Shown here in pieces: positions 1 to 45,854 of a stretch of DNA of 45,854 bases (position 1 is the first letter of the stretch; every line of letters starts with the position of its first letter). This stretch comes from a virus: IMG/VR virus record IMGVR_UViG_3300045988_140252, one strand, 5' to 3'. The notes beneath the pieces were generated by a model. The model made no database searches. It saw only the letters and a list, made by a program, of their open reading frames with translations, and was not told the origin of the DNA. Both the position numbers and the translations under genes were made by a program.

Positions 1-25
1 TGCACGGGAGGAGAGGCTCGAACTC
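1..25 (-). repeat. att core copy (left); displaced tRNA 3'-end-like 25-mer
   Basis: TGCACGGGAGGAGAGGCTCGAACTC is identical to 45830-45854. Its reverse complement GAGTTCGAGCCTCTCCTCCCGTGCA reads as T-loop TTCGAGC, T-stem CTCTC, acceptor arm and discriminator. The sequence at coordinates >25, where the tRNA body would lie on the minus strand, is not tRNA-like, so this is the partial copy. Confidence 0.7.
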
Positions 26-105
26 TAATGACATTTTTTGCTTCCTCCTTTATTGAATGTCAAATAACTATGTTTCTGGTTAAGCATTATTATTATAAGT
101 TGACT

Positions 106-122
106 TGTCCGAAATATGTCCG
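106..122 (+). promoter_or_regulatory. Paired TGTCCG sites (11-bp spacing), candidate integrase arm-type sites in the left arm
   Basis: TGTCCG occurs at 106-111 and 117-122. The same motif, orientation and spacing occur at 45762-45778 in the right arm. ACTTGTCCGA is shared by 103-112 and 45770-45779. Confidence 0.4.
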
Positions 123-224
123 CAGACATGTAATATTTATCTATTTTTTATTGTTGAATATTATTATTTCTAAATCATAGGTAAACATTTTAGTATATTG
201 CGGCATCGATATATAGTTGAATAA

Positions 225-527
225 CTATTTTTTGTTTAATAAAACTTGTATTAGCCGTTCTTTCTCTTCGAGAAGTTTCTTTAAATAAGCAATTTCTTCT
301 TCTTTATTAAGATTAGTGCCCGTATTATTTTCCGAAGGATTATCAAAGAAAATACCGGGAGAAACATTAAATACCTCTGCTATGGCTTCAAGAGTTTTAG
401 TATTAGTTGACCCTGCTCTTATCATAGACTGAATAGTACTTTCATCCTTACCGATTCGGGAAGCTAATTCCCTAATTTTGATTTTGTTTATTTCGCATAA
501 ATCTCTTATAAGTAATAAATTAGCCAT
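225..527 (-). CDS. XRE/CI-like helix-turn-helix transcriptional repressor
   Basis: 100-aa ORF with an N-terminal HTH (IRELASRIGKDESTIQSMIRAGSTNTKTLEAIAEVFNV) and a C-terminal helical tail. It is divergent from the rightward early operon. Confidence 0.75.
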   Translation of the reverse strand: MANLLLIRDLCEINKIKIRELASRIGKDESTIQSMIRAGSTNTKTLEAIAEVFNVSPGIFFDNPSENNTGTNLNKEEEIAYLKKLLEEKERLIQVLLNKK

Positions 528-533
528 AATTTG

Positions 534-611
534 ATATAGTATTTACAATAATTAACAGGAATTATATAGCACATTATGCTAAATAAATCTATATTTGTGG
601 TATAAATATAG
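534..611. promoter_or_regulatory. Genetic-switch region: repeated ATATAG half-sites, an inverted repeat and a -7 box
   Basis: ATATAG occurs at 534-539, 564-569 and 606-611, and CTATAT at 589-594. An 8-bp inverted repeat pairs CTATATTT (589-596) with AAATATAG (604-611). TATATTTG (590-597) fits the Bacteroides -7 consensus TAnnTTTG upstream of the ATG at 640. Confidence 0.5.
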
Positions 612-639
612 AAATAAATAATAGATTTAATGTGATGCT

Positions 640-888
640 ATGGCAAAAAAAACTTTAAAAAGAAATCAAGACGGTGAGAAACTAAGAATGTATCTTTTGA
701 CTTTACCACTGAAAGATTCTTCTAAAATGGTGGTAAAATTGGCGGAAGCATGTAAGGTTCCACTACATACCGTTCATAATTGGCGGGGTGGATTGTGTCG
801 TATTCCTGAACTTGCAAAGGATAAGATCGAGGAAGTAACAGGTGTAAAAATCTTCCATAGTGAAAATCTTCCTCCAAAAAGTGAATAA
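640..888 (+). CDS. Cro-like small DNA-binding protein; first gene of the rightward early operon
   Basis: 82 aa with an HTH-like segment (VVKLAEACKVPLHTVHNWRGG). It is divergent from the repressor across a 112-bp switch region. Confidence 0.5.
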   Translation: MAKKTLKRNQDGEKLRMYLLTLPLKDSSKMVVKLAEACKVPLHTVHNWRGGLCRIPELAKDKIEEVTGVKIFHSENLPPKSE

Positions 889-894
889 ATACCC

Positions 895-914
895 GGGGCG
901 GCTTTTGCCGCTCC
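895..914 (+). terminator. Hairpin after the cro-like gene (weak terminator candidate)
   Basis: GGGGCGGC-TTTT-GCCGCTCC forms an 8-bp stem with one G-U pair. There is no clear U-tract after it. Confidence 0.3.
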
Positions 915-1010
915 ATATAATAAACGCCAGAGTGTGGAGATAACCCCGAAGGGCGAAAGCGGGTGTTATTGGTAGTTCGATGCTATCCTCCGGCACAGCT
1001 ATAAACAACA

Positions 1011-1289
1011 ATGAGCAAAATTTACATAGTAACTAAAAGGGAATCCGGAATATACGAAGAAGACGGCGTTTGGTTTTCTATCCTTGCCGCATTTGATACG
1101 AGAAATAAAGCAGAAGAATATTTAAAGAAATATGTAAAAACGGCTCCTAAAGAAGCTTACTACACTTTCTATCGAATAGAATCTGTTCCGTTGTTTCTTT
1201 CTTCTCATAAAGTGAAAATAAACAGACCGAAACATACGACCTATCCTATTGGTGAATTGGTAAAATTAAAAATAAGTGGTGAAAAATAA
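1011..1289 (+). CDS. Hypothetical early protein
   Basis: 92-aa ORF in the co-directional early operon. No motif recognised. Confidence 0.6.
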   Translation: MSKIYIVTKRESGIYEEDGVWFSILAAFDTRNKAEEYLKKYVKTAPKEAYYTFYRIESVPLFLSSHKVKINRPKHTTYPIGELVKLKISGEK

Positions 1290-1307
1290 TTCAAATCAAG
1301 AACAGAA

Positions 1308-1565
1308 ATGAGCAAAAAAATCTCCATAAAAGTAACTGAAGCACAACCGCTTCCTTGCCCTTATTGCAATGGTTTTTACGGTTATCAGTATAGTGATCTG
1401 TTTAGAATGAGTTACACGAGTGTGCATAATTCTGACGGCACATATTCCGGTGGGGAATATTCCGATGGAGTTTCCTTAAACAAGAGTAAAACAGCTTATT
1501 GTGTGAATTGTGGTACCAAACTACCTTTTACCCTAATACGTGAAGGTGAGGAACAAGTCGAATAA
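1308..1565 (+). CDS. Small zinc-ribbon protein
   Basis: 85 aa with two CxxC pairs (CPYC ... CVNC). Confidence 0.6.
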   Translation: MSKKISIKVTEAQPLPCPYCNGFYGYQYSDLFRMSYTSVHNSDGTYSGGEYSDGVSLNKSKTAYCVNCGTKLPFTLIREGEEQVE

Positions 1566-1582
1566 TTAAAAATAAATAAGAA

Positions 1583-1849
1583 ATGAAATCAACAATTACC
1601 ACCCCTGATGAATTAACCACGCTACGAATAGAAGGCAGTAGTGGAACCTATAAAATATTCAGTAGCTTCCGCCCCATGGAATCCCCTGCGTTCGTGGATG
1701 CGGTAGACAGGAAGTATAATCTGGCGGAGATTAAGAATCTTTCCGGCGGAAAAGGTTATTTCCTGGTACACTTGAACAGAGAGCAGCAGGAAACCATACA
1801 GGAGGATTTAAACGCTATCCTTTGCGATAGTGTGCCATGTCTTCTATAA
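1583..1849 (+). CDS. Hypothetical early protein
   Basis: 88-aa ORF, co-directional. Confidence 0.55.
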   Translation: MKSTITTPDELTTLRIEGSSGTYKIFSSFRPMESPAFVDAVDRKYNLAEIKNLSGGKGYFLVHLNREQQETIQEDLNAILCDSVPCLL

Positions 1850-1874
1850 ACTAAGACGATCTTAACGAAATGCC

Positions 1875-2051
1875 ATGAAAGAAGACAGACGCCTAAGAAA
1901 CCTACGTTATCAGATGCGGAAGAAAGGTTATCAGTTCGATACAAAGAACCTGGTGGCCATTATGCCTTCACATGACAAACGTTCCCTTCTCCAGGAAAGG
2001 AGATTAAGCAAATTCGGTTTTTCAATTCAATATAACATGTTTGAACAATGA
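1875..2051 (+). CDS. Small basic protein (58 aa), below the ORF-track cutoff
   Basis: Hand translation: MKEDRRLRNLRYQMRKKGYQFDTKNLVAIMPSHDKRSLLQERRLSKFGFSIQYNMFEQ. Its stop overlaps the next start in an ATGA overlap at 2048-2051. It fills an otherwise empty 198-bp gap. Confidence 0.5.
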   Translation: MKEDRRLRNLRYQMRKKGYQFDTKNLVAIMPSHDKRSLLQERRLSKFGFSIQYNMFEQ

Positions 2052-2230
2052 AAGATAAAAATTTAAAATACATCGCCCACGCTATTATCGTGGTTGCCTT
2101 TATGGGACTGATTGCCTTTGTCATTTATTATACGGGTAAAACCGCTTTTCTTTGGCTGTTATTATTCGTTTTCCTGTATCAACCTTGGGGAGACTTGAAA
2201 ACAAAACAGGAGAAAAACAACGAAGAATAA
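2048..2230 (+). CDS. Small membrane protein (two hydrophobic segments)
   Basis: 60 aa with hydrophobic stretches IAHAIIVVAFMGLIAFVIYY and AFLWLLLFVFLY. Confidence 0.55.
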   Translation: MKDKNLKYIAHAIIVVAFMGLIAFVIYYTGKTAFLWLLLFVFLYQPWGDLKTKQEKNNEE

Positions 2231-2252
2231 GTAACTATGTAACTTTATAACG

Positions 2253-5156
2253 ATGATAAAGGCAGAAGACATCTACAAAGTAACCAACAACGGGCTGGAT
2301 ATAATTCTACATTATTATCCGCAAGCCCGGGATTGTGTCGGAACCAACCGCCATTTCAAACGCCGGCCGTCAGAAGACGATGCGTCGGCCTGTATCAAAT
2401 TGTTCGGTAAGGAAGGTTCCCAGCAGGTTTATAAGGTAACGGATTTCGGCGATACCGGAACGGCTCAAAGCCCTGTCGATATCTGCATGTATGAGGAAGG
2501 CCTCCGGTTTAACGAGGCTATCCTTAAACTTGCATCCATGTACAACGTAACCGATGAACTCAACCGTAACGTAAACAAACCGGATATCCGTAAGGTTCCG
2601 GCCTCCCAAGATCAGAAAGACGGTACTAAAATTTTCGAGCTTGCCGATCATCTCACCCCGGATCAGTTACGCATACTCGGCCCCCGTGTCACCCAAGAGA
2701 ACGCCGAGGCCCTGCACTGGTATTCAGCCAAATATATAGGGTATGTAAAAAATCGCGAGGTAACCTATAAATACGCGACTGCGACATACCCTATCTTTAT
2801 GCGCGAATGTCTGGTAAAACCGGCCGAAGGCGACACGCCCGAAGTGAAGTTCTATAAAATATACGAGCCCCTGAATCCGGACAAGCAGTGGCGTTTTTCC
2901 TACACCCCGGAAGGTGTCAAGCCGAAGGATTATATAAACGGTCTTTCCGAACTGAAAGCCTTATACCGGGAGTTTAATTCCAGGGAAGAAGCCGCCTTTA
3001 AAAAGAATCCGGCCAATGCGGAAAAGCCCTATAAGGAACAGAAGCTGCAGGAGGCGTTTATATGTTCCGGAGAGCGCGACGCCCTGTGCGTTAAATCGCT
3101 GGGCTTTTCCCCGATCTGGTTTAATTCGGAAACATATAAACTTTCCGAACAGGACTACAAGGAGATCATGAAATACGTTGAAGTCCTGTATAACATACCC
3201 GATATCGACACGACGGGCAGGGTGAAGGGTACGGAACTTGCACTGCGTTTTATCGATATCCACACGATCTGGCTACCGGCCTGGCTTACCACTTACCGGG
3301 ACCAGCGGGGCAAACCGCGTAAGGACTTCCGGGACTTCATGGAATTACGAAGCAAGAACGAAGATTTCCGTAACCTTATGACGCTTGCCATGCCGGCCAA
3401 ATTCTGGTATTCCAAGTTTAACGAGAAATCCCGGCAATGGGATCACAATATAGACGCGGACTGCCTTCACTACTTTTTACGTCTTAACGGTTTCTATTCG
3501 CTTCATGATGAAAATTCCAGTTCAACGAAATACATCCGTATTACCGGCAATATCGTAAAACTGATAAAGGCAAAGGATATCCGGAAGTTTATCCGCGGTT
3601 GGGCCCAGGATAGTTTTTTATCCCGCGATATAAGAAACCTTATTCTGAACAGCCCCAAACTGTCAGATACTGCCCTGGACAATTTGCAAGAAATAGAACT
3701 GGACTTTACCAATTATACCCATAATACGCAAATGTTTTTCTTTCCCGGTTGCAGCATGGAGGTAAGCGGTACCGGTATAAAGGAACATCCGGCCAACGGC
3801 AGCACATTGTCCCACTACGTTTGGGAAGAAAACGTACTGAAACACAAAGTTCGTCTTATGGAAGACATGTTTACCATTTCCCGTAAAAAAGACATAGAGG
3901 GCAACGATGTGTTTGATATCCGGATAAATGCCGTACCGTCTAACTTTTTCGGCTATGTAATCAATTCGAGCCGCGTTTACTGGCGTAAGGAACTAGAATA
4001 CAATTTCGACGACAAGAGCGTGGGGGAAGCGGAAGCCTACCGGGAAAAACATAAATTCGATATCGAGGGGGAAGGACTTACGGCGGAAGAAGTCGCCGAA
4101 CAGAAAAGAAATCTTATCAATAAGATATTTACTATCGGTTATATGCTGCATCGTTATAAATCCCCTTCGCGTGCCTGGGCACCACAGGCCATGGATAACA
4201 AGATCGGTGAAGACGGTGAATGTAACGGACGTTCGGGTAAATCATTCATGTTCAAAGCCCTTTCCTACTTTATGAAGACCGTCAAGCTTTCCGGCCGTAA
4301 TCCCAAGTTAATGGATAACCCGCATGTGTTCGACCAGGTAAACCAGCATACTGACTTTATCCTGGTGGATGATTGCGACCGATATCTTAATACGGGCCTG
4401 TTTTACGATATCATCACGTCAGATATGACCGTGAACCCGAAAAATAACCAGTCATTTACTATACCTTTCGAGGAATCGGCCAAGCTGGGATTTACAACTA
4501 ATTACGTACCTATTGATTTTGATCCGTCTACGGAAGCCCGTTTGCTGTATCTGGTATTCTCCGACTACTACCACCAACGTACGGAAGATAACGACTACCG
4601 GGAAACGCGTTCTATCCGGGACGATTTCGGTAAGGATTTGTTTTCCAAGACGTATTCCGAGAACGAGTGGAACGCCGATATAAATTTCTTCTTGCAGTGC
4701 TGCCGTTTTTACCTTTCCCTTTGCGAGGAATCTATAAAATTGCTTCCGCCCATGGAAAACATTATCAGGCGTAAATACAAGGCTGATATGGGCAATAATT
4801 TTGAGGATTGGGCGAACTCTTATTTCTCTCCGGACAGCGAACACCTGGATAGCTTTATCGTCCGTGAAAAGGCTTTTGCTGATTACAAAAGCTTTTCCGG
4901 TGTGAATAAAATCACGATGCAGCGTTTTACAAAGGCCCTCAAAGGCTTTGTGGCTCTTTGCCCTTACATTGACGAACTCAACCCGAAGGACCTTTGTAAC
5001 TCCCAGGGGCGTATTGTACGTAAGGATAACGACGGAAAGGCCGCCGATATGATCTATCTACGTTCATACGGTACGGCGGAAACGGCTGCCGGTGGTGGAA
5101 CGGAACCGGCCGATCCGACACTCATGTTTGTACCTGATGAACGACCGGGGGAATGA
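2253..5156 (+). CDS. DNA primase (Toprim-like) fused to a P-loop (D5/SF3-like) helicase
   Basis: 967 aa. Toprim-like motifs: ICSGERDALCV and a DID triad (PDIDTTG). Walker A: NGRSGKSF. Walker B: FILVDDCD. Confidence 0.75.
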   Translation: MIKAEDIYKVTNNGLDIILHYYPQARDCVGTNRHFKRRPSEDDASACIKLFGKEGSQQVYKVTDFGDTGTAQSPVDICMYEEGLRFNEAILKLASMYNVTDELNRNVNKPDIRKVPASQDQKDGTKIFELADHLTPDQLRILGPRVTQENAEALHWYSAKYIGYVKNREVTYKYATATYPIFMRECLVKPAEGDTPEVKFYKIYEPLNPDKQWRFSYTPEGVKPKDYINGLSELKALYREFNSREEAAFKKNPANAEKPYKEQKLQEAFICSGERDALCVKSLGFSPIWFNSETYKLSEQDYKEIMKYVEVLYNIPDIDTTGRVKGTELALRFIDIHTIWLPAWLTTYRDQRGKPRKDFRDFMELRSKNEDFRNLMTLAMPAKFWYSKFNEKSRQWDHNIDADCLHYFLRLNGFYSLHDENSSSTKYIRITGNIVKLIKAKDIRKFIRGWAQDSFLSRDIRNLILNSPKLSDTALDNLQEIELDFTNYTHNTQMFFFPGCSMEVSGTGIKEHPANGSTLSHYVWEENVLKHKVRLMEDMFTISRKKDIEGNDVFDIRINAVPSNFFGYVINSSRVYWRKELEYNFDDKSVGEAEAYREKHKFDIEGEGLTAEEVAEQKRNLINKIFTIGYMLHRYKSPSRAWAPQAMDNKIGEDGECNGRSGKSFMFKALSYFMKTVKLSGRNPKLMDNPHVFDQVNQHTDFILVDDCDRYLNTGLFYDIITSDMTVNPKNNQSFTIPFEESAKLGFTTNYVPIDFDPSTEARLLYLVFSDYYHQRTEDNDYRETRSIRDDFGKDLFSKTYSENEWNADINFFLQCCRFYLSLCEESIKLLPPMENIIRRKYKADMGNNFEDWANSYFSPDSEHLDSFIVREKAFADYKSFSGVNKITMQRFTKALKGFVALCPYIDELNPKDLCNSQGRIVRKDNDGKAADMIYLRSYGTAETAAGGGTEPADPTLMFVPDERPGE

Positions 5157-5467
5157 ATAATGCACATTTGATATTAAACAACATGTCCGAGTTTACCGCG
5201 CTCTGGAACAGCGGCGAGAGGTTCCGGAAATTCGCCGGACAGGTATACCGCTATTTGGAGCGTATGAAACCCGGTACTGTCCTGATGCTGGAACGCTATT
5301 CGGGCGAGCAACTCGAATGGATCATCAAAACGGCCTGTGTTTTTATCCTGGAAGGCGACAACTCCCTGGAGTATGAATTTAATGAGGACTATACGGCCGT
5401 CGTGCACCGCTATGTACCCCCGGACGTAAAGAAATGGATTTTAAGCAGGTGCAAACATCGCGTATAA
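5153..5467 (+). CDS. Hypothetical protein, translationally coupled to the primase-helicase
   Basis: 104 aa. Its start overlaps the upstream stop in an ATGA overlap. Confidence 0.6.
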   Translation: MNNAHLILNNMSEFTALWNSGERFRKFAGQVYRYLERMKPGTVLMLERYSGEQLEWIIKTACVFILEGDNSLEYEFNEDYTAVVHRYVPPDVKKWILSRCKHRV

Positions 5468-5491
5468 GACGGATCGGAGCCGGTATAAAAT

Positions 5492-5536
5492 ACGAAAAGA
5501 GGGATCAGATACGAAAGTGTCGGTCCCTCTTTTCGT
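5492..5536 (+). terminator. Long hairpin ending the early/replication operon
   Basis: ACGAAAAGAGGGATC (5492-5506) pairs with GGTCCCTCTTTTCGT (5522-5536). The stem is 15 bp with one G-U pair. Confidence 0.55.
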
Positions 5537-5603
5537 ATGGAAACAGATGCGTCCTGCCTGGCTTCCCTCCCCATACCCCACCTCTATTTCATACAAAATT
5601 TTA

Positions 5604-5854
5604 GTAACCTTGTAACCTTTGTTTGCTTGAAAGAAAAAAGTCTGAAAATCAAATAAATAAATAGGAAATAAAGGTTACGAAGTTGCAGTTACAAAACGGT
5701 TACGAATTTTTCCGGTTTGTAACACCGGCCTTTTTATCTTCTACCGGTAAGCCCGGTTACAAACTGTTTTCCTGCCATTTTTTTGTAACGGAAATTAGTA
5801 ACGTTGCTAAGTTGCTAAGATACAGGATTTTATCTTTATCGGTTGCCCGGTTAC
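5604..5854. repeat. Iteron-like field of GTTAC/GTAAC pentamers (candidate replication origin or regulator array)
   Basis: Ten copies counted by eye, starting near 5604, 5612, 5674, 5688, 5699, 5719, 5756, 5785, 5798 and 5850. Three copies extend to GGTTACGAA. The field is non-coding and lies just downstream of the primase-helicase. Confidence 0.5.
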
Positions 5855-6061
5855 GAAATTACAGAAATTTAGTACCGGATTATATCAGCACAGCCTGGCG
5901 GAGAAAATACCGGCCGTGTGGCAGCAGGAAAAAGTGCATTATAATTATTCTCCCGGAGTATATTTATCAAAATGGCGGTCGAAAGCCTACATTTTCCCGT
6001 AAATGGCAGAACAACAGCCGATAAAGGAATATCTTTGCCTTTAAAAAGGAATATTATTGCT

Positions 6062-6550
6062 ATGATTACCACCCGAATACAAATCGAATCCTACCTGGCC
6101 GAGTATGTCCGGGGCAAATATTACGACGAAACGATCGGTACCGTCCGTTTTCCTTCTTCGTCCGATATCTATGTGACTATTTACGATCTCATGGAGAAAC
6201 GGCCGGTTAATTGTCCGGCTGACCGCGGCAACCTGGAGTTTATGCTGCCTGACCGCCGGGAGGCCAATTTTGCCGGCGGCAAGTCTCCGGAACAGTTCAA
6301 TTATATTTCCGTACGTGGTACCGCTATTCTTGAAAAGCGTTTGCGTGCCCTGATGTGGGCCGAGCTTCACGAACTCATGGACGAAAACAAGCATCTGCAC
6401 GGTATCGAATTTAAGGAAACCGTTTTTACCTTCCTGAAAAAGTATAATATCTCTTCCATTCAGGAAGACGGGTTGCTGAAAAACTACCAGCGGTGGCGGG
6501 ACAGTTTCAGGCGTAAGAAGAAAAGGGCCTATAATCGAAAAAAAGTGTAA
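6062..6550 (+). CDS. Hypothetical protein with a highly basic C-terminus (start trimmed to the internal ATG)
   Basis: The track ORF 5972-6550 begins inside the repeat field. The Met at 6062 (MITTRIQIESY...) is the more plausible start. The C-terminus reads RWRDSFRRKKKRAYNRKKV. Confidence 0.55.
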   Translation: MITTRIQIESYLAEYVRGKYYDETIGTVRFPSSSDIYVTIYDLMEKRPVNCPADRGNLEFMLPDRREANFAGGKSPEQFNYISVRGTAILEKRLRALMWAELHELMDENKHLHGIEFKETVFTFLKKYNISSIQEDGLLKNYQRWRDSFRRKKKRAYNRKKV

Positions 6551-6670
6551 AAAAGCAAGTTATTTTTTACCTACCAACTGTATCTGTTTGTCCTTTTTTG
6601 TCCGGTTTTTGGCTGAAAAACGTCCGAAAAATGCTGAATATTTGATTATCAATACTTTATATCTGTAATT

Positions 6671-7072
6671 ATGTCAAGAAAGTTAATATCCGCCGCCCAT
6701 AGTCTGCAACTGGTTCCCGTTTACAACATTATTCATTTTGGCATCGTGCATTCGAAAGTCGTTATCCGCTCTATCGGAAAACCTGATATTCTTATGATCG
6801 TACCGGGAACCTTAAAACCGGGTGACAGCAAAAATGAAGACGTCTATACTAAAAAACATACCTTCAAGCTTGCCGACGTGTCGCAAAATAAGACGCTTTA
6901 CCTGGAAAACCTGAAAGTGACGCCCTTTGTCGCCCTCTATACTGACGAAACGGGTAACACCCGTGTTTCCGGTTCTCCTGATTACCCGCTTACCTTTTCT
7001 TTTGAGATTGGTGGGGGCCTGTATAACTGCACCCTGTCCGGTACGGGTCCGGGCGTTGATGCGTTCCTGTAG
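6671..7072 (+). CDS. Hypothetical protein, first gene of the head module
   Basis: 133-aa ORF immediately upstream of the prohead protease. No motif recognised. Confidence 0.5.
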   Translation: MSRKLISAAHSLQLVPVYNIIHFGIVHSKVVIRSIGKPDILMIVPGTLKPGDSKNEDVYTKKHTFKLADVSQNKTLYLENLKVTPFVALYTDETGNTRVSGSPDYPLTFSFEIGGGLYNCTLSGTGPGVDAFL

Positions 7073-7133
7073 GTTCCTTTCAGTCCTTCTCTACCTATGA
7101 TATAGGCGTTTTCTTTGTCGTAAAAAAGAGAAC

Positions 7134-8000
7134 GTGGACAAAATACAGGAGATTTTTACAGCACCTTGGGCAATCGCTGATAATGATTATTACCGGTTGC
7201 TTTCTTTACTTGTGCCGTGTGTTGCAGCCGGCAACCTGGATGCGATCGAAAAACGGCTCGACAATAATAAAATAACCGCCTACGCTACTACGCCTTACCT
7301 TGCCAACCGGTGGGAACTGGACGATGACACCCTGCCGGCTGACAGTGTGGCCGTCATTATCCTGGAAGGTACTTTGTATTCCTGGGAGACTTACCGCCTG
7401 GAAAAGCAGCTCCGGGATGTTTTCGATAATCCTAAGATTTGCGGCGCGGTCCTGTGGATCAATGGTCCGGGCGGCATGGTTGCGCATGTGGACCTGGCGG
7501 CTAAAATGATCGCCGAATCTTCCAAACCTATAGCTACCTACGTGGCCGGTACCATGGGAAGTGCCCATTTTTGGCTGGGAACCGCCGCCGGCAGAACCTT
7601 TATCGCTTCCCCTATGTGTGAAGTCGGTTCCGTCGGTATTATGCTTACTTACCAATCCTTTAAGAACTATTTCAAGAAACAGGGCATTGATTACCGGGAA
7701 ATCTATCCGGATAGTGCCGATCTGAAAAACTATGAAACCCGCGCGATTGAAGATGACAACAACGAAGAGCCTATAAAGCAACGTCTGGCCGTCATGCACC
7801 GCATTTTCTGCGATGCGATCAGTCGGAATCTGGGTATTGCCTACGATCCGGAACTTCCCCTTTTCCGGGGACAGATATTCACCGGCGACGTAGCCGTGGC
7901 AAACGGCTATATCGATCAGTTCGGTACGTTGGAAGACGCGGTAAAATGGGTACTGGCACAGGCTACCGTCAGAAAAGTAAACGAGATGTATAACATATAG
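7134..8000 (+). CDS. S49 (SppA/ClpP-fold) family serine peptidase; prohead maturation protease
   Basis: 288 aa with a GTG start. S49-like core: AVLWINGPGGMV ... GTMGSAHFWLGTAAGRTFIASPMCEVGSVGI. It lies immediately upstream of the capsid gene, as in lambda-C-type arrangements. Confidence 0.75.
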   Translation: MDKIQEIFTAPWAIADNDYYRLLSLLVPCVAAGNLDAIEKRLDNNKITAYATTPYLANRWELDDDTLPADSVAVIILEGTLYSWETYRLEKQLRDVFDNPKICGAVLWINGPGGMVAHVDLAAKMIAESSKPIATYVAGTMGSAHFWLGTAAGRTFIASPMCEVGSVGIMLTYQSFKNYFKKQGIDYREIYPDSADLKNYETRAIEDDNNEEPIKQRLAVMHRIFCDAISRNLGIAYDPELPLFRGQIFTGDVAVANGYIDQFGTLEDAVKWVLAQATVRKVNEMYNI

Positions 8001-8024
8001 TATTAACTTTAAAATTTTGTATAT

Positions 8025-10232
8025 ATGAAATTGGATTTTAAGAGTTTATCCGCTGTCATTCTGGGCGTGTTGGGCCTGTCGGAATGGAGCAAGGTAGAGG
8101 ATAAGAACTCTATCACGGCCGAGGAAATGACAAAACTGAAAAATTACGGTTTTTCTGATAAGTTCCTCACGGCGTTTAAAGCGTCCCTCGAGAACGACTT
8201 CCAGGACGAAGCCGGAACCGGGAATGAGGGAGAGGGAAACGAAGAACCTACCACTACCGCTTTTCTTCGCGGTTTGTTGGGTGATACTGCGGCCCGTCTG
8301 GCACAGGCACAGGAACAGCTTGAAGCTTTGCAGACGCAACAGCGTGACGAAAACCGGAACAACACCTCGCTGATTGCCAAGAAGGATGCCGAGATAACGA
8401 AGCTATCCGGTATTATCGCCCAACTTTCAGCCGCTGAGGAAGATGATCCGGGCAAAGGGAAGCAGCACAACGCCCAGGCGGACGGTAAAGGGGCTTTCAA
8501 TCTCCGGGATGAAAAACAGCTGGGGGGCTTGCAGGGTGAAATGTTCTCACTGGACCGCCCGTATAACCTTCGCGCCAAAGCTGCGTTAATGGAGGCTGCC
8601 GGTTTTGAAATGATCGCTCTTCCGAAAGCCAGTTCCCTTGACTACAGCCGTTTGAAGGAAGACCTCGGAGCTTTTTACCGTATTCCCTGGCAACAGCGTT
8701 TGCAGTCTTTTTTAATGGAACTTCCTTCCATTGAAAGTATTTTCCCGCTTGAATCCGGTTATCAGGATTTGGCTACGCTGGTTAATATCTGGCTGGGTGA
8801 GTTCTCACAGGCCGGCAATGAGGAATCCGACTTCGATAAGGTGACTAAAGGTTCCTACGAGTTCGACGATGAAACCTTGCGCATGTTCAACGTGATGTTT
8901 GCACACCGTTTCAAAAATTTAAAAGCCCTGGAGAAAACCTGGATCGGCACTTTGAACAAGGAAGGTTCAAACCCTATCAAATGGTCTTTTATTGAGTACA
9001 TCCTGGCCGAAACCGCCAAGAAGTTGCATAACGAGCGCGAACAACGCCGTATTAACGGAATCCGTAAGGACCCGAATCTGAACGAACCGGGCAAAGCACT
9101 TGCTGCAGCTGACGGTCTGTATGAGTTCCTGAACAAGAAGGTGAACGGACATACCGATATCAATAACGGAAAGTTCGTTTACCAGATCAAGCCGTTCGAG
9201 CTGGGAGAACTTACCGAAGCAAACATCGGTGAAAAGGTGTACAAGGGTACTTCCATGATCCCGGCGGTTCTTCGTGACAGCGGTAATCTGGCCCTTTATA
9301 TGCCTTCGCACTTTATTGTATTGTATCATAAATACAATGAACTGCATTACGGACAGAACCAGGATTACAAGGCTAATATTATGTATGTAAAGGAATATCC
9401 GGCGGTGAAAATTATCCCGGTTCCTAATGCTGACAACCACCACCGTATCTTCTGGACGTTTGAAGGCAACATTAAAACCTACGAGGACAAGCCGGGTGAA
9501 ATGACGGCTTTCAACCTGGAGCAGGAAGACTGGAGCCTGAAAGTATGGAGTAACTGGCGTGAAAGTATCTGGGCTATTGCCGTGGGCTTCAAGTACACCA
9601 AGAAAGAAGATATGGACTATAACCGTCAGATGATCTTCTGTAATGAGTATGACCGCCCGGCGTCTTACTTTGTGGACGCTGACAAGGACAAGAACCCGTC
9701 GGCCAAGCTTCATACCTCCATTGTTACCATAGCCAATACAGCCGAATTTGCTATTACCGATATTGAAGATGCGCCGGTAGGTACGGTTATTTCCCTAAAA
9801 TGCGGAAGCGTGGATAAAGGCGTTAAGATTGAGAAAAGCGGAAACTTTGAACTTATTTCCGAGGCCTGGCATCCCGACAAGGGGGATGTTATTAAACTGA
9901 TGAAACGTGCCGACGGTAAATTTATCGAGATCGGCCGCGAAAATGCTTCTTCCGATGCGTTGCAGTTTGCGCCGGATGAAACAGCACCTTCCTTGCTTGA
10001 CGGTGAAGTATTCGTTACCGGCGAGAATACAAAGGCAACGGCAATCACTAACTTTACCGATGCGGAAGCCGGTGTCGTTTACACGATCTACGGAAGCGGT
10101 TCTGAATATGCTTCCACCATTGCGACCGGTGGAAACTTTGTCTTAACCGAAGCTATGACACTTTCCGAAGGTAAGTTTATCAAGCTGGCAAAAGCCGCCG
10201 ACGGTAAATTCTACGAAGTGGCAAGAGGCTAA
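8025..10232 (+). CDS. Major capsid protein with an N-terminal scaffold-like coiled coil and two C-terminal Ig-like domains
   Basis: 735 aa. The N-terminal ~190 aa are acidic and coiled-coil (LAQAQEQLEALQTQQRDE). The gene follows the protease. The C-terminus carries two ~65-aa repeats with a GGNF/GNF..L ... DGKF.E signature. A terminator follows. Confidence 0.6.
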   Translation: MKLDFKSLSAVILGVLGLSEWSKVEDKNSITAEEMTKLKNYGFSDKFLTAFKASLENDFQDEAGTGNEGEGNEEPTTTAFLRGLLGDTAARLAQAQEQLEALQTQQRDENRNNTSLIAKKDAEITKLSGIIAQLSAAEEDDPGKGKQHNAQADGKGAFNLRDEKQLGGLQGEMFSLDRPYNLRAKAALMEAAGFEMIALPKASSLDYSRLKEDLGAFYRIPWQQRLQSFLMELPSIESIFPLESGYQDLATLVNIWLGEFSQAGNEESDFDKVTKGSYEFDDETLRMFNVMFAHRFKNLKALEKTWIGTLNKEGSNPIKWSFIEYILAETAKKLHNEREQRRINGIRKDPNLNEPGKALAAADGLYEFLNKKVNGHTDINNGKFVYQIKPFELGELTEANIGEKVYKGTSMIPAVLRDSGNLALYMPSHFIVLYHKYNELHYGQNQDYKANIMYVKEYPAVKIIPVPNADNHHRIFWTFEGNIKTYEDKPGEMTAFNLEQEDWSLKVWSNWRESIWAIAVGFKYTKKEDMDYNRQMIFCNEYDRPASYFVDADKDKNPSAKLHTSIVTIANTAEFAITDIEDAPVGTVISLKCGSVDKGVKIEKSGNFELISEAWHPDKGDVIKLMKRADGKFIEIGRENASSDALQFAPDETAPSLLDGEVFVTGENTKATAITNFTDAEAGVVYTIYGSGSEYASTIATGGNFVLTEAMTLSEGKFIKLAKAADGKFYEVARG

Positions 10233-10240
10233 TTTTTAAC

Positions 10241-10268
10241 GGAAGGGGTACTTTATCCCTTCCTTTTT
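10241..10268 (+). terminator. Rho-independent terminator after the capsid gene
   Basis: GGAAGGG (10241-10247) pairs with CCCTTCC (10257-10263), followed by TTTTT. Confidence 0.65.
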
Positions 10269-10291
10269 ATAACCTTATAAATCATTAAGTT

Positions 10292-11098
10292 ATGACATAC
10301 GTAAAAGCAAGCGTAAGAAGGCCGGCCGGTAATCCCGGTAACGGTATTCAGCCCAAGGATCAGCTCGTAATTTACGACGTTGACGATATTCTTTCCTTTC
10401 CGCCGAGAAACGATGCCGGCGTGGTTATCGAAGAGGATATCGTAATGAAGGCGGGACGTTATGCGATCGGTATTTATCTGACACCCGGTACCGCTGAAAT
10501 CAGTTCCAACAGTGACGGAGAAACGGACGCCGAAGGCTATACGCCTTCCATTAAGTTCAATCATCCCGGTAACGAACAGGAAATTCGCGAGTTTAAGACA
10601 AACTGGCTGTCTAAGAAATGTATCGTTGTGCTCCGTTATTGTAGCGGAAAGCCTGCCGATCTGATCGGAACGCCCTGTAACCCGTGTAAGTTATCCGTAT
10701 CTTATACCGGTTCCAATGAATCGAATACGAACGAGCTTACTTTCACCCAGATCAGCAAAGGGGATGATATCGCCATTTACCGGGGTACCGATACCCTGGA
10801 AGAGCCGGTGGCCGTAGTGGAAGCCGGGGCTACAGATATAGATTACCAGACAGACGGGCAGTACCAGCTTTCTGCAGGTGCGGCCAAAATAGCCGGTGTT
10901 ACCGGTGGAAGTCATGGATCGGTAATTACCCTTATGGGGTGTTCGGGCGTTGCGCCAACAGTGGAAAAAGGCGGTAATTTCCTTCTGAAAGGCGGTAAGA
11001 CGTTTACCGCTTCCGAAGGTTCCCAACTGACATTGCGGGCTTTTAACGACGGTTCGGAGGCTATGAAATGGATTGAACAAAGCCGTTATGAGGCGTAA
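10292..11098 (+). CDS. Virion structural protein (decoration or tube-like) with the same C-terminal Ig-like domain as the capsid protein
   Basis: 268 aa. The C-terminus (GSVITLMGCSGVAPTVEKGGNFLLKGG...LTLRAFNDGSE) aligns with the two capsid C-terminal repeats. Confidence 0.5.
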   Translation: MTYVKASVRRPAGNPGNGIQPKDQLVIYDVDDILSFPPRNDAGVVIEEDIVMKAGRYAIGIYLTPGTAEISSNSDGETDAEGYTPSIKFNHPGNEQEIREFKTNWLSKKCIVVLRYCSGKPADLIGTPCNPCKLSVSYTGSNESNTNELTFTQISKGDDIAIYRGTDTLEEPVAVVEAGATDIDYQTDGQYQLSAGAAKIAGVTGGSHGSVITLMGCSGVAPTVEKGGNFLLKGGKTFTASEGSQLTLRAFNDGSEAMKWIEQSRYEA

Positions 11099-11119
11099 GT
11101 AAACGGTTTTCATGTAATT

Positions 11120-11165
11120 CAAAGGGTGACCGGCAGCACATGCCCGGCCACCCTTTGTCCTTTTT
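11120..11165 (+). terminator. Strong rho-independent terminator
   Basis: CAAAGGGTGACCGG (11120-11133) pairs with CCGGCCACCCTTTG (11144-11157) with one mismatch, followed by TCCTTTTT. Confidence 0.7.
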
Positions 11166-11213
11166 GGGGTAATTGCCCCCTTTTTTCTTTGTATCATCAA
11201 ATTTTTATATAGT

Positions 11214-12161
11214 ATGAAACAGGAAATTATTACCTATCTGGCCGGTCCGCGTAATTTTACCCAAGGCGTGGAACTGTACGAGAAATACGGTATCAACCGT
11301 ATGTTAAAAAAGTCATTCCGCCGGCAAGGAGAAACGGAAACGATGAAGGCCATTCTTTTAGAGGAACTACGGAAGCTGGCCGGGCTTTCCGAACGTGAAT
11401 TTAAGACGATCCGGCGCAACTCCAAACAGCCGGCCGCGGTAAAAATGGAACCCGCCCGGGAGGAAACATCCAAAACGCCGGTAAAATACAGCGATGATTT
11501 GCTGCTGGAACTTGCCGAATCTTTCGGCGTCAGCGTGGAAGAACTCGTTTCGTCTGATTTCCGGGATAAGGTTCTTTCCATGGATGAAAATGCCGACCGT
11601 GTGGAAGAACTGGAAGAGGAACTGAATCAGGCGGAGAAACGATATAAGGCAGCTCCGGAAACCGTAACCAAAATGATACGTTTCCGCGAGAAATTTACCT
11701 TCCTGAACTCTCCGGATTGTCCCGACATTCTGAAAATACTTGTTTCCGACATGTTCACCGCATACGGGAAGTATAAGGAGGCTTTCGCCCGCCTGGAAGC
11801 TACGCCGGATGATGTCAGTTCACTTTCTACAGCACAGGAAGCGCAGGCGGTTGTGGAAAACTTCATCGCTAACCGCGAGATGTGGGACGAACTGGAATAT
11901 TACCGGGAAAACGGAAAGATTCTGGGTAAATGTGAGAAGGTAAAAAGTTTGTCCGTCCGTAAAGGCGTCGAGAACCTTTCGGATATCGACATACAAAAGG
12001 CCCTGAATAACGCCCGCGCCAACCTTTCAAAGAATAAGGCGAAACTGGAACAGGCCGGGGATGATGAGAAGAAGAAAGCGAGTGCCCTTGCATTGATCCA
12101 AAAGTGGGAAACTACACAGAAGGCCATAGAGGAAGAAATCGAGGCGCGAAAAAAAAAGTAA
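11214..12161 (+). CDS. Hypothetical coiled-coil protein; ends in a slippery A AAA AAG just before its stop
   Basis: 315-aa ORF. The last codons are AAA AAA AAG TAA (12150-12161). Confidence 0.65.
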   Translation: MKQEIITYLAGPRNFTQGVELYEKYGINRMLKKSFRRQGETETMKAILLEELRKLAGLSEREFKTIRRNSKQPAAVKMEPAREETSKTPVKYSDDLLLELAESFGVSVEELVSSDFRDKVLSMDENADRVEELEEELNQAEKRYKAAPETVTKMIRFREKFTFLNSPDCPDILKILVSDMFTAYGKYKEAFARLEATPDDVSSLSTAQEAQAVVENFIANREMWDELEYYRENGKILGKCEKVKSLSVRKGVENLSDIDIQKALNNARANLSKNKAKLEQAGDDEKKKASALALIQKWETTQKAIEEEIEARKKK

Positions 12162-12317
12162 TTGAACTTATTGCCAGTCTGACAGGGAAACGGCAACGGA
12201 TCACAAAGAACCTGGGCCGTTTCTCTCACCCTTGCGACCGCTCGGAGCTGGGGCACCAGCTCAAAACATTAACCCTCCGGATAGAAAAAGAAGAAAGCCG
12301 GCTTAAACAACTTTCCA

Positions 12318-12992
12318 ATGATAACAAATAAAGTTTATAACGAGGACTGCCTGGAGGCGTTGAAACGTGTTCCGGACAAATCCGTAGATTGTATAATAAC
12401 CGATCCGCCTTATTTCCTGGGAATGACACACAACGGGCAGAAAGGCAGCTTTAAAGATTTGTCTATCTGTAAACCCTTTTACCGGGATTTGTTCCTGGAG
12501 TTTAACCGGGTAAAGAAAACCGGTGCTTGTGTGTACTTTTTTACGGACTGGCGCGGATATGCTTTCTATTATCCGTTGTTTGACTTGTATTTAGGCGCGT
12601 CAAACATGATCGTCTGGAACAAACAGTCGGGCCCGGGTAATCATTACGCCTTTATACACGAACTTATTTTGTTTCATTGCGGAAAGGGTGTTTCTATCGG
12701 TGCCACAAACATAATAGATAATATCCGGTCTTTTGCGTCCGGTGCGAAACTGGTAGAAGGTGAAAAGGTGCATCCCACACAGAAACCGGTGGCGTTGATC
12801 CGTAAACTGATTGAAGACAGTACAAAGCCCGGCGATCTGATCCTGGACACTTTCGGCGGTTCCGGTACTACGGCCGTGGCAGCCATTGAAAGCGGCCGCA
12901 ACTTTGTATTAATGGAACAGGACGAAATTTATTATTTCACGGCACAGAAACGAATAAAAGATGCGTATGAACGATTTAACGGTGGTGGATAG
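12318..12992 (+). CDS. Orphan DNA methyltransferase (beta-class N6-adenine/N4-cytosine, DPPY motif)
   Basis: 224 aa. Motif IV (IITDPPYF) is near the N-terminus. HPTQKP and motif I (DTFGGSGTTAVAA) are near the C-terminus. No adjacent restriction endonuclease is recognisable. Confidence 0.85.
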   Translation: MITNKVYNEDCLEALKRVPDKSVDCIITDPPYFLGMTHNGQKGSFKDLSICKPFYRDLFLEFNRVKKTGACVYFFTDWRGYAFYYPLFDLYLGASNMIVWNKQSGPGNHYAFIHELILFHCGKGVSIGATNIIDNIRSFASGAKLVEGEKVHPTQKPVALIRKLIEDSTKPGDLILDTFGGSGTTAVAAIESGRNFVLMEQDEIYYFTAQKRIKDAYERFNGGG

Positions 12993-13311
12993 TATTTACC
13001 TGGATGCGCAGCAAAAGGAGGATGTACGGCGTTTGTCTTCTTTAGGGTATTCGCCGAAAGACATAGCCGTTTCCCTGGGGCTTTCTCTGGAGGATGCCGG
13101 GCTTTTTGTCAGGGATGCGGAAACGGTAGGAACTTCCGTTAACTTCCTGATCCGGGAAGGGATTCTGGTAGCACGTGCCGCCCCTGAAATAAAACTCCAT
13201 GAAGCGGCGGAAGGCGGAAACGTGGAAGCTATAAAACAGCTGGAGGCCGTACGGAAAAGACATACTTTCGAACGTTTAATCGAACAAATGGATGACGACG
13301 AATTTAATTAA
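12961..13311 (+). CDS. Small HTH-like protein; small terminase subunit candidate
   Basis: 116 aa with a putative HTH (LGYSPKDIAVSLGLSLEDA). It lies two genes upstream of the large terminase. Confidence 0.35.
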   Translation: MRMNDLTVVDSIYLDAQQKEDVRRLSSLGYSPKDIAVSLGLSLEDAGLFVRDAETVGTSVNFLIREGILVARAAPEIKLHEAAEGGNVEAIKQLEAVRKRHTFERLIEQMDDDEFN

Positions 13312-13972
13312 GCCCTCACGAATAGACTTTGACAAGGTGGATATCAACCAGATTCAAAGGATTCTTTCTACCGGTACGCTGGAAGCCCTCGCGCCCGATG
13401 AAAGGGAATATTACAGCCTTATGGAAATGGTACGGGGACTTCGTGCCCGTATGCGTATAAATGGTAAGTTAGTGACAAAGGCCGGTATCATCCGCCTTTT
13501 GAAGTCGGAACCTTACGGCCTTTCGGACTGGATGGCCCGCCAGGTGTACGCCGACAGTCTCAATTTCTTTTATACGCAGGATAACGTACGCCCGCAGGCT
13601 TTCGCTAATCTGTATGCTGAAAAGGCCGAAAATTGGGCGAATACTGTTTTTCTTATGGGAAATGTGAAGGAGGCTAAGAACCTGCTGAAACTGGCGGCGG
13701 AACTTCGCGGATGTTATAAGGATCAACAGGCCGAAATACCGGAGGAACTGCTTTCACAGAAAAGCACGGTTATTTATACTACCAGCCGTAAGGATTTGGG
13801 TGTTCCTGAAATCGACCGTAAGGAACTGGAAGAGTTTATCGATGCGATTCCGGAAATTCCTGTTATTGTACGTGATAATATAAAAGAGGATGCGCGTATT
13901 AAAGCTTTTGACCTGAAAAAACGTATGTTGTATGATATCAAAGAGTTCGGGGAAGACAACGAAGGTGAGTAA
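13292..13972 (+). CDS. Hypothetical protein immediately upstream of the large terminase (alternative small-terminase candidate)
   Basis: 226-aa ORF that overlaps both neighbours. No motif recognised. Confidence 0.5.
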   Translation: MTTNLIKPSRIDFDKVDINQIQRILSTGTLEALAPDEREYYSLMEMVRGLRARMRINGKLVTKAGIIRLLKSEPYGLSDWMARQVYADSLNFFYTQDNVRPQAFANLYAEKAENWANTVFLMGNVKEAKNLLKLAAELRGCYKDQQAEIPEELLSQKSTVIYTTSRKDLGVPEIDRKELEEFIDAIPEIPVIVRDNIKEDARIKAFDLKKRMLYDIKEFGEDNEGE

Positions 13973-15653
13973 CGCCGATGATGTGGAGATAAAATACGGC
14001 CATATAATCCAGGTTCTGACAGACTGGATCGATACTACTATCCTTGTATCTGTTGACGGGCGCGGTATGGCCAAATCCACCGTTATACAAGCCAGACGTT
14101 CCGCCCGTTGTGTGGAAGAAATGCCCGGCGGTGCGTTCGCTTTTGTTGCCAATACCTACAGTAACCTGGAAGATAATATAATGCCGGCCGTTCAGAAGGG
14201 CTGGCAGCTCATGGGCCTGATCGAAGGGGTACACTATGTAAAAGATACCCGCCCGCCTGAATCCTGGCGGCGTAAATGTTCGGTTATCGTGGATGATTAC
14301 AAGCATGTTTATAGCTTCTGGAATGGATGTGTTATTTTCATGGGATCACTGGATAACCCTTCGCTGCTTGCCGGAAAGTCTGTAATACATCTGTTTTATG
14401 ATGAAGCGAAGTACGACAAGGAAATGAAAGTAAACCGCGCTATGCCTATTCTTCGCGGTGATGCGATCACTTATGGACATTCCCATTTGTTCCTTGGGAT
14501 AACCATTACTACCGACATGCCGGATATCGACGAAAACGAGTACGACTGGTTTTTCCGGTATGTCAAGCAAATGGACCCGGAACGGATCATTAAAATAGTA
14601 CAGGCGGCAAGCGTACGTAATGACTTGATAATTTCCCTTTTACGGGAACAAAGAAAGAACAAACCTTCCCCCTTGAAACTGAAACGTTTGAAACGGGATA
14701 TTGAATATTACGACCGGGCTTTGTTGAAGTTGAGAAAAGGACAAACGTTCTTCCTTAACGCTTCTTCATTCGCTAATGTTGAGATACTTACGATTGATTA
14801 TTTAAAGCGGTTGTATAATGGTACGCTGGAGCTTCACGAATTTAAAAAGTCGGTGGTGGGTATGCGTCCCGGTCTTCGCAGGGATTTACGTTTCTATGTG
14901 TTGTTTGGTGAAGGACATAAGTATTATAACGGTACCGCGTCTGGGGAAGCCGCTTACAGCTCGCGGGAACTCCGGTACCTGCACCATGATAAAACGATTG
15001 AAGGCGGTATGGACTTCGGTAATATGCTTTCTTTGGTGATCGGTCAGGCGGACGGTGCTTATTACCGGGTACATAAGAACTTTTTTGAGATACCGCCGGG
15101 CTGGTTCCGGGAGATCGCCGACCAGTTCCTCACCTTCTTCCAGAACCACGAATACAAAGAACTGGATTTGTACTATGACCGTGCAGGTAATAACTTTGAG
15201 AAACAGAAGGAGGATTACGCGGGTAAGATCAAAGACGCCATAGAAAAAGACGGCAGCGGGAACCGTACCGGCTGGATCGTAAACCTAAAGAGCCGTAAAC
15301 AGGCAGTTATCCGGCAGGATGCGGAATACGACTTTATGCAGGAGATTATGGGCGGTACCAACAATAACCTGCCTATCCTGTTGGTTGATGCGGTGAACTG
15401 TAAAGAAATGGTTAGTTCTGTAGAAAAGGCAAAGGCTGAAATCAAATACCGGGGTAATTCTAAGGTAGTGTTCAAAGTGAAGAAGTCCGAAAAGCTGGCA
15501 CCGAAAAAACTACCGATGTTATCCACCAATTTCTCCGACGCTTTCAAATACTTACTGATGCGCCCCGGCTGGATAGCTTTGGTACGAGGCAAGCGAACGC
15601 TGCAGGCCGATTCGTTTGTGGATCAATGGATAGAGAACAGGCACAAAAGGTAA
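13932..15653 (+). CDS. terL: Terminase large subunit
   Basis: 573 aa. Walker A-like: DGRGMAKST. Walker B: IHLFYDEAKY. The size and the C-terminal nuclease-length region are typical. The true start may be the GTG at 13965. Confidence 0.75.
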   Translation: MISKSSGKTTKVSNADDVEIKYGHIIQVLTDWIDTTILVSVDGRGMAKSTVIQARRSARCVEEMPGGAFAFVANTYSNLEDNIMPAVQKGWQLMGLIEGVHYVKDTRPPESWRRKCSVIVDDYKHVYSFWNGCVIFMGSLDNPSLLAGKSVIHLFYDEAKYDKEMKVNRAMPILRGDAITYGHSHLFLGITITTDMPDIDENEYDWFFRYVKQMDPERIIKIVQAASVRNDLIISLLREQRKNKPSPLKLKRLKRDIEYYDRALLKLRKGQTFFLNASSFANVEILTIDYLKRLYNGTLELHEFKKSVVGMRPGLRRDLRFYVLFGEGHKYYNGTASGEAAYSSRELRYLHHDKTIEGGMDFGNMLSLVIGQADGAYYRVHKNFFEIPPGWFREIADQFLTFFQNHEYKELDLYYDRAGNNFEKQKEDYAGKIKDAIEKDGSGNRTGWIVNLKSRKQAVIRQDAEYDFMQEIMGGTNNNLPILLVDAVNCKEMVSSVEKAKAEIKYRGNSKVVFKVKKSEKLAPKKLPMLSTNFSDAFKYLLMRPGWIALVRGKRTLQADSFVDQWIENRHKR

Positions 15654-15660
15654 TTGCCTT

Positions 15661-15703
15661 GTAACGCTGGAAAATTGCTTTTCCGGCGTTTTTTGTGTTA
15701 CCA
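15661..15703 (+). terminator. Terminator module TGTAACGCT-hairpin-GGCGTTTTTTGTGTTAC
   Basis: Hairpin GGAAAA-TTGC-TTTTCC (15670-15685) is followed by a T-run. The module recurs at 17497-17533. Confidence 0.5.
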
Positions 15704-16044
15704 GGTTACGGGTACCCCTCTCCAGAGGTCATATTTCACCTTTTAGGGGGAGGGTAACTGCTTTCCGACTTCTGAGCGGCTCGGTCTTCGGAAGGTGTCA
15801 TTTTTTTAGTTTTTGAAATTTTCTCCGGTTTTTGACTGTTTTTCAGTCGTTTATCTGCATTTAGACCAAAATTTTACGCGAAAAAGCATGTTTTTTATGC
15901 GTTTTTGCTTCATTTTTTGGGGCGTTTTTCATGAATTACCGTGTATTTTGGGGCGGTTGCCTTCATTTTTTTTGGTAGATTCTTAGTATATTCGCTGGTA
16001 AAAAGTAATAAATATAAAATCTTAATACTTAAAATAACGAAGAA

Positions 16045-16299
16045 ATGAAAACAGTAAAAGACATTAAAGTAGGTGATGTGTTTTCTACGGAAAGAAACGG
16101 GGAAAAATTGTTATGTACAATTATAGAATGTCGTGGAGGTTTGTTTCCTGATGTTTTGAATTTCATAGCCAGGCTAAATGATGATAAAGGTGTTATTTCA
16201 TTGTGCGGATTGCCGGATAATGATTATTTGCATTTCGGCTGTAATTTTAAAGAAGCAAGCAGGCCTAAAAACGGATATGCTTTTGTTGCTGAAAATTAA
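16045..16299 (+). CDS. Hypothetical protein (AT-rich moron)
   Basis: 84-aa ORF in a visibly AT-rich block. It has its own terminator at 16322-16351. Confidence 0.55.
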   Translation: MKTVKDIKVGDVFSTERNGEKLLCTIIECRGGLFPDVLNFIARLNDDKGVISLCGLPDNDYLHFGCNFKEASRPKNGYAFVAEN

Positions 16300-16321
16300 C
16301 CTGTTGAGTGTTCACATAATA

Positions 16322-16351
16322 AAGCCCTATCAGATTATTTTGGTAGGGCTT
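16322..16351 (+). terminator. Rho-independent terminator
   Basis: AAGCCCTA (16322-16329) pairs with TAGGGCTT (16344-16351), followed by TTTGT. Confidence 0.55.
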
Positions 16352-16459
16352 TTGTATAAATATATATTTTGAGTATTTTTGCAGCTGCCAAAATACTGCA
16401 TACCGTCAGAACTTATGGGTGGTACAAACTAAGGTACACACTAATTTTAAGTTACTGAT

Positions 16460-16786
16460 ATGAGAAAATTATTTTTATTATGTGTCATGTTGATAACGTT
16501 TTCATCATGTAACACTAATCCGCCGGAAGATATAGGGGATTCTTTCGCTGTAGCTAAAGCTTACGTCAAGTTAAATTTAAATTATCCAGAAGAAGCAAAC
16601 TTTAAATTATCAGGAGTTGAGCATGAATATCTTGGAAATAACGAATGTATTGTAAAAGGTACAGTTATTGCTAAAAATGCTTTTGGAGTGAAATCTAAGT
16701 TAAAGTATAGGGTGAAATTAAGGTACAAAGAAGGAAGAGGAATAGATCCTCGTAATTGGGATGTATTGGAATGCTCTGTTTACTAA
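16460..16786 (+). CDS. Small lipoprotein (moron)
   Basis: 108 aa. Signal peptide with a lipobox: MRKLFLLCVMLITFSSC. Confidence 0.7.
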   Translation: MRKLFLLCVMLITFSSCNTNPPEDIGDSFAVAKAYVKLNLNYPEEANFKLSGVEHEYLGNNECIVKGTVIAKNAFGVKSKLKYRVKLRYKEGRGIDPRNWDVLECSVY

Positions 16787-16797
16787 TCTAATTACGT

Positions 16798-17481
16798 ATG
16801 AAAAAAATATTTTTAGTTATTGTATTGGCTGTATTGGCAACGACAGCTGCTGAAGCTCAACTTCAAAACACCGTATTTAAAGCTAAAGTCTTTATTAGCG
16901 ATAAACAAACTTCCATTGGTGAACACGATACAGAAATATTTAGCTATCCTGTATCTGATAGAAAAATAGAAATAGACAGTATTCATGGATTGGCGAGAAT
17001 AGAACTACCAACAGGAACTAAGTTACGTAGAGTTATAAAATTTGTTGAACACTCTTATGAATCTTTCGGTAAAGTATATAACGGGTATTATCAAACAAAT
17101 GCAAATGAAAAGATATATATTCGTGAAAATGAAATAGGATTTCATGCTTTTTCGACACTTGGTATGTTTTTTACTTTTCATTTAAAGGGAACGAAAGAAA
17201 GAAACGATGTGGAAGAGAAAGAAGAGGCAGAGAAAATGAATTACGGGAATATCTTAAATATGTATGGTTTTCATGATGCTACATGCTATAAATATAGAAA
17301 GATTGAAAAAGGAATAAATAAAATGACTGTTAAGTATATTCTTGAGGAAGAAAAACCTCTTTTTGAAGAAGTATTTATAAAGGGAGATTCTGTAATAGAT
17401 ATTTCGGTTTATAAAGAGTGTTTTATAAGATACTCGGATTTAAAGGTTAGTAATTATATAAAATTAAATATTAAGAAATAA
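16798..17481 (+). CDS. Secreted protein of unknown function (moron)
   Basis: 227 aa. Cleavable-type signal peptide: MKKIFLVIVLAVLATTAAEAQ. Confidence 0.65.
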   Translation: MKKIFLVIVLAVLATTAAEAQLQNTVFKAKVFISDKQTSIGEHDTEIFSYPVSDRKIEIDSIHGLARIELPTGTKLRRVIKFVEHSYESFGKVYNGYYQTNANEKIYIRENEIGFHAFSTLGMFFTFHLKGTKERNDVEEKEEAEKMNYGNILNMYGFHDATCYKYRKIEKGINKMTVKYILEEEKPLFEEVFIKGDSVIDISVYKECFIRYSDLKVSNYIKLNIKK

Positions 17482-17496
17482 GAGAATAATCATTTA

Positions 17497-17533
17497 TGTA
17501 ACGCTCGCCAATTTCGGTGGGCGTTTTTGTTAC
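17497..17533 (+). terminator. Second copy of the TGTAACGCT-hairpin-GCGTTTTTGTTAC module
   Basis: TGTAACGCT (17497-17505), a short CGCC/GGCG hairpin, then a T-run and GTTAC. Confidence 0.45.
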
Positions 17534-17855
17534 AAAGTAACGAATCGTATTGTCGAGAAATTTTCTTTTTCTGATAAACTTTTATTAACGTTTTTTTTTT
17601 TTTGTTCAGATTTTAATGCCGACATTTGCCCATGCCAAAAATACTACTGTTATGCAGTCCGGTGAGTCTCGGTTATTGGCTCGAATAAACAACGGGCTTT
17701 TTTTATGCCCGACAAATGCTTGTTTAATATAAGGTGGTTGCCTTTCCCTAAACTATATAACCCGATCTTCGGACGGTTTGCGGTAGTGTTTTTGGCGAAA
17801 CAGGGAAATGGCTTCCGCCTTTTTCTTTTTTTAATAGACCAAAAACACTATCGTT

Positions 17856-18107
17856 ATGAAAAAAGAATTTCAAACCGGTACAAGCTATGTACCTTCGTTT
17901 CGTACTGGTAGTACGGACGTAAACACGATCCAACATCGTTATTTTCAGGAATTGGAAAAAGATTGTTCCGTAAACTCGGCTTCCGATGCTTATTATTTAT
18001 CTGCTATTGCCTGGTTCTGTCTAACCTTTATCTTTCCGCCGGCTGTTATCGGTGCAGTTATATGTGTGTGTCGTGCCAAGAAAGCGAGGAAAGGAGGCCG
18101 AAAATGA
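17856..18107 (+). CDS. Small protein with a C-terminal transmembrane anchor
   Basis: 83 aa. The hydrophobic segment AIAWFCLTFIFPPAVIGAVICV is followed by a basic tail. It is the first of four overlapping genes. Confidence 0.55.
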   Translation: MKKEFQTGTSYVPSFRTGSTDVNTIQHRYFQELEKDCSVNSASDAYYLSAIAWFCLTFIFPPAVIGAVICVCRAKKARKGGRK

Positions 18108-18454
18108 CATCTTATTTTATAGAGCTTAACGAATATAAGCCACAGAATCGAAAATGTGCTGAAATGGCAGAGTTTGCAAACCAGTTTGGTAATACGCTTT
18201 GCCCTGATAAAATTTCCTTCGATGCTTTTAAAACTGAACTGGAAGCAAAGGTAAAGGAGCTGAACGAGAAATACCCTAAAACAATGCCGCTGAAGATATC
18301 TTCCGGTAGCGGGTTTATTCATATAGACCAGGACACTAAAACACATAATAACGGCTGTGACAAGCCGGTAGCCTGTTTTTTTATTTACCGGGTTAAAAGA
18401 ATATATAGGTTTTCAGAGCGTCCCCAGATAGAGAAGAAAGGAGGTGCCGAATGA
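18104..18454 (+). CDS. Hypothetical protein (start trimmed to the SD-preceded ATG)
   Basis: AAGGAGG lies 7 nt upstream of the ATG at 18104, which overlaps the upstream stop (ATGA). The track ORF 17963-18454 starts inside the upstream gene. Confidence 0.6.
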   Translation: MTSYFIELNEYKPQNRKCAEMAEFANQFGNTLCPDKISFDAFKTELEAKVKELNEKYPKTMPLKISSGSGFIHIDQDTKTHNNGCDKPVACFFIYRVKRIYRFSERPQIEKKGGAE

Positions 18455-18807
18455 TATATACTGAATATCAGCAAGTGTTACTTACCCAATTACAAAACAA
18501 TGATAAAATAATTGAGGAAATAAAGAAGGAACAGGAAGAAATACAGGGGATGTTTCTACAAGAAAGTAAATTTAAACCGGGTGATCTGGTACAGGTTGAT
18601 TATAAAATAAGTAATGCTACTTTTAAAGTTCGTGGCTGGATTTTCCGGATTACATTCTGGAGGAATCGCCCGTATTATCACCTGAATTTACCCAAGAAAG
18701 ACGGTTCCCGCGGATTAAGGGTTAAAAGTATATGCGACGGGGTACTGGAAAGTATAACAAGTATTTCACATATTAAATTAGAAGACTTAAAAGGAGGTAC
18801 CAAATGA
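18451..18807 (+). CDS. Hypothetical protein
   Basis: 118 aa. AAAGGAGG precedes the start, and the start overlaps the upstream stop (ATGA). Confidence 0.6.
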   Translation: MIYTEYQQVLLTQLQNNDKIIEEIKKEQEEIQGMFLQESKFKPGDLVQVDYKISNATFKVRGWIFRITFWRNRPYYHLNLPKKDGSRGLRVKSICDGVLESITSISHIKLEDLKGGTK

Positions 18808-19178
18808 ATACAAATAATCCTGATATCCTATTTTTCGTTAGACGTGAATACGGTGCGCCTTCCATTGAATTAAGAGCATACAAGGTGGGGAAGGTTAACA
18901 ATGAGTTTGCTTTCCTCGAACTTGAACGTTTACGGTTGGTTGTTTACTCCGGTGATTTTCAGTCTGTATTACTTCATCACGAGTACGGCAAAAACAACTG
19001 TATGTATAATAGTGCTAATAATATACCGGATTTGATGAAAGACATGAAGAAGTGGCAGTTATCGCCCATTGACAGACGTAATTATGAACGGTTTAGAAAA
19101 GTCGCCCTCGGGATATACCGGCAGGCCGGAATAATTGATTTCACTACCTTAGAGACTACACCGATTAAAAACGTTTAA
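18804..19178 (+). CDS. Hypothetical protein
   Basis: 124 aa. AAAGGAGG precedes the start, and the start overlaps the upstream stop (ATGA). Confidence 0.6.
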   Translation: MNTNNPDILFFVRREYGAPSIELRAYKVGKVNNEFAFLELERLRLVVYSGDFQSVLLHHEYGKNNCMYNSANNIPDLMKDMKKWQLSPIDRRNYERFRKVALGIYRQAGIIDFTTLETTPIKNV

Positions 19179-19191
19179 AGAAAGATTTGTT

Positions 19192-19425
19192 ATGAAAGAC
19201 ATAGAAGTAAACGGCGCACATATAACAGATGAAAGTGCCGAAATATTGAAGCAGTGGCAAGTTAAGACGGAGCCGGTTTCCGCTTGTTACATACGAGTAA
19301 TAGAGGAAACGATCGACGATTTGACCGATGAAGGGGGCGAACCTCTTTCCGCTGAAAAAATAGTAGAAAGAATCAGAACTTTACGTATGATGAAAAAAGA
19401 CATCGAAAAGCTGTCTAATCCTTAA
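19192..19425 (+). CDS. Small acidic hypothetical protein
   Basis: 77-aa ORF, the last gene before a strong terminator. Confidence 0.55.
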   Translation: MKDIEVNGAHITDESAEILKQWQVKTEPVSACYIRVIEETIDDLTDEGGEPLSAEKIVERIRTLRMMKKDIEKLSNP

Positions 19426-19493
19426 TATTAATAATTTAGCATACCGGCTGAAAAGGCAGCCGTTGGGTTTAAGTCCCAGGTTAGGGTTTGTTT

Positions 19494-19523
19494 GTGCCGG
19501 GGTGGTTCCCGGCACTCTTTTTT
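19494..19523 (+). terminator. Strong rho-independent terminator
   Basis: GTGCCGGG (19494-19501) pairs with CCCGGCAC (19508-19515), followed by TCTTTTTT. Confidence 0.8.
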
Positions 19524-19581
19524 ATGTCCTTTTTGTCCGTGTCCGTTCTTCCCACCTTTGCAGTAACCAATCATTCAAATT

Positions 19582-19809
19582 ATGAAAATAGGAACGGACA
19601 AATGGAAGCATTTCGGGATTAATTACGCTATATGTGCCCTGTTGGGTGATTATGGTGTTCCCTTTGCCCTGGGTGCTTCATTGGGTAAGGAATACGGGGA
19701 TAAAATGTCACCCGGTAATAAATGGGACTGGAAGGATATTCTGGCAGACCTGGCCGGGATCGTGGCGGGCTATTTGACGCATGTATGTACCGTCTGGACC
19801 ATAATGTAA
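19582..19809 (+). CDS. Small membrane protein (holin-like candidate)
   Basis: 75 aa with hydrophobic segments INYAICALLGDYGVPFALGA and LADLAGIVAGYL. Confidence 0.4.
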   Translation: MKIGTDKWKHFGINYAICALLGDYGVPFALGASLGKEYGDKMSPGNKWDWKDILADLAGIVAGYLTHVCTVWTIM

Positions 19810-19828
19810 AATTTTCAACTCTATCAAT

Positions 19829-20197
19829 ATGACGGAAACGATAATTACAGCGATTATTACGGCTCTTTGTACGGGTGGACTGACCTGGTTATTCACTCTC
19901 CGATATACCCGTAAACAGGCGGAAGCTGATGCCATGAAGTCAGTACAAGAGGTTTACCAGGAACTAATCGAGGATATGAAGAATGACCGTAAGGAGCTAA
20001 AGAACGCGTACCAGGAACAGAAAAAACGGTTTGACGAAGTGGACAACAAGTACAAGGAAGTCCTGCAGAAATGTAACGAAATGGAAAAGGCAATCAAGCA
20101 GAACGCCCGTGTAATGGACACTATGAAGCCGTTTCTTTGCGGTGTGAAGAATTGCCCGAACCGTAAATCTATCACTTTTGACACTAATAATAATTAA
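19829..20197 (+). CDS. N-terminally anchored coiled-coil protein (i-spanin-like architecture)
   Basis: 122 aa. An N-terminal TM segment (IITAIITALCTGGLTWLF) is followed by a charged coiled coil. Confidence 0.4.
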   Translation: MTETIITAIITALCTGGLTWLFTLRYTRKQAEADAMKSVQEVYQELIEDMKNDRKELKNAYQEQKKRFDEVDNKYKEVLQKCNEMEKAIKQNARVMDTMKPFLCGVKNCPNRKSITFDTNNN

Positions 20198-20210
20198 CGA
20201 CTTAATAAAC

Positions 20211-20732
20211 ATGAGACATGGAATCGTACACCTACTTATTTTTATTTGTTTTGCAGCTTGTTTTTACGGTTGTCGTTCTTCTCGCTCTGTTACACGAAAA
20301 ACGGTTACAGAAGCAACTGGAGAAGAAAAACAAACAACTACTGACGGAGTTATTGAACTTGCGCGGAGAGATTCAAGCAATGAGGAGCACGTACTTGACG
20401 TTTACCGGGAAGATAGTACGCATATCCGTATCAACTACGACAGCCTCGGAAGAATTAAAGAAATTGATTTCAGCAACCGAAAAACTGAAAAAAGAACTGG
20501 AAAGAATCAAAGCAGTTCCTTCCAGGATCATAAGGAAACTACCAGTCAAGCGGAAACAGTCGTTACCCGTAAATCCGACGTTAAGCAACAAAGCCAGGAA
20601 AAAGAAAAGGTTACAAACGGGTGTAGCTTATGGACGTTCCTAAAATTCATGTTTTTCTTTCTATCCTTTTGCCTGGTCCATGATAACTGGGGCAGGATTA
20701 AAAGTTTTATCCGCCGGCTATGGAAAAAATAA
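20211..20732 (+). CDS. Lipoprotein with a C-terminal transmembrane segment (u-spanin-like architecture)
   Basis: The internal Met at 20211 gives MRHGIVHLLIFICFAACFYGC, a lipobox. The C-terminal hydrophobic segment is LWTFLKFMFFFLSFCLV. Confidence 0.4.
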   Translation: MRHGIVHLLIFICFAACFYGCRSSRSVTRKTVTEATGEEKQTTTDGVIELARRDSSNEEHVLDVYREDSTHIRINYDSLGRIKEIDFSNRKTEKRTGKNQSSSFQDHKETTSQAETVVTRKSDVKQQSQEKEKVTNGCSLWTFLKFMFFFLSFCLVHDNWGRIKSFIRRLWKK

Positions 20733-20998
20733 ACCTTTATGTAGCGGTAGAACAGATGAAACGGATTACCATTTCCGGGGGAACCTTTTCTATCAAGTTC
20801 CGGAAATGGAACCGGCAGACACGGGACGGCGGCGACATGGTGATACTCACGGCCGCCCGTTTGAGGAAAAAGGCGACGGATGAAAGCATCGAAAATTCAA
20901 GCTATAAACTATTCCTGACGGACACCACAACGGGCCGGCCGCTGAATTGCTGGGAATGTCTGGTAATGGAGTTCAACGGGAAAAGAATAACGATTTAA
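20720..20998 (+). CDS. Hypothetical protein
   Basis: 92-aa ORF immediately upstream of the portal candidate. Confidence 0.5.
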   Translation: MEKINLYVAVEQMKRITISGGTFSIKFRKWNRQTRDGGDMVILTAARLRKKATDESIENSSYKLFLTDTTTGRPLNCWECLVMEFNGKRITI

Positions 20999-21002
20999 GA
21001 TT

Positions 21003-22367
21003 ATGGAAATAAGACGAAGTGGCAACTTTGGAATTATAGATACCGGCACTGACAAGGGTTTGATCTCCTTTTCTATCGGTGGCCGCGGTAAAGGTTGGGA
21101 ACCTTCCAGCATCCAGTTAAACCGGCGGGGGGCTTTCTTTTCACGTAAGATCAGCGTAAACGGTACCTTTATCGTTCCCATGGGTGACAATAACGACATG
21201 CCGGGCGAGGTCATGCGTTTACTGGATAAATTCTACGCCGGTGAAGGTATTATGGGTAAAATAGCCGGTTTGCAATGGGGAGAAGGCCCACGGCTGTATG
21301 AGGATGCAATCGACGAAGAGAATAACCGTTTTTACCGGCGTTGGAAACTCGATCCGGAAATAACCGCCGACCTGGAGTCGTGGGATTACACGACGGTTCT
21401 TCACCGCTCACTCGTAGACTTAACACACATGCAGGGCTTTTTTATAAAGTTTGTCCGGAACCGTGCGCCACGTGTGGGCAATCCCGGGCGTTTGGTACGG
21501 CTGGAACATATTCCCTACCAGAAGGCCCGCCTGGTATATCCTCCCGACGGTGAGGATGAACCGCAGGAAGTACTTGTGGGCGACTTTCCTTATCCTGATC
21601 CGGCTTATACTTATCGTTACCCAGTCTTTGATCCGGCCCACCCGTTCAAATATCCGGTTTCCGTGAAATACTATAATATCTATTCCTTTTGCAAGGATTT
21701 CATGAGTACACCGCGTTTTCTGGGTGCGCTTGACTGGCTGGAGCTTGCCGGCGGTCTGGCCGCTATCCTGATCGCCTATAACGAAAACGCTTCGGCCATT
21801 TCCCTGCATATCGAATCGCCGCAGTCTTACTGGGACCGCGCGGAAGCACGTATAAAACAGGTTTGCGAGCGTACGGGCGAGAAATACACGGCCCAGATGC
21901 TGGAAGATTTCAAGGACGAAGCTATGGAGAAATTCGCCTCCAACATTACCGGAAGGCAGAACGCCGGGAAATACATGCACACGACCAAATTCTGGAATCC
22001 GGAAGCGAATAACTTTGAGGGCTGGACGGTGGAACCACTGGATAAGAAGATAAAGGATTATGTGGACGCCCAGATTAAGATATCCAATAAGGCGGACGCT
22101 GCCGCCACTTCCGGCTTCGGTCTTGATCCGGTACTTTCAAACCTGATTATAGAAAACAAGCTTTCTTCCGGATCGGAGAAATTATACAGCCTGAAAGTGT
22201 ATAACGCTTCCGAAACGGCTATTCCGGACATGATCCTTTGTAAACCGTTACAGCAGTATATTAATGCCAACTTTCCGGGTACCGTAACGAAAGTAGGGCT
22301 TTATCGTACCATAGTGGAAGCGGAACAGAACGTTTCACCCTCTAACCGTATGAAAGAAAATGCGTAG
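21003..22367 (+). CDS. Portal protein candidate
   Basis: 454 aa. It is the only unassigned protein of portal size and heads the downstream morphogenesis block. No diagnostic motif was verified. Confidence 0.45.
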   Translation: MEIRRSGNFGIIDTGTDKGLISFSIGGRGKGWEPSSIQLNRRGAFFSRKISVNGTFIVPMGDNNDMPGEVMRLLDKFYAGEGIMGKIAGLQWGEGPRLYEDAIDEENNRFYRRWKLDPEITADLESWDYTTVLHRSLVDLTHMQGFFIKFVRNRAPRVGNPGRLVRLEHIPYQKARLVYPPDGEDEPQEVLVGDFPYPDPAYTYRYPVFDPAHPFKYPVSVKYYNIYSFCKDFMSTPRFLGALDWLELAGGLAAILIAYNENASAISLHIESPQSYWDRAEARIKQVCERTGEKYTAQMLEDFKDEAMEKFASNITGRQNAGKYMHTTKFWNPEANNFEGWTVEPLDKKIKDYVDAQIKISNKADAAATSGFGLDPVLSNLIIENKLSSGSEKLYSLKVYNASETAIPDMILCKPLQQYINANFPGTVTKVGLYRTIVEAEQNVSPSNRMKENA

Positions 22368-23061
22368 TCTGTTTTTCACACCGAAACCGGAAGATGTGCC
22401 GGAAGAACCGGTAAGCGACCGGCAACCGAAAGAGAACCGGGGCGATAGCACCCCGGACAAGCATATAAAGGCACGCCGGACGAAAAACGTTCATTTTGAC
22501 CGGCGGATAAAATCGGAACTGCACCTGGAAGAGTGTTTGCCCTGGCATTTTGAGAAAGGGGCGTCTTATCACTGTATCAGTCATGGGGACGTTGACAGCC
22601 TTACTTATCTTCGTGTGATCGTGAAGCAGCAGCCGGTGGAATATGTTCTGATTTCTACCTGGTGTATGGCAATTACCGATGTTAAGGAGGTGGAGAAATG
22701 GCTGGAGAGAAAAGACATAGGGTGCGCGGATTTTTATGTAGGTGAAATCTTTCAAGGTTCCTACGCGGATGTTTATTTATACCTAAAGAAGGTGGCGGAA
22801 CGTTTCGGATCACGTGTCTGTATTTTCCGTAACCATGCTAAAGTAATGGCCGGTTTTGGTAACGCTTTTGATTTTGTAATAGAAAGCTCGGCCAATATAA
22901 ACACCAATCCTCGCACGGAGCAGACCTGTATAACGATAGATACCGGGCTGGCCCGTTTTTATAAGGAGTTCTACGATGAAATAAACAATTTCACAAAGGA
23001 TTTTGATAATTGGAAACCATATACACTAAAAAGAGACCGAGCAAATGACGAAGTTATTTAA
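22360..23061 (+). CDS. Hypothetical protein with a single HxK...SxN (PLD/HKD-like) motif
   Basis: 233 aa. The segment NHAKVMAGFGNAFDFVIESSANINTNPRTEQ loosely resembles an HKD motif. The canonical Asp is not in place. Confidence 0.25.
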   Translation: MRSLFFTPKPEDVPEEPVSDRQPKENRGDSTPDKHIKARRTKNVHFDRRIKSELHLEECLPWHFEKGASYHCISHGDVDSLTYLRVIVKQQPVEYVLISTWCMAITDVKEVEKWLERKDIGCADFYVGEIFQGSYADVYLYLKKVAERFGSRVCIFRNHAKVMAGFGNAFDFVIESSANINTNPRTEQTCITIDTGLARFYKEFYDEINNFTKDFDNWKPYTLKRDRANDEVI

Positions 23062-23995
23062 TAAAGGCGGTGACGGTGCCGGTGAAATAGTCCGTGTTCT
23101 GGGATTGATCGATAATGATCTTGATTTTACCAAGTGGGAACCTATCTTACCGCTGGGTATTCGGGATTTACAGGCTATCATCGGAACGGAACCCATAGAC
23201 GCGGTAGATAAGTATTACCGTGAAGATCATGCGGACGTTACGGAACCGGACGGCATGGCGGAAACTTTGCGGCTGATGCAGCAGGCGGTGGCAATGTTTA
23301 CCTGGTTAAAGGTTATTCCCACTTTGGACGCACAACACGGAACGGCCGGACGTGGCAAACACTTGGGAGAGAATGAAACGGGCATGACCGCCTTACAGGA
23401 GTTCAAGGATGAAGAGAATATCCGGAACCTGGCTTATGAAGCCGTAGACGCGTTGGTGGAGTTAATGGACCGCGAAAAATTTGATTTCTGGATGAACGGC
23501 ATTAAGAAAAAGGCTATAAACCGGCTTCTAATCCAGAATAAGGAAACGTTTGATGAATATTACAATATCGGCAGTCACCGGCTTTTCCTGGTGCTTATTC
23601 CTATGATCCGGGAAGTCCAGGACGGGCAGATAATACCTGTTATCACCCGGAACCGTTATAACAAACTGATTGAAGGCGATACCGTTTTAACGGAGAAATT
23701 GCTGGAGTATGTACGCCGCCCGCTTGCACTTCTCACCATAAAAAAGGCCGTTGAACGTTTACCGGTGGAAGTTCTGCCCTGTGGAATCGTACAGGTACAG
23801 CAGAGTACAACCGTACGGGATAAATTGCGGGCGGAAAAAGAGGCCCGGCAATCGGTTGCTAACAGTCTGGAGCAGGACGCGGCGGCTTACCTGGATGTAT
23901 TGCAGGATATCATCAGGGAACTGGATGCGCAGTCGGAAACGGTGGATTACTATATACCGGGTGTTACCGTACAATCCAAAGGAATAACCTTTTAA
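23045..23995 (+). CDS. Hypothetical, predominantly helical morphogenesis protein
   Basis: 316-aa ORF in the head/tail accessory block. Confidence 0.5.
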   Translation: MTKLFNKGGDGAGEIVRVLGLIDNDLDFTKWEPILPLGIRDLQAIIGTEPIDAVDKYYREDHADVTEPDGMAETLRLMQQAVAMFTWLKVIPTLDAQHGTAGRGKHLGENETGMTALQEFKDEENIRNLAYEAVDALVELMDREKFDFWMNGIKKKAINRLLIQNKETFDEYYNIGSHRLFLVLIPMIREVQDGQIIPVITRNRYNKLIEGDTVLTEKLLEYVRRPLALLTIKKAVERLPVEVLPCGIVQVQQSTTVRDKLRAEKEARQSVANSLEQDAAAYLDVLQDIIRELDAQSETVDYYIPGVTVQSKGITF

Positions 23996-24004
23996 TGTCC
24001 GGAC

Positions 24005-24817
24005 ATGGAGAAGTTTACATATAATAGTAAGACGGCGGAGGTTCCTTCCTGCCTGGATGAAGTCAGCAGTGAGCAGTACCGGCAGTTTCTTATATTGTCG
24101 GTACTGATGAACCGCGGTACGATCAGCCCCGGACAGTTCCGCGTAAAATGGCTTTCTTACCTTCTGGGTATGAAAGCGGATTACACCATGTACCGGCGTG
24201 AGATCATCCGGGAGCTGGACGGGCAACTGGAAAAGCTGGACGGCTTTTTCTCTTATACAACCGGTAAGGAGGGCGAGCGGATCGTTACGCCCATTCTGAA
24301 AACCGGTCGTAACCTGATGCAGGATTTCGGGGGTTGGCATGGTGTCGGTGACATGCTGAACGGTCTTACTTTCGGTAACTTTTGTGATTGCCTGGATTTG
24401 TTGCAGCAAAGCAAGCAGGCGGCAGCAGAAAAAGACGATCCGGCTATAAATGAAATCTTCCAGGATATCACGTTAAAGCTTTACCGGTACAAGGACCCGG
24501 AGAAGATGCCGGCCGTTCCTTCCTTGCTTGCCATTCATGCGGTAAATTTCTTTTCCGCCGTTTGGGAAATGGTTCTTTCCGGACCGGTTTATATCGGTGG
24601 TGAAGCTATCGACTTTCGGATATTGTTTCAGAAGCTGGCATCCGAGGACCGGAAGGCGGACGATAAAACCGGCTGGACCGGAATAGTCTTTGAAGTGGCG
24701 GCTTCCGGTGTGTTTGGAAATAAGAAGGAGGTGGACGATACGCCCTTTTGGGATGTATTGCTTTACCTGTATAAATGTAAGTTTGAGTATTTGCACCAAA
24801 AACGTAACAAGAAATGA
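24005..24817 (+). CDS. Hypothetical protein
   Basis: 270-aa ORF whose stop overlaps the endolysin start (ATGA). Confidence 0.5.
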   Translation: MEKFTYNSKTAEVPSCLDEVSSEQYRQFLILSVLMNRGTISPGQFRVKWLSYLLGMKADYTMYRREIIRELDGQLEKLDGFFSYTTGKEGERIVTPILKTGRNLMQDFGGWHGVGDMLNGLTFGNFCDCLDLLQQSKQAAAEKDDPAINEIFQDITLKLYRYKDPEKMPAVPSLLAIHAVNFFSAVWEMVLSGPVYIGGEAIDFRILFQKLASEDRKADDKTGWTGIVFEVAASGVFGNKKEVDDTPFWDVLLYLYKCKFEYLHQKRNKK

Positions 24818-25248
24818 GAACGACAACAAGAACAAAAAACAAGATCAAGAAATTTGAAGGGTTACGCCTGAAAGCGTATGTATGTGCCGCGGGAGTATGT
24901 ACGATCGGTTACGGTCATACGGCCGGCGTAAAACCGGGTGATGTTATCACCGAGGCCCAGGCCGATGCTTTCTTTGAATCGGATATCAGGGCGGTAGAAA
25001 ACCAGGTAAACGCGCTTCCCCTTGATTTGGGACAGTACCAGTTTGACGCGGTAGTAAGCTTTTGCTTTAATGTAGGTATCGGAAAATTCAAGAAATCAAC
25101 GCTTTATAAGAAGATCAGAGCAGATGCGTATGGTTCATCCATACCGGCAGAGTTTAAAAAGTGGATATACGGAGGCGGTAAGATTCTTCCAGGGCTTGTT
25201 ACCCGCCGTGAATGGGAGGCAAAACGTTATCAGGGATTGACAATATGA
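24814..25248 (+). CDS. Endolysin, GH24 (T4-type) lysozyme
   Basis: 144 aa. FEGLRLKAYVCAAGVCTIGYGHT matches the catalytic E...D...T region of phage lysozymes. Confidence 0.85.
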   Translation: MRTTTRTKNKIKKFEGLRLKAYVCAAGVCTIGYGHTAGVKPGDVITEAQADAFFESDIRAVENQVNALPLDLGQYQFDAVVSFCFNVGIGKFKKSTLYKKIRADAYGSSIPAEFKKWIYGGGKILPGLVTRREWEAKRYQGLTI

Positions 25249-25691
25249 TAGATATAAAGGTTTACCGTGAATACTGGGAAGGCGTGCAAAAACGTATTCC
25301 TGAAATAAAGAAAGTGCTACCCGTTACCATTGACGAGGAAATGAGTAAGACGATACAGGGGCTATCAAAAGAAGAATGTCCGGTGCTCTTTATTCTGATC
25401 CCGTCGGGAACGGGTGCCAGCCTTTCGGCTGATAATGTGAGGGAAAATAATTTATGCGTTATTTTCCTTATGAGCAAGTACGATCCCCAACGTAAAGGGG
25501 CTTATGAGACTATCGAAGAGGTGCAGCCGGTTATGGAGCGTATCAAACAAATGCTGATAGAAGATTCCGCTACCGGTTGCCCTGTCACTAAGGAACTGGA
25601 TTTAACCAGCCTTTCCACTCTTCCGGAATCCGGCTTTTACAGGACGTTTGCAGGGTGGAGCCTGGCTTTCTCATTTAAAACAAGATGCTAA
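25245..25691 (+). CDS. Hypothetical virion/tail-associated protein (start trimmed)
   Basis: The ATG at 25245 overlaps the endolysin stop (ATGA). 148 aa, no motif recognised. Confidence 0.5.
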   Translation: MIDIKVYREYWEGVQKRIPEIKKVLPVTIDEEMSKTIQGLSKEECPVLFILIPSGTGASLSADNVRENNLCVIFLMSKYDPQRKGAYETIEEVQPVMERIKQMLIEDSATGCPVTKELDLTSLSTLPESGFYRTFAGWSLAFSFKTRC

Positions 25692-25867
25692 TGGATGCTT
25701 TTGCGTGGTTCTGGTTAACTGTCATAGTAGGTATTATTACAATAGGTGTAAATGATGCGTTGTGTACCTATTGGAAATATAAATATGCCTCAAACAAGAA
25801 AAATGAAACTGTTAAAGACGAATCCGGGGAAAGGTACATTATTACCGGATTTTCAAAAAATGAATAA
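25685..25867 (+). CDS. Small single-pass membrane protein (holin candidate)
   Basis: 60 aa. A TM segment (FAWFWLTVIVGIITIGV) is followed by a charged tail. It lies near the endolysin. Confidence 0.35.
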   Translation: MLMDAFAWFWLTVIVGIITIGVNDALCTYWKYKYASNKKNETVKDESGERYIITGFSKNE

Positions 25868-25871
25868 CTGA

Positions 25872-26282
25872 ATGGCCGAGAATTTTAAAACGGATTTCTT
25901 TACCGACCGGATCGGGCGTGGAATACAGGACATATTTCAAGCCCAACTGGATATCGCTACCAAACGGATTTATCAGAAAGGCCGTGAACGTAAGAAAGTA
26001 CAGGGAACTGGGGAGATCATACAAGGGCGGTCCGGTGCATTAATGGCCGCGCTACAGAACCCGAATTATTCGGTCGTTCCGGACGGCGAAGGAGTAATCG
26101 CACGTTCTAACCTTCCATTATATACCCGCTTCCTGGATATGAAGAAACACGGTAATTACCAGATTTATAACCGGCAGATATACGGGATTCTGTATCATGA
26201 CACGCTCGGGAAGGTTAAATATGAATATCAGGATTATGTAAGGGAAAGGGTAAAAGAAATGTTTGCCAGTTCGCTAAAATAA
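25872..26282 (+). CDS. Hypothetical protein
   Basis: 136-aa ORF. Confidence 0.5.
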   Translation: MAENFKTDFFTDRIGRGIQDIFQAQLDIATKRIYQKGRERKKVQGTGEIIQGRSGALMAALQNPNYSVVPDGEGVIARSNLPLYTRFLDMKKHGNYQIYNRQIYGILYHDTLGKVKYEYQDYVRERVKEMFASSLK

Positions 26283-26331
26283 GTGTGTTGTTACCTTCCA
26301 AAGTTCATTCTTTATATTACGATGTTAAAAT

Positions 26332-26395
26332 ATAGCAAATTCGCAATAAATGTATTTATATTATTTGCATGGTTATTGCAAATTTGCTATATTTG
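26332..26395 (+). promoter_or_regulatory. hicAB promoter/operator: 16-bp inverted repeat overlapping a -7 box
   Basis: ATAGCAAATTCGCAAT (26332-26347) is complementary to ATTGCAAATTTGCTAT (26375-26390) at 15 of 16 positions. TATATTTG (26388-26395) fits TAnnTTTG about 28 nt upstream of the hicA ATG. Confidence 0.5.
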
Positions 26396-26422
26396 CACTG
26401 TATTTAAAAGTTCTTTTATTTT

Positions 26423-26605
26423 ATGAAGTACAATCAACTTTACGCCGAATTAAAGGCGGCAGGTTGTTACGTTGTGAGACATGGCGGAGAACACGATGTT
26501 TGGTTCAGTCCCAAGACTGGCAAAAAGTTTTCGATACCCCGTCACGGGTCTAAAGAGGTTTCTCTTCACATAGAACGTAACGCAAGAAAAGTGCTGGGGA
26601 TTTAA
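26423..26605 (+). CDS. hicA: HicA-family mRNA interferase toxin
   Basis: 60 aa. RHGGEHDVWFSPKTGKKFSIPRHGSKEV matches the HicA pattern (G.H ... P.H). It is followed by a HicB-like gene. Confidence 0.7.
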   Translation: MKYNQLYAELKAAGCYVVRHGGEHDVWFSPKTGKKFSIPRHGSKEVSLHIERNARKVLGI

Positions 26606-26692
26606 TCCCCGCACTTCTTTACTTCATAATTTAAGACTTTTAGGTGCGATAGTGGCAGGTAATATTGCCTGCCACATTTAAAAATAAATAGT

Positions 26693-27088
26693 ATGAAAGT
26701 GAATGTTTTGTTTGAACGTGCGAAAGACGGTTATTATTCCTGTTTTATGGAAGAAGAGTTACCGGATTTTGGATTGGCCGGCTACGGAGATACAGCGGAA
26801 GCGGCTAAGGCTGATTTTCTGAAATCATACGAGGAAATAAAAGAGATGTTAGCGGAAGAAGGCAAGGAGGTTCCAGTATTGGAATTTTCTTATAAATATG
26901 ATCTACAATCATTCTTTAATTATTTTTCATTTCTCAATATTTCAAAGATAGCAGAGGTTGCTGGTATAAATCCGTCTCTTATGCGTCAGTATGCGTCCGG
27001 AGTGGCAAATGTCGGTGAAAAACAGTATGATAAAATAAGGATAGCAATAAAGAAAATAGGAAATGAATTAGTTTCCGCTCAATTTTGA
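26693..27088 (+). CDS. hicB: HicB-family antitoxin with a C-terminal HTH
   Basis: 131 aa. N-terminal HicB/UPF0150-like fold (VLFERAKDGYYSCFMEE...GYGDTAEAAKADF). C-terminal HTH (ISKIAEVAGINPSLMRQYASG). Confidence 0.7.
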   Translation: MKVNVLFERAKDGYYSCFMEEELPDFGLAGYGDTAEAAKADFLKSYEEIKEMLAEEGKEVPVLEFSYKYDLQSFFNYFSFLNISKIAEVAGINPSLMRQYASGVANVGEKQYDKIRIAIKKIGNELVSAQF

Positions 27089-27245
27089 TAATACAACCTG
27101 TTATAAGGTTTCTATTATACTTCATAAAAAAGAACTTAATACACCCGATGTATTATTTCGTGAGAAATGATATATCAATTAAGCCCGGCCCAATTCGGAC
27201 GGGCTTATTTCCAATTATTTATTACTTGTATCTTATAGTAATTAT

Positions 27246-27482
27246 ATGACATACGAAGATATTTTATTTCTGATCGGCTTTTTCCTGGTAATAGCTTTTT
27301 TCGTAGGATGTAAGCATAAACCGGCTACTTTATCCGGGTGGCTTGCTTTTGCCTTTCTTTCCTTTATCGTGACGCCTCTTATATCGGTTCCTTTAACCTG
27401 GTACGTTTGCCGGATGCTTAATCGGGCAACAATTAAGGATAAAGGATATTTTGATCCTTCGGATTTTACATTTAAGAGATAA
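27246..27482 (+). CDS. Small integral membrane protein (moron)
   Basis: 78 aa with two or three hydrophobic segments. It is flanked by hairpins at 27181-27206 and 27506-27537. Confidence 0.55.
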   Translation: MTYEDILFLIGFFLVIAFFVGCKHKPATLSGWLAFAFLSFIVTPLISVPLTWYVCRMLNRATIKDKGYFDPSDFTFKR

Positions 27483-27505
27483 AATACTTTCTTCTTAGTA
27501 TAATA

Positions 27506-27537
27506 AGCCTGTAGAATGGTTCTACGGGCTTTTTTTA
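27506..27537 (+). terminator. Rho-independent terminator
   Basis: AGCCTGTAGA (27506-27515) pairs with TCTACGGGCT (27521-27530) with one G-U pair, followed by a T-run. Confidence 0.7.
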
Positions 27538-27565
27538 TGTCCTTTTCCGCCACTTTACACCAGGA

Positions 27566-27573
27566 TAATTTTG
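27566..27573 (+). promoter_or_regulatory. -7 box TAATTTTG upstream of the tape measure gene
   Basis: It matches TAnnTTTG and lies 20 nt upstream of the ATG at 27593. Confidence 0.4.
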
Positions 27574-27592
27574 CCTTATAAAATTTACTCTT

Positions 27593-30500
27593 ATGGCAAA
27601 ATTAAAACCTGACTATATCGAATGGGTGTTAACCCTGAACGCCTCCGATGCGCAGAAGGAAATACATAATCTTTCAGAAAAGAACAAGGAGCTCCGGGAC
27701 AGCAATAAGGACCTTAAAAAGAAAATGACCGAACTTATTGCTACCGGTAAAGCTGGCGGTAAACAATGGAAGAATCTTACGGATAGATTAAATTCCAATA
27801 ATAAGGCTATCTCCGAGAATAACAAGAAGATTGCCGAATGTGAGAAACGGCTGGATAAAACCACCATGAGTGCCAACCAGCTGGCAAGGAAGGCAAACGC
27901 CTTGCGGAAAGAGCTTCGCGATACGGTGAAATCCTTGCAGCCGGAAAAATATGCCGCCCTGGAAAAGGAGCTGAAAGAAGTTGAGAAAGCATACGGGCAG
28001 GCCACGAAAAAGGCGGAAGGTTTCGGCGGCTCCCTTCTTTCCCTGAATAAGATAAAAACGGTTCTGGCCGGTGTGTTTGTCACTATCGGCGCAATGATAA
28101 CCGGGCAGATTGTCGGCGGGCTAAGGGATGCGATCAGTACTATTATAGAGTTTGAGAAGAAAAACAGTACTTTGGCCGCTATCCTGGGAACTACGAAAAA
28201 GAGTATTAAAGATTTAACGGATGAAGCGCGCCGGCTGGGTGCTACTACTTCTTATACGGCCGCACAGGTAACGGCACTTCAGATAGAGCTTGCCAAGCTG
28301 GGATTTTTCAAAGAGGATATTAAAGCGATGACGCCTTCCGTGCTGAAATTCGCTAAGGCGGTGGACACGGATCTTGCCTCGGCTGCTACGCTTGCCGGTG
28401 CAACATTGCGTATTTTCAACCTTGATGCGGAAGATACGGAACGGGCACTTTCTACCATGGCAATAGGTACAACGTCTTCGGCCTTGAATTTTGAATACCT
28501 GAATAGTGCAATGTCTACCGTCGGTCCGGTAGCAAATTCTTTCGGATTCACGATCGAGGAAACGATCGCCCTTTTGGGAGCTTTGGCAAACAGCGGTTTC
28601 GATGCTTCATCGGCAGCGACGGCAACACGTAATATTTTGCTTAACCTGGCTGACAGTAGCGGCAAACTCGCGCTTGCTCTTGGCGGTCCGGTTAATAACC
28701 TGGATGATCTGATAAAGGGACTTAAAAAACTGAACAGTGAAGGAATAGACTTGAACAAGGCCCTTGAACTGACCGATAAACGTTCCGTTGCAGCGTTTAA
28801 CACTTTCCTTAATGGTACCGATACCGTGCTGGCACTTTGCGACGCGGTGACAGGTGCAGAAGATGCCTTTAATGCTATGTCCGAAGAAATGGGTGATAAC
28901 GTTCAAGGTGCATTAAACCGGCTAAGTTCAACTATCGAAGGGGTAGTTTTACGTTTCTATGAATCAAAGGGTATTCTCCGGGATTTAATAGACCTTGTTA
29001 CGCTTATGGTGGAAGGTGTGGGAGGTATGATTGACATGTTTAATAAATGGGGTGTTGTCACTTATACCGTTACCGCTTATTTGGTTTCTTACTATGGAGG
29101 ACTGAAAATCGCTACCATGTGGCACGCCCGTTTTAAAACGGCGACCCTTGCTTCGGTCGTTGCAGAGAAAGCGCACGCCGTACAGCTTTATATCAGCCGG
29201 GCGGCTACTCTGACTTATGCGGCAGCCCAGGCACTATTACACAAGAATACTACCAGATGTACCGCTGCACTTCGGTTAATGAGGATCGAACTTTTGAAGA
29301 ATCCATATACGGCCCTGCTCGCGTTACTCGTGGCAGCCGGTGTTGCTATCTACCAGCTTGCAAAGAAGACGGAACAGGCTTCGGCGGCGATGAAGGCCCA
29401 CCAGGAAGTCGTAAAGAAAGTGAATGAAGAATATTCCAACCAGGAAGCAAAAATAAAAACTCTTGTAGCTGCTATCAATGATGAGAACCTTTCCAACTAC
29501 ACCCGTAAACAAAGGCTCGCAGAATTAAAAGAACTGATACCGGATTATAATGCGGAATTGAATGAAGAAGGCAGGCTCATAAACAACAACAAGGAGGCCA
29601 TAGATCAATATTTAGTTTCCTTGGAAAAACAAATCAAGTTGAAAGCTTACCAGGAGGAACTGGAAGAATTGTACAAGAAAAAAAGGAATCTTGAAAGCCA
29701 GGAATCAGAGCAAAGCGACGCTTACTGGGACACCCGCCAGCAAAATACATTGTCAGGATATAACCGGAACAGTCTTACCGCTAAAATAAGCCGTTTATTT
29801 GGTACAGAAAAAGAGGCTAACCAGTTGAAAGCCCTACAGACAACACAGAAGGATTTGGCCGGTATAGAATCAGCAATCGCCCAGATCAATAATGATATCT
29901 TAAAAACAGAGGCGACGGCCACTTCATTAACCGGAACCAATAAAGAAAATATAAATACTGAAACATCCCTTATAAAGAAACTGGAGGCCGAAAAGAAAAA
30001 GGTTCAGGAGCAATGGGCGGAAGACAGCGAAGCGAATATCGCCAAGAAAAACAAAGAAATAGAACGTATCGACGCCGAAATAAAACGTTTAAACGAACTG
30101 GGTAAAGTCAAAAAGAAGGCGGAAGCCGGGGAGTATAAAAATACAGAAACGGACGCTACATTAAAACCTCTGGAGATCGAGCATGAAAAACGTATGTTTT
30201 TAATCAAACAGAACCGGGAGAAAGAAAATAAGACGGAAGCCCAATACATTCTCGAAGGGACGGCGGAAAACCTTCGCTATTACCAGGAACGTATCGACGC
30301 CCTCCAGAAGCTGGAAGCAAAAACACCGGCCCAAAAGAAGAAGTTACTCGATGAAATCCACAAGATCGAAACGGAAGCACAGACGGCCATTTTTACGGAA
30401 ACCGGCAAGCAGGAGGACGCCCGTATAAAACTGGTACAGGAGAAACGGGACGAACGGTTAAAGATTGAAACCGCCTATTACAATGTCCAGAAGGACACCA

Positions 30501-31900
30501 TGGAAAAAGCGGTATTAAACCAAAGTATCACGCAGGAAGCCGCCGACGCCTATATGCTGGAAGTTGAAGCGGAGCACGCCGCAGAACTTCTGGAGATAAA
30601 CCGTACCTACCAGGATGATATTGCCGCTTTGGAAATTACCGGTAAACAAAAGCGTATAGAAACAGCGACAGAAGCAGCGGATGCCGTTCGTGAGTCTGAA
30701 ATGAAGTTATTACGCGACCGGGCAGCCATTGCTCAAAAAGTACGTGAAATAACTTCCGTTCCGGTTGGAATAAATGGTATGCAGGAGATGCACCGGAAGC
30801 AGGTTCAGGATGTAGAAACGACTTATAATGCCATAATTGAGATAGCGAGACAGGCGGGAATCTCTACCGTGAATCTGGAAGAACAAAAGAACCGGGAGAT
30901 AAACCGGCTGAATTATGAATACCAGAGTAGTATTTACCAAATCCAGGCAGAAATCGGGCTTTCCTGGCAACAGCAACACGAACAGGAACTGGCACGCTTA
31001 AAACACTTGCATGATGAAGGATTGATAGATGAAAAGAAATATCAGGTCCTTCGTTTAAAGGAAGGAAAGAAAAATATACTGAAATATTTTCAATATTATT
31101 CCGCCCTTTCTTCTTCCATGGTAAATTCAATACAAGAAGCGGAAATCGCTTCGGTAGAAGCTAAATATGCCGTACTTATACAAGAGGCGGAAAATAACGG
31201 TGAAGATACTGCCGCCCTGGAAGAAGAGAAGGAAAATAAGAAATTGGAGATTCAGAAAAAATACGCTGATCTACAATTTGCGATGAAGTGTTCCCAGATT
31301 ATAGCTGATACGGCAGTTGCTATAATGGAAACCCATGCAAGTCTCGGAGGTTGGACGCCTGCCGCTATTGCAGCGGCCGCGATAATGGGAGTTACCGGTG
31401 CCGCCCAGCTTGCACTTGCAGAAGTTGAACGGGAAAAGGTGAAAAATATGTCTGTAAGTAATACAGCAGGCAGTAAAAAAGTAACCGCCGAACGTGTTGT
31501 TTCCGGTTCTTCCGGTGGTGGGTATTCGGAAGGAGGTTACACCGGCCCCGGCGGACGTTATGAAGTGGCCGGCGTTGTTCATAAGGGGGAATATGTGGTA
31601 CCACAACCGGAAATGAATAATCCTAAAGTAATCGACGCCGTTAGTACTATCGAGGCGATCAGGCGGCAGCGTACCAATGTCAACCCGTTACCACAGAATC
31701 CGGGTGAATATTATGAAGGCGGTTACGTCACTTCTCCTGCAGGGGATTCTTCTTACCGGGAGTTCCTGGAAGCTGCAAAGGAGCTTCGTGCCTCCTGTGA
31801 GGCTATCAAATTGATAAAGGCCTATATCGTTTATCAGGATTTGGAGAAGGCCAAAGAAACTATAGATAATGCCCGCGACACCTTTACACGCGGAAAATAA
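27593..31900 (+). CDS. Tail tape measure protein
   Basis: 1435 aa. TP901-type core (AAILGTTKKSIKDLTDEARRLGATTSYTAAQVTALQIELAKLGF), hydrophobic segments and very long coiled coils. Confidence 0.85.
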   Translation: MAKLKPDYIEWVLTLNASDAQKEIHNLSEKNKELRDSNKDLKKKMTELIATGKAGGKQWKNLTDRLNSNNKAISENNKKIAECEKRLDKTTMSANQLARKANALRKELRDTVKSLQPEKYAALEKELKEVEKAYGQATKKAEGFGGSLLSLNKIKTVLAGVFVTIGAMITGQIVGGLRDAISTIIEFEKKNSTLAAILGTTKKSIKDLTDEARRLGATTSYTAAQVTALQIELAKLGFFKEDIKAMTPSVLKFAKAVDTDLASAATLAGATLRIFNLDAEDTERALSTMAIGTTSSALNFEYLNSAMSTVGPVANSFGFTIEETIALLGALANSGFDASSAATATRNILLNLADSSGKLALALGGPVNNLDDLIKGLKKLNSEGIDLNKALELTDKRSVAAFNTFLNGTDTVLALCDAVTGAEDAFNAMSEEMGDNVQGALNRLSSTIEGVVLRFYESKGILRDLIDLVTLMVEGVGGMIDMFNKWGVVTYTVTAYLVSYYGGLKIATMWHARFKTATLASVVAEKAHAVQLYISRAATLTYAAAQALLHKNTTRCTAALRLMRIELLKNPYTALLALLVAAGVAIYQLAKKTEQASAAMKAHQEVVKKVNEEYSNQEAKIKTLVAAINDENLSNYTRKQRLAELKELIPDYNAELNEEGRLINNNKEAIDQYLVSLEKQIKLKAYQEELEELYKKKRNLESQESEQSDAYWDTRQQNTLSGYNRNSLTAKISRLFGTEKEANQLKALQTTQKDLAGIESAIAQINNDILKTEATATSLTGTNKENINTETSLIKKLEAEKKKVQEQWAEDSEANIAKKNKEIERIDAEIKRLNELGKVKKKAEAGEYKNTETDATLKPLEIEHEKRMFLIKQNREKENKTEAQYILEGTAENLRYYQERIDALQKLEAKTPAQKKKLLDEIHKIETEAQTAIFTETGKQEDARIKLVQEKRDERLKIETAYYNVQKDTMEKAVLNQSITQEAADAYMLEVEAEHAAELLEINRTYQDDIAALEITGKQKRIETATEAADAVRESEMKLLRDRAAIAQKVREITSVPVGINGMQEMHRKQVQDVETTYNAIIEIARQAGISTVNLEEQKNREINRLNYEYQSSIYQIQAEIGLSWQQQHEQELARLKHLHDEGLIDEKKYQVLRLKEGKKNILKYFQYYSALSSSMVNSIQEAEIASVEAKYAVLIQEAENNGEDTAALEEEKENKKLEIQKKYADLQFAMKCSQIIADTAVAIMETHASLGGWTPAAIAAAAIMGVTGAAQLALAEVEREKVKNMSVSNTAGSKKVTAERVVSGSSGGGYSEGGYTGPGGRYEVAGVVHKGEYVVPQPEMNNPKVIDAVSTIEAIRRQRTNVNPLPQNPGEYYEGGYVTSPAGDSSYREFLEAAKELRASCEAIKLIKAYIVYQDLEKAKETIDNARDTFTRGK

Positions 31901-31909
31901 GTAATCATT

Positions 31910-34063
31910 ATGCTAAAGATTAAGACGAACAAAGGTTATCTGGATTTAGGGGGTGACTTTACCGTACAGATTGATGAAAAATCCCCCGTCATGAACGACC
32001 GGGGATCACAAACCGTACCGGTCACGATTCCATGTACCGGCAACAATGCTAAAATAACCGGCTTTGCCCACCGTCTCGATATGGGTATAAAGCCGATGAA
32101 TGAAGATCAGGCATGTACGGTATTGGACGGGGTATATAAACGTACCGGAAAGATAAATATCGTTTCTGCCGGTAAAAAAGAAGGTATTACCCTTAACATC
32201 GGCTTTGACAATTCGGAAGCCTACAGCGCATGGAAAGCAAAAAAATTAAATGCTATTACATTACCAGTGAAGGAGTATAGCAGCGTTAATTCTCTTTGCG
32301 CACATTTGCAACAAGTTTTAGGAGGTTATCAGACTGATTATGCCGTATTTCAGATTATGACCGGTAACGATTCGAAAGATAACCAGTTTTACCCCAAATA
32401 CCTAAATTATATTACGCCTGTTTCAGAAGGAAGCAAAGTTTATCGGTTACGTTATCAAGCAAGAACAGAAACATTTTTAGTAAATGGAACTCCGACTGCA
32501 GTAACACTTCCGGAAGGTTACGGCGTGACAGCCTTTTTATATGTATGGCGTGTACTGGAACTTGTTTTTTCCGAATTTGGATATACAATAATGGAAAATC
32601 CTTTTAAAACAGATAAACAACTTTATAACTTGGTAATCCTGAATAATGCGGCCGACTGTTGTGTTAAAGGAAAACTTTCTTACGCGGATTTGATGCCGGA
32701 TTGTACGGTCGAGGAGTTTTTAAACGCCCTTTATGTGCGTTTCGGACTTGTTTATAATGTTTCTTCCGATACGAAAACGGCCACTTTAAGACTGATCCGG
32801 GATATTGTGGATGATGTTCCGGACATTGATTTATCCCGTAGCCTGACAGACGAACCTTTAATAACTTATGAAACGGCCCGGCAAATGAAGTTATCGGCCA
32901 AAACTTCCTTTACCGGTGCGGCCCCCTCTGTTGAAAGACTTGAAGATTACTTGAAAGATCAGAAAGTCGCAAGGTTAACTAAAGTTGATGTATCTAAAAG
33001 GGTGATACATCTAAATTATGAGGAAACAACAGGACGGTGGTTTAAATGGGATGAAGATAATAACCGCCTTACTTATTCTTCATCGAGTTTCTTTTCCTGG
33101 GATCGGAAAACCGACAATATCGAAGATAACGAATTAACCAGCGACGACGAATGCGTTCCAATGGATTTTGCCCCGAATGATATTCTTTCCCCTCAATATC
33201 TGGCCGATTACGTGCACCGTTACACGTATCTTAAAACTTCCTCTAATAATAACGATGAAGACTCGGAGAAAGTAGAAACGCCGTTATCCTTCGTGTTTGC
33301 ATTTACGTCTTCCCAAAATAGTAAATATCCTTTCGGTTCTGTGTTACCTTACACCTCTGACGCCGAAGAGGTTATATTAAGAGACGGAAGCAAGCATACA
33401 ATGTCGCTATTTTTTCAATATGATAATGGCCTGTTTTTTAACTTCTGGAGGAAATACGACGCTATATTAAGACATTCATTCAATAAGATAGAGGCAAACG
33501 TTTTGTTACCGGTTCACCGGCTTACGGGTATGGATATCTTAACACCGGTAATACTTCGAGGACAATATTTACTTTTTGACGGGCTTTCTTATTCTCTTCC
33601 GGCAAATAAGATTCTACCCGTTGATCTGACATTAAGAACACTCCGGTTGATTGGTCCGTACGATTTGGATAAGGAACAGGAAACACCCGTTTTTGGTTCC
33701 AGGCTTTTTACGTGGGAATTTATAAGTTCAAATATAGAAACAGCCAAAGAAAATGAAAGGAACAGGATTTTACAACAGGCGAGGGATGAATGGAACAAAA
33801 GGCCGACCGCTGTGAACGAAATGAAATCAATAACTTACTCGCTTGACGGATATACAACTCGTAATGATGATAAATACTTGGTTGAAAACTATCCCCAGGA
33901 AGCGGGAATTACATTACAAAGGAACTATAAATGTAAAGCGACAGCAATAATAAGTATTTACTACGAGCCTGGAAGTTTTACTCCCGGTACATATCGGGAT
34001 GTTACGTATGAATCCGAATTTGAATATACAGATACTTTTGTTTCTGTTGTCTATTCCGGTTAA
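31910..34063 (+). CDS. Tail tip / baseplate protein (assigned by position)
   Basis: 717-aa ORF directly after the tape measure gene. Confidence 0.45.
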   Translation: MLKIKTNKGYLDLGGDFTVQIDEKSPVMNDRGSQTVPVTIPCTGNNAKITGFAHRLDMGIKPMNEDQACTVLDGVYKRTGKINIVSAGKKEGITLNIGFDNSEAYSAWKAKKLNAITLPVKEYSSVNSLCAHLQQVLGGYQTDYAVFQIMTGNDSKDNQFYPKYLNYITPVSEGSKVYRLRYQARTETFLVNGTPTAVTLPEGYGVTAFLYVWRVLELVFSEFGYTIMENPFKTDKQLYNLVILNNAADCCVKGKLSYADLMPDCTVEEFLNALYVRFGLVYNVSSDTKTATLRLIRDIVDDVPDIDLSRSLTDEPLITYETARQMKLSAKTSFTGAAPSVERLEDYLKDQKVARLTKVDVSKRVIHLNYEETTGRWFKWDEDNNRLTYSSSSFFSWDRKTDNIEDNELTSDDECVPMDFAPNDILSPQYLADYVHRYTYLKTSSNNNDEDSEKVETPLSFVFAFTSSQNSKYPFGSVLPYTSDAEEVILRDGSKHTMSLFFQYDNGLFFNFWRKYDAILRHSFNKIEANVLLPVHRLTGMDILTPVILRGQYLLFDGLSYSLPANKILPVDLTLRTLRLIGPYDLDKEQETPVFGSRLFTWEFISSNIETAKENERNRILQQARDEWNKRPTAVNEMKSITYSLDGYTTRNDDKYLVENYPQEAGITLQRNYKCKATAIISIYYEPGSFTPGTYRDVTYESEFEYTDTFVSVVYSG

Positions 34064-34106
34064 TCCCGTCCTTTATTCTTCCTTTGATAAACCCAACTTT
34101 TGCACC

Positions 34107-34319
34107 ATGGAAAAGCAGAATAACATCGTACTTGCCCCGTGCGCCACACAGGTAACGGAGCTTTATAATTTATGGAGGGAAAACCATACGGGCCGGCTTA
34201 CGGACTTTTATAAGTTTATGGTAAACCCTTCGGCTGCCAGGGATCGCTTTATATCCTCTCTGGAGGCGCAGCATGAGTTAATCGGAAGTTTTATCGTAAC
34301 CAAAACAGCAATACAATGA
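34107..34319 (+). CDS. Small hypothetical protein (start trimmed to the internal ATG)
   Basis: The track ORF 33999-34319 overlaps the upstream gene. The Met at 34107 (MEKQNNIVLAP...) gives 70 aa. Confidence 0.45.
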   Translation: MEKQNNIVLAPCATQVTELYNLWRENHTGRLTDFYKFMVNPSAARDRFISSLEAQHELIGSFIVTKTAIQ

Positions 34320-35473
34320 GTGCCAGCGACGAAGCTTTAAAGGTGAACATATATCCGACGGGAAATGCCTTTACGCGTAATCCTATTTTTCTGTCTGTAT
34401 CATCCTATTCTATGGCAACATACAGTATCAGAATGAATAATGAGGAAATTTTCAAAGGAAACGGAATCGGGGAATTTCGTGTTAATATAGCCGAGATTGT
34501 CGAAACCGGAATAGCAAGTACACCGATTTTACCGGATAATACGGAGCCTCTGCTTGCCGTTTCCGGTTTGTCGGCCAAAGTAACTATACATGTGGTTAAT
34601 GAGGGGGAAGAAGAATATAACCTGTCTTTTACAGCCTGGAAAGGGGGAATTTCCAAGAAAGAGTTTAAACGTCTTCGAAATATGGGGACTGATATATTTT
34701 CTTTGAAGTTCTTGAATGAATCCTGCAATTTCTTTTTTACCACCCGGAGCAATGACTGGCGTATAACGATGCGCGAGACGGAACTTTACCCGCTCTGTTT
34801 CATCTATCCGGGACACGAACTGAAAATAACGGAACTTCTTACCGGTCAAAGCCTTGCAGTACCAGGTACGGCAGGGAATTTCTACGCCTTGAACCTGGAG
34901 GCCGTAAGACTTAAATTCTTTACCGATTACGGGGTACTGGCTAACCTTTTTGACGTGTATAGCGGTGATACGTTTGCTCTCCGGATCGGGATCGAACAAA
35001 GCCCGACGGTTCGCGAGCGTTACCGGCTCCGGTTCCTGAACAGTTACGGGACTTACGAAGTGTTTTCCCTGGAAGGCGAGGCAAGCGTAACTCCCGGCAT
35101 GGATGAAGACGAAGACGCTGTTTTCCGGCGTTACGATGAAATTACCGATGATTATTATTCGGATCGCATACGGACGGAGATACAGGAAGCTGTAACGATT
35201 AAGACGGGATTCAAACGCCCGCAGGAAATACGTTTTCTTCTTGATCTGCTTTCCTCTGATGATGTTTACCTGGCAGGTTACGGCCGGGAAGAAATAAAAG
35301 TCATTCCTTCGGCGGAAGAGTTTTCTTACCGTGTCCGTCCGGACGCACCGCAGAACGTGACGTTAAAACTCATGTTTGCCGACAAAGAGTCCAACTGGAC
35401 GGGAGAAATTACGGAAAGCGGCTACCGGAAACCGAGGGTTCATTCCAAAGAGTTTAGTAAACAATTTAATTAA
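34316..35473 (+). CDS. Tail tip / baseplate protein (assigned by position)
   Basis: 385-aa ORF between the tape-measure-proximal gene and the fibre gene. Its start overlaps the upstream stop (ATGA). Confidence 0.45.
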   Translation: MSASDEALKVNIYPTGNAFTRNPIFLSVSSYSMATYSIRMNNEEIFKGNGIGEFRVNIAEIVETGIASTPILPDNTEPLLAVSGLSAKVTIHVVNEGEEEYNLSFTAWKGGISKKEFKRLRNMGTDIFSLKFLNESCNFFFTTRSNDWRITMRETELYPLCFIYPGHELKITELLTGQSLAVPGTAGNFYALNLEAVRLKFFTDYGVLANLFDVYSGDTFALRIGIEQSPTVRERYRLRFLNSYGTYEVFSLEGEASVTPGMDEDEDAVFRRYDEITDDYYSDRIRTEIQEAVTIKTGFKRPQEIRFLLDLLSSDDVYLAGYGREEIKVIPSAEEFSYRVRPDAPQNVTLKLMFADKESNWTGEITESGYRKPRVHSKEFSKQFN

Positions 35474-35482
35474 TGTATCTAT

Positions 35483-38400
35483 ATGGCAACACAGGAGTAT
35501 ATCGATGATCTTATTATAGTCATTGAAACCGCGGAGGACGCGGAAAGCGTTACTAACCAAATGGTGGCGGCGGTTCTTGGCTTCTTGAACGAACACCTGA
35601 AACTGGTTTCCCAGGGTAAGGAAGTCGAGGCGGAGGAAACCGCCCGCATTGCCGCCGATGCAGCATTACAGAAGGCTATAGACGCCGTTTCTTTACGTAT
35701 CGACCGACTTGTCGGTAACAACGCTTCGCAGGCAATCGACAACTTTAACGAGATTCTTAATTTTCTGAACGGGCTTAAAGACAGTGATTCGCTTGCCGCA
35801 TTGCTGGCTGATATTAACGCCCGTATCGGCAGTGAAGACGGTTCGGAGAGTGAAGACGGTTCCCTTTGGGGAAAACTGAAAAGTTTGTCCCAGGATATAA
35901 CCAGTTGTTCCGATGACATAAGCACATTGCAGATAGACCGTGACAAAATGAAACAGGGGTTACAGGAAACGGACGGGCGTCTGTCTTCCACCTTTACCAA
36001 TGTAAACAACCTTTTGAACGCCGGTACCGTTTATAGTGATCTGTCGGGGGTATTTGCAACATTGAAAACGGCGGGAAAGATTAACAATGTACGGAAAAAC
36101 GGTGTAATCCTTTCTTTTCTTACTGCCGACGGCTGGGTGACGAAACAATTTAGAGGTAATCCGGACACGGATTTTGAAAATGTCGAAAAGTGGGAGGATT
36201 TCGGCAGCGGCGGTTCGGCCGGCGGGAATACTTATAACGTAACCGGTAACATACCACTTGCAGAAGGTTTCTATACTCTTGCTTCCGCCATTGCCGCGGT
36301 ACCGGAAAAACAACGCGGCCAGGGACGTGTTATCACCTTTGAAACATCGCTCGGTAAATGGGAGACGTGGCAATTTACCGGAACCGATCCGGCTGTCTGG
36401 GATCAGGAGGCGAGCTGGGAAGAGTTCGGCGGCAAAGGAACGGTAAAGAGTGTAACGGTAAACGGCGAGAAGCAGACGCCGGACGCGGCCGGTAATGTGA
36501 ATGTAAACGTGGATATCCTGGAAGTGGACGAAACTTTGTCCTTAGATTCCACCAATCCGGTAGAAAACAAGGTTGTAACCGCCCGTTTTAACGAGGTGGA
36601 CGCTTCCACGCTGTTCAATGTAAATGCGGAGGTAAGCGAGGATGAAACATCCGTCCGTCTGTCTTTCCAGAATAAAAGCGGTGCGGAAATTACCGCTGTA
36701 GATATCCCGGCCGGTTCCGGTGGAGGTTCCGGCGAAACGGTGGCTACTAAAATTGTATTAAATGCGGCTGTAGATAACACCATAATCAAGGAAGGCGGAA
36801 ACGCCCGTCTTACTTATACGTACGATCACCAGTACACCACGGGGGACGAAAAAGGGGAATCCACCGGGCAAAAGGCAGATATAACCGTTACGATCAGGCG
36901 TGGAACAACTACCATGTATTCCCAAACAGTCAGCGATGTTTCTAAAGGTAGTTACGAACTGGACCTTTCAAGTTACTTGCTTGTGGGAAACACGGATATT
37001 TACGTAGTGGCAACCACTACCGATCCGACTACCGGCAAGAAACAAACCCGACAGGCATTTACATCCGTAAAGGTTGTCAGCCTTTCCCTTACCAGCTCTT
37101 ATAATCTGGCCGGGGCCATAGCCGCTGGCGGTTATACGCTGGCCGATACGATTAATATTCCTTATGCCGTCAACGGTTCCGGAACAAAGGTCGTCACGCT
37201 TTATCTGAACGGCCAGCAACAGAACGCGCACACCATTACAAGATCGGGAACGACAAACGGCAGTTTCAGTTTGTCCCCTTCTTCGCTTGTAACCGGTCGG
37301 AATACCGTTCAAATGGTTGCCGAAATGGAGGCTTCCGCCGATCTTGTGTTAAAATCCGAAAGTATCTACATTGATATCCTGAAATCCGGAGGATCGGCAC
37401 CGTTCATCGGCACGATGATAAGTTTTCCGGACGGTCGTATTTTTACGGAGGATCATCTTGTTCCGCGCCTGGAAGCGGGGCAGTACGAACAGGTAAAATT
37501 TGACTTTGTGGCTTATGATCCCGCCGCGACGCCGGCCAAAGTGGACGTTTACCGGGACGGGGTGAAAACGCAGTCTGTCAGTGTGGCGCGTACTACGCAA
37601 ACATATACCAACCGTTTTACCCAGCAGGGTGAAATCAATATGAAATTTAAGACGGGAGCCACGGAATACCCGTTTTATATCGACGTGACGGAAAGCGGGA
37701 TCGACTTGCAGGAAACTACCGCCGGGCTTGTACTGAAACTTTCAGCAGCCGGGCGGAGTAACAGTGAATCCGATCCGGGAGCCTGGGATTATGGCGACAT
37801 ACATACAACGTTTGCAGGTTTCGACTGGAACAGCAACGGCTGGACGGGTGACGCCCTGAAACTTACGGGAGGCGCGAAGATTGAAATCGGGTACCAGCCG
37901 TTCTCCACAGATGCGACCACTACCGGGGCTACCTATGAAATGGAAATTCTTTGTTCATCGGTAACGGACCGGCAGGGAGTGATACTGGACTGTATGGCCG
38001 GCGATATCGGTTTCCAGATGACAACGGAGCAGGCCCTTATGCGTGTTTCCGGCGGTACGGAAGTAAGTACAAAGTTTGCAAGTGATATGAACCTGAAAAT
38101 AGCCTTTATTGTCGGGTCCAAGGCTGGCAAACGGTTGCTGGAACTTTATGTAAACGGAATCCGTTGCGGGGCTGTGCAGTATGGGTCTACCGAAGGACTA
38201 CTGCAGGCGGAACCGGTAAACATCCGTTTGTTCAGTGATACGGCGGATGTGGAGATCAGGAATTTCCGTATTTATAACCGTGCGCTTACGGATGATGAAG
38301 AATTAAATAATTACATGGTAGACCGTACTACGTCGGACGAAATGGTCCTGTTATTTGAAAAAAACGATGTTACGGGGGACAACGGTACGGATATCGACAT

Positions 38401-41400
38401 AGACAAGTTACGCGCCCAGGGAAAGGCGGTTATGCGAATTGTCGGCGATGTGAACCTTGTCAACGCCACCAATAACAAGAAATTCGAGGTACCGGTCGAT
38501 ATCTATTTTTATAGCCCGTACGGTAAGGAGTATGATTTTGTAGCAAGGAATATCGGTCTAAGAATACAGGGTACATCATCCACCACTTATCCGCGTAAGA
38601 ATTACCGTCTTTATTTCTTGCGCCTGGAAAAATACGGTACCACGCTGGAAGTTAACGGCGTGGATGTGCCGTCTCTTGAATACAGTTTCAAACCGGGAGC
38701 ACGGCCGATCAGTATATTCTGTTTGAAAGCGGACTTTTCCGATTCTTCCGGTACACATAATACCGGTGCGGTGCGTATTGTGAACGACGTTTGGAAGAAG
38801 TGCAGGTGGCTGACACCGCCGCAGGCTGCATATAAGGGGGAATATGACGTACGTATAGGCGTAGACGGTTTCCCTATGGACCTGTTTTATGACAACGACG
38901 GCACCGGTGCGAATACTTATCTGGGAAAATACAATTTCAATAATGAGAAGTCGGAAAGTGCGATTATTTACGGTTTTGAAGGAATTGAAGGATTCAACGA
39001 CGAAGCGGCCCTGAACGGGCAGCGTAACAAATGTATCTGCCTGGAGTTCTTGAATAACTCCGAGGCCCTTTGCTTGTTCGGGACTACCGATATGTCTTCT
39101 TTTGATGATGCGCTGGAATTTCGTTTCAAGGCAGATACTACCTGGGCGGATGCACACGAGGACGACAAGGCGGCAGTTACAAGGCTTTGGAACTGGATCG
39201 ATTCATGTAAGGATGATCCCGCCAAGTTCCTGGCGGAATATAACCAGTATTTCGGTAATGACAGCCCGTTTGCATGGTATCTGATTACCGATTATTTTAT
39301 GGCCGTGGATAACCGGGCAAAAAACATGATGCTGGCGACTTGGGATTCTCTGATCTGGTATTTCCTTCCTTACGATATGGACACATTGTTCGGTGTGCGT
39401 AATGATTCGGTATTGAAATACGAATATACCATTACCCACGAAAGTTTTGACGATAGTATCGGTAGTTATGCTTTTGCCGGTCATGATTCCGTTTTATGGG
39501 AACTGGTACGGTCTTGTCCGGACAAATTGCGGGAAGTGGCGGAAACCTTGCGTAGTAATATGAGCCTTGAATATGTCCTGCAAGTATTTAACGAGGAACA
39601 AATGGGTAACTGGTGCGAGCGGATTTATAACAAGGATTCGGAATATAAATATATCCTTCCGCTTACCGAGGGGGTGACAACCAGCAGCGGAACCAGTTAT
39701 TATAATTATCTGTATGCCTTGCAGGGAAGCCGTTATGCGCACCGTACTTATACCATTCAGAACCGTTTCGCCCTTTTGGATAGTCAGTATGTAGCCGGTA
39801 CTTACCGTCGTGACAGCTTTGCGGCTTATTTCGGGTACAAGTTCGGCAGCGATAACCGGAAAATTCGGATTACGGCCTCCGAACGGTACTATTACGGGTA
39901 CGGGTACACGTCCGGAACACCGCACCAAAGCGCGGTACTTGCAGAAACGACCGGTAGTGTGGTGGAACTGACAATGGACACGGATTTAATAGTAAACGAT
40001 CCGCAATATTTCTACGGTGCAAGCCGTATTCGCGGGCTTGATCTGACGGATGTAAGCCACGCCATTGTCGGCACGTTGAACCTGAACAACTGTACGGCCT
40101 TGCGTGAACTGAATGTTAGCTGTGAGGCCGGACAGATGACACTTAACGCCCTTCTGGTGGGTAATTGCCGTAACCTTCGAAAACTCGACATTTCCGGGCT
40201 TAAATCCTCTTCCTTTACCGGTATGGACCTTTCAAGCAATACCAAACTTGAAACCTTTCTGGCCGGTGATACATCCCTTACCGGTGTGACATTCGCCGGC
40301 GGTGCGCCTCTGGCCGTTTGCGTCCTTCCCGGAACTTTACAGACGCTCGAACTCCGATACCTGAGCAAACTAACCAATGCAGGGCTGCAGCTGGAAGGTA
40401 CGGCAAATATCACGCGCCTTGTGATTGATAACTGTAGCCTGATCGACTGGAACACGTTGTTACAGCAATGCAGTGCGACCAGCTATCTACGAATTACCGG
40501 TATAGATATGGACGGGAACGGTAATTTGCTTCGCAGGCTTATGACAATGGGCGGCGTTGATGAAGACGGGGGAAACGTGCAGACGTGCCGCCTGGTAGGT
40601 ACGTACCGGCTCACCCAGTCCATGTCGGATGAAGAGTACGCCGCCACTTGTGCACATTTCCCGGAACTGAATATCATTCAGCCGCAGTTTGTCGGCATAA
40701 AAATAGATCAGACGGTAGGAGACGGGGAAAAGATTACGAATCTGGATAACTCTACCGGATATGACTATAATACTGAATTTACCCCGTCTTCCCATATATT
40801 GGAAGTGTTGTCGAAAAGACGTTGTATTCTGGCTAAAAAGACGGCGGAGGGTGAAATGACCTGTTATCCGCTTCATGATGAGAACCGGAATAAATACGGG
40901 GATAGTGACAGCGTGGAGAACGCCACGGATGCAGTATTAACCGGATCGGAAGGTGAAGTTTACGTATATGAGCCTCATTACTGGTACAAGGGAGTAACGG
41001 ACGTGCTGAATCAGTGTCTTTACGGTTTTATTTCAAGCAATGAGGATGCGCCGGCAGCGGCAGGGTACACCAGTGTAAAACTTACCCGCGAAGAGCTGGA
41101 GGTAACGGAAGGGATCGGGATTCGTAAGAATACGGATTACACGACCCTTGAAGAGGCGAAGAATGAATACGAATCCGGATCGTTCGCCCTGGTGGACGTG
41201 CGGGATTACAAGCAGGTCCGTTTCCCCGGTCTGGCTTCCACTCTTTACGGGGCTGCATTTATAGATGATACGGGCAAAATAGTAAGTCGGGTAAGCGTTT
41301 CAAACGCGAACGGTTTTATTAATGGTATGTACCTGTTTTGTGCTGTTCCCGCAGGGGCTACTTTCCTGGCCTTTACTTTCCTTAATTCGGCGGCCTTCGA

Positions 41401-42271
41401 TTTCGTTTTACTCACAACGTCGGAAAGTGTGGAAGCGATCGAGCCGGACTGGGTAGAGCATACGGAATGCCTGGGCGGTGCTTATGAAGCTTACTTGATT
41501 GATGATGTATTGCGTTCTGTCAGTGGTGTTTCAAGTGTAGGAACCATTTCACAGAGCCAGGCAATCAAATACGCCCAGAACAGGGGCAAAGGTTTCCAGC
41601 TGTTCGACTGGGAGATGCACAAGGATGTGGGTAATCTGCATTTCTTTAAATACGGTAATACCGATTCGCAGGGAGTTTGCGGATATGGAACAAGTAATTA
41701 CCAAAAAGTGACGGGCCTTACAAATGCACTGGGGATGCGTGATACGGTTTCTTATTATAAGGAAAAAGGCGGTTCCAATCCACAGGCGGAAGGTGCTTAC
41801 CGGGACGGTGTAAATTATCAGTCCGTCAATGTACTGGGATATGAAAATTTCCAGGGAAATAAGGCGGAATGGTTGCAGTATGTCACGGTAAACAAGACGG
41901 CAGCGGACGGAAGGTGGTTTATTACCATGCCGGACGGAACGGAACGCGTTGTACAGGGAATTACTGTTTATAATGCGGATATTTATCCTACCCACATGGT
42001 TTGGGGCCGGTATATGGATTTGATTGCAGCCAAAGAAGGCGGTTCCACTTCTTCACATTGGTTCGACAGGTTCTATGTGGGTACCGGGCTTTCTCGTGTG
42101 GTGTATCGGTCGTACAACTACGCGTGCGCGTTGGGCGGTGTTTCGTATGCGGCCGCGAATAACGATTCATCGAGCTCGGGTGCGTACATCGGCGTTCGGC
42201 TTGCCTTCAGGGGCATAATACGCTGGGCGGGCAGCGTCGCGGCCTTTAAAGCCATAAATCAGGCTGATTAA
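35483..42271 (+). CDS. Giant tail fibre / receptor-binding protein; DGR target (LamG-like, CotH-like, LRR and C-type-lectin-fold VR domains)
   Basis: 2262 aa. N-terminal coiled coil. LamG-type signature LELYVNGIRCG...FRIYNRALTDDEEL. CotH-like motifs GLRIQGTSSTTYPRKNYRLYF and WYFLPYDMDTLFG. Leucine-rich repeats LNLNNCTALRELNVS...CRNLRKLDISG. The C-terminal domain contains the VR. Confidence 0.8.
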   Translation: MATQEYIDDLIIVIETAEDAESVTNQMVAAVLGFLNEHLKLVSQGKEVEAEETARIAADAALQKAIDAVSLRIDRLVGNNASQAIDNFNEILNFLNGLKDSDSLAALLADINARIGSEDGSESEDGSLWGKLKSLSQDITSCSDDISTLQIDRDKMKQGLQETDGRLSSTFTNVNNLLNAGTVYSDLSGVFATLKTAGKINNVRKNGVILSFLTADGWVTKQFRGNPDTDFENVEKWEDFGSGGSAGGNTYNVTGNIPLAEGFYTLASAIAAVPEKQRGQGRVITFETSLGKWETWQFTGTDPAVWDQEASWEEFGGKGTVKSVTVNGEKQTPDAAGNVNVNVDILEVDETLSLDSTNPVENKVVTARFNEVDASTLFNVNAEVSEDETSVRLSFQNKSGAEITAVDIPAGSGGGSGETVATKIVLNAAVDNTIIKEGGNARLTYTYDHQYTTGDEKGESTGQKADITVTIRRGTTTMYSQTVSDVSKGSYELDLSSYLLVGNTDIYVVATTTDPTTGKKQTRQAFTSVKVVSLSLTSSYNLAGAIAAGGYTLADTINIPYAVNGSGTKVVTLYLNGQQQNAHTITRSGTTNGSFSLSPSSLVTGRNTVQMVAEMEASADLVLKSESIYIDILKSGGSAPFIGTMISFPDGRIFTEDHLVPRLEAGQYEQVKFDFVAYDPAATPAKVDVYRDGVKTQSVSVARTTQTYTNRFTQQGEINMKFKTGATEYPFYIDVTESGIDLQETTAGLVLKLSAAGRSNSESDPGAWDYGDIHTTFAGFDWNSNGWTGDALKLTGGAKIEIGYQPFSTDATTTGATYEMEILCSSVTDRQGVILDCMAGDIGFQMTTEQALMRVSGGTEVSTKFASDMNLKIAFIVGSKAGKRLLELYVNGIRCGAVQYGSTEGLLQAEPVNIRLFSDTADVEIRNFRIYNRALTDDEELNNYMVDRTTSDEMVLLFEKNDVTGDNGTDIDIDKLRAQGKAVMRIVGDVNLVNATNNKKFEVPVDIYFYSPYGKEYDFVARNIGLRIQGTSSTTYPRKNYRLYFLRLEKYGTTLEVNGVDVPSLEYSFKPGARPISIFCLKADFSDSSGTHNTGAVRIVNDVWKKCRWLTPPQAAYKGEYDVRIGVDGFPMDLFYDNDGTGANTYLGKYNFNNEKSESAIIYGFEGIEGFNDEAALNGQRNKCICLEFLNNSEALCLFGTTDMSSFDDALEFRFKADTTWADAHEDDKAAVTRLWNWIDSCKDDPAKFLAEYNQYFGNDSPFAWYLITDYFMAVDNRAKNMMLATWDSLIWYFLPYDMDTLFGVRNDSVLKYEYTITHESFDDSIGSYAFAGHDSVLWELVRSCPDKLREVAETLRSNMSLEYVLQVFNEEQMGNWCERIYNKDSEYKYILPLTEGVTTSSGTSYYNYLYALQGSRYAHRTYTIQNRFALLDSQYVAGTYRRDSFAAYFGYKFGSDNRKIRITASERYYYGYGYTSGTPHQSAVLAETTGSVVELTMDTDLIVNDPQYFYGASRIRGLDLTDVSHAIVGTLNLNNCTALRELNVSCEAGQMTLNALLVGNCRNLRKLDISGLKSSSFTGMDLSSNTKLETFLAGDTSLTGVTFAGGAPLAVCVLPGTLQTLELRYLSKLTNAGLQLEGTANITRLVIDNCSLIDWNTLLQQCSATSYLRITGIDMDGNGNLLRRLMTMGGVDEDGGNVQTCRLVGTYRLTQSMSDEEYAATCAHFPELNIIQPQFVGIKIDQTVGDGEKITNLDNSTGYDYNTEFTPSSHILEVLSKRRCILAKKTAEGEMTCYPLHDENRNKYGDSDSVENATDAVLTGSEGEVYVYEPHYWYKGVTDVLNQCLYGFISSNEDAPAAAGYTSVKLTREELEVTEGIGIRKNTDYTTLEEAKNEYESGSFALVDVRDYKQVRFPGLASTLYGAAFIDDTGKIVSRVSVSNANGFINGMYLFCAVPAGATFLAFTFLNSAAFDFVLLTTSESVEAIEPDWVEHTECLGGAYEAYLIDDVLRSVSGVSSVGTISQSQAIKYAQNRGKGFQLFDWEMHKDVGNLHFFKYGNTDSQGVCGYGTSNYQKVTGLTNALGMRDTVSYYKEKGGSNPQAEGAYRDGVNYQSVNVLGYENFQGNKAEWLQYVTVNKTAADGRWFITMPDGTERVVQGITVYNADIYPTHMVWGRYMDLIAAKEGGSTSSHWFDRFYVGTGLSRVVYRSYNYACALGGVSYAAANNDSSSSGAYIGVRLAFRGIIRWAGSVAAFKAINQAD
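42093..42210 (+). repeat. DGR variable repeat (VR)
   Basis: 118 bp inside the last ~60 codons of the fibre ORF. It matches the TR at 102 of 118 positions, and all 16 differences fall at TR adenines. Confidence 0.9.
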
Positions 42272-42281
42272 GATAAAAAAA

Positions 42282-42298
42282 ACAACGTAAAACGTTGT
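42282..42298 (+). other. Hairpin 11 nt after the target-gene stop (DGR target-recognition hairpin and/or terminator candidate)
   Basis: ACAACGT-AAA-ACGTTGT forms a 7-bp perfect stem. It is preceded by an A8 run and has no U-tract after it. Confidence 0.4.
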
Positions 42299-42376
42299 GC
42301 GGGTAGCGCAGGCGTCCGGAAGTAAGACGGGTGCCGGTGCTTCCTGAAAGTACAAAGGCGGATTTCCTCATATACA

Positions 42377-42494
42377 CTCGTGTGGTGTATCGGTCGAACA
42401 ACAACGCGAACGCGTTAGGCGGTGTTTCGTATGCGAACGCGAATAACGATTCATCGAACACGAATGCGAACATCGGCGTTCGGCTTGCAAACAA
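42377..42494 (+). repeat. DGR template repeat (TR)
   Basis: Non-coding copy of the VR, rich in AAC/AAT when read in the VR frame (SNNNANALGGVSYANANNDSSNTNANIGVRLANN then a stop). About 32 adenines by hand count. Confidence 0.9.
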
Positions 42495-42642
42495 TTAGGA
42501 TAAAGAAAAAGCGCATAAGCCTTAAAAATTGGCGTACAACAGTGGGGACGTGTCCCCGGCGTGGAGCCAAGAGGAATGAGCCTCGCCAACAGCAGCCGTT
42601 TACGGCTGGAAAGGGGAAAAATAAAGCGCAGGGCAATGGGGT
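42377..42642 (+). ncRNA. Putative DGR template RNA (TR plus a 148-nt spacer with two hairpins)
   Basis: The TR is followed by hairpins GGGGA-CGTG-TCCCC (42544-42557) and CAGCCG-TTTA-CGGCTG (42593-42608) before the RT start. No ORF is credible here. Confidence 0.55.
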
Positions 42643-43998
42643 TTGGTAGGAAGTTTTTTCGAAGAAGCCCGGCCCGGGGAATTGAAGGCTGATTTAATTA
42701 TCATGTGGAGAGAAGATAATATTATAGAAGAGATTGTCGAGGACGCCAATATAGAGGACGCCATAAAAACGGTATTGCGCAAAAGAAGACGAAAGCGCAG
42801 CTTTGCCGGGCGTCGAATACTGGCGGATGTCCCGAAGGCGGTAGAGAGGATCAGGCAGCGGATCAGGAGCGGGCGGTTCAAGCTCGGAGGATATCGGGAA
42901 ATGACCGTAGACGACGGGCCGAAAGTAAGGATCGTACAATCGGTTTCCCTGGAGGACAGGATCGTTCTTAACGCTGTTATGAATGTGGTGGACCGGCATT
43001 TGAAAGTACGTTTTATCCGGACTACTTCCGCATCCATTAAAAACAGGGGAACGCATGACCTTTTACAGTATATCGTTAAAGATATAAAGGATGATCCCGA
43101 AGGAACCCTGTTCGGGTACCAGTTCGATATAACGAAATTCTATGAGAGCGTAGACCAGGACGTTTTGCTGGATGCAGTGAAAAGGATGTTCAAGGATAAA
43201 ATATTGATCGGAATCCTGGAAGAGTGCATCCGCATGATGCCTAAAGGCGTAAGTATCGGGCTAAGATCATCACAGGGGCTTTGTAATTTGCTTCTATCCA
43301 TTTACCTGGATCACCGGTTAAAGGATCAGGAGGCGGTAGCATATTATTACCGGTATTGTGACGATGGTCTGGTGCTTTCCGGTAGTAAGAAATACCTTTG
43401 GAAGGTTAGGGATATCATTCATGAACAGACCCGGAAAGCCCGCCTGGAGATTAAAAGCAATGATACCGTTTTCCCGATCACCGAAGGTATCGACTTTCTG
43501 GGATATGTAACCCGCCCGGATCATGTACGGTTAAGGAAGCGTAACAAACAGAAGTTCGCCCGCAAGATGCACAAGATTAAAAGCAAGAAACGCAGGCAGG
43601 AGTTAACCGCCTCATTTTACGGGCTTACAAAACATGCCGATTGCAAGAACTTATTTTATAAACTAACAGGAAAGAAAATGAAAAAATTAAAAGATCTGGG
43701 CTACAAGTACAAGCCTAAAGACGGACGGAAACGATTTACCGGGGCAAGGATCAAGTCGCCCGAACTGATGAACAAGGATGTGATCGTACTTGATTATGAA
43801 AAGGACGTTCCGACGAAAAACGGAAACCGGACTGTTATAAAGCTGGAACTCGACGGCAAGGAGAGAAAGTATTTTACCAGCCTGGAGGAAACCCTTTTCA
43901 TTTGTGAATCAGCGGCAAGAGACGGAGAACTGCCTTTTGAAGCACATTGCGAAGGTGAAGTAAGTGAAAAAGGATTGATAATTATACATTTTACTTGA
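42643..43998 (+). CDS. DGR-type reverse transcriptase with a C-terminal extension
   Basis: 451 aa. RT motifs LEDRIVLNAV and SIKNRGTHD; the DGR-typical IGLRSSQGLCNLL; catalytic YRYCDDGLVL. About 115 aa lie beyond the thumb region. The alternative start is the ATG at 42703. Confidence 0.85.
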   Translation: MVGSFFEEARPGELKADLIIMWREDNIIEEIVEDANIEDAIKTVLRKRRRKRSFAGRRILADVPKAVERIRQRIRSGRFKLGGYREMTVDDGPKVRIVQSVSLEDRIVLNAVMNVVDRHLKVRFIRTTSASIKNRGTHDLLQYIVKDIKDDPEGTLFGYQFDITKFYESVDQDVLLDAVKRMFKDKILIGILEECIRMMPKGVSIGLRSSQGLCNLLLSIYLDHRLKDQEAVAYYYRYCDDGLVLSGSKKYLWKVRDIIHEQTRKARLEIKSNDTVFPITEGIDFLGYVTRPDHVRLRKRNKQKFARKMHKIKSKKRRQELTASFYGLTKHADCKNLFYKLTGKKMKKLKDLGYKYKPKDGRKRFTGARIKSPELMNKDVIVLDYEKDVPTKNGNRTVIKLELDGKERKYFTSLEETLFICESAARDGELPFEAHCEGEVSEKGLIIIHFT

Positions 43999-43999
43999 A

Positions 44000-44494
44000 A
44001 TGATACGGATTTATGCAGACAGCAAGGCGGAACCGGTAAGATGCACCAACCGCCGCCGGGGAATCTGGCGTATTACGTGGGATTACCAGGAAACAGAGAC
44101 ACCCGAAGGAGTGCAACGTAGTTACATGGAAGAGACGTTCGATCATCTACCCGCACTGGCAGAAATCAAGGCGGTTATTAATGAATGGTATAACCGGAAG
44201 ATAACCGACACGATCGAAAGCGGGTACGTATGGAACGGCCTGAAAGTCTGGCTTTCCATGGAGAACCAGATGAATTATAAGACGGCGTACGATCTTGCCT
44301 TGCAGACAGGCGGGGAAAACCTTCCTGTTACTTTCAAGCTCGGGGAAGAAGACAACCCGACGTTTTACGAGTTTGCAAGTATGCAGCAACTACAAGAGTT
44401 TTACACCGGTGCCGTGAAACATATACAGGAGACACAAAAGGAAGGCTGGGAACTTAAAAAGGCGATAGACTGGAGTGTTTATACGTTGGAGTAG
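44000..44494 (+). CDS. Hypothetical protein, DUF4376-like (phage fibre-associated family) by pattern
   Basis: 164 aa. The pattern YVWNGLKVWLSMENQMNYKTAYDLAL...PVTFKLGEEDNPTFYEFASMQQLQEFYTGAVKHIQ resembles DUF4376-type proteins. It is not helical-bundle Avd-like. Confidence 0.35.
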   Translation: MIRIYADSKAEPVRCTNRRRGIWRITWDYQETETPEGVQRSYMEETFDHLPALAEIKAVINEWYNRKITDTIESGYVWNGLKVWLSMENQMNYKTAYDLALQTGGENLPVTFKLGEEDNPTFYEFASMQQLQEFYTGAVKHIQETQKEGWELKKAIDWSVYTLE

Positions 44495-44513
44495 AAAAGC
44501 GAAAGGGGGAAGC

Positions 44514-44529
44514 GGGAAACACGTTTCCC
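44514..44529. terminator. Bidirectional hairpin between convergent genes
   Basis: GGGAAA-CACG-TTTCCC lies between the stop at 44494 (+) and the integrase stop at 44535 (-). Confidence 0.45.
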
Positions 44530-44534
44530 CTGAT

Positions 44535-45701
44535 TTAAAAAAGTCCTTCAAAATGTTTTGTCTCTTCATGTACTGGCAACGCTTCTCCTTTTAGATATTT
44601 ATTTGTGGTAGAAATATCCGAATGTCTTGCTTGATCGCGTGCAATAACAATCCCGGCTGAATTTGCCAAATCGCGAATACCGGTATCTTTTAGGGAATAA
44701 AACTGGTAGGAGTCAGGGAATTTAAGTAACGTACGTACTTTATTGAAATAAGTCCTGTAAGTGCGTGGTGTCGATTTCTCTTTTGAGGGTTTGAAATCTT
44801 TCCCGAATAAGTAACAATCATTGCTATAATTGAATATTTTAAGTTCGAGCATAGATTTTATTAAGATATCGTTTAATCCTACCATACCGTCTTTGCGGTT
44901 TTTAGATATACTTGAAGGGATAAATACTTTTTGATCCTTAATATAGATATCGGATAATTGAATATTTGACAGCTCATCTGGACGAATAAGGGTATAATAT
45001 GCAAACTGGCAAAGTAGGAGAAAGTACGGATTATTTTTTTCTAAATATGTTCTAAGCTTCTGTAGATCATTGGCGGACAATGCGTCCCGTTTCTTTTTGT
45101 CTTCCGACAATGATTTGATATTCTCTACGGGGTTTTTGTCTATATACTGTTTTTCTAATAACCAGCTGCCAAAAGATGATAACCAGGTTCGATAATTATT
45201 CCTTGTGCGAGCTGATGAATCACGATCAATAAGAATATAATCCAAGAAATCACTTGCATAAGTCTTATCAAACTGATAAATATATATTATAGGATTGAAA
45301 CGCTTTTTGTTGTATTCTGATAACACCCTAATTCTTTTTTTATAGTCTGCAAAGGTACTTTCTTTAAACACTTTGGACTTATGGAATTTAATTAGATATT
45401 TATTGTATAATTCCACAACATCATCGAACAATGTATATTGGCGGGAATTTGAAGTATCTGCCCATGGATTCCAACCAGATAAGAGTTGCCGACTTATATT
45501 TGCAATTAATTCCGTAGCCCTCTTTTTCCGGACACTAATTTTATCTATGCTATCCAGCATATATTTTTTTCGTTTCATTTTTTGTTCCAAAGGATCATAA
45601 GCTTTGAAATCAATATACCAATTTTTCCCGGTGTGAAGTTTGGGCAAAGTGTAGGGTATTATACTATTTAATGAGGCACCCCGTCTTTTAGTTGAACACA
45701 T
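44535..45701 (-). CDS. int: Tyrosine-type site-specific integrase
   Basis: 388 aa. The C-terminal catalytic region holds RDQARHSDISTTNKYL (H-x-x-R ... Y). The N-terminal region is arm-binding/SAM-like. It lies next to the att repeat. Confidence 0.9.
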   Translation of the reverse strand: MCSTKRRGASLNSIIPYTLPKLHTGKNWYIDFKAYDPLEQKMKRKKYMLDSIDKISVRKKRATELIANISRQLLSGWNPWADTSNSRQYTLFDDVVELYNKYLIKFHKSKVFKESTFADYKKRIRVLSEYNKKRFNPIIYIYQFDKTYASDFLDYILIDRDSSARTRNNYRTWLSSFGSWLLEKQYIDKNPVENIKSLSEDKKKRDALSANDLQKLRTYLEKNNPYFLLLCQFAYYTLIRPDELSNIQLSDIYIKDQKVFIPSSISKNRKDGMVGLNDILIKSMLELKIFNYSNDCYLFGKDFKPSKEKSTPRTYRTYFNKVRTLLKFPDSYQFYSLKDTGIRDLANSAGIVIARDQARHSDISTTNKYLKGEALPVHEETKHFEGLF

Positions 45702-45761
45702 TTTTTTCTACGTTTTTGTAAACAGAAACGTAGTACAATTAAACATTCATATTAAATAAAG

Positions 45762-45778
45762 TGTCCGGTACTTGTCCG
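45762..45778 (+). promoter_or_regulatory. Paired TGTCCG sites (11-bp spacing), candidate integrase arm-type sites in the right arm
   Basis: TGTCCG occurs at 45762-45767 and 45773-45778, mirroring 106-122. Confidence 0.4.
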
Positions 45779-45791
45779 ACCTATAAACGGA

Positions 45792-45824
45792 AAATAGCCG
45801 TAAGTTATTAACTTACAGCTATTT
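45792..45824. repeat. 33-bp imperfect palindrome 5 bp from the att core
   Basis: The 16-nt arms 45792-45807 and 45809-45824 are complementary at 15 of 16 positions (AAATAGCCGTAAGTTA-T-TAACTTACAGCTATTT). Confidence 0.6.
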
Positions 45825-45829
45825 GACCT

Positions 45830-45854
45830 TGCACGGGAGGAGAGGCTCGAACTC
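45830..45854 (-). repeat. att core copy (right); probably the 3' end of an intact minus-strand tRNA gene that continues beyond the window
   Basis: Identical to 1-25. On the minus strand the tRNA body would lie past position 45854 and is not visible. Confidence 0.65.

Follow-up and report, generated by a model that had tools for sequence, protein, structure and literature searches.

The DGR target gene of the analysed window (the entire 45,854 nucleotides of IMG/VR record IMGVR_UViG_3300045988_140252) quite probably codes for the receptor-binding protein at the distal end of the tail of a temperate, BT-TP2-like siphophage of Bacteroides/Phocaeicola; the tip of this protein is diversified by the DGR. 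In the proposed layout a backbone-specific, helical N-terminal region (aa 1-248) would be the anchor on the tail tip, followed by a beta-rich stalk, a LamG/CotH-like kinase/LRR cassette, two CBM-like beta-sandwiches and, as the C-terminal end, a tip with C-type-lectin fold. All coordinates are summarized in Table 1.

Table 1. Features of the DGR target gene and the adjacent DGR.
Feature	Position	Strand	Basis
Complete DGR target gene, putative tail receptor-binding protein	35483..42271	+	ORF list and translation
Backbone-specific N-terminal region, aa 1-248	35483..36226	+	without counterpart in Hankyphage p00
Beta-rich region, aa 249-740	36227..37702	+	phrog_14959 and phrog_24896 matches, composition
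LamG/concanavalin-A-like lectin domain, aa 741-950	37703..38332	+	Pfam Laminin_G_3
CotH-like atypical kinase fold, aa 951-1440	38333..39802	+	Pfam CotH, AF2/Foldseek
Candidate active-site residues	K1039, E1212, D1276 (nt 39308-39310), N1281, D1298 (nt 39374-39376), D1300	+	residue mapping
Beta-strand connector, aa 1441-1515	39803..40027	+	AF2 model strands, segment residues 495-561
Leucine-rich-repeat block, aa 1516-1700	40028..40582	+	Pfam LRR_EndoS, LxxLxLxxC periodicity
Beta-sandwich CBM6/35-like domains, aa 1701-2020	40583..41542	+	AF2 model, Foldseek
C-type-lectin-fold variable domain, aa 2021-2262, including GNKAEWL (nt 41855-41875)	41543..42268	+	Foldseek
Variable repeat (VR), aa 2204-2243	42093..42210	+	TR mismatches at adenines
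Template repeat (TR)	42377..42494	+	direct repeat, 284 nt downstream of VR
DGR reverse transcriptase (RT)	42643..43998	+	Pfam RVT_1 E 6.8e-14; phrog_1423 E 1.4e-89
DUF4376 ORF	44000..44494	+	Pfam DUF4376 E 9.9e-9; phrog_19239

The 6.8-kb ORF reported in the first-pass annotation was recovered at identical coordinates; it starts with ATG, is intact and yields a product of 2262 aa. The sequence landmarks named there were also found in place, namely YVNGIRCG at aa 889-896 (nt 38147-38170), FRIYNRALTDDEEL at aa 928-941, GLRIQGTSSTTYPRKNYRLYF at aa 1025-1045 (nt 38555-38617), WYFLPYDMDTLFG at aa 1292-1304 (nt 39356-39394), the start of the LRR block at aa 1516, and GNKAEWL at aa 2125-2131, 73 aa ahead of the VR. 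The closest known relative is gp44 of BT-TP2 (XPO95574.1, PQ571279; annotated as "hypothetical protein"), a phage cultured on B. thetaiotaomicron BG12, with a collinear, gap-free alignment at 95% nucleotide identity and 96% amino acid identity across all 2262 aa. Both phages share the flanking tape measure, RT, DUF4376 and integrase genes. Because of this collinearity, and because the PHROG family phrog_14959 (profile length 2494) spans the protein nearly end to end, we exclude that the ORF arose by chance or through chimeric assembly. Chimeric assembly, or decay to a pseudogene, might be suspected from the many C-terminal fragments of recurring lengths in metagenome protein sets, from a 1-nt frameshift near aa 1790 in one Phocaeicola vulgatus genome and from a 100-N gap within the LRR block of one scaffold. 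However, this frameshift, this gap and gene prediction that resumes at Met codons within the ORF account for the fragments, and the ORF is unbroken and gap-free here and in the cultured phage. More than 20 Hankyphage genomes, at 45% identity, and many giant representatives also show the parts in the same order. Collinearity with independent complete genomes already refutes this reading, and its probability is practically nil.

The assignment of the gene to a DGR was right. All 16 mismatches between VR and TR are located at TR adenines (16/16, 0 elsewhere) and the RT gene is adjacent. Comparing 77 near-identical homologues, 11 hypervariable positions were found, all of them TR-adenine codons, with an entropy of 1.48 bits for TR-adenine codons, 0.01 for the remaining codons of the VR and 0.04 beyond this repeat. 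The TR is 100% identical in BT-TP2, yet the VR of that phage differs at adenine-templated positions. This is a genuine DGR, and it is active in the lineage of the target protein. No Avd-type accessory gene was recognised among the ORFs of the window using Pfam and PHROG; the DUF4376 ORF travels with the cassette and possibly encodes an accessory factor or fibre-associated protein.

The target gene is the orthologue-class counterpart of the DGR target ("tail fiber") of Hankyphage (Bacteroides phage p00; BK010646, 31489-38226), with 45% identity over aa 249-2260. The order of the modules is the same, and in both phages the VR at the extreme C-terminus is followed by TR, RT (53% identity) and a DUF4376-type ORF (46% identity). 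The Hankyphage DGR is experimentally active and its target homologue is treated as a tail fibre (PMC12135933). Clear differences are a TR identity of only 83%, the unrelated N-terminal 248 aa, with homology beginning only at aa 249, and the unrelated remaining genome, Hankyphage being a Mu-like transposable phage versus a tyrosine-integrase phage here. The N-terminal 248 aa are exchanged between phage backbones, and the remainder of the protein and the RT are common to both.

We infer a tail location and a binding role for the protein. The gene follows a tape measure gene (PhageMin_Tail E 9e-33 and many tape-measure PHROGs) and three small ORFs, in which no Dit or Tal signatures were recognisable using Pfam and PHROG, and the C-terminus of its product matches phrog_5302 "tail protein". 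Alternatively, the protein could be an effector kinase directed at the host, with the diversified lectin domain choosing targets inside the cell or in the envelope. An intact kinase site would then have intracellular ATP at its disposal, and host-signalling manipulation was proposed for PC_00012 (Roux 2020, 10.1101/2020.04.01.020958). Nevertheless, the gene closes the tail module directly after the tape measure and the tail-tip ORFs, the N-terminus, being specific to the backbone, resembles an attachment domain in its behaviour, and the C-termini of other family members are BspA-type LRR adhesin arrays, as is typical of proteins that bind surfaces. Inspection of the N-terminal sequence by eye revealed no evident signal peptide. 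We therefore regard an effector kinase as very improbable and treat the protein as a probable tail component.

For the N-terminus a coiled coil had been proposed. A helix-type composition with few Pro and Gly, a crude heptad score elevated at aa 43-84 and aa 127-182, and a weak match of aa 72-173 to the "fibritin neck whisker" PHROG (E 1.7e-4) point weakly in this direction; aa 1-175 are possibly a helical stalk or anchor, perhaps of coiled-coil type. After them, still within aa 1-248, comes a small beta domain in the first of its copies. The next region had been described as beta-rich repeats. It is indeed beta-rich, with T, V, S, G, Y and N making up 50% of the residues of aa 331-740, while BLAST self-comparison of the protein found no internal repeats. 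Judged from sequence, including a marginal CBM2-type PDB match of aa 547-591 (E 0.084), aa 249-740 are probably Ig-like or CBM-like sandwiches.

The LamG and LRR calls were supported, though just below the Pfam thresholds. Laminin_G_3 matched aa 811-939 with E 5.2e-6 (27.1 bits, cut-off 27.6), and LRR_EndoS matched its segment with E 1.2e-5 (26.0 bits, cut-off 27.9), with visible LxxLxLxxC periodicity and scores up to E 1.5e-12 in relatives. The CotH-family-like region between them was confirmed. Pfam CotH scored 31.1 bits for the whole protein and 35.4 bits for the segment (cut-off 23.8). Using Foldseek, the AF2 model (pLDDT 72.6) matched B. cereus CotH 5JDA (E 7.5e-11, TM 0.66 normalised to CotH) and also 5JD9, both at E of about 1e-10, with no other PDB match below E 0.2. 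The term "mosaic" used in the first-pass annotation did not hold, as a LamG segment was detected in 146, a CotH-like one in 150 and an LRR one in 126 of 150 representatives. By this sequence comparison LamG-CotH-LRR is a single conserved cassette and not an assortment of independent modules, and true module swapping is limited to the N-terminal 248 aa or so and the region after the LRR. Detection was 1/150 for aa 1-150, 53/150 for aa 331-740 and only 20/150 for the connector, and only 15 of the 150 have a tip resembling that of the target protein. The cassette, in part without the LRR, is shared by non-DGR relatives, namely Bacillus phage G gp353, the crAss-like phage proteins cr52_1, cr124_1 and cr272_1, and giant proteins with BspA-type LRR tips; their C-terminal tips differ from that of the target protein, with BspA-type LRR_5 arrays in 9 of 21 sampled and DUF6273 and others besides.

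Contrary to what had been assumed, a CotH-like domain in a hypervariable phage fibre is also not unusual. At least 5479 protein clusters contain the segment, as do 22 BFVD viral models, of which some already bear the name "CotH kinase protein", and the same architecture was described at least four times: as "category f1" of phage-linked targets, about 2000 aa long and containing CotH and Laminin_G_3 (Wu 2018, PMC5758913), as the viral target PC_00012 of 2284 aa with a CotH-like kinase (Roux 2020), as a phage protein joining a CotH kinase domain to a hypervariable C-type lectin, termed "currently unstudied" (Benler 2021, PMC8008677), and as Bacteroides "domain group 3" of more than 2000 aa with CotH active regions, carbohydrate-binding motifs and LRR (Macadangdang 2024, 10.1101/2024.11.15.621889). 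Compared to f1, PC_00012 and group 3 no essential difference was observed; all are phage-encoded, exceed 2000 aa and combine CotH-like, Laminin_G_3/carbohydrate-binding and LRR motifs with a C-terminal C-type-lectin VR. Beyond these published giant targets, the present analysis adds the invariance of the predicted CotH active-site residues, the CBM-like domains, and the spread of the cassette, which is far wider than that of DGR targets.

Compared to the Bacillus CotH spore-coat kinase (5JD9/5JDA; PF08757), the phage domain shares the atypical kinase fold in the predicted model and the K, E, D, N, D and D residues under the alignment. It differs by an identity of only 12-13%, by its size (about 490 aa with insertions versus about 360 aa) and by a Lys in place of an invariant His (chain H228). 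CotH is a free-standing coat protein, while the phage domain, with predicted catalysis, forms part of a 2262-aa putative tail protein. As a counterpoint, it is not obvious from where a kinase carried on a virion would obtain ATP once outside the cell.

Mutating D228 or D251 of B. subtilis CotH abolishes kinase activity (PMC7821199). By hhalign these residues map to D1276 and D1298. Among 151 sequences from 50%-identity clusters, 19 positions of the domain, mostly polar or charged, were invariant, including D1276, K1280, N1281, D1298 and D1300 (each 100%). The mapping combines a weak alignment with the fold match, since Pfam similarity is limited to profile positions 134-221 (88 of 322) and profile-profile scores versus canonical CotH were not significant alone (E 0.4 and 0.11). 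The conservation of both equivalents points to a domain with probable enzymatic activity, and the full set of kinase-type catalytic residues kept makes a nucleotide-dependent phosphotransferase most likely. The active-site conservation speaks for the enzymatic activity that had been suggested for the fibre; the activity itself is a prediction.

A catalytically dead scaffold or ligand-binding module would turn the protein into a fibre with several adhesive modules and no enzyme. Mucorales CotH invasins, reported to serve as host-receptor ligands (PMC9973265), provide a comparison, the neighbouring modules are all of the binding type (LamG, LRR, CBM-like, C-type lectin), ATP is absent outside the cell, and the match covers only the central third of the Pfam profile. 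The 19 invariant positions with both equivalents of the CotH-inactivating residues argue against this reading. Pseudo-enzymes usually lose residues of this kind. A dead scaffold is possible but doubtful. Sugar phosphorylation is known from the kinase-fold enzymes Fam20B and POMK, and the domain could likewise act on glycans, as a sugar or polysaccharide kinase or phosphotransferase modifying capsule or LPS during adsorption. It sits among carbohydrate-type modules (LamG, EndoS-type LRR, CBM6/35-like sandwiches), and K1280 in place of the His invariant in canonical CotH, together with further differing invariant positions (N57S-type differences; K1082 versus Asn), suggests a different substrate site. 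But an experimental precedent within the CotH family was not found, an ATP source at the cell surface is not clear, and the Foldseek search gave no similarity to known glycan kinases, making activity on glycans unlikely.

The AF2 model of the distal region (pLDDT 91.3) revealed CBM6/35-like domains at aa 1701-2020, which had been missed before and for which Foldseek matched the Xyn30D CBM35 module (E 7.8e-4) as well as further CBM6, CBM35 and CBM51 structures. The VR-bearing C-type-lectin domain was confirmed by its predicted structure, matching TaqVP 5VF4 (E 4.4e-9, prob 1.0) and Mtd 1YU4 (E 2.5e-3). With TaqVP and Mtd (1YU0-4) it shares the fold of the last 240 aa or so, the C-terminal VR and a GNxxEW-type motif ahead of it; in contrast, these proteins have about 380 aa and are without the LamG-CotH-LRR cassette.

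For the phage, these features would mean the following. In analogy to CotH in spore-coat assembly, the CotH-like domain may do its work while virions are being assembled in the cytoplasm, where ATP is present; its targets could be the protein itself or other tail proteins. The adjacent DGR (TR and RT) rewrites about 11-20 tip codons at adenine-templated positions, and this rewriting would give a population of tips able to bind differing host-surface ligands.

Coordinates are collected in the table. The gene under study (the target) is an uninterrupted ORF, and all motifs cited in the first-pass annotation were found in its translation, each at its position. The gene order is tape measure, three ORFs, target, template repeat (TR), DGR reverse transcriptase (RT), an ORF with a DUF4376 match and a tyrosine integrase, which places the target as the last gene of the tail module. 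Nearly its entire length is spanned by phrog_14959 (profile length 2494), a family labelled function unknown. The three ORFs between tape measure and target did not match any Pfam or PHROG entry; presumably they form the tail tip or baseplate to which the N-terminus of the target is docked. For a gene in this position the alternative of a non-structural, host-directed effector (Roux 2020) appears very unlikely to us. Base composition varied along the window, with low-GC islands at 15-18 kb (0.32-0.39) and 25-28 kb (0.39-0.41) against approximately 0.47 elsewhere. The AT skew was unusually high (0.26-0.30) within the tape-measure gene (window 29000-32000).

Positions of the target, its landmarks and the neighbouring genes in the window
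Feature	Window (nt)	Target (aa)	Remark
Tape measure	27593-31900		Upstream of target
Three ORFs	31910-35473		717, 106 and 385 aa
Target ORF	35483..42271 (+)		ATG start, 2262 aa
LamG-type strings		889-941	
GLRIQGTSSTTYPRKNYRLYF		1025-1045	
WYFLPYDMDTLFG		1292-1304	
LRR block		from 1516	
GNKAEWL		2125-2131	73 residues before VR
Variable repeat (VR)	42093-42210	2204-2243 of 2262	118-nt direct repeat, inside target
TR	42377-42494		118-nt direct repeat partner of VR
ORF of 75 aa	42422-42649		Overlaps TR
RT	42643-43998		RVT_1 E 6.8e-14; phrog_1423 E 1.4e-89
DUF4376 / phrog_19239 ORF	44000-44494		Downstream of RT

The protein databases contain C-terminal fragments of this protein with recurring lengths of 471, 587, 765, 865, 903, and 980 aa. 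Their origin was examined at two loci, one in a Phocaeicola vulgatus genome and one on a metagenome scaffold. In the P. vulgatus prophage copy (locus L003, 8980-9001) a 1-nt indel near aa 1790 splits the protein into 1790 and 471 aa, while the scaffold (locus L004, 8759-8858) carries a gap of 100 N within the LRR block. The lengths of the fragments match the next internal Met codons. The many fixed-length C-terminal fragments are thus explained by frameshift and scaffold-gap breaks. Frameshifts in related genomes had been named beforehand as a possible sign of an assembly chimera; breaks were found at both loci opened, with the target ORF itself intact. Hankyphage p00, a Mu-like Bacteroides phage, keeps the order of the parts at 45% identity, as do giant relatives at 22-57%. 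The interpretation of the target as an assembly chimera or frameshift product was rejected, because both the window and the cultured Bacteroides phage BT-TP2 (PQ571279) carry the ORF intact and the order of its parts is conserved.

Comparing VR and TR, 16 mismatches were found, all 16 at TR adenines (16 of 32) and none at other bases. Variation among natural homologues followed the same pattern. Using 77 unique homologues with at least 85% identity to the window protein over the last 314 residues, the mean entropy was 1.48 bits for TR-adenine codons, 0.01 bits for the other VR codons, and 0.04 bits outside of the VR, and the 11 positions that reached 1 bit or more were all TR-adenine codons. 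The adenine-only mismatches, the RT adjoining the target and the diversified TR-adenine codons demonstrate that the link of the target to a DGR is genuine, and the lectin tip is diversified at approximately 11-20 codons. For the Hankyphage, DGR activity was demonstrated experimentally (PMC12135933). Searching Pfam and PHROG, no Avd-like accessory gene was recognised in the window at 42272-42649 or 44000-44494, and the 75-aa ORF overlapping the TR had no match in either collection. The DUF4376 ORF is found downstream of the RT both in the window and in the Hankyphage, and might encode a DGR accessory factor or a fibre-associated protein.

The central part of the target was assigned to the CotH family by two approaches. 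The Pfam CotH profile (PF08757) scored 31.1 bits with the whole protein and 35.4 bits with the segment (cut-off 23.8), with the match limited to profile positions 134-221 of 322. The AF2 model of aa 951-1520 (pLDDT 72.6, core above 90, pTM 0.70) was matched by Foldseek to the Bacillus cereus CotH kinase structures 5JDA (E 7.5e-11, probability 1.0) and 5JD9 (E 1.5e-10) with a TM of 0.64-0.66 normalised to CotH. This was the only significant fold match in the PDB; the next ones, the kinase-like folds of PI3K and HipA, had E values above 0.2. Pfam and the fold search were both needed for this link, since no CotH chain was retrieved when the PDB was searched by sequence, whether with the whole protein, with the segment (phmmer) or with a 13-sequence profile. 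A search of NCBIfam yielded nothing useful, and a full-length relationship to canonical CotH was not seen by sequence using hhalign with a 121-sequence CotH profile (E 0.11). The CotH call of the first-pass annotation is nevertheless sustained by a Pfam score above cut-off and by a fold match to B. cereus CotH alone.

In order to define the distribution of this segment, an exhaustive profile search over protein clusters at 50% identity was employed. Using a cutoff of E ≤ 1e-3 a total of 5479 clusters were found, of which 1950 passed E ≤ 1e-30; the top 150 were nearly all proteins of 1200-2900 aa. Comparing the window segment with these 150 representatives, 19 positions, mostly polar or charged, were invariant in all 151 sequences: Q1029, G1030, S1033, Y1036, N1040, K1082, D1084, N1093, N1151, K1156, G1164, E1188, D1276, K1280, N1281, D1298, D1300, N1307, and Y1390. 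Bacillus subtilis CotH is inactivated by substitution of the catalytic D228 or the metal-binding D251 (PMC7821199). The sequence of the 5JD9 chain was recovered by a PDB probe with a CotH sequence, and the equivalents of both residues sit in its motifs NFDGFVHNY (D224) and PWDYDATWG (D247). These motifs were paired by hhalign with the phage motifs VDNRAKNM and PYDMDTLFG, which sets D1276 opposite D224 and D1298 opposite D247, both being among the positions invariant in 151 of 151 sequences. The alignments were consistent with each other, with non-significant scores also against 5JD9 alone (E 0.4), and the residue mapping is therefore based on the fold match together with the consistent alignment. 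With this weak alignment, the equivalents of the catalytic residues, which had been listed for checking, are conserved throughout. Residues conserved to at least 90% and identical in the phage and CotH families were K1039, N1093, G1129, F1199, E1212, D1276, N1281, D1298, D1300, G1304, and G1309. The shared Lys/Glu/Asp/Asn/Asp residues would represent the set expected for a kinase, so the suggested enzymatic activity holds as a prediction from a conserved kinase-type site. A dead scaffold or an adhesin, which would have to have kept both aspartates invariant, is rather unlikely in our view.

Two residues differ from canonical CotH. The phage K1280 (39320-39322) replaces a CotH-invariant His at the catalytic loop, and K1082 (38726-38728) replaces a CotH-invariant Asn in the N-lobe. 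Judged from the sequences, these differences hint that the substrate, or the way in which a nucleotide is bound, is not that of CotH. A glycan-directed enzyme would agree with a different substrate and with the carbohydrate-type domains on both sides of the CotH-like segment; we consider it improbable.

Comparing the remaining parts with domain profiles, Laminin_G_3 (PF13385) scored 27.1 bits on the target (cut-off 27.6, E 5.2e-6, profile positions 14-149 of 151) and was found in 4 of 21 diverse full-length members at E < 1e-3, with a best value of 5e-7. LRR_EndoS (PF23952) reached 20.8 bits with the whole protein and 26.0 bits with the segment (cut-off 27.9), and down to E 1.5e-12 in relatives; the LxxLxLxxC periodicity is evident in the sequence of the LRR block. 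The AF2 model of aa 1701-2262 (pLDDT 91.3, pTM 0.91) matched with its last approximately 240 residues TaqVP (E 4.4e-9) and Mtd (E 2.5e-3) in Foldseek, in agreement with the C-type-lectin fold predicted for the VR-bearing C-terminus. The approximately 320 residues before this tip matched beta-sandwiches of the CBM35, CBM6, and CBM51 types, which were absent from the initial domain list. The proposed N-terminal coiled coil is weakly indicated by its composition, by a crude heptad score and by a PHROG match to fibritin (E 1.7e-4). The region of aa 331-740, described as beta-rich and repetitive, is indeed beta-rich; however, no repeats were detected there by BLAST self-comparison, which also did not reveal internal repeats in aa 150-760. 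By eye, a small domain is visible twice in tandem at aa ~190-316 (36050-36430), missed by the BLAST self-comparison, and its motif G.vItF.T..G.W...QF.G....W..FG also occurs in the three relatives P0157, P0159, and P0170.

When every part of the target was searched as a single sequence against the 150 representatives, the CotH-like segment was found in all of them, LamG in 146 and the LRR block in 126. The region of aa 331-740 was found in 53, the sandwiches following the LRR in 20-26, the lectin tip in 15, and aa 1-150 in a single one. In the 21 diverse full-length members the tips consisted of BspA-type LRR_5 arrays in nine cases (E down to 6e-219) and contained DUF6273 in two, while the lectin tip was confined to the closest relatives. 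PDB matches of the full-length family profile to BspA-type LRR proteins were discarded as having no bearing on the target, since they stem from the tips of other members. The BFVD contains 22 viral models with the CotH-like fold, from sipho-, myo-, and crAss-like phages and Bacillus phage G, several of them already named "CotH kinase protein". The N-terminus of the target is specific for the phage backbone, with no Hankyphage counterpart for aa 1-248, and distal tips vary among relatives. Due to the part counts, the variety of tips and the Hankyphage comparison, mosaicism is confined to the N-terminal anchor and the distal tip. The term "mosaic" used for the whole protein fits these two ends, but not LamG-CotH-LRR, which constitutes a conserved cassette.

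The closest relative is gp44 of BT-TP2, a "hypothetical protein" with 95% DNA and 96% protein identity to the target and zero gaps. BT-TP2 is a cultured temperate phage of Bacteroides thetaiotaomicron (BG12), and most of the window is approximately 95% identical to it. Its TR is 100% identical to that of the window, whereas the VR differs. In the BT-TP2 record, a third VR-like copy with 91% identity to the TR occupies 122-238 at the left end, and the initial 20 nt of the VR recur at the extreme right end (45205-45224); no third VR/TR copy was found in the window. These extra copies appear to have arisen during assembly because the phage stock was heterogeneous in its VR. Window positions 226-866 are only 74% identical to their match (44197-44840), which lies at the right end of BT-TP2. 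The layout of the window therefore differs from that of the BT-TP2 record, by arrangement or permutation, and the regulatory region has diverged.

Few phages of human gut Bacteroides are as widespread as those of the Hankyphage type, whose DGR target is believed to determine host range. In Hankyphage p00 and more than 20 relatives this target is 45% identical to ours over aa 249-2260. Only three window proteins have Hankyphage homologues: the target from aa 249 on (36227-42271), the RT (53% identity to the Hankyphage DGR RT), and the DUF4376 protein (46%). The remaining Hankyphage genes are unrelated to the window, with Mu-like transposition instead of a tyrosine integrase. The cassette is therefore common to a Mu-like transposable phage and a tyrosine-integrase phage. 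According to PMC12135933, most Hankyphage proteins were detected by mass spectrometry of a lysate.

The presence of CotH in a hypervariable phage fibre was first judged unusual. The architecture has been published repeatedly, so this kind of target is already known. Wu et al. (2018; PMC5758913) described phage-linked targets of ~2000 aa with CotH and Laminin_G_3 as category f1, and in the Hankyphage the target is, according to Benler et al. (2018), a large ORF that includes a C-type lectin. Roux 2020 (10.1101/2020.04.01.020958) listed a viral target of 2284 aa with a CotH-like kinase (PC_00012), and suggested that the kinase is contacted by the VR. Benler et al. (2021; PMC8008677) reported the phage fusion of a CotH kinase domain with a hypervariable C-type lectin as "currently unstudied", and domain group 3 of Macadangdang et al. 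(2024; 10.1101/2024.11.15.621889) comprises proteins of more than 2000 aa that are homologous to active regions of CotH (5JDA) and carry carbohydrate-binding motifs as well as LRRs. The target has all features of this giant class of CotH-type DGR variable proteins, i.e., more than 2000 aa, phage-encoded, CotH with carbohydrate-binding and LRR domains, and a VR in a C-terminal C-type lectin. Our literature search found no functional study of a phage CotH domain. What is added here is incremental: the active-site invariance, the organisation as cassette plus tips, the CBM-like domains, and the movement of the cassette between backbones. Overall, what the first-pass annotation observed was confirmed, and its interpretation is borne out in part, namely for the domains and the hint of an enzyme, but not for the labels "unusual" and "mosaic".

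In summary, the target is a giant protein encoded last in the tail module, with an exchangeable N-terminus and a conserved LamG/CotH-like/LRR core, which holds an intact kinase-type site and is followed by CBM-like sandwiches and a C-type-lectin tip. Its N-terminus would dock the protein on the tail tip, and ligands on the host surface would be bound by the lectin tip, perhaps together with the LamG, LRR, and CBM modules, with the DGR providing binding variants. The CotH-like domain is probably an active phosphotransferase. The simplest idea, by analogy to CotH acting on spore-coat proteins, is that it would act during assembly, because ATP is present in the cytoplasm. That LamG-CotH-LRR constitutes an active virion-associated phosphotransferase, common to thousands of giant sipho-, myo-, crAss-like, and jumbo phage tail proteins, is proposed tentatively, at somewhat less than even chances. 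The invariant catalytic residues, the company of LamG and LRR, and the near-identical copy in BT-TP2 make a role of the kinase fold on the tail testable. The target minus its anchor, together with RT and DUF4376, in two types of phages shows a DGR-armed, putative receptor-binding module moving between unrelated phages. If the phosphotransferase reading is true, the assembly of the tail or its engagement with the host surface would include an enzymatic step that has gone unrecognised, and the DGR-diversified lectin would be one interchangeable, enzyme-delivering targeting tip among several.

Follow-up and report, generated by a model that had tools for sequence, protein, structure and literature searches.

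The right end of a viral DNA of 45,854 nt from a Bacteroides prophage (IMG/VR record IMGVR_UViG_3300045988_140252, the whole of which was analysed and is referred to here as the window) carries what is with high probability an intact diversity-generating retroelement (DGR) of an Avd-less lineage of Bacteroidales phages, with the same cassette as phages BT-TP2 and hankyphage. The DGR is not new: the same element was published in 2025 in BT-TP2, and its class, to which hankyphage belongs, has been described since 2018.

Results

The variable and template repeats

A computed ungapped alignment of positions 42093-42210, containing the variable repeat (VR), with positions 42377-42494, containing the template repeat (TR), gave 102 identities over 118 positions. 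This is the same figure as that obtained by hand in an earlier, sequence-only reading of this DNA. All 16 mismatches correspond to adenines in the TR, at exactly the positions listed in that reading, and the VR has T, G or C at these sites; no mismatch was detected at a non-adenine position of the TR. The hypergeometric probability of finding 16 out of 16 mismatches on adenines, given 32 adenines in 118 positions, is 2.6e-11. The translation of the VR given earlier was also reproduced, as was that of the TR, except for its first residue. An independent repeat finder recovered the pair as 42093-42204 and 42377-42488 (112 nt, 89%). Moreover, when the adenines of the TR were treated as degenerate, the resulting pattern matched the window only at the VR and the TR, with zero matches expected by chance.

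Variation among related phages and the 3' boundary of the VR

We then compared the repeats of 35 related phages, defined by an RT identity of at least 96%. Each of the 35 VRs is different, and the variation is limited to 27 TR-adenine positions: 566 VR/TR mismatches are located on TR adenines and 8 elsewhere, and a mean of 46% of the 27 sites is substituted. Pairwise, the VRs differ by 53.5% at A sites versus 1.4% at non-A sites, the corresponding values being 2.8% for the 300-nt upstream flank and a mean of 1.1% for the TR. None of the 35 VRs contains a stop codon. Thus, the comparison of VRs among relatives that had been suggested in the sequence-only reading revealed a hypervariable rather than an invariant VR, and the RT is intact. 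The presence of a different VR in every relative, while the flanks differ by only 2.8%, suggests that homing would be frequent on the time-scale separating these phages. In addition, non-adenine variants of the TR, present at 20 sites in 14 loci, are all mirrored in the cognate VR (20/20), which shows that variants of the TR are copied into VRs. We also observed that relatives contain a second target, a 183-aa protein of the non-structural region, which is diversified with the same TR.

Positions 42205-42207 and 42210, where the VR reads CTTCAG and the TR AAACAA, are identical across all 35 related VRs and are therefore fixed flank and not mutagenised sites; the second VR of the relatives likewise has CTT at the positions equivalent to 42205-42207. 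Hence, the functional VR ends at 42204, and the element has 27 mutable adenines in 112 nt instead of the 32 in 118 nt counted previously. The functional VR (42093-42204) and the non-coding TR (42377-42488), both on the plus strand, differ by 12 substitutions attributable to the DGR, all of which are on adenines (12/12, 27 adenines in 112 positions; hypergeometric p = 3.9e-9). The VR 3' boundary (42191-42210, plus strand) is composed of a 14-nt G+C-rich sequence, GGCGTTCGGCTTGC, which is common to the VR and the TR and resembles an IMH, followed by the invariant VR-specific hexamer. By analogy with the IMH/IMH* of BPP-1, this G+C-rich stretch may act as the homing boundary. BPP-1 has a DNA hairpin downstream of its VR; no clear BPP-1-style hairpin was found downstream of the VR in the window (z = -1.35).

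The RT-3 spacer RNA

The region downstream of the TR contains an RT-3 RNA (Rfam RF03068; 42527-42676, plus strand), which matches the family model over its full length (1-148) with a score of 126.9 bits, the gathering score being 40.5. It lies next to the RT gene. In the original description by Weinberg et al. (2017), RT-10 alone was tied to a DGR, and RT-3 had no assignment. RT-3 occupies the equivalent position in 17 of 17 distant loci, where the TR of the adenine-only TR/VR pairs always ends 10-38 nt upstream of it, and compensatory changes were found in 21 of its 42 predicted base pairs. RT-3 is the spacer RNA of this DGR lineage.

The reverse transcriptase

The RT gene (42703-43998, plus strand) encodes a protein of 431 aa that matches Pfam RVT_1 and PHROG 1423, and of which the core (aa 1-319) is Brt-like. 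The start codon is most likely ATG 42703, and not TTG 42643, because the full-length RT-3 RNA covers 42527-42676, because the annotation of BT-TP2 uses the equivalent ATG, and because RT homologues in related loci align from residue 1 (MWREDNII). Consequently, the RT would begin 215 nt past the functional end of the TR, instead of 148 nt after the TR as had been proposed. The SQG segment and the YCDD motif noted in the sequence-only reading are both present, as IGLRSSQGL, which contains the DGR signature [I/V/L]GxxxSQ, and as YYYRYCDD. The equivalents of Brt residues R74 and I181 are conserved, and the best solved relative of the RT is BPP-1 Brt (8ub7_A, E = 3e-22), compared with E = 4e-9 for a group II RT.

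The alignment with Brt ends at residue 319 of the RT. The C-terminal extension that follows (aa 320-431; 43660-43995, plus strand; pI 9.0; PHROG 19665) is absent from Brt. All homologues of about 433 aa have retained it, and its predicted structure is rich in beta strands and OB-like. An AF2 model of the extension reached a pLDDT of 78, the other four models having values of 53-62. Foldseek searches against BFVD yielded ten matches at E <= 1e-3, most of them to RT-domain or uncharacterised proteins and one to a DUF669 protein; phage ssDNA-binding proteins had E values slightly over 1e-3, and a fold search of the PDB gave weak OB-fold matches only, the best being PrgE (E = 0.011). The predicted OB-like nature of this domain is thus based on a medium-confidence model and weak to moderate fold matches.

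The target protein

The VR is located at the 3' end of a large gene (35483-42271, plus strand) encoding a multi-domain virion protein of 2262 aa, which is the ortholog of gp44 of BT-TP2. The gene is at the tail-fibre position, two to three genes downstream of the tape-measure gene (27593-31900). The protein shows weak Pfam matches to CotH, Laminin_G_3 and LRR_EndoS, and its PHROG matches (14959 and 24896) are all of "unknown function". Its C-terminal domain, which bears the VR (41453-42271, plus strand), is modelled with a C-type-lectin fold: the AF2 model of the last 299 aa (pLDDT 82.6, pTM 0.81) matched TaqVP (5vf4, E = 3e-9) and Mtd (1yu0-1yu4, E about 3e-3 to 7e-3) in Foldseek searches of the PDB, with weaker matches to C-type lectins and TvpA. 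No match to this domain was found at the sequence level. Considering the gene order after the tape measure, the Mtd/TaqVP-like tip and the nearby Tfa-like DUF4376 gene, we infer that the target is a tail fibre.

The gene downstream of the RT

The gene following the RT (44000-44494, plus strand) encodes a protein of 164 aa (pI 4.9) that matches Pfam DUF4376 (36.1 bits; cut-off 25). It is 46% identical to an ORF noted as "Avd" in the record of hankyphage jmh43_hp, and no similarity was found between it and BPP-1 Avd. The ORF in the hankyphage record is therefore a DUF4376 protein, and both resemble the tail-fibre chaperone Tfa. A search with the bAvd model (PF22296), which detected BPP-1 Avd at 123 bits as a control, gave no match among the ORFs of at least 50 aa (non-overlapping set) of the window.

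Relationship to known phages

A tyrosine integrase gene (44535-45701, minus strand; Pfam Phage_integrase, PHROG 1) follows the cassette, and a 25-nt direct repeat, the putative att core, is present at the two ends of the window (1-25 and 45830-45854), with the DGR close to the right-hand terminus, as part of a temperate phage. By eye, the 25-nt repeat resembles the 3' half of a minus-strand tRNA; ARAGORN detected no complete tRNA in the window.

BT-TP2 (PQ571279.1) is 95-97% identical to most of the window and has the same gene order (target gp44, TR, RT gp45, DUF4376 gp46, integrase); a DGR with gp44 as target was predicted by myDGR in this phage (Gut Microbes 2025, PMC12694917). The two TRs are identical (118/118), whereas the VRs differ at 14 sites, all of which are TR adenines. 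The phages also differ in that the immunity region is more divergent, and in that BT-TP2 contains a second VR, at about 122-239 near the start of the linear record, in an unannotated ORF; the window lacks that segment of about 558 nt. Hankyphage (p00, BK010646.1) has the same layout: a target of some 2,200 aa whose C terminus carries the VR, then a TR, an RT and a DUF4376 ORF of 161 aa. The RTs of hankyphage and of the window are 53% identical along the full 431 aa, C-terminal extension included, and RT-3 is also present in hankyphage-like loci. However, hankyphage is a Mu-like transposable phage, and not an integrase/att temperate phage like the one studied here; its target C-terminal domain is about 36% identical to that of the window, and a 64-aa ORF is annotated between its VR and TR. 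The cassette of TR, RT-3, RT with C-terminal extension and DUF4376 gene is conserved in 45 viral loci (RT identity 52-55%) and in 24 of 24 testable Bacteroidales genome loci.

The window also differs from BPP-1: BPP-1 has Avd, an RT-10 spacer RNA, a YMDD motif in Brt and a target of 381 aa, whereas the window has RT-3, YCDD, a target of 2262 aa and about 110 extra aa in its RT. Matched with published descriptions, the DGR corresponds to lineage 3a of Wu et al. (2018), with architecture E1 (CH1), a CLec3 VR and target category f1, and the target to "domain group 3" of Macadangdang et al. (2024). Lineage 3a is likewise restricted to Bacteroides, lacks avd and combines a target of about 2,000 aa containing CotH and Laminin_G_3 with a small acidic accessory protein. 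This CH1 was described as an acidic ORF of 160-169 aa with a pI of about 4.7 and "no identifiable motifs"; the DUF4376 gene fits CH1 by size, charge and context, although it does match a Pfam family.

Discussion

By analogy with BPP-1 and hankyphage, the RT would bind an RNA that comprises the TR and the neighbouring RT-3, within which cDNA synthesis may be primed, and would copy the TR faithfully except opposite adenines, where any nucleotide may enter. The cDNA would then replace the VR at the 3' end of the target gene, with the 3' limit of homing set at GGCGTTCGGCTTGC. We propose that the divergence of the VR and TR past this sequence protects the TR from being overwritten.

The results support the DGR interpretation given in the sequence-only reading, and every refuting condition named there gave an outcome in favour of a DGR. 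The RT is of the Brt class, as opposed to the RTs of group II introns, retrons or defence systems. It is extremely improbable that the RT derives from another retroelement (group II intron, retron, Abi/DRT) and that the repeats are an ordinary diverged duplication. The RT does show weak similarity to the NCBIfam models of group II, Drt3a and retron RTs, as expected of any RT, but its scores (64.6 versus 300, 40.8 versus 235 and 58 versus 200) are about 4-6 fold or more under the curated cut-offs. Rfam detected no group II intron or retron RNA families within 42000-44000 at E <= 1, and the RT, whose closest relative is Brt, contains IGxxxSQ instead of QGxxxSP; together with the adenine-only pattern, which recurs in the 35 relatives, these tests refute such an origin. 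It is also unlikely that the cassette is a fossil, in which the VR records ancestral mutagenic homing by an element that is now silent or inactive. The window contains no sign of present activity, reading its sequence revealed no recognisable promoter for the TR RNA, and the activity of the hankyphage DGR, measured in culture by sequencing, is strain-variable and repressed in lysogeny (PLoS Biol 2025, PMC12135933). Against this, the reading frame of the RT is complete and its catalytic motifs are undamaged, RT-3 matches its family model from end to end, an isolated phage, BT-TP2, has exactly the same TR, and the 35 close relatives each have their own VR despite nearly identical flanks.

Accepting an intact DGR, the roles of its target and of the DUF4376 protein can be read in more than one way. 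The target might act as an adhesin or an enzyme-bearing protein displayed on the virion (CotH-kinase-like, LamG, LRR), whose tip binds mucus, glycans or other ligands without setting host range, a reading we regard as possible but the less favoured one. Its motifs are atypical of a simple fibre, its PHROGs are uninformative as to function, mucus adherence was suggested for the hankyphage homologue (Benler 2018, PMC6199706), and the TR of relatives also serves the 183-aa non-structural-region protein. However, the gene is at the position of a tail fibre or RBP, a Tfa-like gene follows the cassette, the tip is similar to Mtd, for which receptor binding is proven, the record of the hankyphage homologue notes "Tail fibre protein", and BT-TP2-like prophages were found in 8 host species (PMC12694917). 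As to the DUF4376 protein, we hypothesize that it is a fibre chaperone or a lineage-specific accessory. That it instead performs the function of Avd in cDNA synthesis or homing is possible but less likely, even though its gene directly follows that of the RT in all 45 distant viral loci and in all 24 genome loci that could be tested, also in a type of locus with no target C-domain inside 4 kb, and Wu et al. (2018) found CH1 only in DGRs without avd, HRDC and MSL. The protein is acidic, whereas Avd is basic (pI 9.55) and dissimilar in sequence; DUF4376, its sole family match, is a conserved domain of Mu-U/Tfa-type fibre chaperones, and the linkage may simply reflect a fibre-chaperone pair into which TR and RT were inserted.

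Avd is essential in BPP-1. As none was found in the window, this lineage must work differently at that step, and we hypothesize that the nucleic-acid-holding role of Avd is assumed by RT-3 together with the C-terminal domain of the RT, which is basic and OB-like. With 25 of the 27 mutable adenines at codon positions 1-2, ten AAY codons and no reachable stop, the number of peptide variants possible at the ligand-binding face of the C-type lectin could reach about 1e15. By analogy with BPP-1 and hankyphage, it is plausible that the DGR re-tunes the receptor specificity of the phage, and so may affect its host or ligand range.

Adenine-confined differences between the repeats

In an ungapped comparison, the variable repeat (VR, 42093-42210) and template repeat (TR, 42377-42494) of the diversity-generating retroelement (DGR) are identical at 102 of 118 positions, as the sequence-only reading had stated, and the coordinates that it gave for the 16 mismatches are exact, with an A in the TR at every one. 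Independently, a repeat finder returned the pair 42093-42204/42377-42488 (112 nt, 89% identity). When the TR adenines were made degenerate, the resulting pattern matched these two sites alone (none is expected by chance in the window) and thus revealed no second VR in the window. The differences between TR and VR, by whose confinement to adenines a DGR is recognized, fall on adenines at 16 of 16 positions, and at 12 of 12 inside the functional 112 nt; the corresponding chance probabilities are 2.6e-11 and 3.9e-9.

Four of the 16 mismatches belong to a fixed flank and are not mutagenised. Positions 42205-42210, which read CTTCAG in the VR and AAACAA in the TR, are constant in all 35 VRs that we compared (see below), while they vary at every one of the 27 TR-adenine positions between 42105 and 42188, and we therefore place the functional end of the VR at 42204. 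Judged from the same 35 VRs, the number of mutable adenines is 27 and not the 32 proposed earlier. The earlier translation of the VR was reproduced, as was that of the TR except for its first residue. Immediately before the fixed flank, VR and TR have in common a G+C-rich stretch of 14 nt, GGCGTTCGGCTTGC, which is followed by CTTCAG in the VR and by AAACAA in the TR, an arrangement that may correspond to the 3' boundary element of DGRs, known as IMH in the VR and IMH* in the TR. In phage BPP-1, a DNA hairpin/cruciform follows the VR. An equivalent structure after the window VR was rejected: the sole stem across the boundary has 5 bp, with a fold z-score of -1.35, and on reading the sequences we saw no conservation of it in the second VR of relatives.

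The target gene and its variable tip

The target ORF (35483-42271, 2262 aa) lies two or three genes downstream of the tape-measure gene, and its product gives matches to CotH, Laminin_G_3 and LRR, all of them weak. The last 299 residues showed no sequence-level match to any family in PDB, Pfam or NCBIfam. An AlphaFold2 model of this part, built from 82 homologues, reached a pLDDT of 82.6, and with the model of the VR domain Foldseek returned TaqVP (E=3e-9), then Mtd of BPP-1, and then C-type lectins. The VR ends 67 nt upstream of the target stop codon, so that it lies at the 3' end of the gene within a predicted C-type-lectin fold. Mutable adenines are biased in codon position, 25 of 27 being at positions 1-2, and ten codons are AAY; no stop codon can be reached by mutating TR adenines. 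The potential diversity is 4^27 = 1.8e16 DNA variants, or ~1e15 peptide variants.

Variation of the VR among related phages

A scan of viral contigs for the reverse transcriptase (RT) yielded 35 loci with an RT identity of at least 96% and 45 loci with 52-55%. We compared the VRs of the window, of Bacteroides phage BT-TP2 (PQ571279.1) and of 33 of the closely related loci. Invariance of the VR across relatives, which had been named as evidence against a DGR, was not seen: all 35 VRs are distinct. Compared with their own TRs, they have 566 mismatches that fall on adenines and 8 that fall on other bases. The substituted share of the 27 sites averages 46% (range 30-65%), which fits the substitution density of ~50% reported for Bacteroides DGRs and BPP-1 (Macadangdang et al. 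2024). Changes from A to G (224) and A to T (173) are more numerous than those from A to C (29). Pairwise differences amount to 53.5% at the A sites, whereas the remaining VR sites show 1.4%, the TR 1.1% and the upstream 300 nt 2.8%; none of the 35 VRs contains a stop codon. In addition, variants at non-adenine positions of the TR are mirrored in the cognate VR in 20 of 20 site instances (14 loci), which is a signature of TR-to-VR copying. The comparison shows that homing is frequent at the level of the phage lineage; this is an observation on the lineage and not on the individual prophage of the window.

One related TR (locus L005, 3675-3792) differs at five positions, all of them adenines (A22G, A27T, A60T, A81G, A94G). 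These changes could reflect mutagenesis of the TR, VR-to-TR conversion or a chimeric assembly.

Some close relatives (L010, L007, L029, L033 and the isolated phage BT-TP2, L082) have a second VR that is served by the same TR. In L010, the second target is a 183-aa ORF (7901-8452; VR2 at 8247-8364) beside HTH regulator genes. The second VR of BT-TP2 is located at approximately 122-239 of its record in an unannotated ORF, which seems to be split by the ends of the linear record. The window does not contain this second-target segment of ~558 nt (junction at 866/877) and has one target.

The reverse transcriptase

The RT had been proposed to start at TTG 42643, 148 nt after the TR. The ORF can indeed be opened there, but a full-length RT-3 RNA (Rfam RF03068; see below) covers 42527-42676. 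Because of the position of this RNA, the annotated RT start of BT-TP2, which is the ATG equivalent to 42703, and the alignments with the homologues of related loci, which begin at residue 1 (MWREDNII), we place the start at ATG 42703, 215 nt after the functional end of the TR. The RT is thus encoded by 42703-43998 (431 aa). It matches RVT_1 and PHROG 1423, and its sequence cluster has 7,266 members.

The SQG segment and the catalytic YCDD noted in the sequence-only reading were found, and the RT has the DGR signature [I/V/L]GxxxSQ, present as IGLRSSQ; the gene adjoins the TR, as is typical of DGR-clade RTs, and lies on the same strand. The enzyme also carries the equivalents of Brt residues R74 and I181, which favour adenine mutagenesis in BPP-1. 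Of the structures in PDB, chain 8ub7_A is its closest relative (E=3e-22); tblastn of the aligned stretch identified this chain as Brt of Bordetella phage BPP-1. A group II RT followed at E=4e-9. The possibility that the enzyme is instead of group II intron, retron or Abi type, which the earlier reading had set against its own proposal, did not hold, since all scores are several-fold under the curated cut-offs: 64.6 bits for group II TIGR04416 (cut-off 300), 40.8 for retron St85 (235), 58.2 for Drt3a (200) and 31.3 for Drt2 (390). Rfam gave no group II intron or retron RNA family at E<=1 in 42000-44000.

After the thumb, the RT has a basic extension (~110 aa, pI 9.0) that has no counterpart in Brt and is kept in every homologue compared. 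Its model is a beta-rich domain (pLDDT 78). At the sequence level it showed no match in PDB, Pfam or NCBIfam. Searched against BFVD at E<=1e-3, the extension matched mostly RT-domain and uncharacterised proteins and one DUF669 protein, with phage ssDNA-binding proteins just above 1e-3, and against PDB it showed a weak OB-fold likeness. The extension is probably a nucleic-acid-binding domain.

An RT-3 RNA between TR and RT

The RNA at 42527-42676 scores 126.9 bits with the RT-3 model, against a gathering threshold of 40.5, and covers all 148 model positions. RT-3 is located directly 5' of the RT in each of the 17 distant loci tested, and where a VR is within reach, RT-3 is preceded at 10-38 nt by the end of a TR whose mismatches are confined to adenines. 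The RT-3 helices show compensatory changes in the aligned sample. Pairing of the TR 3' end with the sequence after RT-3 (RNAalifold) was rejected as too weak, since it comprises 4 bp and a single compensatory change. Weinberg et al. (2017) tied RT-10 alone to a DGR, as the spacer between TR and brt of BPP-1, and left RT-3 without an assignment. In the literature searched we found no paper that assigns RT-3 to a system. Our results allow RT-3 to be interpreted as the DGR spacer RNA of a lineage that lacks Avd. When genomes were scanned with a pattern of the RT-3 core (L083-L112), all 30 hits fell in Bacteroidales (Bacteroides, Phocaeicola, Alistipes, Parabacteroides, Mediterranea, Paraprevotella, Xylanibacter and Muribaculaceae), a host range that is a lower bound because the pattern was designed from this clade.

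Inspection by eye of the region before the TR (42272-42376) revealed no Bacteroides-type promoter TAnnTTTG, and the TR RNA may therefore come by read-through from the tail operon. Just past the target stop, 42275-42298 contains an A8 run followed by a hairpin (CAACGT-AAA-ACGTTG). Read on the minus strand, this sequence is intrinsic-terminator-like; the plus strand lacks a U tract, and read-through into the TR is therefore possible.

Absence of Avd from the scanned ORFs and a DUF4376 ORF after the RT

We searched a greedy set of non-overlapping window ORFs of at least 50 aa, as concatenates, for bAvd and 23S_rRNA_IVP. Neither family was matched, and hence no Avd was found in the scanned set; as a positive control, BPP-1 Avd scored 123 bits with the same Pfam library. 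Although BPP-1 requires Avd, the protein is not universal, being encoded by ~68% of DGRs, and its absence is consistent with architectures A and E of Wu et al. (2018).

Immediately 3' of the RT lies an ORF (44000-44494, 164 aa) encoding an acidic protein (pI 4.91) that matches DUF4376 over aa 54-157 (36.1 bits, cut-off 25). Such an ORF follows the RT in all 45 distant viral loci and in all 24 genome hits, of the 30 in total, that had enough sequence. The linkage holds even in loci without the target C-domain within 4 kb. Four hankyphage-like loci (L073, at 3646-5742, L075, L077 and L080) consist of a short TR, RT-3, RT and DUF4376; in the 4 kb to either side no target C-domain could be recognised, and their target must be remote or different.

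The window protein is 46% identical (E=4e-53) to a protein noted as 'Avd' in hankyphage jmh43_hp (L113, 2545-3030; PV107405.1, 40044-40529). That protein is likewise acidic (pI 5.0), has a DUF4376 match and is not similar to BPP-1 Avd (pI 9.55, bAvd family), and the label is therefore without sequence support. Two papers describe DUF4376 as a conserved domain of Mu-U/Tfa-type tail-fibre chaperones. The window protein had no match among PDB sequences. It is Tfa-like, and it may serve as a fibre chaperone, as a retrohoming accessory or in both roles.

The remainder of the prophage

The window begins and ends with a 25-nt direct repeat, TGCACGGGAGGAGAGGCTCGAACTC (1-25 and 45830-45854). By eye, the minus strand of this repeat is similar to the 3' half (T-arm and acceptor) of a tRNA, and for this reason it is probably the att core; ARAGORN detected no complete tRNA in the window. 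A tyrosine integrase adjoins the right end. Both features fit an integrated prophage that is complete and was cut at its att repeats. Near-identical proteins are found in hosts such as Phocaeicola vulgatus, B. thetaiotaomicron and B. caccae. Most other window ORFs had no Pfam match; the exceptions include an S49 peptidase (head maturation protease, 7134-8000), an N6/N4 DNA methylase (12318-12992) and a phage lysozyme (24814-25248). An island of low GC content (15800-18000; 0.35-0.39, against ~0.46 elsewhere) contains small ORFs, two of which (16460-16786 and 16798-17481) have lipoprotein- or signal-peptide-like N-termini and may be moron or lysogenic-conversion genes.

Discussion

The DGR of the window was identified correctly, and it is an element already known from earlier work. 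The window is 95-97% identical to BT-TP2, for which a DGR with target gp44 was predicted by myDGR (PMC12694917), and the window target is the orthologue of gp44. Wu et al. (2018) described the class, in which CLec3 VRs and category f1 targets of ~2,000 aa with CotH and LamG occur without avd. They also described CH1, a gene product of 160-169 aa and pI ~4.7 that is confined to the avd-less Bacteroides DGRs of architecture E1, lineage 3a. The window has the features of this lineage and architecture, and its DUF4376 ORF resembles CH1 in size and charge, the comparison being with the published description of CH1. The same proteins form 'domain group 3' of Macadangdang et al. (2024). Hankyphage has the same cassette, with an RT that is 53% identical over its full length, and the activity of its DGR has been measured (PMC12135933). 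The element has a textbook signature, one that specialists would expect to meet in a Bacteroides prophage.

How such a cassette might work can be outlined by analogy with BPP-1. TR and RT-3 would together form the DGR RNA, and the RT, with its fused C-terminal domain, would bind this RNA and make adenine-mutagenised cDNA. The G+C-rich 14-mer, together with the divergence of CTTCAG (VR) from AAACAA (TR), may set the 3' limit of homing. We tentatively combine these points in a joint reading, which we regard as possible but somewhat doubtful as a whole: in BT-TP2-like phages, hankyphage and their relatives, retrohoming would be independent of Avd and would use a ribonucleoprotein unlike the Avd-dependent one. 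The 148-nt RT-3 RNA just after the TR would be its priming and scaffold element, and the basic OB-like domain fused to the C-terminus of the RT would stand in for Avd. The ORF labelled 'Avd' or 'CH1' would then not be Avd and would encode a Tfa-type chaperone that folds or caps the hypervariable lectin tip.

As a DGR, the window adds one more VR allele for a phage species whose DGR has been published, and it confirms the continued diversification of one protein tip in these very abundant gut prophages. The mechanistic points, namely RT-3, the DUF4376 ORF, the RT extension and the second target, reach the whole lineage, hankyphage included. They provide handles on how a DGR works without Avd, a question that Wu et al. 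(2018) flagged as open.
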